Positions 1 through 64,000 are shown, counted from the stretch's first letter. The stretch: DNA of 64,000 bases from an uncultured Bacillota bacterium (GCA_963804645.1 CAWDRG010000010.1:64001-128000), one strand, 5' to 3'. Numbers and translations: made by a program. The notes: generated by a model not told the origin, from the letters alone.

Positions 1-187
1 CCTGCGCGACGAGGTAGGCCGGCATCACCGCCAGCAGCCCGCCGTGCGCGCTGACCGGCACGACCGGGCGCAGCGGCTGCACCGCGCCCCCCGTGCTGAA
101 CGCGGCGAGGGTACGGTCCATCAGCGGGACGAGCTCCCGCATCGTCAGCAAATCTCTCAGGTGCGCTTCCCGCAGCAGCAGAGCCAT
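1..187 (-). CDS. Ornithine cyclodeaminase/mu-crystallin family protein, N-terminal part (runs off the window edge)
   Basis: Translated by hand, not in the ORF track: MALLLREAHLRDLLTMRELVPLMDRTLAAFSTGGAVQPLRPVVPVSAHGGLLAVMPAYL. The QPLR...MPAY pattern is typical of this family. GGAGGG RBS upstream. Confidence 0.75.
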   Translation of the reverse strand, partial: MALLLREAHLRDLLTMRELVPLMDRTLAAFSTGGAVQPLRPVVPVSAHGGLLAVMPAYLVAQ

Positions 188-277
188 CGGCACGCCCTCC
201 GGGACGTCGGTCTCGACACACGGTCCCCTCCGGAGATTCTGCCGCGTCCGGAGACACTCCCGCCGCCGCGCCGGTGC

Positions 278-1377
<1,100 letters not shown>

Positions 1378-1380
1378 CGA

Positions 1381-2172
1381 TCACCGCTTCCCGGCGGGGG
1401 AGGCCGCCGCGGCGTCGCGCATCGCCGCGACCTGCGCCTGCGCCGCCCGCAGAAACGTCCGGGTCGCGCTGTCGACGAACATCGTGGCGCCGAGCGCGCG
1501 GTACGCGCGGACGTCGTCCGCGGTGAGCGCGAGGATGCCCACGGCCACGCGGTTCGCGAGGCCCGCCTCGATGATGCGGCGGATCGCCGCCTGCACGTCG
1601 GGGTGGTCGACGCGGCCGGGATGCCCGAGGCTCTGCGACAGGTCCGACGGGCCGATGAACAGCACGTCGGCACCGGGCACGCGGGCGATCGCGTCCACCG
1701 CCTCGAGCCCGCGCCGCGTCTCGATCTGCAGCACGTTCAGGACGGCCGCGTTGCTGGCCGCCACATGGTCCGCGAGCGGCACGAGGCCCCACGACGCCGC
1801 GGGCGTGCCGCCCGCGAGGCTCCGCGTGCCCTCCGGCGCGTACTTGGTGGCCGCCACCGCGGCCGCCGCCTGCTCCACGGTCTCGATCTGGGGGATCATC
1901 ACCCCAAGGCATCCCACGTCGAGCGCCTGGAGCACCTGCTTGGGCCGGTGGTCCGGCACGCGGGCGATCGGCGTCGCCCCGGCCGCCCGGCACGCGCGCG
2001 CCATCGCCAGCCACTGCTCGGGACCGAGCGGGCCGTGCTCGCCGTCGAGCAGCACCCAATCGTAGCCGGCCAGGGCCACGAGCTCGACCACTTCCGGACT
2101 GGGCAGCGGCACGATCGTGCCGAACGCGGGCTCGCCGCGGCGGAGCTTGTCGCGAAGCGGGTTCTGGAGCAT
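1381..2172 (-). CDS. HpcH/HpaI class II pyruvate aldolase (GarL/RhmA-like)
   Basis: Motifs GYDWVLLDGEHG, LDVGCLGVMIP, QIET and LFIGPSDLS. GGAGG RBS. Confidence 0.9.
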   Translation of the reverse strand: MLQNPLRDKLRRGEPAFGTIVPLPSPEVVELVALAGYDWVLLDGEHGPLGPEQWLAMARACRAAGATPIARVPDHRPKQVLQALDVGCLGVMIPQIETVEQAAAAVAATKYAPEGTRSLAGGTPAASWGLVPLADHVAASNAAVLNVLQIETRRGLEAVDAIARVPGADVLFIGPSDLSQSLGHPGRVDHPDVQAAIRRIIEAGLANRVAVGILALTADDVRAYRALGATMFVDSATRTFLRAAQAQVAAMRDAAAASPAGKR

Positions 2173-2234
2173 CCATGCCTCCTTGAGGACGATCGCAGCA
2201 TGGATTCCATCCCGGGCGGGAGAATTCCCCCATC

Positions 2235-2885
2235 ATGCCCACGACGCTGTACGTCATCCGCCACGGGATCACGGAGTGGAACGCCGCGCACCGCCTCGCG
2301 GGGCGCCTGCCGGGCGTGCCGCTGAGTGACGACGGACGGCGGGAAGCGAGCGCAGTGTCGGCGCGTCTCGCCGCGGTCCCGCTCGCGGCGGTCGTCTCGA
2401 GCCCGATCGCGCGGGCGCGGGAGACCGCCGAGCTGATCGCGCGGCCGCACGGCCTCACGGTCGTCTCGGACGACGCGTTCACCGAGCGGGAGTACGCGGC
2501 GTGGCAGGGCTTGTTCTCAACCGAGATCCACGCGCGGTTTCCCGACGACGCGCGGGCCCTCGCCCGCGGGGAGCCCGTCACGGGGGTCGAGTCGGTCCGA
2601 GCGATGGCGGAGCGCGTGTGGGACGGCATGGAGCGGCTCGTGCTGGCGCATCCGGACGCCGCGGTCGCGATCGTCTCCCACGCCGATCCGATCCGCGCGC
2701 TGATCACGCGCGTCATCGGCATGCCGGCGTCGCGCCTGCGCGCCGTGACGATCGACACGGCCTCCGTGACGCGGATTCGCCGGAGGGCGCAGCGCGCGGT
2801 GGTGGACTACGCGAACAGCCGGACCCATCTCGAGGGCGCGGGCGCGTGCGGATGGCCCCCGGCCGCGGCCCGGGGCGTCGTCTAG
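2235..2885 (+). CDS. Histidine phosphatase (phosphoglycerate mutase family)
   Basis: N-terminal RHG motif, SSPIARARETA and VSHAD. Confidence 0.88.
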   Translation: MPTTLYVIRHGITEWNAAHRLAGRLPGVPLSDDGRREASAVSARLAAVPLAAVVSSPIARARETAELIARPHGLTVVSDDAFTEREYAAWQGLFSTEIHARFPDDARALARGEPVTGVESVRAMAERVWDGMERLVLAHPDAAVAIVSHADPIRALITRVIGMPASRLRAVTIDTASVTRIRRRAQRAVVDYANSRTHLEGAGACGWPPAAARGVV

Positions 2886-2894
2886 GGCGCCGGG

Positions 2895-3446
2895 TCAGGA
2901 GTTGCCGATCAGAATCCCCGCGAGGAAGACGAGCCCGCCGCCGACCACGACCTGCAGCACGGACAGCCAGAAGCTCAGGCCGAAGTAGCGGTTCCGGATC
3001 ATTGCGATCGCGACCAGCTCGACACCGACCACCAGGTACGCGACGGCTAGCGCGACCCCGAGGCGCGGGATCAGAAACGGCAGCGCGTGCATCATGCCGC
3101 CGAGCAGGGTCGCCATCCCGGTGATCGCCCCCCGGATGACGGGATTGCCGCGCCCGGTCACTTCGCCGGTGTCGGACAGCGCCTCCGCGAAGCCCATGCT
3201 GATGCCGGCACCCACCGCGGCCGCGCTGCCCACGAGGAACGCCGTGTGGGGGACCCGCGTCGCGAACGCGGTCGCGAAGAGCGGCGCGAGCGTGGAGATC
3301 GACCCGTCCATCAGCCCGAGCAGCGCCGGCTGCACCACTCTGAGTAGGTACCGCGAGTGCACCTCGCCGGCGGTCGACACCGGAGGGTCTGGCGTCGTCG
3401 GCGCAGCCGCGACCGCCCCCGCCGCCCCCTCGTCGTCGGGCGTCAT
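2895..3446 (-). CDS. VIT1/CCC1 family iron/manganese exporter (like the MbfA C-terminal domain)
   Basis: VQPALLGLMDGSISTLAP, GAGISMGFAEALSD and about five hydrophobic helices. The ATG at 3446 overlaps the Fur stop codon (ATGA). Confidence 0.85.
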   Translation of the reverse strand: MTPDDEGAAGAVAAAPTTPDPPVSTAGEVHSRYLLRVVQPALLGLMDGSISTLAPLFATAFATRVPHTAFLVGSAAAVGAGISMGFAEALSDTGEVTGRGNPVIRGAITGMATLLGGMMHALPFLIPRLGVALAVAYLVVGVELVAIAMIRNRYFGLSFWLSVLQVVVGGGLVFLAGILIGNS

Positions 3447-3907
3447 CGCCCCCGCCCCGCCCGGCCCCGCCGGCACCGCGGGCACAGCCCGTGCAGCTCG
3501 AACCGGGCCGACCGCACCTGGAACCTCGCCCGGGTCGCGGCCGCGCGCTCGAGCTCACTGAGCCGCATCTCCGGCACGTCCACCACCGTTCCGCACCGCT
3601 CGCAGATCAGGTTCATGTGCGGCCCCACCCTCCCGTCGTATCGCCGGACCGGCCCGCCGATCTCGTGCACCAAGCCGAGCTCTGCAAAGAGGTCGAGCGT
3701 CGCGTACACCGTCGCCTGGCTGAGCCCCGGGAAGCGCCGCCGGACCTCCGCGTACACCGTCCGGGCGCTCGGATGCGTCGTCCGCCCCACGACCGCCTCG
3801 TAGATCGCCATGCGCTGCGGGGTCAGCCGCCCGCCGCGCGCGGCGAGCCGGCGGCGCAGATCGGCCGCGGGCGCGCCTATCTGCATCGGATCCTTATTAG
3901 TATTCAT
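3443..3907 (-). CDS. Fur/PerR family transcriptional repressor (start at 3907 or 3886)
   Basis: RLTPQR, HPSA, LSQATVY and HMNLICERC...GLCPRC (two CxxC zinc motifs). Confidence 0.88.
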   Translation of the reverse strand: MNTNKDPMQIGAPAADLRRRLAARGGRLTPQRMAIYEAVVGRTTHPSARTVYAEVRRRFPGLSQATVYATLDLFAELGLVHEIGGPVRRYDGRVGPHMNLICERCGTVVDVPEMRLSELERAAATRARFQVRSARFELHGLCPRCRRGRAGRGR

Positions 3908-3945
3908 TCTAGATAAATAGTACTCCGCGCGGCGCCCGGCGTCAA
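3894..3945 (-). promoter_or_regulatory. Sigma70 promoter (TTGACG-N17-TACTAT) with an overlapping AT-rich Fur/Per-box-like operator
   Basis: On the minus strand, -35 TTGACG at 3945-3940 and -10 TACTAT at 3922-3917, then CTAGAATGAATACTAATAA over the predicted start site. This is an AT island in ~70% GC DNA. Confidence 0.7.
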
Positions 3946-4006
3946 CGGCAGGGACGGGACGGGCCCGGGGCCAATCACCCCGCGAGACTCCCTGGGGAGG
4001 TGGACG

Positions 4007-4970
4007 ATGCGGCTCGTGACGTTCGCGGCGCGCGGCCGGACGCGGATCGGCGCGCTGGCCGGAGACTGGGTGATCGACCTCACGAGCGCCGCGCAGGCGC
4101 GCGACGCGGCGGCCGGCGCGCCCCATCCTGCGGCGCAGGCCCGCGCGGCCGTCCCCCCGTCGATGCGGCGGTTTCTCGCGGGCGGCGACGACGCGCTGGC
4201 GCTCGCGCGCCGGCTCGTCGACGACACCCGCACACGCCTGACCGGCACAGGAGCCGCGGCCCTCGAAGCCGCGGGCATCGCGTGGCGGCGCGGCGAGGTC
4301 CGCCTCCTCCCGCCGGTCCCGGCGCCGCCGAAGATCCTGTGCGTCGGCCGCAACTACGCCGAGCACGCGCGCGAGGGCGGCAGCGCGCCCCCGGAGATCC
4401 CGATCTTCTTCGGACGGTTTCCCCACAGCCTGCTCGGCCCCGGCGAGCCGTACGTCATGCCGCGCGCGAGCACGCAGGTCGACTATGAGGGCGAGCTGGC
4501 CGTGATCATCGGCGCGGGAGGGCGCGACATCCCCGAAGCGCGCGCGCTCGAGCACGTCGCCGGGTACGCGATCTTCAACGATCTCTCAATCCGGGACTAC
4601 CAGCGGCGGACGTCCCAGTGGATGCTCGGCAAGAACTTCGACCGCAGCGGCCCGTTCGGGCCGGCGCTCGTGACGCGGGACGAGGTCCCGGACCCCCAGG
4701 CGCTGACGCTCACGGTCGACGTGAGCGGCGAGCGAATGCAGGAGGCCGACACGAGCACGATGATCTTCTCGGTCGCCTATCTGATCGCGGACGTCTCCCG
4801 GGCGCTGACGCCTGGAGCCCGGGGACGTGATCGCGACCGGCACGCCGAGCGGCGTCGGATTCGCGCGCACCCCGCCGCGCTGGCTCCGCCCGGGCGACCT
4901 CGTCCGGGTCGAGATCACGGGGCTCGGCGCGCTCGACACACCGATCGTCGCGTCGGACCGGACGAGGTAG
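4007..4970 (+). CDS. Fumarylacetoacetate hydrolase family protein (one frameshift near 4812)
   Basis: [25 protein letters not shown] and GKNFD. The C-terminus [16 protein letters not shown] continues in another frame to TAG at 4970. Confidence 0.88.
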
Positions 4971-5007
4971 GTTCGCCGCCCCGGCGCATGCGCGCCCCAC
5001 GCGGCAT

Positions 5008-5040
5008 CGGCGGGGCGGGATCGCGGATCCCGCCCCGCCG
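5008..5040. terminator. Perfect 15-bp-stem hairpin between convergent genes
   Basis: CGGCGGGGCGGGATC-gcg-GATCCCGCCCCGCCG. There is no clear U-tract. Confidence 0.55.
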
Positions 5041-5068
5041 GTTCTACGCGGCCCTGGGCGGGTGACGT

Positions 5069-6606
5069 CTAGCCGGCCGCGACCGGCGCGCCCTGGTCCT
5101 CGGCGCCGTAGTCGTCCCGCGCCGTTTGGTCCGTCCCGCGCGCGACCCCGATCAGGTCGAAGAGCACCGTCAGCACGATCGAGACCACGATGTTCAGCAC
5201 AAACGCGGACAGCCCCGCGTACAGCGGCAGCGTGTGGCCGAAGACGTGGATGGGATAAACCGGCGTGAAGTTGTTCGTCACCGCCATGTAGGTGCCCCAC
5301 ACCATGCCGGCGAGCCACCCGAGGAGCAGCGCCACGTGATGGAACCACCGGGTGTACAGGCCGAACGCGATCGACGGGAACGTCTGTAAAATCCACAGGC
5401 CGCCGAGCAGCTGGAGGTAGATCGCGTACGCGTTCCCCAGGGAGAGGACGAACACGAGCGCGCCGACCTTCACGATCAGCGAGACAAACTTCGCGACGGA
5501 CGCTTCCTCGCCCGGGTCGCTCACCGCCTTGAAGTACGCGTGGTAGATGTTCCGCGTAAAGAGGTTCGAGGCGGCGATGGACATGATCGCGGCCGGCACG
5601 AGCGCGCCGATCGCGATCGCCGCGAACGCGAATCCGGCGAACCACGCCGGGAACATCGCGTTGAACAGGCGCGGGACGATCAGGGTCGGCGACGGGGCGG
5701 TGATCCCCGCGGCGATCGCCATGTAGCCGAGGAGCGCCAGCAGGCCGAGCACGAGGGAGTACGCCGGCAGCAGCGCCGCGTTCCGGCGCACGACCCGGCC
5801 GCTGTACGAGGCGAGCACGCCGGTGATCGCGTGCGGGTACATGAACAGCGCGAGCGCGGAGCCGAGCGCGAGCGACGCGTACGGCATGTACGCCGCGGGC
5901 GGCAGGATCAGCGGAAGCCTTTCTTGGCCGGCAGCGCCGCCGCGGCGGCGGCGAAGATGTGCCCGTAGCCGCCGAGCTTGATCGGGATGATGATCACGGC
6001 CGCGATGACCGTGATGTAGATCATCGTATCCTTCACGAGCGCGATCATCGCCGGCGCGCGCAGGCCGCTCGTGTACGTGTACACCGCCAGGATCAGGAAG
6101 GCGATGATCAGCGGGAGATCGGAGGCCGCGGCCGAGCCCGTGATGCCCATCGTCGCGAGCACGACCTGGATGCCGACGAGCTGCAGCGCGATATACGGCA
6201 TCGTGGCCAGAATCCCGGTGATCGCCACCGCGAGCGCCAGGCCCTTCGAGCCGTAGCGGCCGTTCACGAAATCGGCCGGGGTGATGTAGTGGTGACGCCG
6301 GCAGACGGCCCAGAGGCGGGGCATCAGGACGAATACCAGCGGGTACACGATGATGGTGTAGGGCACGGCGAAGAAGCCGAGCGCGCCCACCCCGAAGATC
6401 AGCGCCGGCACCGCGACGAACGTGTACGCGGTGTACAGGTCGCCGCCGAGCAGAAACCAGGTGACGACGGTCCCAAACCGGCGCCCGGCCAGTCCCCACT
6501 CGTTGAGTTGGGTCAGATCTCCCCGCCGCCAGCTGACCGCGATGAAGCCCAGGACCGTGACGAGGAGAAAGAAGAAGATGAAGACGCCGAGTTCCGTCCA
6601 GTTCAT
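5069..6606 (-). CDS. mctP: Sodium:solute symporter, MctP-like monocarboxylate permease (frameshift near 5915)
   Basis: EWGLAGRRFG, WFLLGGDLYTAYT, ATMPYIALQL, ALFMYPH and ALVPAAIMSIAASNLFTRN, split over ORFs 5908..6744 and 5069..6499. Confidence 0.85.
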
Positions 6607-6854
6607 GACTCGGTCCCTCCTCGCGTGAGGCCGTAGATGATCGCGGTCAGGATGGCCGTCAGGAGGAGCCAGAGGAACTGATACCAGTAGAAGAATGGGA
6701 TCCCCGAGAGCTCCGGCTGGTCCATGGCGTAGAACGGAGGCCACAGGAGCGCGATAAACGGGATCAACAAGAGGAGGTAGAGCGGGTGGAAGGCTGGAGA
6801 TGAAGCGGCTTGATCGCTGCGCTTTCCTGGACCCGAACCCGATCCGGTCGCCAC
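6603..6854 (-). CDS. DUF3311-type small membrane partner of the symporter
   Basis: LLLLIPF...PFY...PELSGIPFFYWYQFLW. Its stop overlaps the symporter ATG. The GTG start is inferred. Confidence 0.82.
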   Translation of the reverse strand: MATGSGSGPGKRSDQAASSPAFHPLYLLLLIPFIALLWPPFYAMDQPELSGIPFFYWYQFLWLLLTAILTAIIYGLTRGGTES

Positions 6855-6997
6855 GGCAGACACCCCCCCGTCGTCATCACGCCGCACGGCGTGTCCTGGC
6901 GCGTTCAGAGCGACCCTGTACGCCATACCCCCCGGCTTTTCCTGGTGACCGGGCGCCGCCGCCGGCGGGTGCCCCCGCCGCGGGATTCCGGCGCCGC

Positions 6998-7855
6998 CTA
7001 CCCAGTTTCCGCGGCCGCGAGCGCGGCGAGAAGGTCCGCGGCCGCCCCGGCGCGCGCCTCCCAGAACGCCGCGATCGGACCCGCGACGTCCTGCCACCGG
7101 CGGTGCCGCGGCGCCCACGCGCGCACCTCGGACTCGAGCCAGGCCAGCGTGCCTGCCGGATCTTGGGACAGCAGCGCGTCGAGCGCGAACCGGCGCTCTC
7201 CCATGCGGAGCCCGAGCCCGGTGTGCCGCGCCGCCCGGGCGAGATCCGCCCGCGTCAGCACGGCCCCGCTGCGGACCGGGGCCAGCAGACCCTGCAGAAA
7301 CGCGGGGGCGCCCGCCTCCCGGGGGTCAGGAAGCGGAGGCGCCTCGCGCAGCTGCAGCGGGAGCACGTCCGGCGTCCCGCACGACGCCAGCTCGGCGCGG
7401 AGCGCCTCGCCCAGCATCGCCCCCCACGCGCGGTAGCACGGCGGCGCGAGATCCGCGAGTTTCTCCAGGTACGGCGGAAGCCAGGACGCGAGGTGTTCCC
7501 AGAGGAGGGCGCCGCGGGCTTCCTTCCAGAGCAGCCGCCGCGCGGGGTCGGACTCCCCGTCCTCGTGGTCGCCCAGCGCGGCGTAGAGCGCCAGCAGCAC
7601 GGCGAGGTGGTCCGGTTCGGGAGGTGGAGTGCGGCCGAGCGCGCGCCAGAACCCCGCGACGCGATCGCGGGCCTCACCGCCCAGCATGCCCTCCCCATCG
7701 AGGTAGACGGACGCATACGGGTACAGTTGAAGGATGAACAGCTCGGTGAACTCGGCCGGATCGGGGCGATCCGGGAGGCCGAGGATGCCGGCGAGGCGCA
7801 CCTGCTCCGGCCCGGGAGCCTCCGCGAGGGCGCCGAGCGCCCGGAACAGTTCCAT
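6998..7855 (-). CDS. TorD/DmsD family molybdoenzyme maturation chaperone
   Basis: PYASVYL, EPDHLA and EHLASW motifs. Lies directly downstream of the Mo subunit. Confidence 0.85.
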   Translation of the reverse strand: MELFRALGALAEAPGPEQVRLAGILGLPDRPDPAEFTELFILQLYPYASVYLDGEGMLGGEARDRVAGFWRALGRTPPPEPDHLAVLLALYAALGDHEDGESDPARRLLWKEARGALLWEHLASWLPPYLEKLADLAPPCYRAWGAMLGEALRAELASCGTPDVLPLQLREAPPLPDPREAGAPAFLQGLLAPVRSGAVLTRADLARAARHTGLGLRMGERRFALDALLSQDPAGTLAWLESEVRAWAPRHRRWQDVAGPIAAFWEARAGAAADLLAALAAAETG

Positions 7856-7907
7856 CAGACGGCTCCGACGCGCGGCCGGGCGGGAACTCCCGGCGGCCTC
7901 TCGGCCG

Positions 7908-10832
7908 TCAGTCCCCGACCGGCGCGGGCGTCCCGCGATCGGGCAGCCGGTACGCCTCCTTGGCCGGCCGGAGGGGCCGCATCAGCCACCACGGACGCCG
8001 GCTGCCATCCGGGGAGTACCGGTCCGCCGGGCGCGTGAAGCCGAGCCATTTCGCGTAGACGTCGCGCGCCCGGGCGGTGTCGACCGAGATGTCGCCGTAG
8101 CGGTCCCCGGCCTCGGCCGGGCGGACCCGCACCGCCTGATGCCAGCAGTGCTGACCCGACACGGGGTCCGGGTGCACCGGGAACGTCAGGTTCTGATGCA
8201 CGCCCACGTCGGTCCACCAGATGCGCAGCGTGTCCGGATCCGCGGACGCGTAGGGGGCGCCGCCGCGCACCCGATGCATCGCCCAGCGGTCCTCGCGGTG
8301 GTCGAGCGTCACCGTGGCCATCGCCTGGCGCTGCCCGGCGTCCTGGAGCTTCCACCGTCCCATGTGGTGGCTGCAGGCCACGACGCCCGGCCGGATGCCC
8401 TCCGTCACCCACGCCTTGACGACAAAGTAGCCGATCTCGGTCTCCACGCGGACCAGATCGCCGGTGCGCAGCCGCATCGGCGCGGCGTCGCGCGGATGTA
8501 TCCACAGCGGGTTGGTGTGCGCGATCTCGTCGAGCCATTTCGCGTTCGCGCTGCGCGTGTGGATCTGCACGGGCAGCCGGAACGTCGAGATCAGCACCAT
8601 CTGATCGGGGCCGAGCGCCTCCCGATGCACGTGACTGCGGAGGTACGTCGGCAGCGCGCACTCCGGCCACCCCCACTCCACCAGCGTCCGGGAGTAGAAT
8701 TCCAGGCGGCCCGACGGCGTCGGGAACCCACGGACGATCTCCCCGTCGACCCGCACCCCGACCGGACGGCGTCCCTCGGCGTCGGGCTCCGGGCTGCCGA
8801 CCGGCACGATGTTGGGGTCCGCGGGCTGAGGCGCCCGCGTGTACGCGCGCCCGAACCGGCCGACGCGGACGTCCTCGAGCTCGGCCAGCGGGACCCGGAT
8901 CTCGTGGCGCGCCCCGATCTTGCGCGCGATCTCAAACGCCCCGTACCGGCGCATGAACGCGAGCGGAGAGAGCCCCTCGGCCGCCGCCCGCTCCGGCAGC
9001 CCCGGCACGGAGTGCTCGAAGATGTACCCGTAGTACTCGTCGACGCCGAGCTTCTCCCCCGGGGCCGCCTGCGACTCGAAGAACTTGCGGATGCCGAGGG
9101 TACCGTCGGGATCGATCCGCCACGACAGCTCGATCCAAAACTCGTTCTCCTCCCAGACCTCGCCGGGGTTCGCGGCGCGCGTGTCCGCCAGGCGCTCGCC
9201 GAGCCGCTCCCTCGCCGCGCGCAGCACGGGCTGGCGGAACCCGATCCACTGCCCGTCGTACTGCTCGTAGGAGTGCAGGTCGTGCCGCTCGGACGCGTGC
9301 CCCATCGGCAGGATGTAGTCGGCGAAGAACGCGGTCTCGTTCCACGTCGGGGTGAGCGCCACGTAGCAGCCGATGCGGTCGGGGTCGAGCAGCATCTCGA
9401 TCCAGGAGAACCCGTCCGGATTCGTCCACACCGGGTTGTAGACGCGGGTGAAGTAGACCGCGAGACGCTTCCCGCTGTCGCGCAAGAGGTGCGGCAGCAG
9501 AAACGACAGCTCGTTGATCGCGAGCGGGTACTCGATCGGCCACGTCAGGTCGTTCCACGTGCGCGGGTGCGGCGGCACGTACATCGGCCGGGGCACGAAC
9601 TTGTTCCAGGCGTTCGGGTACGTCCCGCCTTCCGTCGCGACGGCGCCGAGCAGCGCGTTCAGCAGGAACAGCGTCCGCGGCACCTGCCAGCCGCCCAGGT
9701 TGCCCGCGGCGGCGCTGCGCCAGGTGTGCGTGGAGAGGCGCGTCCCGGCGGTCGCGACCACTCCGGCGACCGCCTCGAGCGCGGACGCGTCGACGCCCGA
9801 CTCCGCGGCCGCGAACGCGAACGTGTACGAGGCGTAGAGGCCCCGGAGCACCGCCTCGAACGCCTCGAACGTCTGCGGCCCGTCCGGATGCTCGTACGCC
9901 AGATATTCCTCCCAGTTCCACCAGCGCCGGACGAACTCGCGGTCGTAGCGGCCCGACTGGATCAGGAAGTTCGCGATCGCGAGCAGGATCGCGGCCTCGG
10001 ACCCCGGGTGCGGCGCGACCCAGTGATCGGCGTGCGTGGCCGTGTTCGACAGACGGGTGTCGAAGACGATCAGCGTCGCCCCGCGCTGCTTGGCCTCGAT
10101 GACGCGCTGCGCGTGGGGGTTGAAGTAGTGGCCGGCCTCGAGGTGGCTGCTGATGAGCAGCATCACCTCCGCGTTCGCGTGGTCGGGGCTCGGGCGGTCC
10201 GCCCCCATCCAGAAGTGGTAGCCGGCGCGCCCGCCGCTGCTGCACACGTTCGTGTGGGTGTTGTGCCCGTCGACCCCCCAGGCCGCGAGGACGCGCTCGG
10301 TGAACCCGTCCTCGCCGGGCCGGCCGACGTGGTACATCACCTCGTTCGGGCGGCCCTCGGCGATCGCGCTCCGGATCCGCGACCCGATCTCCCGCAGCGC
10401 CTCGTCCCAACTCACCCGCTCCCATTTCCCCTCGCCCCGCTTGCCGGCGCGCCGCAGCGGGTACAGGATCCGGTCGGGGTCGGTGATCTGGTTGAGGGTG
10501 GCGGGGCCCTTCGCGCAGTTCCGCCCCCGCGACCCCGGGTGCTCCGGGTTGCCCTCGAACTTGCGGACCTGGAGCGTCTCCCGGTCGACGTACGCGAGCA
10601 GGCCGCACGCGGACTCGCAGTTGAAGCAGGTCGTCGGCACGAGCATATACCGCTTCTCAACGCGCCGCGCGGGCCACGCCTTGCTGTCCAGCTCGACCCA
10701 GTCGTCCCACCGCTCCTTCGGCGGAAACGACGCCAGGTGAATGCGGCTCGGGCCGGGATAAAACGTCTCACCGCGCGCTTCCACGTCCCGCCGCGCGGCG
10801 CCGACCCGCTTGTTCAGCTCATGCGTGTCCAT
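7908..10832 (-). CDS. Mo/W-bisPGD oxidoreductase catalytic subunit (DMSO reductase superfamily, Psr/Ttr/Arr-like), no Tat signal
   Basis: FS0 motif CFNCESACG...NCAKG, RILYPLRR...WERVSWDEAL, HTNVCS (putative Mo-ligating Cys), ETAFFADYILP, and a C-terminal molybdopterin dinucleotide-binding domain. Confidence 0.9.
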   Translation of the reverse strand: MDTHELNKRVGAARRDVEARGETFYPGPSRIHLASFPPKERWDDWVELDSKAWPARRVEKRYMLVPTTCFNCESACGLLAYVDRETLQVRKFEGNPEHPGSRGRNCAKGPATLNQITDPDRILYPLRRAGKRGEGKWERVSWDEALREIGSRIRSAIAEGRPNEVMYHVGRPGEDGFTERVLAAWGVDGHNTHTNVCSSGGRAGYHFWMGADRPSPDHANAEVMLLISSHLEAGHYFNPHAQRVIEAKQRGATLIVFDTRLSNTATHADHWVAPHPGSEAAILLAIANFLIQSGRYDREFVRRWWNWEEYLAYEHPDGPQTFEAFEAVLRGLYASYTFAFAAAESGVDASALEAVAGVVATAGTRLSTHTWRSAAAGNLGGWQVPRTLFLLNALLGAVATEGGTYPNAWNKFVPRPMYVPPHPRTWNDLTWPIEYPLAINELSFLLPHLLRDSGKRLAVYFTRVYNPVWTNPDGFSWIEMLLDPDRIGCYVALTPTWNETAFFADYILPMGHASERHDLHSYEQYDGQWIGFRQPVLRAARERLGERLADTRAANPGEVWEENEFWIELSWRIDPDGTLGIRKFFESQAAPGEKLGVDEYYGYIFEHSVPGLPERAAAEGLSPLAFMRRYGAFEIARKIGARHEIRVPLAELEDVRVGRFGRAYTRAPQPADPNIVPVGSPEPDAEGRRPVGVRVDGEIVRGFPTPSGRLEFYSRTLVEWGWPECALPTYLRSHVHREALGPDQMVLISTFRLPVQIHTRSANAKWLDEIAHTNPLWIHPRDAAPMRLRTGDLVRVETEIGYFVVKAWVTEGIRPGVVACSHHMGRWKLQDAGQRQAMATVTLDHREDRWAMHRVRGGAPYASADPDTLRIWWTDVGVHQNLTFPVHPDPVSGQHCWHQAVRVRPAEAGDRYGDISVDTARARDVYAKWLGFTRPADRYSPDGSRRPWWLMRPLRPAKEAYRLPDRGTPAPVGD

Positions 10833-10842
10833 GCGGTCCTCC

Positions 10843-12505
10843 CTAGGCCAGCGGCACGCACTGGCCGGCCTGCACGTAGGCGTGCTCGTAGACGAGCAGC
10901 GCCGCGAGCGCGAGCGCGGCGGCGAGCCACCCGCCCGGCCCCGCCGCGGTCCCCGCGCTGCACGCCGCCACCGCTGCCGAGGCGAGCTGCGTCGACGGGC
11001 AGGCGGAGAGCGCGAGGAGCGCCGGCGCCGCCACGGCGGCGGCCACCGCGAGGACTCCGAGCCACACGCCCCACCGGAACGGCGCCCGGTACCGGCCCGC
11101 GGTCATCTCCCGTGCGGCCAGGCGCGCGTGCGCGGTCGCGTGCGGCAGGGCCGCCTCGCTCCAGACGAGCAGCAGGTGGAGTGCGCTGCCTCCCGCGACA
11201 ATCTCCAGCAGCGGCCGCCCGGCCGCGGGGTCGAGGTACGCCGCGAACGGCAGCAGCGCGGCGGCGCCCGCGATGAGCGCCTGCACCAGGAAGTGCAGCG
11301 GCAGCAGCGGGTTCTGCCACAGATCCCGCGCCTTGGCCTGCGCGAACAGGTACGCCGTGTACACAGCGGTGAGTCCCGCGAGCACGACGCCGGGGACGGC
11401 GAGGGCCTGCGGCAGCGCCGGCCACCCCGCGAGGGCCGCGAGGAGGTGCAGCGCCAGCACGACCGCGTACGCGGCGATGATGAACGCCCCCCGCACGAGC
11501 CAGCTCCGCCACTGGGGGCGCGTGAAGATCAGGTAGAACCGCTCCGGATGCTTCAGATCCGCGATCAAGAGGCCGCCGGTCGCCGCGAGGAACGCGCCCG
11601 CCGAGCATCGGGGCGCCCCACAGCCACAGCGGGTTCGTCCACGAGAGCGCGCCGCGGAGCGCGAGGGCGACGAGCACCAGATACACGCCCGCCGCGATCC
11701 CTTTCGTCCACGTGTAGAGGCTGACGCGCCAGTGCCAGGGCGCCTCGTGGGGCACGTCGTAGCTGAGGAGCGCCGCGGCGGACGTGTTGTTCCACGGCGC
11801 CGGGACGCCGGACGGGACGCCGTCCGCGGCCTGCTCGCTCCACATGTAGAGCCCGCCGTCCGGCCGGCGCGCGGCCAGCGGATCGAGCGTCGCCTCGTGC
11901 GCGCCGTGATAGAAGAGCTTCGGCCGCGTGTCCTTCTCGGGCCGGCGCACCGCGACGGCGTCACGATGCACCATCTGCGCGACCCGCGAGCCTGGGTCGT
12001 TCAGATCGCCGACGAGGATCGCCTCGGTGGGGCACACGACGACGCAGGCGGGCTCGAGGCCGACGTCCAGCCGGTGCGCGCAGAAGTTGCACTTCTCCGC
12101 CGCGTGGTCCTCGGGATTCATGAAGATCGCGTCGTACGGGCACGCGGCGATGCAGGCCTTGCACCCGATGCAGATCGACTTGTCGAAGTCGACGATCCCG
12201 TCGCGGCGCGCGAACATCGCCCCGGTCGGGCAGGCGGTCACGCACGGCGCCAGGTCGCACTGGTTGCAGCGGGTCACCTGGAACGCGCGCCGCGCCTGGG
12301 GAAAGACGCCGACGTCCACGGACTTGACGTAGGTGCGGGTGACGCCGAGGGGCACCTCGTTTTCCGACTTGCACGCCACCGTGCAGGCGTGACAGCCGAC
12401 GCAGCGCGTGTGATCGATCACTTTCGCCCACTTGACCGGACGCGCCGGGACCACGCGGGTCTCTGGGCCGGTCGTCCCAACGGCAAGCGGGGGCAATGGC
12501 GTCAC
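10843..12505 (-). CDS. Fused NrfC/DmsB-type 4x[4Fe-4S] domain plus NrfD/PsrC membrane anchor (frameshift near 11600)
   Basis: CVGCHACTVAC, CNQC...PCVTACP, CIGCKACIAACPY and KCNFC...PACVVVCP read in-frame into PWHWRVSLYTWTKG. LIADLKHPERF and SWLVRG follow in the other frame. Confidence 0.85.
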
Positions 12506-12656
12506 TCCCGGAGTGATCGAGTCGGTGCGACCGGTACGGTTCGCCGAGGATTTGTCGGCCCCTGCTCTCCGCGGCGTTCCCCGCTGCGCGCGAAAGGGTC
12601 GCTCACCCGTTCGGGGGGGGACTGGGCCAAAAGTACGTTCCGGCGGGAAACCCGAC

Positions 12657-12667
12657 TGTGCTATAAT
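12657..12667 (+). promoter_or_regulatory. Extended -10 promoter (TGTGCTATAAT) just upstream of the PilX-like gene
   Basis: Perfect TGnTATAAT, 9 nt before the ATG at 12677, with no Shine-Dalgarno sequence. This suggests a near-leaderless mRNA. Confidence 0.65.
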
Positions 12668-12676
12668 TTCGGGCAT

Positions 12677-14840
12677 ATGGCACCCCACAGCCGCCGCGGC
12701 GAAGCCGGATTGGCGATGATCATCCTGCTCGTGGTCATCTTGGCCGCAACGACGCTCCTCTTTGCGATGGCCAACATCGTCATCAGCGAAATCCTCACGG
12801 CGACCAACGAAGGCAACCAGGTCAGAGCCCAGAATCTGGCCGAAGCGGGCCTCGCGATGGGCTGGGCCGCGGTCGAAAATTGGAGCACGTGGTGCGCCGG
12901 GGCGCAAACGGGAACCGAACCGGCCTGCCCGCTGACCTACACGTGGAACAACGTCGGCGGCTATCAGCCCCAGGGCGGCTACGCGGCGGCGCAGATCGAC
13001 ACGACGTCGTCGCCGACACCCAGCGGGGCGTCCATTGCGAACTACGCGGTCAGGGTCGTGGTCGGCTACGGGAACACCACGTTTTCGACCCTGGCGGGCA
13101 ACGCGGGCTCCGCCACCGCGACCGGCAACCCCACCCAGCTGGCGACCGGCGACGCGTTCGTGCGCCAGACCGCCCTGGTGCTGCCCGCCGCATTCTCGTT
13201 CGGGATCTTCAGCAACACGACCGCGATGGTCAACGGCGTGGCGTCGATGCCGCTCTCCTCCGGCGTCAACAACGGCAGCGGGATGCCGGTGCAGTGCCTG
13301 ACGAACGCGGTGATCGCGGGAGGCGTGTCGGGCAAGAGCGACGTCACGGACATCTGTCAGACGATGGGGCCGCTGTTCTCCCCGAGCCCCACGACCGGGG
13401 GGATCAACATCGGCTATCCGCTGATCGGCACCGTGTACGCCAATAACAACACGGTCGGCAACGGCGTCGCGCCCATCAACGGCGGCAGCTACAGCCCCGC
13501 GGGCTCGCCCGTGACCGGCTGCAACAGCACTCCCGCGGCGCCGAGCACGCTGTGCCTGCTCCCGGCGGAGAGCGCGCCCTCGGCCGGCGTGTCGCTGACC
13601 GGACCGCTCCCGGCGGTCGCCTCCAACAACTCGGGCACCGCCGGCAATATCTACTCGGGCGGGGCGGCGCCGTTCCCGCTCTGCAACACCGGCGGGTGCG
13701 GTTCGGCCAACGTGGGCACGCAGTACCAGTTCCCGGCGTGGAACTGGAGTGCGATGAGGACCGCGGCGAACACGCAGGGTACCCTGTTTGCGTCCGCGCA
13801 GTTATTCTATGCGAAGGCGTGTACCACTTGGTACAACGCCGGCACTCATGTCACCACCATTCCCGCCGGCATGTACATGATTGAGGACCAGGCGGTGATC
13901 TTCGATAACGACCCCACCCGCTGCCTCGGCAACGTCGTGCTGCAGGGTGGTGCGATCGCGGTCTACTGTACGGGCAGCGGCGGCAACGCGCTGTGCGGCA
14001 GCAACAACGCGGTGAACTACCCGCCGGGCAACAACCTGCTGGGCACGGGGTTGAGCCAGCTGTGGAGCGGCTCGCCCGAGATCCCCGGCGGCAGCCCGGC
14101 GCCGAATTCATGCTCCAACACCACCCCGTGCGGAGACATCATCCTGGGCGGCCCGGTGACGGGAACCAGTCCGGGGTGCACCCCGCCGTCCAACCCGTGC
14201 TCCTTCACGTTCCAAACCAGCGGCTACGCGGGCGGCGGCGGCGCCGACCTGAACACGCCCGTGCTCATGGCCGGCGGAAGCATCGGCAGCTGCGCGAGCG
14301 GCTGCGTCAACGCCGTCACGTACAATGGTGTGCCGAACAACATGGTGTACGTCTACGGCAACGGATACGTGACCGGCGCCGGCGCAGAAGTGTGCGGCAC
14401 GGTGGGGTCCGACTGCAACGTCGCCTACATCCTCCCGCCGTACAGCGCCCAGTCGAGCCCCCCGTGCGGAGTGGCCACGGGAGGCACCGCCGCCAACCCC
14501 GCCGTCCTCTACGTCAAGGGGATGGTCTACGTGCTCGCCAACCGGGACCGGCAGTTTGGCGCTCCGTCTCTGGGCGTTGATGCCTACTCCACCTACGGCT
14601 GGTGCGTTGAAGCCGATGCCAACGACACCGTCGCGATTCAGGGGGCGCTGGTGGGGGAGCAGATCTACGAGTTCGAGGGCCAACTGCTCTGGGACCCGTC
14701 GATGCACTTCGCCGGCTTCAATGCAGAGTGGGTGTTCTGCAAGCCAGCCTATTCGAAGCTGTGCTGCGCTGTCGAACTCGAACCCGCTGACCGCGGGCTC
14801 CGTCACGATCATCCCGCTGTCCGAATCCACCGGCCAGTAA
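12677..14840 (+). CDS. Large PilX-like minor pilin/adhesin, rich in Cys, Gly, Asn and Thr (probable frameshift near 14725)
   Basis: Class III-like leader RRGEAG|LAMIILLVVILAATTLL and PilX_N-like RAQNLAEAGL. A plausible C-terminus SGCSASQPIRSC...IIPLSESTGQ* lies in the +1 frame. Confidence 0.72.
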
Positions 14841-14884
14841 CCCTACCGGGCCTCCCCCTGTCGCCCGGCGCCCGTCCCGCCCGC

Positions 14885-15349
14885 ATGTCCACGCGACGAG
14901 ACGGGACGCGGCCACCTGCCCGGTCCACCCGACGCGACGCGGCAGCCCGGACGTGGCTTCAGACCTTTGAGGGCCACGTCCGGGCCGTCGATTTTCCCTC
15001 CGCCCGCGCCATGTTCGCGGCCGACGTCGTCGCGTTCGGGACCTACGCCGCCGTCGTACCGGGACGGGCCGCGCTCGAACGCCGGCAGTGGGCGAACGTG
15101 TGGCCGGCGATCCGCGGGTTCAGGTTTCGGATGGACGCGATGCGCTGCCTCGGGGGATCCGGCGGGATGTGCGTGGTCGTCCCGTGGGACTCCCGCGGCG
15201 TCCGGCCGGACGGCTCGACGTTCTCGCGACCGGGCCGGGCGACGCTGTTTCTCATCCGGCGCGGCGACCGGTGGGTCGCCGCCCACTCGCACTTCTCGCT
15301 CGCCCCCGCCCGCGCCGGGCGCACCTCCCGGTCACGGCCCAAGCGGTAA
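14885..15349 (+). CDS. SnoaL/NTF2-like protein
   Basis: VDFPSARAMFAADVVAFGT, RPGRAT and WVAAHSHFSL. It is merged with the PilX ORF in the track because of the upstream frameshift. Confidence 0.75.
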   Translation: MSTRRDGTRPPARSTRRDAAARTWLQTFEGHVRAVDFPSARAMFAADVVAFGTYAAVVPGRAALERRQWANVWPAIRGFRFRMDAMRCLGGSGGMCVVVPWDSRGVRPDGSTFSRPGRATLFLIRRGDRWVAAHSHFSLAPARAGRTSRSRPKR

Positions 15350-15366
15350 CACCCGGTCCCGCCGCC

Positions 15367-17337
15367 TCAGCGTTCCGGGGGCTCGTCGCGCGCCAGGTCG
15401 ACGAAGAATCCGAGCGCCTCGGGATTGCTCAGCGCGTCGACGCTCGCGGCGCGGTCCGGCGCGATTCCGGCGAGGATCCGCTTGACCGGCACCTCAAGCT
15501 TCTTGCCGCTCAGCGTCCGGGGGACCGCGGCGATCGCGTGGATCTCGTTCGGCACGTGGCGCGGAGACAGCTCCCGGCGGATCTTCGCGACGATTCGATC
15601 GCGCAGCGGCGCGTCGAGCACGGCACCGGCGCGCAGTACGACGAACAGGAGCAGCCGCCCGTCCTTCCCGAGCTCGCCCGTGTCGACGACCAGGCTGTCC
15701 ACGACGTCCGGCAGATCCTCGACCACCCGGTAGAACTCGCTCGTGCCCATCCGGACGCCGGCCCGGTTCAGGGTGGAGTCGGACCGTCCGTACACGACGC
15801 AGCCGCCCTCGCGCGTGATCTTGATCCAGTCGCCGTGGCGCCAGATCCCCGGGTACGTCTCGAAGTAGCTGGCCCGGTACCGGCGCCCGTCCGGATCGTT
15901 CCAAAACCCCACCGGCATGGACGGCATCGGCTCGGTGATCACGAGCTCGCCCACCTCGTCGACGATCGACCGCCCCTCCGGGTCGTAGGCCTCCACCTTG
16001 GCGCCGAGCCCGCGGCACTGGATCTCGCCCGCGCGCACCGGCAGGAGCGGGCACGACAGGATGAACGCGGTGCACACGTCCGTCCCGCCGCTGACGGAGC
16101 CGAGCAGCAGGTCGCGCTTGACGTGCTCGTACACCCACTCGAACCCCTCGGGCGGCAGCGGCGCGCCCGTGGACCCCACCGCGCGCAGCCGGCCGAGATC
16201 GGCGTCCCGAGCCGGCTCGACCCCCGCCTTCTGGCATCCCAACAGGTACGGCGCGCTCGTGCCAAAGTACGTCATGCCGGTCCGCTCCGCGAGCCGCCAC
16301 AGGACCCCCAGATCGGGATGCGCCGGGTTGCCGTCGTACAGCACGATGGTCGTCCCGACCAGGAGCCCGCTGATGAGGAAGTTCCACATCATCCAGCCGG
16401 TCGTCGTGAACCAGAACAGCCGGTCCTCGGGTCCGAGGTCGAGGTGCAGGATCAGCACCTTCAGCATCTCGAGCAGGACCCCGCCGTGCCCGTGCACGAT
16501 CGCCTTGGGGAGGCCGGTCGTGCCCGACGAATACAGCACCCAGAGCGGGTGATCGAAGGGCACCGGCTCGAAGACGAGCTCGCGATCCGCCGCCCCGCCG
16601 GCGAGCTCGGCCCAGGGGTGCACGCCCGCGGGAAGCGGCCCGACGGGCCCGCCGAGACGCGGCACCAGCACGGTCGACTCAAGGGTCGGCAGCTGACGGC
16701 GGATCTCGGTGATCTCGGCCGTCCGGTCGAACGATCGACCGCCGTACCGGTAGCCGTCCGCGGCGACGAGCACGCGCGGCTCGATCTGCCGCACCCGCTC
16801 CACCACGCTGCGGATCCCGAACTCCGGCGCGCAGCTCGACCAGATCGCTCCGAGGCTCGCCGTGGCCAGCGCCGCGACGACCGTCTCCGGCGCGTTCGGC
16901 ATGTACGCGGCGACGCGGTCTCCGCGCCGGACCCCGAGGCGCCGGAGCCCGGCGGCGGCGGCCCGCACCTTCTCGTAGAGCTCCGCGTAGGTGATCGTCT
17001 CCGGCGGCGCGTCCTCCGACGCGAACACGATCGCCGGGTGCGCGTCGCGCCGGCGCAGCGCGTGCTCCGCGTAGTTCAGCTCGGCCCCGGGGAACCACCG
17101 CGCGCCGAACATCCGCCGCTCGGGCAGCACCTGCGTGTAGGGGCGGCGCGGCCGGACGTCGCAGAATTCCCAGATCGACGCCCAGAACGCCTCGAGATCC
17201 GTGACCGACCAGCGCCACAGCGCGTCGTACGAGTCGAAGGCGAGCCCGCGCGTGTCCCGCAGCCACGCGAGATAGCGCGTCAGGTTCGCCCGCGCCCGCT
17301 CCTCGTTGGACGGCGTCCACAGCACCGTGCCTTCCAC
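15367..17337 (-). CDS. Acetoacetate--CoA ligase
   Basis: YSSGTTGLPK, SVSGGTDVC, WRHGDW, GRSDSTLNRAGVRMG and SGKKLEVPVK. Confidence 0.92.
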   Translation of the reverse strand: MEGTVLWTPSNEERARANLTRYLAWLRDTRGLAFDSYDALWRWSVTDLEAFWASIWEFCDVRPRRPYTQVLPERRMFGARWFPGAELNYAEHALRRRDAHPAIVFASEDAPPETITYAELYEKVRAAAAGLRRLGVRRGDRVAAYMPNAPETVVAALATASLGAIWSSCAPEFGIRSVVERVRQIEPRVLVAADGYRYGGRSFDRTAEITEIRRQLPTLESTVLVPRLGGPVGPLPAGVHPWAELAGGAADRELVFEPVPFDHPLWVLYSSGTTGLPKAIVHGHGGVLLEMLKVLILHLDLGPEDRLFWFTTTGWMMWNFLISGLLVGTTIVLYDGNPAHPDLGVLWRLAERTGMTYFGTSAPYLLGCQKAGVEPARDADLGRLRAVGSTGAPLPPEGFEWVYEHVKRDLLLGSVSGGTDVCTAFILSCPLLPVRAGEIQCRGLGAKVEAYDPEGRSIVDEVGELVITEPMPSMPVGFWNDPDGRRYRASYFETYPGIWRHGDWIKITREGGCVVYGRSDSTLNRAGVRMGTSEFYRVVEDLPDVVDSLVVDTGELGKDGRLLLFVVLRAGAVLDAPLRDRIVAKIRRELSPRHVPNEIHAIAAVPRTLSGKKLEVPVKRILAGIAPDRAASVDALSNPEALGFFVDLARDEPPER

Positions 17338-17475
17338 GCGATCCTCCGATCGGCCGCACGCATCCGCCGCGGCCGGTGCCGTCCTCTTCCGCGCCCGCGC
17401 GGTCCCGCTCCTGCCGCCGCCGCGCCGGCACGCGCCCCACGCGGCGCGGGGGATGCGCCAGCACGGCGTTCGCGG

Positions 17476-18138
17476 CTACGCCGGATAGATAAGCGGACGC
17501 AGTCCCAGGATATCGGCCAGCGTCTCGCCGCGCTCCATGCGCGCGCGCATCTCCGCTTCCTTCTTCGCGACCGCGTCCACCGCCGTCATGATGTCCGCGA
17601 GACGCACCCGCGGGATCACCGCGACGCCGTCCGCGCCCCCGACGATCAGGTCGCCGGGCCGGACCACGACCCCGCCGCACGCGATGTCGTCCTGCGTGGC
17701 CCCGACGCGCCGGTTGGCGCCCACCCGCGGGGTCACCGCCCGTGCGAACACCGGAAACCGAAGGACCCGCAGCGCGTCACGGTCGCGCACGGCGCCGTCG
17801 GTCACGAGGCCCGCGAGGCCGGACGCGCGCGCCTGCGTCGCCATCATCTCGCCGAACAGGGCGCCGCTCGCATCGCCGGCCGCGTCCACCACGACGACCG
17901 ACCCCGGAGGCGCCTCGAGCAGCGCCTTGTGCACCGTGATGATGCTGTTCGCGTAGCACCGGACCGTGAACGCCGGACCGACGACCTCGGCGCCGTCCCA
18001 CACGGGGTTGATGTCGGGAGCCATCACATTCGTCGTGCCCTGCGCGTCGCTGATCCACGCCGGCGAGACGCCCCGCAGCCGCTCGACCGCCGCCCCGAGC
18101 GCGCCGGTCAGGTCATACCGTGCATCCCCGTGCGCCAT
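17476..18138 (-). CDS. RraA-like / HMG-CHA aldolase family protein
   Basis: VVGPAFTV, ALFGEMM, DGAVRD and PGDLIVGGADGVAVIP. Confidence 0.85.
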   Translation of the reverse strand: MAHGDARYDLTGALGAAVERLRGVSPAWISDAQGTTNVMAPDINPVWDGAEVVGPAFTVRCYANSIITVHKALLEAPPGSVVVVDAAGDASGALFGEMMATQARASGLAGLVTDGAVRDRDALRVLRFPVFARAVTPRVGANRRVGATQDDIACGGVVVRPGDLIVGGADGVAVIPRVRLADIMTAVDAVAKKEAEMRARMERGETLADILGLRPLIYPA

Positions 18139-18315
18139 GCGTCCACGCCCCCTTGCCGCGCGCACACGCCGCGCGCGGCGCGAACCAGTTCGGCGCAGGC
18201 GAGCGGGAATCCCGGGCGCACGCTCACCCGCGCCCAGCGGGCCAAGGGAGGACGGCCGCCGCGGCCGAATCAAGGGAGCGTTCCCCCTGGGCCGGCATCG
18301 AGCGGAGGTGTCAGG

Positions 18316-19140
18316 ATGGCGTGTCGCGTGTTCATCTCGGCGGACATCGAAGGGGTGGCCGGCGTCGTCACGAGCCTCCAGGTCGCCGACACGGCGAGGC
18401 AGTACCAGGAGGGGCGGGAGCTCATGACCGCCGAGGTCAACGCGGCGATCGCGGGCGCGTACGACGGCGGCGCGACGGACGTGACGGTCTGCGACAGCCA
18501 CGCGGCGATGCAGAACCTGATCCCCTCGCGCCTCGACGAACGCGCGGTGCTCGTGCGCGGCGCGATGCGCGACTCGCTCCAGATGGAAGGGATGGACGCC
18601 TCGTTCCACGCGGTGTTCGTCACGGGAACGCACGGCCGCGCCGGCACGGCCGACGCGGTGATGGATCATACTTGGAACGGCGCGGTCATCTACAATCTCC
18701 GGATCAACGGGCGCACGGTCAACGAGACCGAGCTGAACGCGCTCGTCGCCCACCGCTTCGGCGTCCCCGTGGCGCTCGTCACCGGCGACGAGGCCACGCT
18801 GGCGCAGACGCGCGAGACCCTGCCGGACGCCGTCATGGTCCCGGTAAAGGCTGGCCGCGCGCGGGGCGCGGCGGCGAGCGTGCACCCCGCGGAAGCCTGC
18901 CGGCGGATCCGCGCGGGCGCGGCCGAGGCGGTGCGGACGCGCGGCAACATCGCCGTCCCGGCGGTCCCCTCCCCCCTCGTCATGGAGATCGACTACATGC
19001 GGACGGACATGGCGCAGACCGCGGCGCTCGTCCCGGGCGTCGCGCGCATCGCGCCGCGCACCGTCCGCGTCGAAGCCGACCCCGACACGATGTTCCGGAT
19101 CCAGGAATTGATCGTCTACCGGCTGCGGTACGAGCTCTAG
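18316..19140 (+). CDS. Peptidase M55 D-aminopeptidase (DppA-like)
   Basis: FISADIEG (DxE), DSH, GTHG, HTW, NETE and VTGD zinc-site motifs. GGAGG RBS. Confidence 0.9.
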   Translation: MACRVFISADIEGVAGVVTSLQVADTARQYQEGRELMTAEVNAAIAGAYDGGATDVTVCDSHAAMQNLIPSRLDERAVLVRGAMRDSLQMEGMDASFHAVFVTGTHGRAGTADAVMDHTWNGAVIYNLRINGRTVNETELNALVAHRFGVPVALVTGDEATLAQTRETLPDAVMVPVKAGRARGAAASVHPAEACRRIRAGAAEAVRTRGNIAVPAVPSPLVMEIDYMRTDMAQTAALVPGVARIAPRTVRVEADPDTMFRIQELIVYRLRYEL

Positions 19141-19180
19141 CATCGGCGGCCGTCCATTCAGCGAAGGAGGGAGATACGCG

Positions 19181-19975
19181 ATGAGACTCGGTGAGATGAC
19201 TTGGACGCAGGCCCGCGAGGCGGTGGACGCGGGCGTGACCGCGGTGCTGCCGCTCGGCTCGATCGAGGAGCACGGCCCCCACAACGTGATGGGCGACTAT
19301 CTGGCCTGCGACAAGATCACGGCCGCCGCGACGGAGCTGACCGGCGACGTCATGGCGCCGGTCGTCCCCTACGGCTACTCCGAGTACTTCCGGAACTACC
19401 CAGGCACGATCACGCTCAGGGCGTCCACGCTCGCGCGGGTGGTCACGGACGCGCTCGACTGCCTGCTGCACCATCACTTCGCCCGCGTCGCCATCTTCAA
19501 CGGCCACTCCGGCAACGGCAGCGTCCTCAACCTGGTCACGCGGCGGTTCCGCCGGATGCACGGCATCGTGATCCCGACGCTGAACGTGCTGGGGCTCACG
19601 CAGACGCCCGAGTTGATCGAGCGCGTCTACGGCGGGAAAGTCGGCCTCGGCCACGGCGGCGAACCGATGGGGTCGCTGATGATGCACGTCGCGCCCGGCA
19701 AGGTGCGCATGGAGCGCGCCGGCGAGTGGGGCCGGGGGCAGGTGTTCGGCGTGCCGACGGAGGGCCTCGATGGGATCCGCGTCGATGGCATCCGCGTGTC
19801 GGTCCCCCTCGACATGGAGGACGTGACGCCGCCGAGCGGGAGCCTGTCCGACCCGACGCTCGCGACGCCGGAGCGCGGTCGGCAGCTGTTCGACAGTGCG
19901 GTCGACGGGTGCGCACGATTCCTCCGGTGGTTCCGAAACGTGGACCCCTACCTCGGGAGCGGCGCGCCCCGATAG
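19181..19975 (+). CDS. Creatininase family amidohydrolase
   Basis: LPLGSIEEHGPH, D, NGHSGN and GHGGE. Confidence 0.88.
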   Translation: MRLGEMTWTQAREAVDAGVTAVLPLGSIEEHGPHNVMGDYLACDKITAAATELTGDVMAPVVPYGYSEYFRNYPGTITLRASTLARVVTDALDCLLHHHFARVAIFNGHSGNGSVLNLVTRRFRRMHGIVIPTLNVLGLTQTPELIERVYGGKVGLGHGGEPMGSLMMHVAPGKVRMERAGEWGRGQVFGVPTEGLDGIRVDGIRVSVPLDMEDVTPPSGSLSDPTLATPERGRQLFDSAVDGCARFLRWFRNVDPYLGSGAPR

Positions 19976-20026
19976 CGCGTGCGCGCGACCGGCGGAGCGC
20001 AGCGGCCGAAAGGAGGGGGTGTGGCG

Positions 20027-21031
20027 ATGAGAGACCTTCACACGATCCCGCGGGTCCAGCTGGCGTTTACGCCGACGCCCCTCCAGGACGTCCCGCGGCT
20101 GGCGAAGACGCTTGGTCTCCGGCGCCTGCTGATCAAGCGAGACGACCAGACCGGGCTTGCGCTCGGAGGGAACAAGGCGCGCAAGCTGGAGTTTCTGCTT
20201 GCCGACGCAATCGCCCAGGGCGCGGACACGGTCGTGACCATGGGCGGCCCGCAGTCCAACCACTGCCGCATGACCGCGGCGGCCGCCCGGGTGTGCGGCC
20301 TGCGGGCGCAGTTGGTGTTCAACACGTACGACCTGCGGCCGGTCGACGACGTGCAGGGCAATATGATCCTCGACCGGTTGCTGGGCGCATCCTGGAGGTT
20401 CACCAAGCCGGGCCAAACGAGGAACGACTGCGTGCAGGAAGTCGCGGCGGAGCTCACCGCGCAGGGGCGCAGGCCGTACATCATCCCGGCCGGAGGCAGC
20501 AACGGCCTCGGCGTCTTGGGCTACGTCAGGGCGGCCCTGGAGCTGTCCGAGCAGTGCCGCGACCTCGGGGTGACGCCCGACTATATCGTGTGCGCTGGCG
20601 GGTCCTACGGAACGCAGGCCGGCCTCGAGTTGGGCGTGCGCCTCGCCGGGCTGCCGTCGCGGGTCGTCGGTGTCGGCGTGTCGGGCCTGGTCCCCGAGAT
20701 TCACGCCCGCATCGCGTCCTTGGTGGAGGCGGCGGCGGGCTTCCTGGAGACCTCGGTTCCTGGGGCTGATCCGCTGGTCTGGGAGGATTACGCCGGCGAC
20801 GGGTACGGCGTGCCGACCGAGGCATCGCGGCAGGCCCTAGAATTGGTCGCGTCGACGGAGGGCATTCTGCTGGACCCCGTGTATACCGCCAAGGCGTTTT
20901 CCGGCCTCATGGGAGAACGTCGCCGGGGCCGAATCACACCCGATGACGTCGTGGTCTTCGTGCACACGGGAGGCGCCCCTGCGCTCTTCGCCGAGCAGCG
21001 GCTGTATTGGGGGCCCGTCCCCACCGGCTGA
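20027..21031 (+). CDS. D-cysteine desulfhydrase family PLP enzyme (ACC deaminase fold)
   Basis: KRDDQTGLALGGNKARKLE, QSNH, LDPVYTAK and HTGG. Confidence 0.88.
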   Translation: MRDLHTIPRVQLAFTPTPLQDVPRLAKTLGLRRLLIKRDDQTGLALGGNKARKLEFLLADAIAQGADTVVTMGGPQSNHCRMTAAAARVCGLRAQLVFNTYDLRPVDDVQGNMILDRLLGASWRFTKPGQTRNDCVQEVAAELTAQGRRPYIIPAGGSNGLGVLGYVRAALELSEQCRDLGVTPDYIVCAGGSYGTQAGLELGVRLAGLPSRVVGVGVSGLVPEIHARIASLVEAAAGFLETSVPGADPLVWEDYAGDGYGVPTEASRQALELVASTEGILLDPVYTAKAFSGLMGERRRGRITPDDVVVFVHTGGAPALFAEQRLYWGPVPTG

Positions 21032-21113
21032 GCGGCCCGCCGGCAGATGACGCGGCCCCTGTGAGGCTCGTCCCGCGGCAGGAGTACGGGCCTGCAGGCG
21101 GAATGCGTGGCCC

Positions 21114-22658
21114 ATGTGGGTTCGGGTCGCGGCCACCGTGGGTATCCTGGCCGTCGCGGTCGCAGTCGGGATTCACCCCGCGTTTCCGGCGCCATCCAGC
21201 ACCGCGCTCACCTACGCCCTGATCTCCACCGGGACGAGCAAGATTCCGGCCTTCACGACCACCGGAGAAGACGTGCAGGTCATGACGCAGCTGTACGACG
21301 CGCTGCTGCAGGTGGACCCGAAGACGCTCAAGGTCGGCCCGGACTTGGCCACCGGGTACACGGTCAGCCGCGACGGCCTCACGTGGACCTTCACGCTCCG
21401 CAAGGGCGTCAAGTGGCAGCGCGGTTTCGGCGACTTCACCTGCGCCGACGTACAGTTCACCTGGGCGCTCCACAAGAATCCGGACACGCATTCGTTCTGG
21501 CGGACGGAGGCCGAGACCGCGGACAGCGTGAGCTGCCCGGACCCGTACACGGCCGTGCTGCACCTGCGCGCGCCGTTCCAGGGGTTCCTTTGGAACGTCG
21601 TCAACGTCCAGCCGTCAACCGGGTGGGTGCTGTCCAAGGCGGCGTGGGACAAGCTCGGCCGGGCGGGCTACGAGAAGACGCCCGTCGGCACCGGCCCGTT
21701 CGTGTACGACACGCTGCTGGCCGGCCAAAGCCAGACGCTGACCCGCAACCCGGACTACTGGGGCCAACGTCCGGGTGTGGACACGGTCACGTACGTCGTC
21801 GTGGCCGACAGCCAGACCGCGGCGCTCGCGGTCAAGAGCGGCGCCCTCGACATCGACGGCACCGTCGACCCCGTCACCGCGGCGTCGTACAGCCATGACC
21901 CCAGCGTCCGCCTCGTGATGAAGCCCTCGTTCTTCATCGATTACCTGGCGGTCAACACGTCGCTCAAGCCGTTTGACAACGTGGACGTGCGCCAGGCGAT
22001 GCGGGACGCGATCGACTACAAAGGGCTCGTGTCGTCGGTCTTCCAGAACTTCGCGGTCCCGGGCTACGCCGGACTGCTGCTGCCCGGGATGGTCGGCTAC
22101 GACCCGTCGATCAGCCCGCAGAACGTGTACGCACCTGACAAGGCAAGAGCGCTGCTGCGGGAATCCGCCGTGCCGCTCCCGATTCGCGGATTCTTCACCA
22201 CGTACAACGACACGAAGGACATCAACATGGCGCAGTTCATCGCCGCGAACTTTGCCGCGGTGGGGATCGACCTCCAGGCGCGGCCGCTCGAGCGGGGCAC
22301 GCTGGTACAGGAGCGCGTCCAAGCCACGACCCCGGCCTCGGTGATCGGGACGATCTACACGACCGACCCGGACTTCGCGTTCGCCACCTTCACCAGCGCG
22401 AATCTGCCTCCGGCAGGGCTGAACATTCCGCGCTACACGCGGATCGATGCGCTGTACACACAGCAGCACACTGCGGTGACCGCCGCGGACCGCCTCCGCG
22501 CGGTCAAGCAGGCGTCTCAGCGGCTCGCCATGGACGTGCCGATCATCGAGCTGATTCAGCAGCAGGATCTCTGGCTCGCCAACCCGCGCGTGCAGAACTT
22601 CGAGCCCACGATTCTGTTTAGCGGCGACCCGCTCTGGCCGGTGACGCTGAGACCGTAG
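21114..22658 (+). CDS. ABC family-5 substrate-binding protein with no adjacent permease
   Basis: Signal peptide, DGLTWTFTLRKGVKW, PVGTGPF and PFDNVDVRQAM. Confidence 0.88.
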   Translation: MWVRVAATVGILAVAVAVGIHPAFPAPSSTALTYALISTGTSKIPAFTTTGEDVQVMTQLYDALLQVDPKTLKVGPDLATGYTVSRDGLTWTFTLRKGVKWQRGFGDFTCADVQFTWALHKNPDTHSFWRTEAETADSVSCPDPYTAVLHLRAPFQGFLWNVVNVQPSTGWVLSKAAWDKLGRAGYEKTPVGTGPFVYDTLLAGQSQTLTRNPDYWGQRPGVDTVTYVVVADSQTAALAVKSGALDIDGTVDPVTAASYSHDPSVRLVMKPSFFIDYLAVNTSLKPFDNVDVRQAMRDAIDYKGLVSSVFQNFAVPGYAGLLLPGMVGYDPSISPQNVYAPDKARALLRESAVPLPIRGFFTTYNDTKDINMAQFIAANFAAVGIDLQARPLERGTLVQERVQATTPASVIGTIYTTDPDFAFATFTSANLPPAGLNIPRYTRIDALYTQQHTAVTAADRLRAVKQASQRLAMDVPIIELIQQQDLWLANPRVQNFEPTILFSGDPLWPVTLRP

Positions 22659-22689
22659 CCCGGTCGAGCCGTACGAGCGCCGTCTGGGA

Positions 22690-23922
22690 CTACTCCGGGC
22701 CGAGACGCGCCCGCAGCAGCGCCTGCTCCGCGGGATTCGCCGTCAGCGCGATCGCGCGGAGGTCGGCCGCCCTCGCCTCTTCGGCGCGGCCGAGCGCGCG
22801 CAGCAGCTCGGCGCGGGTCGCGTGGAACAGATGGTACCGGTCGAGCGCCGGCGCGAGCGCGTCGGTCTCCGCGAGCGCCGCGGCGGGGTCCGCCGCGTAG
22901 CGGAGCGCGATCGCGCGGTTGAGGGCGACGATCGGCGACGGGTCGAACCGCGCGAGCACGTCGTACAGCGCCAGGATCTCCGCCCAGTCCGTCGTCTCCC
23001 AGGACGCCGCCTCTGCGTGGCACGCCACGATCGCCGCCTGCAGCTGGTACGGCCCCGGGTGCCGCAGCCGCGCCGCCTGCTCGAGGAGCGCGACGGCGCC
23101 CGAGATCGCCGCGCGGTCCCACCGGCGCCGGTCCTGGTGCTGAAGCAGCACGAGGCGCCCCTCGGGGCCGAGCCGCGCCCGGTCGCGCGCCCGGTGCAGA
23201 CGGATCAGCGCGAGCAGGCCCATGACCTCAGGCTGATCGGGAAGCAGACGTGCGAGCAGCGCCGTCAGCCACTCCGCGTCCTCCGCGAGGTCTCGCCGTG
23301 CCGCCGCGGGCCCGCCGGTCGACAGATAGCCTTCATTGAAGAGCAGATACAGGACGCGCAGCACGCCGGTGAGGCGCGCGGTGAGATCTCCGGGGCCCGG
23401 CACGCGATACGGAATCCGCGCCTCCACGATCTTCCGCTTGGCGCGCACGATCCGCTGCGCGATCGCCGGCTCGTTCGAGAGGAACGCCCGCGCGATCTCC
23501 GCGGTCGTCAGCCCGAGGACGGCGCGCAGCGTCAGCGCGAGCTGCCCCTCCGGAGCGAGGGCCGGATGGCAGCACGTGAAGATCAGCCGGAGGCGGTCGT
23601 CGGGCTCACCCGGAGGACCGTCGGGCTCCACGAAGGCGCGCGCCAGCAGCTCCTGATAGCGGCTCTCGCGCCGCCAGCGGTCGATCGCCTTGCGGCGGGC
23701 GGCCGTGAGCAACCACGCGCCGGGGCGATCCGGGATCCCCTCGGTCGGCCAGTGCTGGAGCGCGGCCAGCAGCGCGTCCTGGACGAGGTCCTCCGCGTCG
23801 TTGAAGTTGCCCAGCGCGCGCACGAGCGCGCCGGTCAGCCGCCCCGTCTCCTCCCGAACGACGCGGACGATCGCGGCGTGCGTCGCCGCGACCGCCCCGC
23901 GCCCAGGGCCCTGGCTATCCAC
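22690..23922 (-). CDS. ECF42-type sigma factor with DUF6596/TPR C-terminal extension
   Basis: AEDLVQDA, RLIFTCCHPAL, EIARAFL...QRIVRAK, FNEGY, PYQLQAAI and ALNRAIA. Confidence 0.88.
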   Translation of the reverse strand: MDSQGPGRGAVAATHAAIVRVVREETGRLTGALVRALGNFNDAEDLVQDALLAALQHWPTEGIPDRPGAWLLTAARRKAIDRWRRESRYQELLARAFVEPDGPPGEPDDRLRLIFTCCHPALAPEGQLALTLRAVLGLTTAEIARAFLSNEPAIAQRIVRAKRKIVEARIPYRVPGPGDLTARLTGVLRVLYLLFNEGYLSTGGPAAARRDLAEDAEWLTALLARLLPDQPEVMGLLALIRLHRARDRARLGPEGRLVLLQHQDRRRWDRAAISGAVALLEQAARLRHPGPYQLQAAIVACHAEAASWETTDWAEILALYDVLARFDPSPIVALNRAIALRYAADPAAALAETDALAPALDRYHLFHATRAELLRALGRAEEARAADLRAIALTANPAEQALLRARLGPE

Positions 23923-24250
23923 GCTCCACGATCGGCCTGATCTCCACCAGATGGTTCTGGGGGGCCGGCCACGACTTGGCGATCGCGATCGCGGCGTCGA
24001 GATCCGGGACGTCGAGAATGCCGTACCCGCCGATCGTTTCCTTGGCCTCGACGAACGGTCCGTCGGTGACGACCGGCTGGCCGCCCTTCCACCGCACCGT
24101 CGTGGCGGTGCTGGCGGATCGCAGCTGATGGCCGCCGATGATGCGCCCCGCGCGCGCATGCTCGCCCCACCACCGCATGACCGACTCGCTCGGACCCTCC
24201 TTCTCCATCGCTTCCCCGTCCGTCTGCACCAGCAGCATCATGTACTTCAT
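23915..24250 (-). CDS. YciI/DGPF family protein
   Basis: VVTDGPFVEAKETIGGY and VEIRP. This is the usual ECF42 partner. Confidence 0.9.
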   Translation of the reverse strand: MKYMMLLVQTDGEAMEKEGPSESVMRWWGEHARAGRIIGGHQLRSASTATTVRWKGGQPVVTDGPFVEAKETIGGYGILDVPDLDAAIAIAKSWPAPQNHLVEIRPIVERG

Positions 24251-24361
24251 GGCCGCGCTCCTCCCCAACCCGATGTGCGGTTCGCCTTCACCCTTCTCGA
24301 CGAACGGAAGGGGCTGAATTCGACAGCCCCCGGACGCCGCCCGACGTCCTGGCGCGCGCGG

Positions 24362-25234
24362 CTAGGCGCGTTGCCGCGGGTCCAGCGCGTCGCGCAGGCC
24401 GTCGCCGACCATGTTGAACGCGAGCGTGACGACCAGAATCACGAGGCCTGGGACCACGACGAGCTGCGGGCTGCTCGTAATGTAGTCGCGGCCGATGCTC
24501 ATCATCGCCCCCCACTCGGGCGTCGGCGGCTGGACGCCCAGCCCGAGAAAGCTCAGCCCGGACACGGTGAGGATCGCCGTGGCCAGGCGCAGCGTCGCCT
24601 CGACCACCAGCGGCGACAGAATGTTCGGAAACACGTGCCGCGCCATGATCAACCGCTCGCTCGCCCCGAGGGTCCGCGCCGCCTGCACGTAGACCTCTTC
24701 CCGTACCAAGAGCGTCGACCCGCGGGCGATGCGCGCGAACGGCGGGATCGAGTTGACGCCGATCGCGATGATGACGTTGCCCATGCTGGGGCCGAGCGCG
24801 GCGATGATCGCGACCGCGAGCAGAAACCCCGGCAGCGCGAGCAGGACGTCCATGATCCGCATGATCGCGGTGTCCGCGGCGCCGCCGCGGTACCCGGCCA
24901 CCACCCCGAGCGCCGAGCCGCTCACGAACGCGATCGCCACGGCCGCGCCCGTGACGAGCAGCGTGTTGCGCCCGCCCCAGATGAGCCGGCTCAGCACGTC
25001 GCGGCCGAGCTCGTCGGTCCCGAGCGGGTGGGCGCGCGACGGGGCCGCCGTGGTATGGCTCATGTCGAACGCGTTCGGACTGTAGGGGGCGAGCAGCGGC
25101 GCCGCCGCGCTCACCGCGACGGCGAGTACCAGGACCGCGAGCCCCGCGACCGCGGCGCGGTGGCGCCCAAACTGCCGGACCGCCCGGGCCGCCGGAGTCT
25201 GCCCCGCCGGCAGCGCCGGCACCGCCACCGCCAT
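24362..25234 (-). CDS. ABC permease, DppC/OppC-like
   Basis: HPLGTDELGRD, EAA-like loop YVQAARTLGA, and PPTPEWG. Confidence 0.92.
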   Translation of the reverse strand: MAVAVPALPAGQTPAARAVRQFGRHRAAVAGLAVLVLAVAVSAAAPLLAPYSPNAFDMSHTTAAPSRAHPLGTDELGRDVLSRLIWGGRNTLLVTGAAVAIAFVSGSALGVVAGYRGGAADTAIMRIMDVLLALPGFLLAVAIIAALGPSMGNVIIAIGVNSIPPFARIARGSTLLVREEVYVQAARTLGASERLIMARHVFPNILSPLVVEATLRLATAILTVSGLSFLGLGVQPPTPEWGAMMSIGRDYITSSPQLVVVPGLVILVVTLAFNMVGDGLRDALDPRQRA

Positions 25235-26154
25235 CAGTCGAACCGGATCCGGGGATCGAGGTAGGCGTAGAGCACGTCGACCGCGAGGTTGACGACGATG
25301 AACGTGATCGACAGCACCATCACGGCCGACTGCACGACCACGACGTCGCGCGAGCGGATCGAGTCGACGATCAGCCGGCCGAGCCCCGGCCGGGCGAACA
25401 CGGTCTCCGTCAACACGGTCCCGCTCAGGAGATACCCGAGCTGGAGCCCCACCACCGTGACGATCGGGATGACCGCGTTCCGAAACGCGTGGCGCATCAC
25501 CACCGCCCAGCGCGTCGCCCCTTTGGCTTCGGCCGTGCGCAGATAGTCCTGCTGGAGGACCTCCAGCATGGCCGACCGGACCTGCCGGGCGATGATCGCC
25601 GTCGACGCCGCGCCGAGCGTCAGCGCCGGGAGAATGAGCTGGGCGGTCGTTCCGGCGCCGGTGCTCGGCAGCCAGCGCAGGTCGACCGAGAACGTCATCA
25701 TCAGCATCAGCCCGAGCCAGAAGATCGGCATCGACACCCCGAGCGCGGCGCCGACCGACGCGATCGCGTCCCAGGCCGAGCGCTGGTGCGTGGCCGCGGT
25801 CACGCCCATCACGACGCCCGCCGCCACGGCCAGCCCCAGCGCGGAGCCCGCGAGCTCCGCGGTCGGCCGCACGCGGGTGGCGATCTCGTACGAGACCGGC
25901 CGGCGCGTGACCGCCGACCGGCCGAGGTCGAACCGGGCCAGGCGGCCCAGCCACAACGCGTACTGCACGTACACGGGGCGGTCGAGACCCAGCTCGTGGC
26001 GGATCGCCTGGACGTCGGCGGCCGTCGCGTCCGTGCCGGCCACGACCACGGCCGCGTCGCCCGGGATCATCTTCAAGATCCCGAACACGATCAGGGAGAC
26101 GCCGAGCACCACCGGGAGGGCCCAGAGGACGCGCCCGGCGATGTGGCGCAGCAT
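25234..26154 (-). CDS. ABC permease, DppB/OppB-like
   Basis: PGDAA, LGLDRP, SMPIFWLG, RHAFRNA and TETVFARPGLG. Confidence 0.92.
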   Translation of the reverse strand: MLRHIAGRVLWALPVVLGVSLIVFGILKMIPGDAAVVVAGTDATAADVQAIRHELGLDRPVYVQYALWLGRLARFDLGRSAVTRRPVSYEIATRVRPTAELAGSALGLAVAAGVVMGVTAATHQRSAWDAIASVGAALGVSMPIFWLGLMLMMTFSVDLRWLPSTGAGTTAQLILPALTLGAASTAIIARQVRSAMLEVLQQDYLRTAEAKGATRWAVVMRHAFRNAVIPIVTVVGLQLGYLLSGTVLTETVFARPGLGRLIVDSIRSRDVVVVQSAVMVLSITFIVVNLAVDVLYAYLDPRIRFD

Positions 26155-26172
26155 CAGGCTAGGGGCGCGGGC

Positions 26173-27768
26173 TCAGGAGCGGCGCGCGAGCTGACCGGGC
26201 ACGAAGTCTCCGGTGGGCAGGACGATATAGCCCGAGGTGCCGTTGCGCGAGCCCCAGAGATTCACCATCTGGAACAGGTAGATCAGGGGCTGGTCCTGCC
26301 AGATCAGCGCCTGCGCCTGCCTGAGGATCGGCAGCCGCTTCGCCGGGTCGAACGTGCTGCGCTCCTGGTCGAGCAGCTTGTCGACCTGCGGGTTCGAGTA
26401 GCCGGTGCGCTGCTGCGTCCCCGGCACGTTCGTCGCCGCGGAGTCGTACATGCGGTAGAGGTGATAGTCGATGTACGGGCTGGCCTTGAGGAGCGACGTC
26501 ATCGCCCCCGGGCGGGAGTCCGGATCCGACGAACTGCCGACCAGCAGCGTCGCGAAGTCCATCGAGTGGACGACCACCCGCAGGCCGATGAGCGTCCAGT
26601 ACCCCTGGACGGCCTCGACGACCTGGGTGTCGCCGGCCCACCGGCCGTCGGTGATGTTGATCGTCAGGTCCATGCCGTTCGGGTAGCCCGCCTCGGCCAG
26701 CAGGTTCTTCGCCGCGACCGGGTCGTACTTCACCGGCGCAAAATTATAGCTGCCCCAGATCCCCGGGATCCCCGGGCTGTTCAGCGGGATCGCGTACCCC
26801 TTCATGATCCCGCGGATGATCGCGTCCTTGTCGATCGCCATGTTGAGCGCGCGGCGGACCCGGACGTCGTGGAGCGGCGCCTTCGTCTGCGCCGGCTCGA
26901 GCTCCGCGATCTCCGCGGCCGGCGTCGCACGGGCGGTCAGGCCGGTCTCCTGCTTGAGGGCGTCGATGTCCGCGGGCGGCAGATCCAGCACGACGTCCGC
27001 CTCGCCGGTCTTGAGCACGACCACGCGCGCGGCCGCTTCCGGAATCGGCCGGTACACGAACCGCCGCACCCGCGGCTTGGGCCCCCAGTAGTCGGGGTTC
27101 GCCGTGGCCGAGGCGTGATCGTTCGGCACCCACTCCTCGAACGCGAACGCGCCGGTGCCGACGGGGTGCCGCCCGAAATCCTGTCCGTAGGTCCGCAGCG
27201 CCGTGGGGCTCACGATCTTGGCGGACCCGTCGGCCATGAGCAGCGCAAAGTCGGGGTTCGGCGGGTCGGTGGTGAAGCGCACCGTGTGGTCGTCGGGCGT
27301 GGCGACGTCCTTGATGAGCTGGTAGTTGCCGCGCCGCGTCGCGGGCACGCTCTTGTCGTTGATGTGGTCGATCGTCGCCTTGACCGCGGCGGACGTGAAC
27401 GGCGTCCCGTCGTGGAACTTGACCCCGGACCGCAGCACGAACGTCCAGGTCCGGCCGTCCGGGGCAACGCTCCACGAGGTCGCGAGCGCGGGCACGATCT
27501 CTCCCTTTTCGTTCCACTGGACGAGCCCGTCGAAGATCGCGTTGATGATCCCCTGGAACGGACCCGTGCCGACCGCGGGGTCAAGACTGTTCGGCTCGGT
27601 GCCCTGCGACACCACGAAGGTGTCGTTCCGCGCCACCGGACTCGACGCCGCGCGGACGATCACCGCGGGAACCCCCCGCGACGCGGCCCCCGCGCCGAGC
27701 GCGAGCGCCACCGCGCCCGACCGCACCGCCGCCTGCTTCAGCAACTCACGACGCCGAATCCGCTTCAT
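26173..27768 (-). CDS. ABC family-5 substrate-binding protein with a Tat-like signal
   Basis: IRRRELLK leader, SLDP, VKFHDGTPF and PVGTGAF. Confidence 0.9.
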   Translation of the reverse strand: MKRIRRRELLKQAAVRSGAVALALGAGAASRGVPAVIVRAASSPVARNDTFVVSQGTEPNSLDPAVGTGPFQGIINAIFDGLVQWNEKGEIVPALATSWSVAPDGRTWTFVLRSGVKFHDGTPFTSAAVKATIDHINDKSVPATRRGNYQLIKDVATPDDHTVRFTTDPPNPDFALLMADGSAKIVSPTALRTYGQDFGRHPVGTGAFAFEEWVPNDHASATANPDYWGPKPRVRRFVYRPIPEAAARVVVLKTGEADVVLDLPPADIDALKQETGLTARATPAAEIAELEPAQTKAPLHDVRVRRALNMAIDKDAIIRGIMKGYAIPLNSPGIPGIWGSYNFAPVKYDPVAAKNLLAEAGYPNGMDLTINITDGRWAGDTQVVEAVQGYWTLIGLRVVVHSMDFATLLVGSSSDPDSRPGAMTSLLKASPYIDYHLYRMYDSAATNVPGTQQRTGYSNPQVDKLLDQERSTFDPAKRLPILRQAQALIWQDQPLIYLFQMVNLWGSRNGTSGYIVLPTGDFVPGQLARRS

Positions 27769-27828
27769 GCCATCACTCCCCTTGTCGTAGTCCGGTCCCC
27801 CGTGCCCGCCCCGCTCCGCCTCCCTACC

Positions 27829-28953
27829 CTACGGTGACGCCGCCGCCTCCGGTTCGCGCGCCGCGGCACCCCGGGGCTCGAAGCCGTACAGCTCCGCCGC
27901 GGTGTCGTAGAAGATCCGTCGCCCAAGGTCCTGGGGCAGCCGCGGGAACGCGTCGGCCGGCGAGTCGAAGTCCCAGTGCGGGTAGTCCGACGCAAACATC
28001 AGGGTCCGCTCCGCGCGGTTCCATTGAAAGACTTCCAGGAGGTGGGCGGGCTGCTCCGGCTCCTCGAGCGGCTGGGACGTAAACCGGACGTGCTCCCACA
28101 CGTACTCGCTCGGCGGCCGCGTAACCCAGGGGGTCTGATCGCGCAGACCCTTCCAGTCCGCATCCAGGCGCCACAGGAACGGTGCCAGCCACGCGTACCC
28201 GCCCTCGATGAACACCACGCGCAGCCGCGGGAACTTCTCGAAGACGCCCTCGAAGATCAGGCTGGTGAGGTGGGTCATGTACCCCTGCGGCCGGACCTGG
28301 CGGTTCTCCACGTAGTACGAGCCGTAGCCGGCGACCGACGGCTGGCCGTTGATCCCGGCGCCCTCGCTGCCGGTGTGCAGCGCGAACGGAAGTCCGAGCG
28401 CCTGGCACGCCTCGAAGATCGGGTGGTAGTAGCGGTTGCCGTACGGCAGCCGCGCCCCGTTCGCGACCAGCACCTCGACGATCGATGGGTGCGGGCCGGT
28501 GCGCTCGATCTCCCGCACCGCCTGGCCCACGTCCTGGGTGGCGATCAGCATCGCGCCCCGGAGCCGCGGCTCCCGCTCGAGCCAGTGCTCGATCAGGAAC
28601 TGATTGTACGCGCGCGCGAGCGCGGCGGCGTAGTCGGCGTCCGGAAGCGTCCCGAGCGGCCGCAGCTCCTGCCCGAGGAGAATCGCGTACGCCACGTGGT
28701 ACCGGTCCAGCAGCTGCTCGCGCAGCAGGTCGAGATCGGATCCCGCGTACCCGCCTCCGGCGGGCCACGCGTCGGCCCGGTAGCCGCGGTCGCCGCCGTT
28801 GAGGTAGCCGCCGCTCGGGAGGTTGACGCCCCACTGCTTGATGTCTTCCTGGTACACGCGCGGCAGGTAGGGCAGGATCTCCTTCATGCCGCGGTCGTGG
28901 AACCGGTTGTGGACGTCGCAGTCGATGATCGGAGCGGTCGGCGTCGCCGCCAT
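27829..28953 (-). CDS. Amidohydrolase_2-fold protein, candidate amidohydrolase-related dinuclear oxygenase
   Basis: IIDCDVH (D-x-H), ALHTG, GVFEKFPRLRVVFIEGG, SQPLEEP and FASDYPHWDFD. Lies directly downstream of a Rieske ferredoxin. Confidence 0.85.
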   Translation of the reverse strand: MAATPTAPIIDCDVHNRFHDRGMKEILPYLPRVYQEDIKQWGVNLPSGGYLNGGDRGYRADAWPAGGGYAGSDLDLLREQLLDRYHVAYAILLGQELRPLGTLPDADYAAALARAYNQFLIEHWLEREPRLRGAMLIATQDVGQAVREIERTGPHPSIVEVLVANGARLPYGNRYYHPIFEACQALGLPFALHTGSEGAGINGQPSVAGYGSYYVENRQVRPQGYMTHLTSLIFEGVFEKFPRLRVVFIEGGYAWLAPFLWRLDADWKGLRDQTPWVTRPPSEYVWEHVRFTSQPLEEPEQPAHLLEVFQWNRAERTLMFASDYPHWDFDSPADAFPRLPQDLGRRIFYDTAAELYGFEPRGAAAREPEAAASP

Positions 28954-28990
28954 CGCGCGTGCCTCCTCGCGGCCGGGCCTGTCCCGCCGG

Positions 28991-29395
28991 TCAGGCGTGC
29001 AGGATCACCAGCTCGCCCTCGGTCGTCACCGAGAACGTCTCCAAGACGACGTCCTCGACGACGGGCCGTTCGATCGTCACGTCGTACGTCTTCACCCGCA
29101 TCCGGTGCGGGTTGAAGTACGTGCGCCCCGTCGCGATCTCGAACTCCCATCCGTGCCAGGGGCACTGGATGATCTCGTCATCCCGCGCGTACACCCGCTC
29201 GTACGGCCGCCCGGGAAGCGTCGTGCCCTTAATCCGACCGAGGCAGAGGGGCGCCCCCTGGTGCGGGCACCGGTTCCGAAGGGCAAAGAACCGGCCGCGG
29301 ATATTGAACACCCCGATCGACCGGCCGTCGACGGTCACGATTGTCCGGCTGCCGGGAGGCAGCTCCGTCACCTTCCCTACCACGCACCGTGACAT
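28991..29395 (-). CDS. Rieske [2Fe-2S] ferredoxin
   Basis: NRCPHQGAPL and QCPWHGWEF motifs. Confidence 0.9.
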   Translation of the reverse strand: MSRCVVGKVTELPPGSRTIVTVDGRSIGVFNIRGRFFALRNRCPHQGAPLCLGRIKGTTLPGRPYERVYARDDEIIQCPWHGWEFEIATGRTYFNPHRMRVKTYDVTIERPVVEDVVLETFSVTTEGELVILHA

Positions 29396-29568
29396 CGGCG
29401 GCGCACCCGCGCTCGGCGTGCCTCACCTTACGCGGCGGGGCGGGCCGAATCCTCCGCGTTCCCCGGGACGGCCCGCGCGCCGCGTGGGAGGCGGAGAGAT
29501 GCGCGGCGAACTTCCCGTCCGAGAGCCGGCGCCTCCCGGGCGCCCCACGTCGAGTAGGAGCGATCCGC

Positions 29569-30708
29569 ATGGCGAACGACGCGTTCACGGAGCGGGGCCC
29601 GAACAACTCCCTGACGGACGTCGGCCGCATCCGCGTCGGCCACGTCACGCTGGTGTCCGGGGACGGTCCGCTCGTCCCGGGCCGCGGCCCCGTGCGCACC
29701 GGGGTCACGGCGATCATCCCCGACGACGACATCTACGAGCACAAGTGCGCCGCCGGCGTCCACGTCATCAACGGCTTCGGCAAGATGACCGGGATCTCGC
29801 AGGTCGAGGAGATGGGCCGCCTCGAGACCCCGATCGCCCTGACGAGCACGCTGTGCGTGTGGCACGCGGCGGACGGGATCGTCGACTATCTCCTGCGCCG
29901 GCACCCGGATCTGGGACGGATCGGACCCACCTGCAACCCGATCGTCGGCGAGTGCAGCGACGCCCGCCTCAACGACATGCGGGGGCGCCACGTGCGCGCG
30001 GAGCACGTGCTCGACGCGCTCGACCGCGCCACGCGCGCGCCGGTCGAGGAGGGCGCCGTCGGCGCCGGCACCGGCATGATCTGCTACGAGATGAAGGGCG
30101 GAATTGGCGCGTCGTCGCGCACCGGCCGCTCGAGCGTGCTCGACCGGGCCGTGACGGTCGGCGGCCTCGTGCTCGCCAACTTCGGGCGGCGCAGGTTTCT
30201 CCGGATCCACGGCTGCCCGGTGGGTACCCTCCTCGATGAGGCCGCGGCGCCGCGGGACGCCGCCGAGCCCGGTTCCGGCCGCGGCGGCTCGGTGATCGTG
30301 ATCCTCGCGACGGACGCGCCGCTGACGTCGCGGCAGCTCACCCGCGTGGCCCGCCGCGCCGCGGCCGGGCTGGCGCGCACCGGATCGGTGTACCACAATC
30401 ACAGTGGAGATTACGTCCTGGCCTTCAGCACCGCGCGGGCGTACCCGCCCTTCCTCGGGGACGAGGACGAGCTGATCAACCCGTTCTTCGAGGCGGCGGC
30501 CGACGTAACCGAAGAGGCGGTGATCCGCGCGCTGCTGTGCGCCCGTCCGATGACCGGACGGGACGGCTATCGCGTCGAGGCCCTCGGCGCGGCGCGGCTC
30601 CGCGACATCTGGGATCGCTGGCGTCGCCGCCCGGACGCGGCACCCGGATCCGCGACCACGGCCGCGCTCGATCTCGAGGGGCTGGTGGGGCCGCGCGTGC
30701 TCGACTGA
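29569..30708 (+). CDS. Peptidase S58/P1 DmpA-like aminopeptidase
   Basis: GPNNSLTDV, NGFGK, VGECSD, GAGTGM...KGGIG, Gly-Ser autocleavage site GGSVIVILATDAPL, and SGD. Confidence 0.88.
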   Translation: MANDAFTERGPNNSLTDVGRIRVGHVTLVSGDGPLVPGRGPVRTGVTAIIPDDDIYEHKCAAGVHVINGFGKMTGISQVEEMGRLETPIALTSTLCVWHAADGIVDYLLRRHPDLGRIGPTCNPIVGECSDARLNDMRGRHVRAEHVLDALDRATRAPVEEGAVGAGTGMICYEMKGGIGASSRTGRSSVLDRAVTVGGLVLANFGRRRFLRIHGCPVGTLLDEAAAPRDAAEPGSGRGGSVIVILATDAPLTSRQLTRVARRAAAGLARTGSVYHNHSGDYVLAFSTARAYPPFLGDEDELINPFFEAAADVTEEAVIRALLCARPMTGRDGYRVEALGAARLRDIWDRWRRRPDAAPGSATTAALDLEGLVGPRVLD

Positions 30709-30824
30709 GCCGGCCGTGGTAGGTGCGGCCCGACCGGACACCGGCCGAGCGGACCCGGCAGCCGGGAGGGAGTGTGCGGTTCCAGAGACAAGTCTTCACC
30801 CAACACGGTTGCGGAGGGACGCAC

Positions 30825-31442
30825 GTGAAACAACGTACATGGTTTGGCCTGGCACTGGTAGCCGTGTTTGCGATCGGCGTGCTCGCCGCGCCCGCGCTCG
30901 CCGATCCCACGGTGACCGGCGATCCGAGCGCGTGGGCGGACCTCAAAGCCGCGTGGATGAAGCTCTACTCGCTCCCGGGGTTTCGCGCCAAGGTGACGAC
31001 CCAGAACGGCACGGACATTGTGATGGAGTTCGTTCCCCCGGACTCGATGCACATGACCGCGCAGACCCAGGCCGGCCCGATGGAGATGATCAAGGTCGGC
31101 CAGAAGACGGCGATGAAGCTCGGCATGGCGGGCGCGCCGGCCGGATGGCAGTGCCGGGACATCCCCCAACCCACGACCATGCCGGACCTGAATAACGTCC
31201 AGGGAGCGATCAATATCACCCGGGAACCAGATACGAACGTCAACAACACGCCCGTCCACGCGTTTCTCTACAGCGCGACCACGCCCGGATCGCAGACGAC
31301 CAACAAGGGCACCTGGTACATCGGCATCCAGACCGGCCTGCCCGTGCGGTTCCTCATTGATGGAGGACCGGGGAACCAGAGCACCATCGACTACTACGAC
31401 TACGGCGCGGCGATCACGATCACGATGCCCCCCTGCGGGTGA
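30825..31442 (+). CDS. Secreted hypothetical protein (possibly LolA/LppX-like fold)
   Basis: Sec signal ending ALA-D, EFVPPD, WYIG..TGLP and IDYYDYGAAITITMP. GGAGGG RBS. Confidence 0.65.
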   Translation: MKQRTWFGLALVAVFAIGVLAAPALADPTVTGDPSAWADLKAAWMKLYSLPGFRAKVTTQNGTDIVMEFVPPDSMHMTAQTQAGPMEMIKVGQKTAMKLGMAGAPAGWQCRDIPQPTTMPDLNNVQGAINITREPDTNVNNTPVHAFLYSATTPGSQTTNKGTWYIGIQTGLPVRFLIDGGPGNQSTIDYYDYGAAITITMPPCG

Positions 31443-32387
31443 ACGTCAGGCACGGAGCCGCGGCATCGACCACCGCGGGCACGCTCGGTTCGACCACTGA
31501 TCCAGCGCGGCACGCGCGCCTCTCGGGCCGCCGACGCCGGCGGCGCGCCTCCGGGGCGCTGAGCGTCTTCCTCGCCCTCTGCCTCGCCGTCTCGACGATC
31601 CCGTCCGCGGCCGCCCCGCGCGCCCGGGACCCTCGCCGCGTTTCGGACGCTCGACCCGCTCCTCGACGGTCTCGTGCCGGCAACACTCTACCGGCCCGCG
31701 GGCGTCGGCCCGTTTCCCGGCGTCGTGCTGCTCCACGGCTGCGGCGGCCTCGGCCCGTCGATCTACGCGTGGGGGCGATGGCTGCAGGCCGCGGGATACG
31801 AGGCGCTCGTCGTCAACAGCATGGCCCCGCGCTCCGTGAAGACCGTGTGCGTCGTCGGCGGACATCCGACGGACCGCGACCAGGCGCTCGACGCGTTCGG
31901 AGCCCTCGAGTATCTGCGCACGCTGCCGGAGATCGACCCGCACCGCGCCGCCGTGATCGGGTGGTCGCACGGCGGGGGCGCCGCGCTCGAGATCGCCGGC
32001 GCCGCGTTCGTCGCGTCGGCGCTGCCCGCCGGCGGCGGGTTCCAGGCGGTGATCGCGTTCTATCCGGCGTGCACGCTCCTGCCGCGGCGCGGCTTCTCCG
32101 CGCCGACGCTGATCCTCATCGGGAGCGACGACGACTGGTCTCCGCCGCAGTCCTGCGAGGCGGGCGTGCCGCCGCTGCAGGCCGCGGGCGCGCCGCTCGA
32201 GTGGCACCTCTACCCGAACGCGACGCACGCCTTCGACACGCCGGGAAGCAGCCGGGTGCTGCACATCTCGGGACGGAGCTTCACGCTGCGCTACGACGCG
32301 CAGGCCGCGGCGGACGCGCACACGCGCGTCGCCGCGTTTCTCGCACAGCACCTCGCCGCCCCGCGGCCTAGGCGAAGCGCGCCGTGA
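31439..32387 (+). CDS. Dienelactone hydrolase family alpha/beta hydrolase, probably secreted (frameshift near 31620; start uncertain)
   Basis: GPFPGVVLLHGCGG, GWSHGG nucleophile motif, GSDDDW and YPNATHAFD. The signal-like segment lies in the upstream frame. Confidence 0.8.
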
Positions 32388-33933
32388 TGTAATCGGCCGC
32401 GCGAATCGCGAGCGCGACCATCGTCAGCGTCGGGTTGACGGCCCCCGGCCCCACGAACGCGCTCCCGCCCAGGACGAACAGGTTGGGGACGCCGTGCACG
32501 GCGCCCTGCGCGTCCACGACGCTGTCGCGCGGGCCGAGGCCCATGCGGCACGTCCCCATGTGGTGGGCGCCGGAATACACGCTCTCGATCGGCTCCAGAT
32601 CCGCCCCGACGGCGTGCGTGGCGGCGGCGACGCGGTCGAACAGGCCGGCCCCGAACCGGTACGTCTCGCGATCGAACGCGCTCAGTGCATACTCCACGTG
32701 CGCGTACGGATCCCCGAAGCGGTCGCGGGCCCGGGACAGCGTGACGGCGCTCGCGGGGGCCGGGGCGGCCTCCGAGTGGAGCGTCAGCATCCGCTGCGCG
32801 CGCGCCGGCCGGAGAATCTCGAGGATCTCGCCGCCCGTCGCCGCTCCCTCGAGCGGCCGCTCCGGCGGGGGCACGATGTTTGAGGAGAACTCGATCTTGA
32901 CGCCCCCGTGTCGGCCGCGGCCGGGCGGATCGAGGAACTGTTCGCTCTGCCCCGTGAACCGGCCGATCTCGCCCGGAAGGAACTCCTCGCCGTACGTGAG
33001 GCGCCCCGTCCAGAGATGGTGGAACGTGAGGTGCCTGCCGACGTGCTCGCTGAGCGGCACGCCGTCCGCCGCCCGCGCGCGCGAGGAGAGCAGCAGCAGG
33101 CGCGCGTTCTCGATCGTCCCGCCCGCCACGACGATCACCTGGGCCGGATGCTCGATCTCCGCGCCGCCGTCGTTCGGCCGGACGACGAGCGCGCGGGCGC
33201 GCCCGGTCCGGTCCGCGACGATGCGCCGGACGGACGTGTCGGGGTGCAGCGTGCACGCGCCGTCCGCCACGGTCCGCAGCAGGTGATAGTGTGGCGAGTA
33301 GCGGGCGCCGATCGGACAGACGTCGCAGGCGCCGAAGTTCTCGCAGGCCGGGCGGTCGCCGTACGGACCCCGCGTCGCCGCCTGCGGCGTGGTGTGGAGC
33401 GTGATCCCGCGGGCCGCCAGCCTGGCGGCGAGGCGCCGGTCGCCGTAGCTCAGCGCGAACGGCGGCAGCGGGTATGGACGGGACCGGCGCGCCGCGAAGG
33501 GATTGTCGGCGTCGGTCCCCGACACGCCGAGCAGCGCCTCCGCCCGGCAGTAGTACGGCTCCAGCTCATCGTAACCGAACGGCCAGTCCGCGCCGAACCC
33601 GTACCGGGTGCGCGTGCGGAAGTCGTTCGGGCGGAGCCTCGGGGTGATGGCGCCCCAGTGCGTCGCCGAGCCCCCCACGATCATGTGCCGCTCGCCGTTG
33701 AGATCGCGATGATACCCGCCGGAGAGCGTCAGCCCCTGCAGATCGGCCGGCGCGTCGTACGCGGGGTTGTCGTACCCGTGCAGGAACCGATCCTGAAACT
33801 GCGGCGCGTGCGGGTACGGATAGGGGCCGCCCTTTTCGAACACGTCGACGCGGTACCCGCGGGCCGCCAGGAAATGCGCCACGGCGGTCCCCACGATCCC
33901 CGACCCAACGATCGCGACACGCGTCTGCGGCAT
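32368..33933 (-). CDS. GMC family flavoprotein oxidoreductase
   Basis: IVGSGIVG, VGGSATHW, Cys cluster CENFGACDVCPIGA, HHMGTCRMG and NPTLT. Confidence 0.9.
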   Translation of the reverse strand: MPQTRVAIVGSGIVGTAVAHFLAARGYRVDVFEKGGPYPYPHAPQFQDRFLHGYDNPAYDAPADLQGLTLSGGYHRDLNGERHMIVGGSATHWGAITPRLRPNDFRTRTRYGFGADWPFGYDELEPYYCRAEALLGVSGTDADNPFAARRSRPYPLPPFALSYGDRRLAARLAARGITLHTTPQAATRGPYGDRPACENFGACDVCPIGARYSPHYHLLRTVADGACTLHPDTSVRRIVADRTGRARALVVRPNDGGAEIEHPAQVIVVAGGTIENARLLLLSSRARAADGVPLSEHVGRHLTFHHLWTGRLTYGEEFLPGEIGRFTGQSEQFLDPPGRGRHGGVKIEFSSNIVPPPERPLEGAATGGEILEILRPARAQRMLTLHSEAAPAPASAVTLSRARDRFGDPYAHVEYALSAFDRETYRFGAGLFDRVAAATHAVGADLEPIESVYSGAHHMGTCRMGLGPRDSVVDAQGAVHGVPNLFVLGGSAFVGPGAVNPTLTMVALAIRAADYITARFA

Positions 33934-33968
33934 GCTGTCGTCTCGTGCGCGCCGAAGCGGGACGCGCG

Positions 33969-34553
33969 CTACGCGGGCGTCCGCCGGTACCGGTCGAGCC
34001 CGCGCGGCTCTCCCGGCCAGCCGCGATAGCCGAGCGCGGTCCACGCGTCGGTACGGGCAAACAGCGCCAGCGCCTCGTCGAGGATGTACCGACGATACGA
34101 CGGCCAGGGACTGCCGCTGAGCGCCGTCCGCACCCCGTCCCAGACGTCCTCGGATCCAGGCGTGCGACCCGCGGGGACGAGCACGGCCCGCCTGACGGAT
34201 GCCGGGCTGTCGGCAAATTCCCGCCCGCCCGCCGCGCGGGCGCCGCGGTCCACGTCGCGCACGAATGCCTCGTACAGCGCGTGATATCCGCGGAGATGCG
34301 CGGCGCGCCAGCGGTAGTACTCGAGGTAGTGCGCGGGATCGATCGGCACGCCGATCACCGTCTCCGACGCCGCCACCAGGGCCGCCGCGGCGGCGGCGGA
34401 GAGCGGCGCGGGCTCGGCGTCGGCGAGCGCCGGGTTGGCGCGCGCGCGCCCGAGTCCCGTGGAACCGCCGATGCGCCACGCGCCCCACGATGCCGCGGCC
34501 CCGGCGGCCGCGAGGACCATCCAGAGAAGCCGCCGTCGCGACCACCGCATCAT
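33969..34553 (-). CDS. Tat-signal small partner subunit (gluconate 2-dehydrogenase subunit 3-like)
   Basis: SRRRLL plus an h-region, and C-terminal AWTALGYRGWPG. Lies directly upstream of the GMC gene. Confidence 0.65.
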   Translation of the reverse strand: MMRWSRRRLLWMVLAAAGAAASWGAWRIGGSTGLGRARANPALADAEPAPLSAAAAAALVAASETVIGVPIDPAHYLEYYRWRAAHLRGYHALYEAFVRDVDRGARAAGGREFADSPASVRRAVLVPAGRTPGSEDVWDGVRTALSGSPWPSYRRYILDEALALFARTDAWTALGYRGWPGEPRGLDRYRRTPA

Positions 34554-34648
34554 CCGCCTCCGGTGCCCGATGTCCCGTCCCACGCGCCGCCGCACCACGG
34601 GCATCGTACCACGCGGAGGCGGCGCGCTGAGATGCGCGGGCGCCGCGG

Positions 34649-34709
34649 TTGACGCTGTTTGCGCCTCGTGGGTATAATCGGATGCACCCGTTTTAGTCTC
34701 TACTAAAAC
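34649..34709 (+). promoter_or_regulatory. Sigma70 promoter (TTGACG-N18-TATAAT) and palindromic MntR/DtxR-type operator
   Basis: -35 at 34649-34654 and -10 at 34673-34678. Perfect inverted repeat GTTTTAGT-ctct-ACTAAAAC at 34690-34709. Confidence 0.8.
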
Positions 34710-34734
34710 AACTTTGTGCCTTGGAAGGCGTGGA

Positions 34735-35406
34735 ATGTCGGTCGTCACCGGCGTGATGCAAGATTATCTCAAGACGATCTACAAGCTGCAGCGGGACCGC
34801 GGCGCCGTGTCGACGTCGGAGGTCGCCGACCGCCTGCACGTGTCCCCGGCGTCGGCGACGAACATGATCAAGCGCCTCGCCCGGCTGCGGCTCGTCTCGT
34901 ACACGCGCTACCACGGGTTCGTGCTCGCCCCCGCGGGACAGCGCATCGCGCTCGAAACGATCCGCCACCACCGGCTGCTCGAGCTGTATTTGGCGGAGCA
35001 TCTGGGCGTCGGCCTGGACAAGGTCGACAGCGAGGCGGAACGGTTGGAGCACGTCCTGTCCGAGGACGTCGAGGCCCGGATTGCGACCACGCTCGGCAAC
35101 CCGACGCGGGACCCGCACGGCGATCCGATTCCGGCGGCGGACGGCACGATCCGCGACGTGCGGTATCCCAGCCTCGACACGCTCTCTCCGGGAGACAGCG
35201 CCCGCGTGGCGCGCGTGAGCGACCGCAGCCAGGCGCTGCTGCGGCGCCTGACCGCGCTCGGCCTGCGGCCGGGGGTGACGTTGAAGATGGTCGCGCGCCG
35301 CCCGAGCGGCTGCCGGATCGAGATCGCGGGACGCGAGGTCCGCGTGCCGCGCAGCCTGTGCGAAGGAGTGTTCATCGAGTGGACCGGCGTCCCGACCCCG
35401 TCTTGA
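34735..35406 (+). CDS. mntR: DtxR/MntR family metal-dependent repressor with a FeoA-like domain
   Basis: QDYLKTIY, IRHHRLLELYL, EAERLEH and DPHGDPIP. Confidence 0.9.
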   Translation: MSVVTGVMQDYLKTIYKLQRDRGAVSTSEVADRLHVSPASATNMIKRLARLRLVSYTRYHGFVLAPAGQRIALETIRHHRLLELYLAEHLGVGLDKVDSEAERLEHVLSEDVEARIATTLGNPTRDPHGDPIPAADGTIRDVRYPSLDTLSPGDSARVARVSDRSQALLRRLTALGLRPGVTLKMVARRPSGCRIEIAGREVRVPRSLCEGVFIEWTGVPTPS

Positions 35407-36692
35407 CGGAGCCCCTCCCCGGCGATGTCCGCACCGTCTCGGCGGCCCAGGATGTGCTCACCGGACGCAGCACGCGCCGCGGGCTGCTGCGGCTCCTGCC
35501 GTTTCTCGGGCCGGCGTTCATCGCGTCCGTCGCGTATATCGACCCCGGGAACTTCGCCACCAACATCCAGGGGGGCGCCCAGTTCGGCTACCGGCTCGTC
35601 TGGGTCGTCCTGGCCAGCAACCTCGTGGCCATGGTCGTGCAGACGCTCTCCGCGAAGCTCGGCATCGCCACCGGCCGCAACCTCGCCGAGATGTGCCGCG
35701 AGGAGTTCACCATGCCGGTCGTCTGGGGCATGTGGGGGCTGTCCGAGGTCGTCGCCATGGCGACGGACCTGGCCGAGTTCGTCGGGGCCGCGATCGGATT
35801 CAACCTGCTGCTGGGGATTCCGCTGCTGTGGGCGGCCCTGCTGACCGGCGTGACAACGATGATCATCCTCGCGCTCGAGCGGCGCGGCTTCCGCCCGCTG
35901 GAAGCGGTGATCACCGCCCTCGTGGGCGTCATCGCGGTATCGTACCTGCTCGAAACCATCCTGGACCGCCCCGACTGGCACGCGATCGGCCAGTCGGTGG
36001 CCCATCCGGTGCTGGGGGCCAGCGACTCGGTGCTGCTCGCCGTCGGCATCCTCGGAGCGACGGTCATGCCCCACGTCGTCTTCCTCCATTCCGCGCTGAC
36101 GCAGCGCCGCGTGACGACCGAGACGGACGCGCAGGCGCGCCAGCTGTTCAAGTTCGAGGTCTTCGACGTGGTGATCGCGATGACGCTCGCCGGCCTCGTG
36201 AACGCGGCGATGCTGGTGATGGCCGCGGCGACGTTCTGGGCGCACGGGCTGACGAAGATCGCCACGATCGAGGAATCCTATCGGACCCTCGCCCCCCTCT
36301 TAGGACACGCCAGCAGCTTCGTGTTCGCCATCTCCCTGCTCGCGTCCGGCCTCTCCTCCTCCGCGGTCGGCACGATGGCCGGCCAGATCATCATGCAGGG
36401 CTTTATCCGCCGGCAGATCTCGATCTGGGTGCGGCGCCTGGTCACGATGATCCCCGCGGTCGTCGTCATCGCGATCGGTCTGGACCCGACGCGCACCCTC
36501 GTCATCAGCCAGGTCATCCTGAGCTTCGGGCTCCCGTTCGCGCTCATCCCGCTGGTGATCTTCACGCAACGCCGGCGGCTGATGGGCACGCTCACGAATG
36601 CGAGGCCGACCACCGTGGTGGCGTGGCTGGTCGTGGGCATGATCGTCGCGCTCAACATCTACCTCCTCTACACGACCTTCACCGGGGGATAG
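35403..36692 (+). CDS. mntH: NRAMP divalent metal (Mn2+) transporter
   Basis: YIDPGN, GATVMPH and GTMAGQ. The TTG start overlaps the mntR stop. Confidence 0.93.
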   Translation: MTEPLPGDVRTVSAAQDVLTGRSTRRGLLRLLPFLGPAFIASVAYIDPGNFATNIQGGAQFGYRLVWVVLASNLVAMVVQTLSAKLGIATGRNLAEMCREEFTMPVVWGMWGLSEVVAMATDLAEFVGAAIGFNLLLGIPLLWAALLTGVTTMIILALERRGFRPLEAVITALVGVIAVSYLLETILDRPDWHAIGQSVAHPVLGASDSVLLAVGILGATVMPHVVFLHSALTQRRVTTETDAQARQLFKFEVFDVVIAMTLAGLVNAAMLVMAAATFWAHGLTKIATIEESYRTLAPLLGHASSFVFAISLLASGLSSSAVGTMAGQIIMQGFIRRQISIWVRRLVTMIPAVVVIAIGLDPTRTLVISQVILSFGLPFALIPLVIFTQRRRLMGTLTNARPTTVVAWLVVGMIVALNIYLLYTTFTGG

Positions 36693-36990
36693 CGCCGGCG
36701 CCCGCCGGGGCGCGGGGCCGCTGCGTGCGGCCGCCCCCGGGGCGTGCCCGGCTCCACGCCGTCGCACGCGCGGCGCCTCCTCGACGGCGTCCCGGCGGTG
36801 GAAGGATTGCGGTCATCGCGAAGACAATGGATGTAGCAGTGTCCGAACATCCCACCCTTCCGTGCCGAAGGGCGCGCGTACAGGAGCGCGTCTGTTCACC
36901 GCGTACGTCATGCGCGATGCCGTCCGGCATGACCGATCGCCGGCCGAGTCCGCTGCGCGCACCGGGCGCCGCGCCGGCGGAGCGGCCGCG

Positions 36991-38049
36991 ATGAGCCGCG
37001 CGCCGGTGCTGGCGGCGCTCGACCGGCTGCCCCGGTTCGCGCTCGCGGCGCTGCCGACGCCCCTTGAGCGCGCGGCCAACCTCTCGCGCGCGCTCGGCGT
37101 CGAGCTCTGGATCAAGCGCGACGACCTCACGGGCCTGGCCCTCGGCGGCAACAAAGTCCGCAAACTCGAGTACCTCGTCGGGGACGCGCTCGCCCACGGC
37201 GCAACGTCGCTCCTGACCACGGCCGCGGCCCAGTCGAACTTCTGCCGCGTGACCGCCGCGGCGGGCGCGCGCGCCGGCCTCCGCGTCCACCTGCTCCTGC
37301 GCGGCACCGGCGCCGAGCCCGTCCAGGGCAACCTGCTCCTCGACCACCTCCTGGGGGCGGACATCCGGTTCACCGACGACATGGATCCCTACTCCGAGGG
37401 GACGAAGCGCCGCCTCGAGACGTGGGCCGACGAGGACCGTGCCGGGGGCGGCGTGCCGTACATCCTGTACATCCACGGCGGCTCGCACGTCGGCGCGCTC
37501 GCGACCGCGGCCTACGTCCAGGCCGCGGTCGAGCTGGACGGGCAGTGCCGCGCCGCCGGGATCCGCCCCGACCATCTCTACGTCGCGGTGGGATCCGGCA
37601 GCACGCTCGCGGGCCTGCTCGTGGGGGCGCGCGGCCCTGCCGAGGGGCTCGCGCGGACGCGGATCCGCGGGGTCTGCGTCAGCGCGCTCTCGAACGTCGT
37701 GGGCGAGAAAGTCCGCGAGTTTGCCGAGACCGCCGCGGCGCTGCTGGGGGCCGCGGTGCCGGCAGAGGCGCCGGACCTCGACGACGGCGAGCGCGGCCCG
37801 GGGTACGGCGTCCCCACCCCCGCCGCGCTGGAGGCGATTCACACGGCGGCCGCACGAGAAGCGCTCGTCCTGAACCCGGTGTACACCGGCAAGACGTTCG
37901 CGGGGTTGCTCCACGACATCGCGCGCGGCGTGGTCGCGAGGGGCAGCACCGTGATCTTCATGAACACCGGCGGCGATCCGCTGATCTTCGCGCACGCGGA
38001 GCGCCTCGCGGCGGAGCCCGCCGGCGCCGCACAGACTGCGAGGGGGTGA
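36991..38049 (+). CDS. Second D-cysteine desulfhydrase family PLP enzyme
   Basis: KRDDLTGLALGGNKVRKLE, QSNF, LNPVYTGK and NTGG. Confidence 0.87.
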   Translation: MSRAPVLAALDRLPRFALAALPTPLERAANLSRALGVELWIKRDDLTGLALGGNKVRKLEYLVGDALAHGATSLLTTAAAQSNFCRVTAAAGARAGLRVHLLLRGTGAEPVQGNLLLDHLLGADIRFTDDMDPYSEGTKRRLETWADEDRAGGGVPYILYIHGGSHVGALATAAYVQAAVELDGQCRAAGIRPDHLYVAVGSGSTLAGLLVGARGPAEGLARTRIRGVCVSALSNVVGEKVREFAETAAALLGAAVPAEAPDLDDGERGPGYGVPTPAALEAIHTAAAREALVLNPVYTGKTFAGLLHDIARGVVARGSTVIFMNTGGDPLIFAHAERLAAEPAGAAQTARG

Positions 38050-38053
38050 GGGA

Positions 38054-39607
38054 ATGACGGAAGACACGAGGACCGCACGAGGACGGCTGACCCGCCGGCA
38101 GGTGCTCGGGGGCGCGCTCGCGACCGCAGGCGCCGCGGCCGGGGGAGTCCTGCTGGGGGCGCCGGAGGCGCGCGCGGCCGCCGCCGCACCCGCCGGGGAG
38201 CTGCACGTGTCGCTGCCCGCGGAGATCGTGTCGCTCGACCCCATGGGAGCGTCGGCGGCGGAGGAGTCGGTCCGGATCGTCGCCGCACACATCTTCGACA
38301 CCCTCGTGGTGCGCAATACGCGGACGCGGGGATTCACGCCGGGGCTCGCGACGAAGTGGGAGACACCTGATCCCAATACGTGGGTGTTCACTCTGCGGTC
38401 CGGCGTCAAGTTCCACGACGGGACGCCGCTGACGTCGCGGGACGTGAAGGCGTCGGTCGATCGCATGATCGCGCAGCCGGGGCCGCTCGCGCCGCTGTGG
38501 ACCGCGGTCGCCGGCACCGACGCCCCGAGCGACACCACCGTGCGGATCCGCACCAAGACACCGCTCGGGACGATGCCGGCGAACCTCTCGCTCACGTCGA
38601 TCCTCCCGGCGGACAAGATGAACACGGCCGGGTTCTTCAACAAGCCGATCGGGTCCGGCCCGTTCAGCGTCAGTGCATACCGGCCCCAGGGCGATCTGGT
38701 GCTGGCGGCCAACACCGCGTACTGGGGAACGCCGCCGGGGGTCAAAACGCTGACGTTCCGGGACATTCCGGAAGTCGCATCCCGCGTCACGGCGCTCATC
38801 AACGGTGAGATCGATCTGACCTACGCCCTGCCGCCGGACCAGATCGCGTCGCTTCAGAGCAACAACACGCTCCGGATCCAGAGCACGCCGTCGTACCGCT
38901 ACTACTTCATCTGGATGAACATCAAGCGCGAACCGTTCACGGACGTGCGCGTCCGGCAGGCGCTGACCTACGCCGTCGACGTGCCGACGATCTTGAACAC
39001 GCTGCTCAAGGGCTCCGCGCAGCGGATGACCGCGCCGATCCCGTCCACCGTCTTCGGCTACGCGCCGCAGCGGCCGTACGCCTACGACCCCGCGAAGGCC
39101 AAGCAGCTGCTCGCCGCGGCCGGACACCCGAACGGGTTCGACGCGACGATGATCTGGAACCCGGACTCCGGCCCGCAGGACCGCGAGATCGCGCAGGCGC
39201 TCTTCTCATACTGGAACGCGGTGGGCGCGCGGATCAAGGACGGCCAAGCGGAACGGGCGCAGTGGCTCGACAAGCTGCTCAAACTCGACTGGGACATGGA
39301 CTTCCAGACGAACATCGTCGTGACCGGCGACGCCGACTTCGTCCTCCGGCGCCTGTACACGACCTCGGCCAACCGCATGGGCTATTCGAACCCCACGGTG
39401 GACCACGTGCTCGACCTGGCGGCGCAGTCGGCCGACCAGGACAAGCGGAAAGTGTACTACGGGCAGGTGTGCGAGATCATCTGGGACGACTCGGTCGGAC
39501 TGTATCCGTTCGAGCTGACCGCCACGTACGTCTCGCGCAAGGCCGTCCAGGGGTTTGTCCCGACGCCGTCCTCGCCGGTGTTCACGGCGGTGACCGTGCA
39601 GCGCTGA
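38054..39607 (+). CDS. ABC family-5 substrate-binding protein with a Tat signal
   Basis: LTRRQVL leader, SLDP, VKFHDGTPL and PIGSGPF. Confidence 0.9.
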   Translation: MTEDTRTARGRLTRRQVLGGALATAGAAAGGVLLGAPEARAAAAAPAGELHVSLPAEIVSLDPMGASAAEESVRIVAAHIFDTLVVRNTRTRGFTPGLATKWETPDPNTWVFTLRSGVKFHDGTPLTSRDVKASVDRMIAQPGPLAPLWTAVAGTDAPSDTTVRIRTKTPLGTMPANLSLTSILPADKMNTAGFFNKPIGSGPFSVSAYRPQGDLVLAANTAYWGTPPGVKTLTFRDIPEVASRVTALINGEIDLTYALPPDQIASLQSNNTLRIQSTPSYRYYFIWMNIKREPFTDVRVRQALTYAVDVPTILNTLLKGSAQRMTAPIPSTVFGYAPQRPYAYDPAKAKQLLAAAGHPNGFDATMIWNPDSGPQDREIAQALFSYWNAVGARIKDGQAERAQWLDKLLKLDWDMDFQTNIVVTGDADFVLRRLYTTSANRMGYSNPTVDHVLDLAAQSADQDKRKVYYGQVCEIIWDDSVGLYPFELTATYVSRKAVQGFVPTPSSPVFTAVTVQR

Positions 39608-39622
39608 CGGGTCCCGGCCACC

Positions 39623-40543
39623 GTGGCACGGCACATCGCCAGGCGCCTCCTCTACTCGATCTTCGTCCTGTGGGGCGCGCTGACGATCGTGTTCGTGGCC
39701 GTGCGGGTGATCCCGGGGGACCCCGCGCAGATGATGATCGGCAGCTCGGGCACCCAGGCGGACGTGGCGCGGCTGCGTCACCGCCTCGGTCTGGACGCCC
39801 CGATCGGCGTCCAGTACGTGCGGTACCTCGCCGGCGCCGTCCGGCTTGATTTCGGTCAGTCGCTCGTCCTCGAGGAGCCGGCCGTGCAGGCCGTGAACGA
39901 GCGCCTCCCGGCGACCGGCCTGCTCGCGGCGACCGCGATGGCCCTCGGCGTGATCGTCGGGCTGCCGCTCGGGGTCATCGCCGCCCTGCGCCCGCGCTCG
40001 GCCGCGGACTACCTCGTGTCCGTGGCCTCGCTCGCCGGTCAGTCCGTCCCGAATTTCTGGCTCGGCATCATGTTCATCTTGGTCTTCGCCCGACAACTGC
40101 GGTGGCTGCCGAGTTCAGGCATGGGCGGCCTGTCGCACCTCGTCCTGCCGGCGGTGACGCTCGCGCTGCTGCTCGTCGGCGTGCTCACCCGGCTCGTCCG
40201 CAGCGGACTCGTCGAGGTCGCCCAGGAAGATTACATCCGCTCCGCGTACGCGAAGGGACTCGCGCGGACGTCCGTGCTCCGCAAGCACGCGCTGCCGAAC
40301 GTGATGATTCCCGTCGTCACCGTCGCGGGGCTGCAGCTCGGCAACCTGCTCGCGGGCGCTGTGATCGTCGAGACGGTCTTCGCGTGGCCGGGCGCCGGGC
40401 GGCTCTTGATCCAGGCGATCGGCAACCGCGACTACCCCGTCGTGCAGGTCGCGGTGCTGTTCATCACGATCTCGTTCATTGTCGTGAACCTGCTGGTGGA
40501 CGTGAGCTACGGGCTTCTCGACCCGCGGGTGCGGTATCAATGA
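39623..40543 (+). CDS. ABC permease, DppB-like
   Basis: PGDPA, PNFWLG, KHALPN and ETVFAWPG. Confidence 0.92.
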   Translation: MARHIARRLLYSIFVLWGALTIVFVAVRVIPGDPAQMMIGSSGTQADVARLRHRLGLDAPIGVQYVRYLAGAVRLDFGQSLVLEEPAVQAVNERLPATGLLAATAMALGVIVGLPLGVIAALRPRSAADYLVSVASLAGQSVPNFWLGIMFILVFARQLRWLPSSGMGGLSHLVLPAVTLALLLVGVLTRLVRSGLVEVAQEDYIRSAYAKGLARTSVLRKHALPNVMIPVVTVAGLQLGNLLAGAVIVETVFAWPGAGRLLIQAIGNRDYPVVQVAVLFITISFIVVNLLVDVSYGLLDPRVRYQ

Positions 40544-41430
40544 GCGCCGCCGCGCCGGCGCTGCCGGCCGTCGCGGCCCCGGAACGCGTGCGGTCGTCAC
40601 GCGTCCGGCGGCGCCTCCTCTGGTGGAGCGCCGTCCTCGCCGCGTTCGCGGTCATCGCGATCGTCGGGCCCGTCGCGGTCCCGTACGATCCGATCACGGT
40701 CCGCCTCGGCGACCGCCTCCTGCCGCCCGGCGCGCACGTCTCCGACGGCTCGCGGGCGTGGCTCGGCACCGACCAGGTGGGCAAGGACCTCGTCGCCCAA
40801 GTCCTGCAGGGCGCGCGGATCTCGCTCGTCGTCGGCGTCTCGACGGTGGTGGTTGCCGGCCTGTTCGGCCTGGCCGTCGGGGTGGTCGGCGGCTACCGTG
40901 GGGGTGCGTTCGACACGATCATGATGCGGCTCGCGGACCTTCAGCTCGCGTTTCCGTCGATCCTGCTCGCGATCCTCATCGCCGCGGTCCTCGGGCGGAG
41001 CGTCGCGAACGTGATCATCACGCTGTCGGTGACCCGCTGGGTCGTGTTCGCGCGGGTCGCACGCGCGTCGTCGCTCGTCACGCGGGAGCGCGAGTTCGTA
41101 ACGGCCGCGCTCGCCACCGGGGCCGGCACCCTGCGCCTGATCGGCCGGCACATCATGCCGTTCGCGCTCACGCCCCTGATCGTCATCGCCACCGTGGATC
41201 TCGGCCTGGTGATGCTCGCGGAGGCCTCGCTGAGCTTTCTCGGGCTCGGCACGACGCCGGCCCATCCGTCGTGGGGCCTCATCATCGCGACCGGGCGCGA
41301 TTATCTGACGACGGCATGGTGGATCTCGACGATCCCCGGCCTGGCCCTGAGCCTCGTCGTGCTCGCGGTGGGGCAGTTCGGGGATGCGGTGCGGGACGCG
41401 CTCGATCCCCGGTCGGTGACGGGCACCTAG
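40540..41430 (+). CDS. ABC permease, DppC-like
   Basis: LGTDQVGKD, EASLSFLGLG and PSWG. The ATG overlaps the previous stop. Confidence 0.92.
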   Translation: MSAAAPALPAVAAPERVRSSRVRRRLLWWSAVLAAFAVIAIVGPVAVPYDPITVRLGDRLLPPGAHVSDGSRAWLGTDQVGKDLVAQVLQGARISLVVGVSTVVVAGLFGLAVGVVGGYRGGAFDTIMMRLADLQLAFPSILLAILIAAVLGRSVANVIITLSVTRWVVFARVARASSLVTREREFVTAALATGAGTLRLIGRHIMPFALTPLIVIATVDLGLVMLAEASLSFLGLGTTPAHPSWGLIIATGRDYLTTAWWISTIPGLALSLVVLAVGQFGDAVRDALDPRSVTGT

Positions 41431-41443
41431 AAGGAGGCAGAAC

Positions 41444-42434
41444 GTGGAGAGCCGGACGTTCGGGCAGACGGCACTGCGGTCGTCGGTGATCGGCCTCGGC
41501 ACGTGGCCGATCGGAGGCGCCCGGTACGGCCAGAGCGACGACCGCGACGCGCTGCGCGCGATCGCCGCGGCGCTGGACGCGGGCGTGACCTGCTTCGACA
41601 CGGCACCCTCGTACGGCGCCGGCCACGCCGAGGAGCTGCTCGGACGGGCCCTCGCCGGCCGGCGCGCCGACGCGGTGATCGTCACCAAGGGCGGCCTGGT
41701 CTGGGACGAGGGAAGCCACGTGCTCGGGCGCGACAGCCGCCGGGAGGCGATCGAGTCCCATCTCGCCGGCAGCCTCACGCGGCTCGCGACCGACTACGTC
41801 GACCTGTACCTCGTGCACTGGCCGGACCCGGCGGTCCCGCTGGAGGACGTGATGGGGACGCTCGAGGGCTTCGTGCAGAGCGGACGCGCGCGCTACGTCG
41901 GCGTCTCGAACTTCACCGGCGCCCAGCTGCGCGCGTCCGCCCCGGCGCTGCGCACGACGCGGCTGGCCGCGGACCAGGTGAGCCTGAGCCTGTTCGACCA
42001 GCGGTGGATGCGGGACGTGTTCCCGGCGTGCGAGGACCTCGGGATCGGGGTCATGGCCTACGGCCCGCTCGCGCACGGGCTGCTCACCGGGGCGCTCACC
42101 CGGTCCACCGTGTTCGACGAGGCCGACTGGCGGCGCAGCGGCACCCTGTTCGGACAGGCGCTGCTGACGCCCGGCAACTTCGAGCGCAACCTCGACGTCG
42201 TCGACCGGCTCGCGGAGATCGCCCGCGAGCGCCGGGCTCACGCTCCCGCAGCTCGCGATCGCATGGGTGCTCTCGCACCGCCCGGTCACGGTGGCGCTGA
42301 TCGGCGCCCGAACGCCCGCGGAGATCACGCAGGCCGCGGGCGCCGCGGGCGCGCGGCTCACGGACGACATGCGGGAGCAGATCGACACGATCATGCGCGA
42401 CGCGGCCGGGCTCTCCACGGTGCTGCCCACGTAG
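41444..42434 (+). CDS. Aldo/keto reductase (frameshift near 42232)
   Basis: GLGTW, FDTAPSYG, VTKGG, DLYLVHWPD, GVSNF and YGPLAHGLLTG. The C-terminus QLAIAWVL...IGARTP is in another frame. Confidence 0.87.
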
Positions 42435-42504
42435 CCGAAAGCGCGGATCACCTGACCCCGTATCGAACACTGGGGGGCCGGTCGTTTCCGCGGAGGTGGG
42501 ATCG

Positions 42505-43427
42505 ATGACGCGCTCGCTGGCCCGCTGTGCCGTCGCGGCGCTCGTACTGGTCCTTGCGGGCGCAAACCCGATCGCCCCCCGGACGGCCGCCGCGGCCCTC
42601 CCAGTGAGCTTCAAGTGGGCGGTGCCGATCCATATCACGTTCACGGAGCATTTCCTCGCCGGCCGCGAGCCGGAGGTCGACCTCCGGCCGGCGATCGTGA
42701 AGCGCGGACTCGCGATACGCGACCAGGGCAACCGCGGCACATGCACCGTCTTCGCCACGACGTTCCTGATCGAATATCGAGCGGGCCGGGATCACCGGCG
42801 CGCACGGCGCCGCGGATGCGCTGTCGGAGGAGTATCTCAACTGGGCCGGCAACAAGGCGACGGGCGAGGACGCCGACGGCGGGTTCTTCACGAAGTTCAT
42901 CGCCGGCTACAAGGCGTGGGGGATCGCCAAGAGCGCGAGCATGCCGTACCGGGCGACCTACAATCCCGCGCATCCCGCGACGCCGAGCGCGTCGACCATC
43001 GCCGCCGCCAAGGCGCTGTTTCCGGTGCGCTATCCGTTCACGATCCTCAAGGTCTGGAACGATCAGGTGGGGATGACCAGCGCGGAGCTGCAGCACGCGC
43101 TCGCCGCGCTGCGGTCCGGCCGTCCCGTGGCCACGGGGATCTGGTGGCTGACGAACTTCGCCACGGTGACCGTCGACGGCGTCCCGCTGCTCAAGGACTA
43201 TCCCCGCAGCGCCAACAACACGCGCGAATCCCCCGATGTTCGACGGCCATTCCATCGACCTCGTCGGCTTCCGCGAGTCGAGCGCGTTCCCCGGCGGCGG
43301 GTACTTCATCTTCCGGAACAGCTTCGGGCCGAGCTTCGGCAACCACGGGTACGGGTTTGTCTCGTTCCAGTACCTCCGCACGTATTCGAACGACGCCATC
43401 GCGATCTCGCCGCCGCCCTGGCGGTAG
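42505..43427 (+). CDS. Secreted papain-like C1 cysteine peptidase (frameshifts near 42800 and 43225)
   Basis: Signal peptide, then DQGNRGTC, LSEEYL, FDGHSIDLVG and FRNSFG across three frames. Confidence 0.75.
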
Positions 43428-43467
43428 GTCGCCGCATCGCGACACACACGCACGAGGAGGCGCGTCG

Positions 43468-44867
43468 ATGAGCGAGACCGTGTCCTACCGCAAGACTCTG
43501 CCGGTCGCGGCCGCGGCCGAGGTCCTGGTCGTCGGCAGCGGCCCCGCGGGGCTCGGCGCGGCGATCGCCAGCGCGCGGAACGGCGCCCGCACGCTGCTCG
43601 TCGAACGCTACGGGTTTCTCGGCGGCAATCTCACCGCGGGGCTCGTCGGGCCGTGCATGACGTCCTACAGCCTCGACGGCCAGACGCAGCTCATCAAGGG
43701 GATCTTCGAGGAGATGGTGCTCCGGATGGAGCGGATCGGCGGCGCGATCCATCCGTCGAAGGTCGCGAGGAGCACCCCGTACTGCGGCTTCATCGAGTAC
43801 GGGCACGACAAGGTCACGCCTTTGAGCCGGAGGCCGCGAAGCTCGTCGCGATGGAGATGTGCCTCGAGGCGGGGGTCGCCCTGCGCCTCCACACGTTCGT
43901 GGTGGACGCGGTGCTGGACGGCGCGGCGCTCACGGGGGTGGTCGCGGCCAGCAAGTCGGGCCTCGAGGTGCTGCGCGGGACCGTCACCGTGGACTGCTCG
44001 GCCGACGGGGACGTCGCCGCGCGCGCCGGGGTGCCGTTCGAGATCGGCCGCGCGGAGGACGGCTGGACGCAGCCGATGACCCTGTTCTTCCGGGTGCGCG
44101 GGGTCGACGACGAGCGCGTCGCGGCCTACTGCGCGGCGCACCCCGAGGACTACCGCCCGTTCTCGTCGCTGGTGCAGCAGGCGCGGGAGCGCGGCGAGTT
44201 CTCGATCCCGCGCCGCGGCGTCGGCCTGTACAAGACGCTGACGCCGGGGGTGTGGCGGATCAACACGACGCGCGTCCAGCGGCTCACCGCAACGAGCGCC
44301 GACGATCTGACGCGGGCGGAGATCGAGGGCCGCCGGCAGGCGCAGGAGCTCCTCGCGTTCTTCCGCAAATGGCTGCCGGGCTTCGAACGGTCCGAGCTGC
44401 TCGACACGGCGACGCAGATCGGCGTCCGCGAGTCGCGGCGGATCGCCGGAGAGCACACGCTCACGCTCGAGGACCTCGCCGCGGGGCGGGAGTTCGACGA
44501 CGTGATTGCGCTCGCCGGCTATCCGGTGGACATCCACAGCCCGACCGACGACGGCGGCGGCGCCACGGGAGAGCTCGCGATCGCGAACATCTACGAGATC
44601 CCGTACCGGTCGCTCGTTCCGCTGCGCGTGGAGCAGCTGCTCGTCGCCGGCCGGGCGCTGTCTGCGACCCACGAGGCGCTCGGGGCGGTTCGCGTCATGC
44701 CTCCCGCGATGGCCACGGGCGAAGCGGCGGGCACCGCGGCGGCCATCGCGGTCGCCGACGGCGTGCTGCCGCGCCGCGTCCCCGTGAGCACGCTGCAGGC
44801 GCGGCTCGTCCGCCAGGGCGCGTATCTCGGGGAGCGGATCGCAAAGCGGGTCGGGGTGACCGCCTAG
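43468..44867 (+). CDS. FAD-dependent oxidoreductase (FAD_oxidored family; frameshift near 43820)
   Basis: VVGSGPAG, VDCSADGDVA, GVRESRRI, YEIPYRSLVP and AMATGEAAG. Confidence 0.85.
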
Positions 44868-44984
44868 CGGACCGGGACGCCGTGCAGCCGCAGCCGAGGT
44901 GACGCGGCTGAGTCGCCCCCGGCGGAGCGAAGCGGGCGCAGCCCAAGAACCCCGCGCCGAATCGCCGCGACCAGGGGGACAGGG

Positions 44985-45854
44985 ATGACCGTCGCACTCG
45001 TCACGGGAACCAGCACCGGCATCGGCCAGGCCGCCGCCCTGCATCTCGCACGGCAGGGGATCGACGTCCATGCCGGTCTGCGCACCCTCGAATCCGGCGC
45101 GGACCTTCTGAAGTGCGCGTCGACCGAATCACTGCGCGTCACGCCCGTCGTGCTCGACGTCAATGACGACGACTCGGTCCGCCAGGGCGTGCAGACGGTG
45201 CTGGACGCAGCGGGGCGCATCGATGTGCTCGTCAATAACGCCGGAGTGGGCGGCGGTGGGGCCATCGAAGACGTGCCGCTCGATTTCGCGAAGCGCCTGT
45301 TCGAGACGAACTACTTCGGCGCGATCCGAATGATCCGGGCGGTACTTCCCAGCATGCGTGCGCGCCGCACCGGCGCCATTGTGAACGTGAGTTCCGCAGC
45401 AGGGCGCGTGCCACTCGCGGGGCACGGACACTACTCGGCGTCCAAGCACGCACTCGGGGCCGCCAGCCTCATCCTCGCACAGGAAGTGCGTGCGCACGGG
45501 ATCCGGGTGGTCGTGATCGAACCTGGCGTTATCCCCACGCCCATCTGGAGCAAAGCCGTGCGCCTGACCGACGAGGCTTCACCCTACTACGATCACCGAC
45601 GCCGTCTGCAGCTGCTCTTTCAAAAGCTCCTCTTGGGCAGCCCAGCATCGCCGCAGGCGGTGGCGGAGGTCATCGCAGACGCGATCACCACCGAACGACC
45701 CCGGTTCCGGTACTTGGTGGGGGCCGATGCGGAAGCGCTCGTGCAGGGCCGCAGCGCACTCTCAGATGAAGACGTGATCGAGGACGCGCGGGCGATGTCC
45801 GACGCCGAGCATATCGAGATGATGCGGCGTCGCTACGGCATCGACCTCTCCTAA
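44985..45854 (+). CDS. Short-chain dehydrogenase/reductase
   Basis: TGTSTGIG, NNAG and YSASK. Confidence 0.9.
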   Translation: MTVALVTGTSTGIGQAAALHLARQGIDVHAGLRTLESGADLLKCASTESLRVTPVVLDVNDDDSVRQGVQTVLDAAGRIDVLVNNAGVGGGGAIEDVPLDFAKRLFETNYFGAIRMIRAVLPSMRARRTGAIVNVSSAAGRVPLAGHGHYSASKHALGAASLILAQEVRAHGIRVVVIEPGVIPTPIWSKAVRLTDEASPYYDHRRRLQLLFQKLLLGSPASPQAVAEVIADAITTERPRFRYLVGADAEALVQGRSALSDEDVIEDARAMSDAEHIEMMRRRYGIDLS

Positions 45855-45919
45855 CACCAGAGAACGGCGGACGCCTGCGCGTCCTCGCGCGACCGCGGAT
45901 CGATTCCGACGCACAGCGC

Positions 45920-46540
45920 TCAGGCGTGCGCGAGGCGCCGTCTGAGCTCCCCCATCGGCTCGCCGCCGGCGAAGTGCAGCGTGCGCAGCCCGAGCGCGGC
46001 GGCGCCCTCGAGGTTCTCCCGGCGGTCGTCGACGAACAGCGCCCGCTCGGGCGCCACGCCGAGACGCACGAGGCACGCCTCGTAGATCCGCCGGTCGGGC
46101 TTGTTGCAGCCCACCTCACACGACGCCACGACCGCGTCGAAGATGCGCTCGGGCCTGCGGTCGGCGCGGATGTGCGCCAGCAGCTCAGGCGGACAGTTCG
46201 AGAGGATGGCGGTGCGCAGGCCCGCGGCATGGGCGTCGCGCGCGAGGTCCCACAGCTCCTCGCGGTAGCGCGTCCACGACTGCACGTCGAGCGCGATCAG
46301 CTGCGCCACGGTCTCCCCGACGACGGCCGACGGCCGCCCGACCGCGGTCAGCACCCGCCGCCAGTACGCCTCGGCGGTCAGCCCGCCGCCGTCGTATCCC
46401 TCGCGGTGCCGCCAGTACGCGGTCCGCAGCGGCTCCACGAGCACGCCGGCCACGCGCGCCATGGTTTCGACGCTCTCGGCCCGCTGCGGCCACGTCAGCA
46501 CTTCGCCAAAATCCAGGATGAGCGCGTCGAGCGGCTCCAC
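45920..46540 (-). CDS. HAD family phosphatase
   Basis: LILDFGEVL, ILSN, KPD and FVDD. Confidence 0.85.
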   Translation of the reverse strand: MEPLDALILDFGEVLTWPQRAESVETMARVAGVLVEPLRTAYWRHREGYDGGGLTAEAYWRRVLTAVGRPSAVVGETVAQLIALDVQSWTRYREELWDLARDAHAAGLRTAILSNCPPELLAHIRADRRPERIFDAVVASCEVGCNKPDRRIYEACLVRLGVAPERALFVDDRRENLEGAAALGLRTLHFAGGEPMGELRRRLAHA

Positions 46541-46554
46541 GGCGCCGTGTCCGC

Positions 46555-47280
46555 CTAACTCTGCCGCGTCTTGCGCCACTCGAGGAAGCGCTGCTCGATC
46601 TCGGCGCCCATGGGGTACAAACCGTCCAGCGACGCCCCGCGCGAGAGCATCAATCGGATGTACTCCTCCCGGTCTTCGTGCAGGAGGACGTCGTCCACCA
46701 CGTCCGCGACCATCGCCAGCGGAATCACGACGACCCCGTCGTCGTCGCCCAGGATGATGTCGCCCGGGCAGACCAGCGCCCCGGCGCACCCGATGGGGAC
46801 GTTGTAGTCGACGTTGAACACGCTGCCGCCGGGGCTCGCGCTGCCCAGACAAAAGATGGGGATGTTCTTCTCGAGCATGTGCGGCGAGTCGCGCACGCAC
46901 ATGTCCGAGACGATGCCGGCGGCGCCTTTCATCTTGATGCGCAGCGTCAGGAGGTCCCCAAACAGCCCCTCGTTCGTGGCGCCTCGCCCGTCCAGCACGA
47001 CGACGTCGCCCGGCTTGATCGCCTCGATCGCGTCGTCGGGATGCCCAGGGAACAGGGTCCCCCGCACGTAGGCGATCGGCTGCAGATCGTCCCGGCCGGG
47101 CACGCTCCTGATCGTGAGCGCCGGACCCACCGTTTTCATGCCGCGCACCAGCGGCTTGATGGGCATCCAGATGTTCTTGATGCCCCGGCGCCTGAAGATC
47201 GTGGTCAGGGTCGCGGAGCTCGCCCGGCTCAATACCTTGATCGTGTCCGCGCTCGGTCGCGGAAACTCCGGTCCGTGCAT
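46555..47280 (-). CDS. RraA-like / HMG aldolase family protein
   Basis: VGPALTI, FGDLL, VRD and GDIILGDDDGVVVIP. AAGGAG RBS. Confidence 0.83.
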   Translation of the reverse strand: MHGPEFPRPSADTIKVLSRASSATLTTIFRRRGIKNIWMPIKPLVRGMKTVGPALTIRSVPGRDDLQPIAYVRGTLFPGHPDDAIEAIKPGDVVVLDGRGATNEGLFGDLLTLRIKMKGAAGIVSDMCVRDSPHMLEKNIPIFCLGSASPGGSVFNVDYNVPIGCAGALVCPGDIILGDDDGVVVIPLAMVADVVDDVLLHEDREEYIRLMLSRGASLDGLYPMGAEIEQRFLEWRKTRQS

Positions 47281-47536
47281 GGGTGCGTTCTCCTTGACCT
47301 CGATGATCCGGCCGTCATCGGATCCGGGCCGGGCGCGTGTCGATCGCCTTACGGGGTGCCTACAGATGTCATCATACCACCGCGCCGGTGCGGTTCGGTC
47401 GGATCGCGCGATAGCGTCGCCGCGATCGGCCGCTCGGCGCATTCGACCGCACGCGTGCCGGCAAGGAATCGGTGCGGCCGCGACTAACCCGAGAGTGCGG
47501 GCGCGTACGGCCGCGCCGTTCGGAAGGGAGATCGAG

Positions 47537-48661
47537 ATGCGCGTTGAGACCGTGCGGGCGATCCCGCTGCTGGCCACGCTGGACACGCCGCAGCGGACCG
47601 GGGTCGCGACCTATACGAAGCTCGGCGTCACACTGGTCGAGATCCGCACGGACACGGGGCTCGTGGGGTACGGCGAGTGCGTCGGACGGTATGCCCCGCG
47701 CATCTGGGCGGCGATCGTCGACGATCTGCTCGCGCCGCTCGTGGTGCACCAGGACCCCTTCGACACCGAGCGGCTGTGGGCGCACATGTTCCGGGATCTT
47801 CGGTCCTTCAGCGGCCACAGCCGCGGCATGCTGGTCGAGGCGATCGCCGGCGTCGACATCGCGCTCTGGGACCTGAAGGGGAAGGCGACGGGGCTGCCGC
47901 TCTACGCGCTGCTGGGCGGCGCCGTCCGGACGCGGCTCACGGCCTACGCGTCATCCGTCATGGTGCGCGAGCCCGAGGCGATGACCGCCGATGCGGTGGG
48001 CCTCGTCGCGCAGGGGTTCCGCGCGATGAAAGTCAAGATCGGCGCCGGCGTGGAGCACGATGCCGCGATCGTCCGCAGCATCCGCGGCGCGGTGGGCGAC
48101 CACATCGACATCATGCTGGACGCCAACGGAGCCTACCGGGCCGCGGAGGCGATCGACCTGATCCGCCGGATCGAGGACTGCCGGATCACCTGGCTCGAGG
48201 AGCCGACCGTGGCGGACGACCTCGACGGGTACCGCCGCATCCGCGCGGCCACCGGGATGGCCATCGCCGCGGGCGAGGGCGAGTTCACCCGGTTCGGCGC
48301 CCGCGACCTCCTCGCCGCCGGCGTCATCGACGTCATCCAGCCGGACGTCGCCCGGGCGGGCGGGATCAGCGAGACCCGCAAGATCGTGGATCTCGCGAGC
48401 GCCCACCACGTGGCGTACGCCCCCCACGTGGGGTTCTCGTCGATCGTGTGCGCCGCCGCGACGCTGCACCTGGCCGCCGCGGCCACGACCTTCCTCACCT
48501 ACGAGTGCATGTACACGCGGAATCCGCTGCGGGAGCGCTTGGCGACGACTCCGGTCGGCGGGCCGGCGCAGATGATCGATGGGCAGGTCCCCGTCCCGCA
48601 GGCGCCGGGCCTCGGGATCGAGATCGACCCCGACGCCCTGGCCTACTACACGGCGGGGTGA
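47537..48661 (+). CDS. Mandelate racemase/muconate lactonizing enzyme family (probable acid-sugar dehydratase)
   Basis: DIALWDLKGK, KVKIG, DAN, WLEEP, GE, QPD and PH. Confidence 0.9.
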   Translation: MRVETVRAIPLLATLDTPQRTGVATYTKLGVTLVEIRTDTGLVGYGECVGRYAPRIWAAIVDDLLAPLVVHQDPFDTERLWAHMFRDLRSFSGHSRGMLVEAIAGVDIALWDLKGKATGLPLYALLGGAVRTRLTAYASSVMVREPEAMTADAVGLVAQGFRAMKVKIGAGVEHDAAIVRSIRGAVGDHIDIMLDANGAYRAAEAIDLIRRIEDCRITWLEEPTVADDLDGYRRIRAATGMAIAAGEGEFTRFGARDLLAAGVIDVIQPDVARAGGISETRKIVDLASAHHVAYAPHVGFSSIVCAAATLHLAAAATTFLTYECMYTRNPLRERLATTPVGGPAQMIDGQVPVPQAPGLGIEIDPDALAYYTAG

Positions 48662-48707
48662 ACCGGGCGCCGACCGAGGTCGGCGCCGGACAGCGTCGCG
48701 CGACGGC

Positions 48708-49706
48708 TCAGCGGGCCCGCGGCATCCGGAGGACGGGGGCGCCGAGCACGTCGGCGTTCACCACGCGCACCGGCGCCCCGGCCAGAAACGCCCGGATGTC
48801 ATCGACCGCGCCGCCGTAGGCCTCCCGGTAGCCCTCGACCGTCACGTATCCGAGATGAGGCGTCAGCACGACGTTGGCCGTGCGGCGCAAGGGATGGTCC
48901 GCCGGCAGCGGTTCCTGATCGAAAACGTCGAGCGCCGCGCCCGCGATCGTCCCCGCGCGGAGGGCGTCGAGCAGCGCGCCCTCGTCGATGATCGGCCCGC
49001 GCGAGGTATTGACGAGGAACGCGGTCGGCCGCATCCGGGCCAGCTCCTGCGCCCCGATCAGCCCCACCGTCCGCGGGCTCAGGCGCAGGTGGATCGTCAC
49101 CACGTCCGAGCGCCCCAGCAGCTCGTCCTTGGACACGAGCGCCGCGCCGCACTCGGCGGCGCGCGCGGCCGTCAGGTTTTGGCTCCACGCGACGACCGTC
49201 ATCCCGAACGCCGCGCCGATCGCCGCAACCTGCGCGCCGAGCCGGCCGAGCCCGACGACGCCGAGCGTCTTGCCGCGGAGCCCCGATCCCACGGTCATCT
49301 GCCACCGGCCCTCCCGCACCGCCTGATGCTCCTGCGGGATGCGCCGCGCGAACGCGAGGATCAGTCCCCACGTCAGCTCGGCCGTGGGATACGGCAGCAT
49401 CGGGGTGCCGCTCACCACGATGCCGAGCCGGGTCGCGGCGCCCAGGTCGATGGCGGCGTTGCCCATGCCGGTCGTGATCAGCAGGCGCAGCATCGGCAGC
49501 CGGCCGAGCAGGCCGGCGCCGAACGGGGTCCGCTCGCGCATCGCAACGACGATCTCGAACGGCGCGAGCCGCGCGGCGATCTCGCCCTCGTCCGTCAGGT
49601 GATCGCGAAACGTCTCGACGCGCACCTCCGAGCCGAGCCCGTCCCACGGGGCCATCAAGAGCGCCGCGCCCTGGTAGTCGTCGAGCACCGCGACACGGGT
49701 CACCAT
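48708..49706 (-). CDS. D-2-hydroxyacid dehydrogenase
   Basis: VAVLDDYQ, MRERTP, GLGRLG, NTSRG and TPHLG. Confidence 0.9.
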   Translation of the reverse strand: MVTRVAVLDDYQGAALLMAPWDGLGSEVRVETFRDHLTDEGEIAARLAPFEIVVAMRERTPFGAGLLGRLPMLRLLITTGMGNAAIDLGAATRLGIVVSGTPMLPYPTAELTWGLILAFARRIPQEHQAVREGRWQMTVGSGLRGKTLGVVGLGRLGAQVAAIGAAFGMTVVAWSQNLTAARAAECGAALVSKDELLGRSDVVTIHLRLSPRTVGLIGAQELARMRPTAFLVNTSRGPIIDEGALLDALRAGTIAGAALDVFDQEPLPADHPLRRTANVVLTPHLGYVTVEGYREAYGGAVDDIRAFLAGAPVRVVNADVLGAPVLRMPRAR

Positions 49707-49764
49707 CCCGCCACCTCCACGTCGGCGTCCGGGAACCCCGGCCGTGAGCCACCCGGGGCCGGAC

Positions 49765-51078
49765 TCATGCCGGGGGCTCCGGAATCGGCTCGATCCGGCC
49801 GAGCAGGAACAGGTAGCACAGGATCCCGATCAGCAGCACCCCGCCGGCGGCGAGGAAGGCGTTCGCGAACGAGTTGGTGGCGCCCACAATGAATCCCGTG
49901 ACGGCCGGGGCGACCCCGCCCATGATGTTGTTGCCGAAGTTCATAATCCCGCCGACGGTCCCAACGCTTTCCTTGGGCGCGACGAGGCCGGGGAGCGACC
50001 AGCCCACAGGCGACGACGCCGCCAGGCCGCCGAGCGCGATCGAGATCCATGCGATCGCGACGGTGGGGTTCGTCGTGAACGCGGCCCCCAACACCGCGAG
50101 ACCGAGCAGCATGCCGCCGACGAGGATCGTCTTTCGCACGGTCGTCTCGTGCCCGCCCCGCCGGATCAGATGGTCCACGAGCCAGCCGCCTACCACCAGG
50201 TCCGTCACCGTGGCGACGGCCCATGGAATCGTCGTGTACGCCGCCGACGAGAGAATGCTCATGTGCGCGGTCTTGACGAGATAGGCGGGCAGCCAGGTCA
50301 AGAAGAGGTAGAACACGTACCCGTAGGCCGCAAACCCGAGCGTGAGGCCCCATATCTTCGCGTGCCCGAGCAGGTAGCCCACCGGCGCGCCGCGCCGGGC
50401 GTCCGTGGGATCCTCGGGGTGGGCGCCGCCCTCGCGGAGCAGCTCGCGCTCCGCGCCGCCGAGCCACGGATGCTCGCGCGGATTTCGATAGATCCAGTAG
50501 AACGCGAGAAAATAGAGGAAGCTGAGGATCGCCGTCAACCCGAAGCCCCACCGCCACCCGAATCGCGTGATGAAGAACGCCACGAGCGGCACGCCGATGA
50601 CGTTGCTGAACTTGGCCGCCGCGTCGAACAGCGACGTGGCGAGGCTGCGCTCGCGGCGCGGGAACCAGTAGCTCGTCGCCTTCGCGTTGGCGGGAAACAC
50701 CGGCGTCTCGGCGACCCCGAGCAGCGCGCGGGCGGCGATCAAGTGGGACAGACTCGTCGAGAACGCGATCGCCGCGGACGAGACGCTCCACAGAATCGCG
50801 CTCCATCGGCTGATCGTCTTCACGCCGAGCCGGTCCAGCAGGATGCCGCCCGGCACCTGCAGCAGCGCGTACGTCCAGAAGAACGCCCCGAACAGCAGCC
50901 CGAGCTCCGCGGGACCCAAGTGGAACTGCGCGGAGAGCGCCGGCCCCGCGACCGAGAGGTTCACCCGGTCGAAGTAGTTGATGAGGACTCCGACGCCGAG
51001 CAGGACGCCGATCACCCAGCGGAGCCTGCCGGGGCGCGGCGCCGCCGCGGCGCCGGCCTGCTCTGAGATGGTGCTCAT
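49765..51078 (-). CDS. MFS transporter, ACS family (sugar acid)
   Basis: INYFDRVNLS, LGVAE, WFPRRER and LTWLPAYL. Confidence 0.88.
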   Translation of the reverse strand: MSTISEQAGAAAAPRPGRLRWVIGVLLGVGVLINYFDRVNLSVAGPALSAQFHLGPAELGLLFGAFFWTYALLQVPGGILLDRLGVKTISRWSAILWSVSSAAIAFSTSLSHLIAARALLGVAETPVFPANAKATSYWFPRRERSLATSLFDAAAKFSNVIGVPLVAFFITRFGWRWGFGLTAILSFLYFLAFYWIYRNPREHPWLGGAERELLREGGAHPEDPTDARRGAPVGYLLGHAKIWGLTLGFAAYGYVFYLFLTWLPAYLVKTAHMSILSSAAYTTIPWAVATVTDLVVGGWLVDHLIRRGGHETTVRKTILVGGMLLGLAVLGAAFTTNPTVAIAWISIALGGLAASSPVGWSLPGLVAPKESVGTVGGIMNFGNNIMGGVAPAVTGFIVGATNSFANAFLAAGGVLLIGILCYLFLLGRIEPIPEPPA

Positions 51079-51185
51079 CCGCCCGTGTCCCCCTGCGTGT
51101 CGAGGCTGTGTCCGGTCGCGCGCGGGTGCGGCAGGAGCGTGCAGCGCGCCCACTGAGCAATACGGACGCCCGGCCCCGCTCTCCT

Positions 51186-52352
51186 TCAGCCCGCGCGGGC
51201 GGGGAGCCCGGACGCGGCGGCCGCGGACAGGACGGAGCCCAGCGCCACGGTGAGGAACGCGACCGCCGGCACGTGGGTCGCGTCCCACGCGGCCCCGGCG
51301 GCGAGCGGCAGGACGAACGTGCAGCTGTACGCGACGGCGAACATGCCCGCCGACAGCCGGTGCACGTCATGGGCCCCGGTGAGCAGCGGCGGCGTGGCGA
51401 GCGCCAGAATCAGGACCGTCGCCGTGAAAAACCCGATGAGCGCGGGCCCGGCGACGATGAGCCGGCCGGGCGCGAGGAGAAAAACCGCGAGCCCCGTGAG
51501 GATCAGGAGGCCCGCGGCGAGGAACGGCGCCCGACGGCCGAGCAGCCGCGGCGCGAGCCAGGCGACCATCACCGACGCCGGGATCTGCCCCGTGTTCAGC
51601 GCCGTGAGGCACGGGCCGATCAGCTCGGGGCGGCCCGTCGCGCGCAGGAACTCGGGGATGAACGCGTTCGCCCCGAAATACGCGGCCGACGCGCCGCCGA
51701 GCGTCAACCCGAGCCGCAGCGTGGGGGTCCCGCGCCAGTCCGGCCACCACAGGCGCGGAGCCGAGCCGGGCGCCGCCGGCGGGGCCGGGAGCGCGCGCAG
51801 CCAGAGCGCGGTCAGCAGCACCGGCACGGACCAGACGACGAGGCTCCACTCCCAACTGCCCCCGACGAGCGGCAGCACCAGCGGGAGGGTGAGCGCGGCG
51901 CTGACCGCCTCACCGATGAGCAGCCCGTTGCCGTACACGGCCGTCGCGAGACCCACGCGCGTGGGATACCACTGGCTCACGAGCGCGGGCATCGCGGGCT
52001 GCGTGATCGACACGCCCACCCCCATCACGAGCGTCATCGCGAACAGCACCGCGATCGACGGGCCGACGCCGCGCAGGGCGCCCGCCGCGGCGATCAGCAC
52101 GAGCCCCAGCACCGCGGCGCGCTGCGCGCCGATCCGCGAGATCAGCAGCGACCCGAGAATCGCCGCGGCGGCGAGCAGAAACACCGGCAGACCGGTCAGC
52201 GCCCCGACGCCGGCCTCGCTCAGACGGAGGTCGCGGTGGATCAAGATCAGCACCGGCGGGACGGCGAGAATGGTCAGGCGGAGATCCACGCCCAACAGCC
52301 ACAGCAGCAGCATCCGCGGCCAGAACGGGTGCGGTCGATCAGCGAGTGACAC
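51186..52352 (-). CDS. MFS transporter, CynX-like
   Basis: DLRLTILAVPP, LTGLPV and about 12 hydrophobic segments. The start is inferred. Confidence 0.78.
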   Translation of the reverse strand: MSLADRPHPFWPRMLLLWLLGVDLRLTILAVPPVLILIHRDLRLSEAGVGALTGLPVFLLAAAAILGSLLISRIGAQRAAVLGLVLIAAAGALRGVGPSIAVLFAMTLVMGVGVSITQPAMPALVSQWYPTRVGLATAVYGNGLLIGEAVSAALTLPLVLPLVGGSWEWSLVVWSVPVLLTALWLRALPAPPAAPGSAPRLWWPDWRGTPTLRLGLTLGGASAAYFGANAFIPEFLRATGRPELIGPCLTALNTGQIPASVMVAWLAPRLLGRRAPFLAAGLLILTGLAVFLLAPGRLIVAGPALIGFFTATVLILALATPPLLTGAHDVHRLSAGMFAVAYSCTFVLPLAAGAAWDATHVPAVAFLTVALGSVLSAAAASGLPARAG

Positions 52353-52581
52353 GGCCCTCACGCGGCTTCCTGCGGCGGCCAGGCGTGCGCGGCGCGAACA
52401 ACCACGGCACTCTGGTACCACACTGAGACGCGGGTGTCAAATCGCGCGCCGTCCAGGGCAGGAGGGGGTGCGGCGGCGTGGTATCCAGCCGTATCGCCTC
52501 TCACTCCGCGGCAGACCCGCATGACCTCGCGCGCGCATGCGGCGCCCGATCCGCGGAGGAGGCGCTCTCGGGGGTGGCGTC

Positions 52582-53642
52582 ATGACACCGGTGCGAATTG
52601 GGGTAATCGGCTGCGGCGGGATCGCGCGCAGCGCGCATCTGCCCGCGATCCGGCAGCTGCGGGGACAGGTCGCGCTCGTCGCGGCGGCCGATCTCAACGC
52701 GGCGGCCGCCCGCGCGGCGGCGGAACCGTGGGGCGCGGAGTCCTACACGGACGGCCGCGCGCTGCTCGCACGCGGCGACGTGGACATGGTCATCATCGCG
52801 ACGCCCGAGGCGTGGCACCGCGAGTGGACCGAGGCCGCCGCTTCGGCGGGCGTGCACGTCCTGTGCGAGAAGCCGATGGCAACATCGGTCGCCGACGCGG
52901 ACGCGATGATCGCGGCGTGCCGCCGCGCGGGCGTCCGGCTCATGGTCGGCCACAGCCGCCGGTTCACAATGCGGTACATGCAGGTGCGGCGCGCCGTCGA
53001 CCGGGGCGAGATCGGCGCGGTCCGCCTCGTCCGCGAGAACGAACGCCGCGCCCGCGCCCGCACGGGCGAGACCGCGGCTACTACACCGCGACGCACTGGT
53101 CCGGGGACCCCGCGGTGTCGGTGGGCGCGGCGATTCTCAACGGGGTGCACGAGGCGGATCTGCTGCGGTGGTTCGCCGGGGCCGAGCCGGCATCCGTGTA
53201 CTGCGAGCACAAGGTCACGGTCGCCGGCAACCGCGGGGTGCCCGACTTTCTGACGTTCACGGTCCGCTTCGCGAACGGGGCTGTGGGATCGAGCGAGCTC
53301 AGCAACTGCCTGCCGCCGGGCTACCCCGCGTTCCATCAGTTCGAGCTGTACGGCGACCGCGGCGCGCTGCGGGCCAAGGACCACGACCTGCTCAGCGTGA
53401 CCCGCTTCACGGAGCAGGGCGCAGAGTTTCCGGGCACCTTTGAGATCCTGCTGCACAACCTGCCGGCGTACGTGCGCGAGCTGGACGCGTTCGTCGACGC
53501 GCTCCGGCACGACCGCCCGGTGCCGATGCCTCCCGAGGAAGCCCGCGCGGCGCTGGCGATCGCGATGGCCGCGGTCGAATCGGCGACCGCGGGTCGGGTC
53601 GTGCGGTTCGGAGCCGGCGATGCCGCGGGGATCCGGGCATGA
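52582..53642 (+). CDS. Gfo/Idh/MocA oxidoreductase (frameshift near 53075)
   Basis: IGCGGIA, IATP, CEKP, GHSRRF and GVHEAD. Confidence 0.87.
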
Positions 53643-54620
53643 CGGCCCCCCTGCTCGTCGGCGTCATCGGCGCCAACCGGCATGCCGCGGCGATCGCGGA
53701 CCAGGGCACGCCGCTCGGCGGAGCCCGCGTCTCCGTCACGGCCGCGAGCCCGGACGGCCGGGACCGCACGGCCGCGGCCGCGGTGGCGCGCCGGCTCGGG
53801 GCGGCGTTCGCGCCCCGGTGGCAGGCGGTGGCGCAGGATCCCGCGGTCTCCGTCGTGCTGATCGCGAGCGACGATCCGCAGCCGCGGCGCCGCGTGCGAA
53901 GCGGCGCTGCTGGCGGGCAAGGTCGTCCTGTGCCCCGCCCCCGCCGCCTCCAGCGCGTCCGCACTCGACCGCCTGACGGCCGCGCAGGCACGCGGCCGCG
54001 GCCTGCTGCTCGCGCCGGGCGAGATCCGCCACACCGGCGCCGGGGCCCGCGCGGTCCGGCTGGCCGCCGACGGCGAGCTCGGCGAGCTGCACTCGGTGTA
54101 CGCGGCCCTCCGCCTGCCCGCGTCGGATGCGACCGCCGGCCGCACCTCGATCCTGACGCACGAGGGCTGGGACGTGTTCGACGTCGTCTGCGCGGCGGTG
54201 CCGCGCCCGCTGCGCCGCGTCTATGCGACCACCCTGCACGCGTTCGGCCATGCGGCGGTGGATACCGCGGTCATCATCGCGCGGTTCGACGACACGATCG
54301 CCACGATGGAGCTGTCGCGCTGCCTGCCGGGCTCGCTCCCCACCACCGCGCAGGGCGAGGTGGAGGTCGAGATCATCGGATCGCGCGACGCGGTGCGGAT
54401 CGAGCCCTACCGCACCGCCGTCCGCCAGTACGGCGAGCGCGACGCGGCGCTGCTGCCCTGGAATGACGCCCCCGTGCTCTCGATGCTGGACCGCGCCCTC
54501 CTGATCGCCTCCGGCGGCGCGGAGCGATCCGACGACCTCGCGCAGGCCCGCCGCATCCTCGCGCTGGCGGACGCCGCCGAAGCGTCCGCCGCCCGAGGGG
54601 AGGCGGTCGAGGTGCCCTGA
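53639..54620 (+). CDS. Divergent Gfo/Idh/MocA-like protein (frameshift near 53885)
   Basis: Rossmann-like VGVIG and AALLAGKVVLCP (no EKP) after frame correction. Its start overlaps the previous stop. Confidence 0.62.
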
Positions 54621-54647
54621 CCGCCGGCCCGCGGGCCGGCGCACGTC

Positions 54648-56285
54648 CTACCGGTAGATCGAGTATTCGTACGATTTCGCGGTCATGAACTCCAGCAACG
54701 CCGGGATCCCCTCCTGCGTCTTCCGCACCGCGCGGCGGATCGCCGGGACGATCTCGCCCGGGGCGGTGACGCGTTCGCCGTGGCCGCCGAGCGCCTGCGC
54801 GAACAGCGCGTAGTTCCCTGAAATGTCCGTGCTGCGGTACTTGCGGGTCGACACCGGCATCTCCGGCAGTTCGATCGCCATCGCCTCGTTGTTCATGAGC
54901 ACCGACAGAATCGGAATGCGCTCCCGCACCGCGGTCTCAAAATCCATGCCCGTGAATCCGATCGCGGCGTCCCCCCACACGTTGATGCAGAGCTTCTCGG
55001 GCGCCACGAGCTTCGCGCCCATCATCAGGCCCAGCCCGTACCCCAACTGCGTCGTCTTGCCCCACCCGATGTACGAGAGCGGCGTCTCCGCCTGCCAGAA
55101 CGGGGAGAGCTGATCCCGAGGGCTCCCGGCGTCGTGCGTGATGACGGTGTTGGGCACGTCGACGGTATGCAGCAGATCCCAGATCACGCGGTACGGAGAC
55201 AGCGGGGTCTCGTCGGACGTCAGCTTGGGCAGCCACAGCGCCATCCAGGCGCGCCGCCCCGCCGCGATCTCCTCGGCGACGCGGGCGGCCTGCTCGCGCC
55301 GGGGCGCCTTGACGCGGTCCTTGACCGCCGCGAGCAGCGCCTCGAGCACCAGCCCGGCGTCGCCGAGCACCACGTAGTCCGCCGGTACGTCCTTGTTCAC
55401 GTCCGCGGGATCGAGCGTCGCGTGAATGACCGTCTTTCCGGACGGCATCGGCACCGCGTAGTTCGTCGTCGAAAAGCTCGCCCCGATCCCGAGGATCACG
55501 TCGGACTGCGCGAGAAAATCGTGCACCGGCTTGGGGATCGAGCGCCCCCCGGATCCCAGCGAGAGCGGATGGCTCTCCGGAAACGCGCTCTTGCCCTGCA
55601 GGCTGGTCGTCACCGGCGCGCCCAGCCACTCGGCCAGCGCGCGCAGCGTCTCCCACGCCCGCGCGTAGTGCACGCCCTGCCCCGCGTAGATGACCGGCCG
55701 GGACGCCGCCGCCAGCGCCGCCGCCGCCTGCTCGATCGCCTCGGGATCCGGGCCGGAGCGCGCGCCCGCGACCGGGCGGTACTCGACCGGCTCGGGCAGC
55801 TCTTCCTGAAGGACATCCGATGGAAACTCGACCATCACCGGCCGGGGGCGCCCCATCCGCACCTGGGTGAACGCCCGGCGCATCGCGGCGGGCGCCATGT
55901 TGGCCACGATGACCTGCTCCACCCACTTCGTCACGTGGCGGTAGTTCAAGGCCGCGTTGAAGTTCGGCGGCAGGTTGATCAGGCGGCGCGGGTAGCCGGC
56001 CGGGATGACGACGATCGGAGACGAATCGCCGTACGCCTGCGCGACGCCCCCGAACGAGTTCTCCGTACCCGGCCCCTGCTGCATCGCGAACACCCCGATC
56101 CGGCGGCCCGACGTCATCCGGCTCACCGCGTCCGCCATGTGCAGGCCGGTGCGCTCCTGGCGCACGATGATCGTACGGATGTCGACGACCGCGGCCGCCT
56201 CGAGGATCGGGTTCACGGGATAGCCGATCAGAAACTCCACGCCTTCGCGCTTGAGGATCTCCGCCACCACCGCCGCCACCTTCAT
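54648..56285 (-). CDS. Thiamine pyrophosphate-dependent enzyme (acetolactate synthase-like family)
   Basis: RQER, QGPG, TTQLGYG and WGDAA...NN TPP motif. Confidence 0.88.
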   Translation of the reverse strand: MKVAAVVAEILKREGVEFLIGYPVNPILEAAAVVDIRTIIVRQERTGLHMADAVSRMTSGRRIGVFAMQQGPGTENSFGGVAQAYGDSSPIVVIPAGYPRRLINLPPNFNAALNYRHVTKWVEQVIVANMAPAAMRRAFTQVRMGRPRPVMVEFPSDVLQEELPEPVEYRPVAGARSGPDPEAIEQAAAALAAASRPVIYAGQGVHYARAWETLRALAEWLGAPVTTSLQGKSAFPESHPLSLGSGGRSIPKPVHDFLAQSDVILGIGASFSTTNYAVPMPSGKTVIHATLDPADVNKDVPADYVVLGDAGLVLEALLAAVKDRVKAPRREQAARVAEEIAAGRRAWMALWLPKLTSDETPLSPYRVIWDLLHTVDVPNTVITHDAGSPRDQLSPFWQAETPLSYIGWGKTTQLGYGLGLMMGAKLVAPEKLCINVWGDAAIGFTGMDFETAVRERIPILSVLMNNEAMAIELPEMPVSTRKYRSTDISGNYALFAQALGGHGERVTAPGEIVPAIRRAVRKTQEGIPALLEFMTAKSYEYSIYR

Positions 56286-56330
56286 CGCTCGCGTCCCTCC
56301 CCGTTGTCGATCGTCATCGTCCCGCCTGCC

Positions 56331-57221
56331 TCACGGGCCCGTGTACGCCGGGCGCTCGTCGCGCTTCAGCGCGTCCCAGCACGTCCGGCAGAGACGTCCG
56401 ATGTGGTGGCTCGCCGCCGCCTTCCCCGGCCCCCCGTCGGGCATCGTCAGCGGCACCCGCCCCGTATAGACCGTCAGAATGAACAGCGGCCGCCCGCCCT
56501 CGAACACGATCCCCGCGTCGTTGAAGTTGCGGGCGGCGGTCCCGGTCTTGTGCGCCACCGTGGCGCCGGGCGGGAGCAGGAGCGGCAGGCGCTGCTGCAA
56601 CCGCTGCCAGCCGAGAATGTCGAGCGCGAGCCGGCACAGCTCGGGACTGCACCCGAGACGCGCGGCGGCGCCGGCATCGTGCGTGCCCTCGAGAATCAGC
56701 TCCAGCAGGCGGCCGACGTCCGCCGGCGTGGTGACGTTCAGGCGCGACAGATCCGGCGGCGCGTCGGCCCGGCGCTCGGCCGCGGCGTCCACGTTCGCCG
56801 GGACCGCCTGGCGGTGCACGGTGCCCACCATGCCCACCGAGCGGCTGAACTCGTTGACCGCGTCGAGCCCGAGCATCTCGACGACGGTCCCGGTGCACGT
56901 GTTGTCGCTGACGATGATCATCATGACGAGCACGTCGCGCAGCGGCAGGGTGAAGCCCGGAAGGAAGTGCTGGAAGCACCCGCTGGTGCTGATCTGATGC
57001 TTGGCCTGCAGCACCACCGGTTGAGTGAGCGACAGCCGGCCCGCGTGGACGGCGCGGAGCGCGGCCATCAAAATCGCGACCTTCCGAGTGCTCGCGGAGG
57101 ACACGACGACGTCGCCGGCGCGGTGCGCGGTCGCACCGGTCGACAAGTCCTTGACGTACCATCCGGTCTCAAAGGGCTGCGCGTCGCACAGCGCGTTCAG
57201 CCGGTCCGTGAGTGCCTGCAT
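56331..57221 (-). CDS. Class A beta-lactamase-like serine hydrolase, cytoplasmic
   Basis: SxxK (STRK), SDN and HKTG. No signal peptide and no evident Glu166 equivalent. Confidence 0.82.
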   Translation of the reverse strand: MQALTDRLNALCDAQPFETGWYVKDLSTGATAHRAGDVVVSSASTRKVAILMAALRAVHAGRLSLTQPVVLQAKHQISTSGCFQHFLPGFTLPLRDVLVMMIIVSDNTCTGTVVEMLGLDAVNEFSRSVGMVGTVHRQAVPANVDAAAERRADAPPDLSRLNVTTPADVGRLLELILEGTHDAGAAARLGCSPELCRLALDILGWQRLQQRLPLLLPPGATVAHKTGTAARNFNDAGIVFEGGRPLFILTVYTGRVPLTMPDGGPGKAAASHHIGRLCRTCWDALKRDERPAYTGP

Positions 57222-57351
57222 CGCCCCTCCCCCCGGCCGCGCTCGACCTCCCCGCGGCCCGCGGGCTCCGCGCCCCGAACGACGCGTCTTGTGGGCTTCG
57301 CCGCGCCCTCGCGCATGTCCCGTAGGCGGGCGCGGGGCGCACCCGGCGCGG

Positions 57352-57383
57352 TGTTATAGAATCATTACAGGGGTCGGGTACGA
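57352..57383 (+). promoter_or_regulatory. AT-rich Fur/Per-box-like site and -10 candidates upstream of the thioredoxin-like gene
   Basis: TGTTATAGAATCATTACA, with TACGAT further downstream. Confidence 0.45.
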
Positions 57384-57417
57384 TGAGTGCAAACGTCTGA
57401 CCCAGAGGGTACCAACC

Positions 57418-57936
57418 ATGCGGCGTTCCGTGTTCGTCCTCCTGACAGCCGGTGTGCTGGCGTTCGCGGTCTCCGGCGCGGCGTCGGGAGCGACCGCGGC
57501 TCCCGGGTTCACCGGCGGCGGGCCGTGGTACAACACCGGGGGGAAGTCCCTGACGCTCGCGGATCTCCGCGGCAAAGTCGTCGCGGTGGACATGTGGACC
57601 GCGGGATGCATCAACTGCTTGGACATCCTGCCGTACGTCAAGCAGTGGTACGCGAAATACCGCGACCACGGGTTCGTGGTCGTCGGCGTGCACACGCCCG
57701 AGCTTCAGTCCGAGCACTCCCTCGCGTACGTGCAGGACGCGGTGACGCGGCTCGGCGTCGCGTTTCCCGTCGTGGTCGACAACGACTACCGGATCTGGCA
57801 CGCGTACAGCAACGAATACTGGCCGACGGTGTACCTGATCGACAAGCAGGGGCACCTTCGCTACTCGCATATCGGCGAGGGCGACTACGGTACGACCGAG
57901 CAGATGATCCAGCGGCTGCTGGCCGAGCCGAGCTAG
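57418..57936 (+). CDS. Exported thioredoxin-like redoxin (DipZ C-terminal/TlpA-like)
   Basis: Signal peptide, WTAGCINC, GVHTPE, YWPT and GEGDY. Confidence 0.88.
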   Translation: MRRSVFVLLTAGVLAFAVSGAASGATAAPGFTGGGPWYNTGGKSLTLADLRGKVVAVDMWTAGCINCLDILPYVKQWYAKYRDHGFVVVGVHTPELQSEHSLAYVQDAVTRLGVAFPVVVDNDYRIWHAYSNEYWPTVYLIDKQGHLRYSHIGEGDYGTTEQMIQRLLAEPS

Positions 57937-57985
57937 GCGGGCGGCGGCCCCGATCTCACGAAGCCCGCGGCGCTACCGCGCCGCG

Positions 57986-58972
57986 TCAGTCGGCGGTGAG
58001 CGTCAGCCGGGTGCCCACGCTGTTTTGGACAAACGCGTCGGGCCGCAGCCGGTAGACCGCGCTCGCCGCCCGGTACCCGGTGCAGTGCGCCGGCGCGATG
58101 ACCGCCGGCTCCAGCGCGAGCAACTCCCGCACGACCCAATCGATGCGGTCGTGGAAGAACGACGGGCCCAGGTGGAAGCCTCCCATCACGGCGTGCACCC
58201 GCTGGATGCCGGTGACGGCCTGGGCGTGGTGGACCGTGTTGACGATCCCCGCGTGCGCGCAGCCCGAGAGCACGACCAGCCCCTTGTGTTTCAGGTGCAC
58301 GACCACCCCCTGATCGTCCCAGATCAGCGGATCGGGCTCCAGTCGGCCGTGGCGCTCCGCATGGTGCGCCGGCCACCCGATCTCGACCTCGTTCGTGCGC
58401 TCGACCTGTCCGGTCACAAGGACCATCCCCTCCAGCACCAGCGAGGGCCGTTCGGACTCGATCAGGTCCAGCCCGGCGTCGCGCAGGCCCTGCCGGGACA
58501 GCGGCACCAATCGATTGACGCGTCCGTTCGGCGCCACGGTGGCGCGCTTCAGGTAGGCGTCGGGGTGGAGGGTCAGCGGGAAGTTGAGGCGGCCGAGGCG
58601 CTCGTGCAGGCCGATCAAGCCAAACGTATGGTCCCAATGACCGTGGGAGAGGACGATGCAGCTCCACTCGCGGGGATCGATCTCCAAGCAGTCGAGGTTG
58701 TGGACGAGCCCGCCGGGACTGCCCCCCGCGTCGTAGAGGAGCGAGCGCGTGATGCCGTCGCGCGTGACCCTGACAAGCAGCGAGAGCCCGTGACCGCCGA
58801 CGAAACCGATCCGGCCCTCCTCGCCCAGCAGCCGCGAGACGATCTTCGAGCCGCCCGCACCGTCGAGCCGCTGCACGACGCCGCCGCCGGGCATGGTTTG
58901 ATCCACAAGATTCTCGTAGAGCGTGGTGATCTCCACACGATCGACCGGCTCCAACGCGATCCGCTCGCGCAC
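57986..58972 (-). CDS. Metallo-beta-lactamase-fold hydrolase (COG1237-like)
   Basis: SHGHWDH, GCAHAG, GGFHL and HCTG. Confidence 0.85.
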   Translation of the reverse strand: MRERIALEPVDRVEITTLYENLVDQTMPGGGVVQRLDGAGGSKIVSRLLGEEGRIGFVGGHGLSLLVRVTRDGITRSLLYDAGGSPGGLVHNLDCLEIDPREWSCIVLSHGHWDHTFGLIGLHERLGRLNFPLTLHPDAYLKRATVAPNGRVNRLVPLSRQGLRDAGLDLIESERPSLVLEGMVLVTGQVERTNEVEIGWPAHHAERHGRLEPDPLIWDDQGVVVHLKHKGLVVLSGCAHAGIVNTVHHAQAVTGIQRVHAVMGGFHLGPSFFHDRIDWVVRELLALEPAVIAPAHCTGYRAASAVYRLRPDAFVQNSVGTRLTLTAD

Positions 58973-59089
58973 CGCGATCTCCCCCCTCGCTGCCGCATCT
59001 CTCGCACGCGCCGCACCCACGACGCTAGGCCGTGCTCGCTAGGAGAGAATTAGCCGCAAGACGCCGCGCCCCCCGTCGTCATGGGGCCC

Positions 59090-59872
59090 GCATTCCCTTG
59101 CGTACGCGCGGAACACGGTGGCGCGGCTCCGCGTCGCGTTTCCCGTCGTGGTCGACAACGACTACCGGATCTGACACGTGTACAACACTGAAGGCAGACT
59201 TCCTCGATCGAGGTGTAGACAGGCAAAATTATATTGACCTATTTCTTAGGCGACAGGAAATCGCTTAATTTTTCCAATTGCTGAGTAAAACCGGCTTGTA
59301 CACCTTGGACAGCCATTCCGGCTTTGGATCCGGTTTTGTAAATGGCTGCTCTAATTTTTATTTCGGTTTTTCCGCCCGCTGCAGTCAAAGTAAGTTCTGT
59401 GGTTTGGTCAATTGTGGTTTCTTCTTTTTGACCTTCTGTCCAAGCCTTCGCGGTATATGAAAGCGTTAAATTTGGTTCAACAGTAGTAAATTCTCCCAGC
59501 ATTGGCCACTTTGTGCCTTTGTATGGGCCCATGGCTTCTCCCGCTTCCATCACAATGTAAATCCTACCGCCAACCCGCAGGTCAACTTCACATTCAGGAA
59601 TTGTGACATTATTTGGTCCCCACCATTGCTTTATCATTTCCGGATCAGTCCAAGCTTGCCAGACCGTTTCGGGTGAGGTGTCATATGTTCTTGCAAACAC
59701 TACTTCCTTAATCGGTTCCATTACGTTTTCCTTCCGTGTTCTTATTAATGAATACGAGCCGACGGTGTACCGCATCGATGAGCAGTGACGGCTTCGCGAC
59801 TCGCATATCGGCGAGGGCGACTACGGCACGACCGAGCAGATGATCCAGCGGCTGCTGGCCGAACCGAGCTGA
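59090..59872 (+). pseudogene. Degenerate copy of the redoxin gene 3' end (57714-57936), split into 59090-59192 and 59747-59872
   Basis: Gap-free alignment by eye with long identical blocks. In-frame TGA stops at 59172 and 59786. Confidence 0.88.
59239..59721 (-). CDS. SRPBCC/AHSA1 domain protein on an AT-rich insert (59193-59746)
   Basis: VWQAWTDPEMIKQWWGP and DLRVGG. AT-rich codon usage. AAGGA RBS before the ATG at 59721. Confidence 0.87.
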   Translation of the reverse strand: MEPIKEVVFARTYDTSPETVWQAWTDPEMIKQWWGPNNVTIPECEVDLRVGGRIYIVMEAGEAMGPYKGTKWPMLGEFTTVEPNLTLSYTAKAWTEGQKEETTIDQTTELTLTAAGGKTEIKIRAAIYKTGSKAGMAVQGVQAGFTQQLEKLSDFLSPKK

Positions 59873-59935
59873 CCCGGCGCAACCCCACCCCGCCAGCCGC
59901 GGCGGCGCGGCGAACGAGACCCCGGGGTGGCGGCC

Positions 59936-60346
59936 CTAGTGGCCGGCTTGCGCGCTGGCCTGGGCGATCAATTGGGCGACCTTTGAGTTCGGACCGACCG
60001 GCTCCACGAACAGCACCTGCACCGGGTTCACGTACATGCGGTCCGGCTCGTGGAGTTCCTTGCCCCGCTTCACCAAAATGTTCTTGACCTGCTTGGTCGT
60101 CGGATCCTGCTGGCTGACGATGTAGTAGACCTCGGTCAGCACCGGGTCCCGTCCGCCGTAGCCCGCGAGGCGCCCGAAATAGACCGCCCCGTTGATGAGG
60201 ACGACCGCCTGGTACTTGGTGGGAAACTGCACGGCCGACCCGCGCACCTGGGCCACCATGTACCACAGCGCCGCGACAATGACGAGGATCCCCGCCACGA
60301 GCCACACGCTCCGGATGACATCAATGCGCCCCTGACTGTCCGTCAT
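59936..60346 (-). CDS. Single-TM hypothetical protein
   Basis: One TM helix, then YQAVVLINGAVYFGRL...LVKRGKELHEPDRMYVN..QVLFVE. TGGTATGAT extended -10 candidate near 60521-60529. Confidence 0.75.
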   Translation of the reverse strand: MTDSQGRIDVIRSVWLVAGILVIVAALWYMVAQVRGSAVQFPTKYQAVVLINGAVYFGRLAGYGGRDPVLTEVYYIVSQQDPTTKQVKNILVKRGKELHEPDRMYVNPVQVLFVEPVGPNSKVAQLIAQASAQAGH

Positions 60347-60568
60347 AGTCACCTTCTCTGCTCCACGGTTGGATTTTTCCCGGTGGTCGGGTTGGCGCAT
60401 GCCGCTACCGCACGCTACGGCCATACCGCCGCATGCATGCGGAGAAAAAGAACCCGGGCTGTGTGTTCCCGCGCGCCGTGACTCCGCGACGGGCGTGCCG
60501 TGGCGCGCCCGTCGCGGACGATCATACCATTACCCGGCTGCCGCCGTCACTCCTTTGTACGCCTACCG

Positions 60569-63500
60569 TTACGCGCCGCGGTACCGGCGCCGCATGTAGC
60601 CGCACAGCCCGAGCAGGCTTGTCCCGAACAGCACCAGCGTGCTGGGTTCGGGCACCGGGGAGACTCCTGGGCCGATCACCAGCGTCAGGCTGGTAGGCGC
60701 AAACACATCCGTGCACGTCGTGGGACACGCCCAGTTCGTCAGGTCCATGCTCGAGAAATTGCCGGTCGACGACGCGAACTCCATGAACGTGAAGCTGTCC
60801 CCGGGGATGGGCGTGAACCCGTTCACGGTCGTAAAGTCCACCGTGCCGGTGAGGGCCGCCACACCCGACACATCCAGCACGCTGAACTGCCCTGGGGCCG
60901 TCCCGCCGAGATCGATCGTCAGGGTTCCGCCCGGACCCTGCGTGTAGTTGCCCGTGTCGGTCAGCGTCGCGGGGTTGCCCGCGGCGAAGGGGTTCACGAA
61001 ACCGCCCGTGTTCTGGATGTTGCCGACAACCGTCCCGTCGCCCGACAGCGTGCCGCCCTGAATCGCGGTCACCGCCGCGTCGAGGCTGCCCCGCACCACG
61101 GTGCTGCCGCCCGTCTGCGTGTAGTTATTGCTGCTCGTTGAGAGGGTCTCGGTCTTTCCGACGGTGACGCTCCCGGCGCCGGCGTTCGTGAACCCACCGT
61201 TGGCGGCCAGCGTGTCGTTGCTCCCCTGCATGTTCACCGTCGCCGTTGTTGGTGGTCGCGCCCGTCACCGACACGTTGCTGTTCGAGCTCGGCGCGACGA
61301 ACGCGAGTGTCGCGCCGGCGATATTGTTGAACATGCCGGCCACGCTCACGCTATCGGAGGTAGCGCTGAGGGTCACCGACCCGCCGCTGAGATTGTTGAA
61401 GTCGCCGGTGTCGGTCACGGTATCGTTGTTGCCGCTCAGCGTGATCGGGCCCGAGTTGTCCAAATCCGCGGTCAGCGTGTTGCCGTTTCCGGCGATCGTG
61501 AGCGTCCCGGCGGTGGCGAGCTTGCCCGTGATGCCGATGTTGCCGTTCGTGCCGGTCATCGACAGCAGCCCGCCGACGTTATTGGTGAACGCACCGCCCA
61601 CCGTAACGGTGTTCATGTTCGCGGTCAGCGCGAGCCGCCCGCCGTTGTTGATCGTGAACGTACCCGTGGTCGTGAGCGTATCGCTGTTGCCGTTCAGATC
61701 GATGTTCGCCAGCGACATGCCGATCGACGGACCGGTCACCACCGAGGCCGCGCTCAGCGAGTTGGTGCTGCCGCCGAGGACGATCGAGCCCTGGTTCGTC
61801 AGCGCGCCGGTGACCGCGATGCTGCCGCCCGTCCCGTTCATCCCCACCGCCGCGCCGGCGGCCCCGACCCCGTTGTTGAAGGCGCCGCCCACGGTGATCC
61901 GGTTCCCGGTCCCGCTCGTCATGACGCTGCTGCCGAAGTTGGCGGTGAAATCGCCCAGGTCGGTCAGCGTATCGTTCGTGCCGCTGAGCGTGATGTCACC
62001 GGTATTCGTCACCGAGGCGACCGTCAGCGTATTGCTGGATCCGGCGAGCGTGACGTTGCCGAGGAACGCGTTGGTCAGCGCCCCCGTCACCGTGATGGCC
62101 CCGTTCGTGCCGTTCATCGCCACGTTCGCGTTGCCCTGGTTGTTGAAGGCCCCGGCCACGGTCACCGTGTTCGCGTTCGCGCTCAACGTGAGCGAGCCTG
62201 TCCCGAGCTGATTGTTGTTGAAATCACCCGCGGTCGAGAGCGTATCGGTGTTGCCGCCGAGCGTAATCGCGCCGTCGTTCTGCAGCGCTTGGGCCGAGGT
62301 GACGTTGAGCGCATTGCCGGTGCCCGTCAGATTGATCGTGCCGAAGTTCGTGAGCTGCCCGTTCAACGTGATGGTGCCGTTCGTGCCGCTCATCGCGACC
62401 GAGGCGCCGCCGCCGTTGTTGAACGCGCCGGTCACGGTCACCATGTTCGCGTTCGCGCTCAAGGTCAGCGAGCCGCCAGCGTTGTTGTTGAAGACGCCGG
62501 CGTCGGTCAGGGTGTCCCCGTTCGCGTTCAGGTTGATCGGGCCCGCGTTCGTCAGGTCCGCGCTGAGCGAGTCCCCGACGCCGTCGAGGTTGATCGTGCC
62601 GTTGTTGGTCAGCAGGCCCGAGATGCTGACCACGTTGTTCCCCGTGTCGCTCACGCCGTTGCCGGTGTCGAGCGTGCCGCCGTTGGTGAGATTCCCGGTC
62701 ACCGTGAGCGTCGAGGTCTCCTGCACGCTCATCGTCCCGCTGTTCGTCAGCGTGCCGCCGGTGGGGGTAATGCTCGTGTTCTCCCCGATGAGCTCCAGCG
62801 AGCCCTCGACGCTGCCGAGCTTGCGCCAGCGCGCTCGTCGACCCGTTCACCTCAAACGTCCCGGCCAGGATCAGCCCCGCGCCACTCGGAATATCCGTGA
62901 CGCCGTTCGGCTGATTGACCAGGTTCAGCGTCGCGCCGCCGGTGATGTCGAGCGTCCCGGCCGTCATCGTCAGCGAGTCGATCGTGATGCTCGGCGGCGT
63001 CGACGCGCTGCTGAGGGTCAGCAGGTTCCCCGGCGAGTTGAGCACCGCGTCAAACGTATTCGTCATGTTGTTGTTCGGGATACACGTCGTGACCGTCGGG
63101 CTGCAGGACCACTCCGACGCGGTCGTCCAGTTGCCGGAGCCGGTCGACCACGTGGCGGTGACGGCCCCGGTCCCCACGGACGACACCGCGTCGAGGATGA
63201 CGTCCGTCGGGTTGTACGCGATCGTCCAGTTCACCCCGTCCAGTGCGAAGCCGCTCGACGGGGCGTTCGCGAACGTCCCCGACACCGTACCGCCCGGGTC
63301 GTTCAGGATCGTGAACATGTTGCCGACCGGGTTGAACCCATTCAGCAGCGAGATGCCGAGCTGCGAGCTGGCGCCAAGGGTCGCGTTCCCGCTCGTCAGG
63401 CTGAGCGCTCCAAAGTTCGCGGCGCTCGCGATCTGCGTGCTGAAGGTGCCGCCCGTCTGATTGTAGTTCCCGTTGACCGTCAGCGTACCGGGTGTGCCCG

Positions 63501-64000
63501 GCGCGCCCGGCTGGACCGTGCCCGCGGACACCGTCACGGGACCGTTGACCGTCCCGGTGCCCTGCAGCGTCCCGCCGTTGATGCCCACGCTCGCCGCCGC
63601 CAGCGTGCCGTTCACGGTCGTCGTCCCGCCGGACTGCGTGTAGTTCTTCGTGCCGCCGGCGCCGTCGTTGAAGGTGCTGCCGGATCCGACGGTCACAGTC
63701 CCCGGCGTTCGCGAAGTCGGCGCTCGTCGTGAAGACCCGGCCGCCGGTGACCGTGAAGCTCGATCCGATCGTCGTGTTGGCCGCCAGGGTCGACAGCGCG
63801 TCGAGGCCCGACTGCATCCACCACGTTCGAGTTCACGCCGTTCAACGTGATGTTCGCCGCGTTGTTCACCACTTCCCCGCCCGTGGTGCCGAACGAGGCG
63901 ACCTGCAGCGTGCCCGGCGAGAGTCGTGGTCCCGTTCACGATGTACGTGCCGCCCGTCAGCGTGTTGCCGCTGAAGTTTGCGAGCGGCGTCCCCGCGACC
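60569..64000 (-). CDS. Very large beta-helix-type repetitive surface protein with a C-terminal PEP-CTERM signal (5' end outside the window; several frameshifts)
   Basis: VPEPSTLVLFGTSLLGLCGYMRRR. Gly/Asn/Thr-rich strand repeats continue across frames, with breaks near 61240, 62830, 63700, 63815 and 63920. Confidence 0.85.

Follow-up and report, generated by a model that had tools for sequence, protein, structure and literature searches.

The locus examined here raises the question of why a gene for a PF04909 protein, whose relatives are named 'amidohydrolase family protein' in public sources, lies between the genes for a Rieske ferredoxin and an ABC importer, and of what reaction this assembly may carry out. 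It belongs to a window of 64,000 nucleotides from an uncultured Bacillota bacterium (GCA_963804645.1 CAWDRG010000010.1:64001-128000), whose numbering is used for the coordinates below unless a contig is named. As had been described from the sequence alone, five co-oriented and tightly spaced genes occupy positions 24362-29395, all on the minus strand. They encode a 134-aa Rieske protein (28991-29395; PF00355, 2.4e-17; Rieske_4 'soluble Rieske-type ferredoxin', 7e-9), a 374-aa Amidohydro_2 protein (27829-28953; PF04909 over residues 11-358, 9.4e-38), a 531-aa family-5 (Opp/Dpp/GsiB-like) substrate-binding protein or SBP (26173-27768; SBP_bac_5, 7e-91) and two ABC permeases, the first OppB/GsiC/NikB-like (25234-26154; BPD_transp_1, 1e-38, and BPD_transp_1_N) and the second OppC/GsiD/NikC-like (24362-25240; BPD_transp_1, 4e-31, and OppC_N, 3e-11). 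The intergenic gaps are 37, 60 and 18 nt, the two permease genes share a few bases and, on inspection of the sequence, a Shine-Dalgarno motif (GAGGAGG) precedes the start of the Amidohydro_2 gene. A consensus scan of positions 22500-31500 for promoters and terminators gave no matches. The next minus-strand genes beyond the cluster encode a YCII protein and an ECF sigma factor, and a divergent plus-strand gene for an S58 (DmpA/BapA-type) aminopeptidase (29569-30708; Peptidase_S58, 4e-112) is found 173 bp from the Rieske start. The five genes form a real operon that combines a Rieske electron carrier, a two-metal oxygenase and a peptide-type importer; neither an ATPase nor a reductase gene is found within it.

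The sequence-only reading had assigned the Amidohydro_2 protein to the amidohydrolase-related dinuclear oxygenases (AROs) rather than to the ACMSD/decarboxylase type, and both phmmer E-values and Foldseek comparisons bear this out. Searched against the PDB, the protein matches SfbO (8SM6, 1.2e-104), the 'TruffO' AROs D3EI84, W7L2Y2 and B6JH23 (8SM7, 1.3e-101; 8SM9, 9e-73; 8SM8, 6e-62), AibH2 (3e-70) and AibH1 (8e-41), and the distant or non-ARO relatives LigW (1.8e-16), DitZ (6e-13), PtmU3 (5e-10) and ACMSD (1.5e-4). The AF2 model (pLDDT 90.2, pTM 0.90) agrees with the Pfam match on a PF04909 TIM-barrel fold and superposes on SfbO 8SM6 with a TM of 0.90-0.95, an rmsd of 1.7-2.1 Å and 46-47% identity, compared with identities of 36% for AibH2 and 18% for PtmU3. 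The alignment and modelling against AibH1, AibH2 and PtmU3 that had been suggested as a check are supportive of the ARO class, with SfbO as the closest solved match.

The family-defining motifs of AROs are an N-terminal D-x-H and a C-terminal D-x-P-H-x-D/E (PMC13154177, cited here and below for the sections drawn on in this work). All four of the motifs quoted in the sequence-only reading (IIDCDVH, ALHTG, FIEGG and SDYPHWD) are found in the translation. The D-x-H motif, which provides site-1 ligands, is D13-V14-H15, at the end of strand E9-14 of the AF2 model. The C-terminal loop, which provides the site-2 ligands and was sought with at least about 200 residues before it, is D323-Y-P-H326-W-D328. 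The remaining site-1 and bridging ligands are predicted to be H193 (in ALHTG) and E250 (in FIEGG), whose role is deduced from their alignment with SfbO residues. None of D11, D13, H15, H193, E250, D323, H326 and D328 varies across 56 sequences. The D-x-H cue that guided the initial assignment is present but discriminates weakly on its own, as a loose regular expression finds it near the N-terminus of nine of the 12 PF04909 paralogues of the genome that are not AROs. The discriminating motif is the C-terminal one: D-x-P-H-x-[DE] occurs in three of the 15 PF04909 genes of the genome, precisely those that adjoin a Rieske gene. PF04909 also holds enzymes of the ACMSD, LigW and LigI types, and the public name of the protein's relatives would suit a non-redox mononuclear decarboxylase, hydratase or lactonase with a Rieske gene as an unrelated neighbour. 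Nevertheless, such an enzyme is extremely improbable here: E-values reach 1e-104 with AROs but only 2e-16 with LigW and 1.5e-4 with ACMSD, all six dinuclear ligands are invariant, the ARO motifs are present, the linkage to the Rieske gene is conserved (see below) and, in the sections of PMC13154177 drawn on here, D-x-P-H-x-D is reported missing from all characterised hydrolases and decarboxylases. Judged by sequence and model, the protein is an ARO mislabelled as an amidohydrolase; a search of NCBIfam found no model for AROs.

A Rieske partner was defined as a Rieske protein of less than 250 aa with C-x-H...C-x2-H, encoded within three genes of the ARO. The 134-aa protein carries this motif and its gene lies 37 nt upstream of that of the ARO; its best PDB matches are dioxygenase ferredoxins (1e-9), and its C43-P-H45 and C78-P-W-H81 do not vary among 55 homologues. 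Lack of conservation of this linkage had been named as an observation that would refute the oxygenase assignment. In fact, the Rieske gene immediately precedes that of the ARO in all 12 orthologous loci (at least 71% identity), and a same-strand Rieske homologue is found near the ARO in 75 of 80 distant loci. Prediction of the ARO-Rieske complex gave an ipSAE of 0.60 (runs 0.55, 0.70 and 0.60) and 0.00 for the best of three controls, with a partner pLDDT of at least 79 and an agreement between runs in at least 85% of contacts, which the tool rates as 'weak support'. When the tool was calibrated, 116 of 157 solved complexes but also 2 of 215 mismatched pairs attained the mark, and a score of 0.60 or below corresponds to just 18 of the same 157 solved complexes plus both mismatches that passed. 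The Rieske protein is proposed as the electron donor to the oxygenase.

The initial comparison was with the 2-aminoisobutyrate hydroxylase AibH1H2/AibG/AibF of Rhodococcus wratislaviensis (6M1W, 8FUL-8FUO), which resembles the window locus in its ARO catalytic subunit (AibH2, 36%) and Rieske protein and whose substrate is an amino acid in a catabolic setting. AibH1H2 is heteromeric, with AibH1 as second PF04909 subunit, whereas the neighbours of the window ARO are the Rieske and SBP genes and the operon holds neither an adjacent second subunit, as already observed, nor a ferredoxin reductase. The reductase of the Aib system is AibF. A genome-wide search for a second subunit, as had been recommended, located the other ARO-type paralogues on contigs C9 and C15, where each is accompanied by a Rieske gene of its own. 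The suggestion that the reductase is encoded elsewhere agrees with the only Reductase_C match of the genome, on contig C15 (208438-208650), in a Pyr_redox_2 and Reductase_C protein of the BphA4/putidaredoxin-reductase type beside a P450. As the only family member found, this protein is the candidate reductase. By contrast, the description of the locus as a candidate new homomeric variant does not hold, because homomeric ARO and Rieske pairs without a local reductase have already been published (Liu et al. JACS 2024, 2026). Candidate AROs were found through a Rieske-neighbour rule and four homomeric AROs were solved in the first of these papers (PMC10811679); the sections of the second drawn on here put those candidates at 3,307, count ~17,000 AROs and describe SfbO as an alpha4 tetramer (PMC13154177). 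The window locus is a further member of this class and adds no new architecture to it.

Among the described systems, SfbO/SfbR from Litorilinea aerophila (8SM6, 8SMA, 9BU9, 9BUA; Liu et al.) also pairs a homomeric ARO with a small Rieske ferredoxin encoded next to it. Its metal ligands and its N/R/R/W anion pocket are identical to those of the window ARO, and both proteins have a gamma1 Val, a gamma4 Trp and an aromatic gamma5 (F329 in the window, W in SfbO), a position proposed as a ferredoxin contact (PMC13154177). The window locus differs in its gene order (Rieske then ARO), in the inclusion of the ARO in a GsiB-like importer operon, in Gln273 for the Tyr of RDYTPW, in Leu93 for the gamma2 Thr and in about half of the residues. 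According to Table 1 of PMC13154177, the Mn-dependent low-potential subclass has a hydrophobic gamma1, a hydrophilic gamma2 and an aromatic gamma4. The window ARO fits two of these three traits (V14 and W327) but has L93 (in AILLGQ, against Thr in AILTGG of SfbO) at gamma2, a position at the end of beta-strand 2 located from the alignment. The 'TruffO' proteins are likewise homomeric and found via Rieske neighbours. The high-potential diiron AROs PtmU3 and DitZ share the fold and the D-x-H and D-x-P-H-x-D/E framework but are distant (5e-10 and 6e-13, 18-19% identity), and the consulted sections of PMC13154177 describe them as having a hydrophilic gamma1, mostly no Rieske partners and diterpenoid substrates.

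The residues that bind sulfate in SfbO are N67, R232, R235 and W341 (PMC10811679), which correspond in the alignment to N52, R218, R221 and W327. R218 and R221 are invariant across the 56 closest clusters, and, in a FastTree phylogeny of 193 sequences, the Arg pair marks a single clade (26 of 27 tips, support 0.999). AibH2 lacks this pair, and in 8SM7 the positions of N52, R218 and R221 are taken by Ser, His and Leu, so the substrate pocket of 8SM7 differs from that of the window ARO. Since the Asn/Arg/Arg pocket is common to SfbO and the window ARO, an anionic substrate would be expected. Yet Paenibacillus members of the same clade sit among sugar-utilisation genes, and the pocket alone therefore leaves the substrate class unfixed. 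One possibility is that the window ARO is a sulfonate beta-monooxygenase like SfbO, which would hydroxylate taurine or an N-substituted 2-aminoethanesulfonate at the N-bearing carbon and yield sulfoacetaldehyde and an amine, the importer carrying a taurine conjugate or being unrelated. Apart from the conserved N, R, R and W, this would be congruent with the only demonstrated reaction of the closest characterised relative, the N-alpha hydroxylation of aminoethylsulfonates, although the surrogate PIPES is a poor one (KM 83 mM) and the native substrate of SfbO is not known (PMC10811679). NMT1 (SsuA/TauA-like) SBP-ATPase-permease sets also adjoin orthologues, directly downstream of one with 71% identity (L210) and divergently upstream of two others (L207 and L209). 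NMT1-family SBPs bind non-sulfonates as well, however, and the SBP of the window is GsiB-like rather than TauA-like. Moreover, the SfbO Tyr at chain residue 287, the one nearest to the 'Y280' that the paper places in the pocket, is Gln273 in the window ARO, and no sulfoacetaldehyde acetyltransferase exceeded the TIGR03457 cut-off (676 bits; best 326 bits) in five genomes, including that of the window and three with NMT1 neighbours. Overall, we regard a sulfonate substrate as unlikely.

The best solved match of the SBP is E. coli YliB/GsiB (1uqw, 1.6e-63) and its best NCBIfam match is also GsiB, but it scores 235.6 bits against the GsiB equivalog NF011942, whose cut-off is 594; the permeases score highly against the GsiC/D and NikB/C models, all under the cut-offs. 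As all importer scores fall under equivalog cut-offs, the identity of the ligand is not transferable and the SBP is, from its sequence, GsiB-like only. Its N-terminus, RRRELLK followed by a hydrophobic stretch, fits a twin-arginine signal by eye. The locus differs from the E. coli Gsi system in that no GsiA-type ATPase is encoded there: no oligo_HPY ATPase match occurs on the ARO contig, nor after permease 2, and the genome totals are 22 such matches versus 78 and 76 of Opp-type permeases.

The sequence-only reading made the oxygenase a hydroxylase for whatever the SBP imports, a claim that the orthologous loci weaken. Of the 12 close loci, three have the SBP/permease cassette after the ARO; these three belong to a single genus, and one of them shows 98% identity. 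The others have different transporters or none; Opp-type permeases occur in just 9 of the 80 distant loci. Orthologues with ~80% identity adjoin NMT1/TauA-like or SBP_bac_8 systems or no transporter, and have BKACE, DegT, Amidohydro_1 or DLH neighbours. In L202 and L203, from the same genus, the gene immediately before the Rieske-ARO pair encodes a GMC oxidoreductase, and no SBP cassette intervenes. Alternatively, then, the pair could be a self-contained two-gene unit, the only part conserved in 12 out of 12 loci when the flanking genes differ in nine, acting on a metabolite that has no relation to peptides and is either internal or imported by another route, with the importer and the S58 gene as incidental neighbours. 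The genome has at least 104 SBP_bac_5 genes and the chance adjacency of an ARO and an importer is therefore not negligible. Nevertheless, the close packing of the genes (60 and 18 nt and an overlap) on a shared strand fits a single transcript in the window genome, and two unrelated lineages, a Thermomicrobiaceae MAG (L003) and Mesorhizobium (L004, L005), likewise have family-5 SBP systems after Arg-pair AROs. An independent two-gene unit is a serious possibility, if not the one that we favor.

The favored interpretation, which we hold to be very probable, is that the locus encodes a multicomponent ARO-class monooxygenase working by the following mechanism. The results above establish the family, the ligands, the Rieske linkage and the lack of a partner subunit and of a local reductase and ATPase; from these we infer the substrate class, metals, oligomer, electron path and importer coupling. 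Electrons from NAD(P)H would pass to a flavin reductase encoded elsewhere, for which the sole BphA4/putidaredoxin-reductase-type gene, by the P450 on contig C15, is the candidate, and from there to the [2Fe-2S] cluster of the Rieske ferredoxin (28991-29395). The ferredoxin would dock on the oxygenase (27829-28953), probably homo-oligomeric like the alpha4 SfbO, and reduce a carboxylate-bridged site of two metals (Mn/Fe or Fe2) formed by D13, H15, H193, E250, D323 and H326, D328 lying in the second shell. The reduced site would activate O2 and hydroxylate an sp3 C-H of a small anionic substrate bound through N52, R218 and R221, most likely, by analogy with SfbO, at the carbon beta to the anionic group; if this carbon bears nitrogen, the product would collapse to a carbonyl compound and an amine. 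In the genus of this ARO, the substrate probably enters via the adjacent GsiB-like SBP and two permeases, with an ATPase shared in trans.

The divergent aminopeptidase (PDB matches 2drh, 3e-95; BapA, 3e-62; DmpA, 8e-55) is possibly linked to the operon, as its gene is present in exactly the three of 12 orthologous loci that keep the SBP cassette. A more specific scenario would be a beta-peptide catabolic route in which a beta- or gamma-linked peptide enters through the GsiB-like transporter, the S58 (BapA/DmpA-type) enzyme releases a beta-amino acid and the ARO, gripping the carboxylate of this acid with N52, R218 and R221, hydroxylates the N-bearing beta-carbon. The hemiaminal would give a beta-keto acid and ammonia (acetoacetate from 3-aminobutyrate, malonate semialdehyde from beta-alanine), the product then being taken up by an acetoacetate-CoA ligase. 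By analogy with the N-alpha hydroxylation demonstrated for SfbO, the ARO would be to carboxylates what SfbO is to sulfonates, and would use O2 to deaminate or N-dealkylate beta-amino carboxylates oxidatively. This route is proposed because L202 carries an acetoacetate-CoA ligase gene directly after the ARO as well as the GMC oxidoreductase (in L203 the contig ends after the ARO), because L204, from another genus, has a beta-keto-acid cleavage enzyme gene directly after it, and because other orthologues have class-III and DegT aminotransferases in their vicinity; in this full form it is a long shot.

AROs, recognised as a class only recently, are C-H-activating enzymes able to use Mn/Fe, with ~17,000 predicted members and few known reactions, and oxygenases of this class are still publicly annotated as 'amidohydrolase family protein'. 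The window locus puts an SfbO-like ARO with the Arg-pair pocket in a defined uptake and peptidase context and, together with its ~80%-identical orthologues in varied contexts, offers a tractable start for finding the native substrate of the SfbO branch.

The gene cluster at 24362-29395 lies on the minus strand of the window, whose GC content is about 71%, and consists of exactly the five co-oriented genes described in the sequence-only reading. They encode a 134-aa Rieske protein (28991-29395; PF00355, 2.4e-17), a 374-aa PF04909 protein (27829-28953; PF04909, 9.4e-38), a 531-aa family-5 solute-binding protein (SBP) (26173-27768; SBP_bac_5, 7e-91) and two Opp-type permeases (25234-26154 and 24362-25240). 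The first three intergenic gaps measure 37, 60 and 18 nt, the two permease genes overlap, and a ribosome-binding site (GAGGAGG) stands 5' of the PF04909 gene. The translated SBP carries RRRELLK at its N-terminus, followed by a hydrophobic stretch, which fits a Tat signal when judged by eye. Across 173 bp upstream of the Rieske gene, a gene for a DmpA/BapA-type S58 aminopeptidase starts divergently at 29569 (plus strand). On the 3' side, a YCII protein and an ECF sigma factor with DUF6596 form a separate module (22690-24268, minus strand), which is found 3' of the permeases only here and in a 98%-identical relative. The YCII-domain gene (23915-24268, minus strand) overlaps the annotated start of the sigma factor gene, the real start of which is probably further downstream. 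A consensus scan of 22500-31500 returned 0 promoter-like and 0 terminator-like sites and is uninformative at 71% GC. The DNA sequencing runs that contain at least half of the sampled words are peat metagenomes; among the runs listed as sharing sampled words there is no RNA run.

The PF04909 protein belongs to the amidohydrolase-related dinuclear oxygenases (AROs). Among all PDB chains, its best match is SfbO, the homomeric ARO of Litorilinea aerophila (8SM6, 1.2e-104), followed by 8SM7 (1.3e-101), 8SM9 (9e-73), AibH2 (6M1W_B, 3e-70), 8SM8 (6e-62) and AibH1 (8e-41); LigW (1.8e-16), DitZ (6e-13), PtmU3 (5e-10) and ACMSD (1.5e-4) are weaker matches. An AF2 model based on 56 aligned homologues (pLDDT 90.2, pTM 0.90) superposes on SfbO with TM 0.90/0.94 and an rmsd of 1.7-2.1 A at 46-47% identity, and also matches AibH2 (36% identity) and PtmU3 (18%). 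According to Liu et al. 2026 (PMC13154177), AROs are defined by an N-terminal D-x-H on strand 1 and a C-terminal D-x-P-H-x-D/E loop. Both motifs are present, as D13-V-H15, where model strand E9-14 ends, and as D323-Y-P-H326-W-D328, and D11, D13, H15, H193, E250, D323, H326 and D328 are invariant in 56 aligned sequences. The sequence-only reading was therefore right about the enzyme class, and the motifs that it quoted (DCDVH, ALHTG, FIEGG and SDYPHWD) all occur in the translation. It had named clustering with ACMSD-type mononuclear enzymes as an outcome that would speak against it; the PDB scores, the superposition, the ARO motifs and the invariant residues argue against such an assignment, which we consider very unlikely. 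In a loose pattern search of the window's genome, nine of the 12 PF04909 paralogues devoid of the C-terminal ARO motif also carried an N-terminal D-x-H, so that this motif by itself may be insufficient to tell AROs from other PF04909 members in this genome.

Residues N67, R232, R235 and W341, with which SfbO binds sulfate, align with N52, R218, R221 and W327 of the present ARO. The arginine pair (R218/R221) is common to these two proteins, whereas it is absent from 8SM7 and AibH2. The published sulfate-binding residues of SfbO also include a 'Y280' (PMC10811679), whereas chain position 280 is an Asp in the 8SM6 alignment; the nearest Tyr is residue 287, aligned to Gln273 here, and the numbering of the four other residues agrees. 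'Y280' could be a misprint, or denote a residue that can only be located with the structure. The 207 ARO sequences extracted from the fetched loci were tabulated together with the window's own, and the N/R/R/Q signature was found in 26 of these 208 rows: the present ARO twice (the query and a second copy of the locus), all 12 orthologues, and 12 others from Paenibacillus, two Thermomicrobiales MAGs, an Akkermansiaceae MAG and one metagenome contig. In two sequences of Mesorhizobium, the Asn is replaced by Ser and the Gln by Leu or Trp. In a FastTree phylogeny of 193 sequences, from which duplicates, rows gapped more than once at the key sites and lengths outside 320-480 residues were left out, the sequences with the arginine pair group together in one clade (26 of 27 tips, support 0.999). 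SfbO is not part of this tree and would belong to the clade by residue identities alone. Since the sulfate-pocket residues of SfbO are conserved and the arginine pair marks a single clade, the Asn/Arg/Arg pocket predicts an anionic substrate. Within this group, an Arg-pair ARO of Paenibacillus hemerocallicola is directly followed by a second PF04909 gene with a degenerate metal motif, N-Y-P-Y-G-D (L049:8330-10526), which may encode a non-catalytic partner of the AibH1 type. Five tandem PF04909 genes and two Rieske genes occur in a Thermomicrobiales MAG (L002:254-7454).

The association of these oxygenases with a Rieske gene is conserved. Gene calls in the fetched genomes and loci were crude (GC3-based) and may miss small genes. 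Within the window's own family, orthologues (at least 71% identity) are present at 12 loci, distributed over 11 genomes, and the Rieske gene is directly upstream of the ARO in all 12; of the family's 22 other genomes, 14 had matches at E 1e-60 or better, in three cases only to relatives of 40-45% identity. A more distant set of 80 loci was drawn from species-representative genomes (37-54% identity; Paenibacillus, Thermomicrobiales, Chloroflexota, Solirubrobacterales, Opitutaceae and others), and 75 of them have a same-strand Rieske homologue nearby; in one of the five exceptions (L014) the ARO is 166 bp from the contig end. The scan of metagenome contigs yielded only relatives of 39-60% identity, although the protein collection contains orthologues of 70-99%. 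Within the window's genome, the D-x-P-H-x-[DE] motif occurs in three of the 15 PF04909 regions, exactly those adjoining a Rieske gene: the present locus (contig C10) and two others near 820 kb of C9 and 338 kb of C15. These two additional pairs (C9:820133-821546 and C15:337546-338942) have their own Rieske gene downstream and are located among aminotransferase genes; their AROs are 37% and 35% identical to the present one and do not have the arginine pair. One pair is flanked by aminotransferase genes of class I/II and class V, with an Opp-type system nearby; close to the other are genes for a Cys/Met PLP enzyme and a Rieske ring-hydroxylase. The Rieske residues C43-P-H45 and C78-P-W-H81 are invariant in 55 homologues. 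A predicted ARO-Rieske complex reached an ipSAE of 0.60 (runs 0.55, 0.70 and 0.60; best of three controls 0.00), with a partner pLDDT of at least 79 and contacts that agree between runs by at least 85%. In the calibration, values of 0.60 or lower were obtained for just 18 of 157 solved complexes and for both of the two mismatches (of 215) that passed, and the prediction lends weak support to the pairing by the tool's own rating.

No second PF04909 gene adjoins the ARO at the locus, which bears out the single oxygenase subunit proposed from the sequence. As for the reductase, Reductase_C has one match in the genome, a Pyr_redox_2/Reductase_C protein encoded beside a cytochrome P450 on contig C15, which makes it the sole obvious candidate. 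The window's contig has no OppD/F-type ATPase (oligo_HPY), and three family-5 systems in the window (21114-22658, 26173-27768 and 38054-40543) come without an ATPase gene. Since the genome has 22 tblastn matches to oligo_HPY against at least 104 to SBP_bac_5, 78 to Opp-type permease 1 and 76 to permease 2, most of its Opp-type importers, including these three, seem to borrow from a small, shared pool of ATPases.

The SBP is GsiB-like (1uqw, 1.6e-63), although it scores 235.6 bits with the NCBIfam GsiB model, below the 594-bit cut-off. Only three of the 12 orthologous loci retain the SBP-permease cassette and the S58 gene; they all belong to the window's genus, and one is 98% identical, so the view that the enzyme acts on whatever the SBP imports was overstated. 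In two other genomes of the genus, the Rieske-ARO pair is directly preceded by a GMC oxidoreductase; in one (L202) an acetoacetate-CoA ligase directly follows the ARO, and in the other (L203) the contig ends there. The window's copy of this ligase scores 991 bits with NF002937 (cut-off 639). Other genera show the layouts Rieske-ARO-BKACE, Amidohydro_1-Rieske-ARO-DegT, DLH-Rieske-ARO with a divergent NMT1-type ABC system, and Rieske-ARO-NMT1 SBP-ATPase-permease; the single BKACE of the window's genome, on contig C15, is unlinked to the ARO locus. Paenibacillus Arg-pair AROs sit amid AraC regulators, sugar SBPs, glycoside hydrolases and a sulfatase, and both a Thermomicrobiaceae MAG and Mesorhizobium likewise have family-5 SBP systems 3' of Arg-pair AROs. 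The neighbouring genes do not allow the substrate to be specified more closely. One possibility is a sulfonate: SfbO hydroxylates the N-alpha C-H of 2-aminoethylsulfonates to give sulfoacetaldehyde, with a preference for a Mn/Fe cofactor (PMC10811679). Yet none of the five genomes searched has a sulfoacetaldehyde acetyltransferase (Xsc) above the cut-off, which makes a taurine-to-sulfoacetaldehyde route less likely. Alternatively, the ARO would carry out SfbO-like chemistry on carboxylates: it would oxidatively deaminate beta-amino acids that the S58 peptidase sets free, and the product would feed the acetoacetate-CoA ligase, a scenario that we consider improbable.

Several other genes surround the cluster. 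An adjoining group (18325-22658, plus strand) encodes an M55 D-aminopeptidase, a creatininase-family protein, a PLP enzyme and an orphan family-5 SBP and forms a second unusual-peptide module; the genome has 13 tblastn matches to the creatininase family. An MntH-type divalent-metal transporter (Nramp, 34716-36692, plus strand) lies about 5 kb from the ARO and is also present in L199, one of the fetched loci; in another genus, a homologue is no more than about 8 kb away from the 71%-identity orthologue, at the edge of L210. Its proximity to a possibly Mn-using oxygenase may be a coincidence or reflect metal supply. Further away (6998-12907, minus strand), a molybdopterin oxidoreductase, best matching the PhsA/Ttr/DMSO-reductase family with all scores below the cut-offs, is encoded with a 4Fe-4S subunit and a NarJ/TorD-type chaperone. 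In L202 such a block, whose Fe-S subunit also has an NrfD domain, directly abuts the acetoacetate-CoA ligase-ARO-Rieske-GMC genes.

As to metals, oligomeric state, electron path, substrate and coupling to transport, we infer the following mechanism. A reductase encoded in trans would transfer electrons from NAD(P)H to the Rieske ferredoxin, which would hand them on to a dinuclear Mn/Fe or Fe2 site; once reduced, this site would activate O2 and hydroxylate an sp3 C-H of a small anionic compound held in the Asn/Arg/Arg pocket. In the window's genus, this compound would probably enter through the adjacent importer. PMC13154177 describes SfbO as an alpha4 assembly, models an alpha4-beta4 complex with its Rieske partner, and proposes that the ferredoxin is contacted at position gamma5 and that gamma1, gamma2 and gamma4 predict which metal is preferred. 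The present ARO has Val, Trp and Phe at gamma1, gamma4 and gamma5, and Leu93 at the residue aligned to gamma2, in contrast to the Thr of SfbO. Since gamma1 and gamma4 fit and Leu93 does not, the sequence would agree with two of the three proposed Mn criteria.

A small Rieske gene beside a PF04909 gene, the same logic as that of the sequence-only reading, had already served as a search rule for Liu et al. 2024, who solved four homomeric AROs (PMC10811679), and the 2026 paper gives 3,307 candidates found through Rieske association (PMC13154177). The layout with one subunit and no local reductase, which had been put forward as possibly new, is already described in these two papers. In the literature searched, as far as its text goes, no native substrate is assigned to SfbO-like AROs, and no ARO is reported in a family-5 SBP operon. 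The enzyme class and the layout were already known, and the locus adds a further member to the ARO class.
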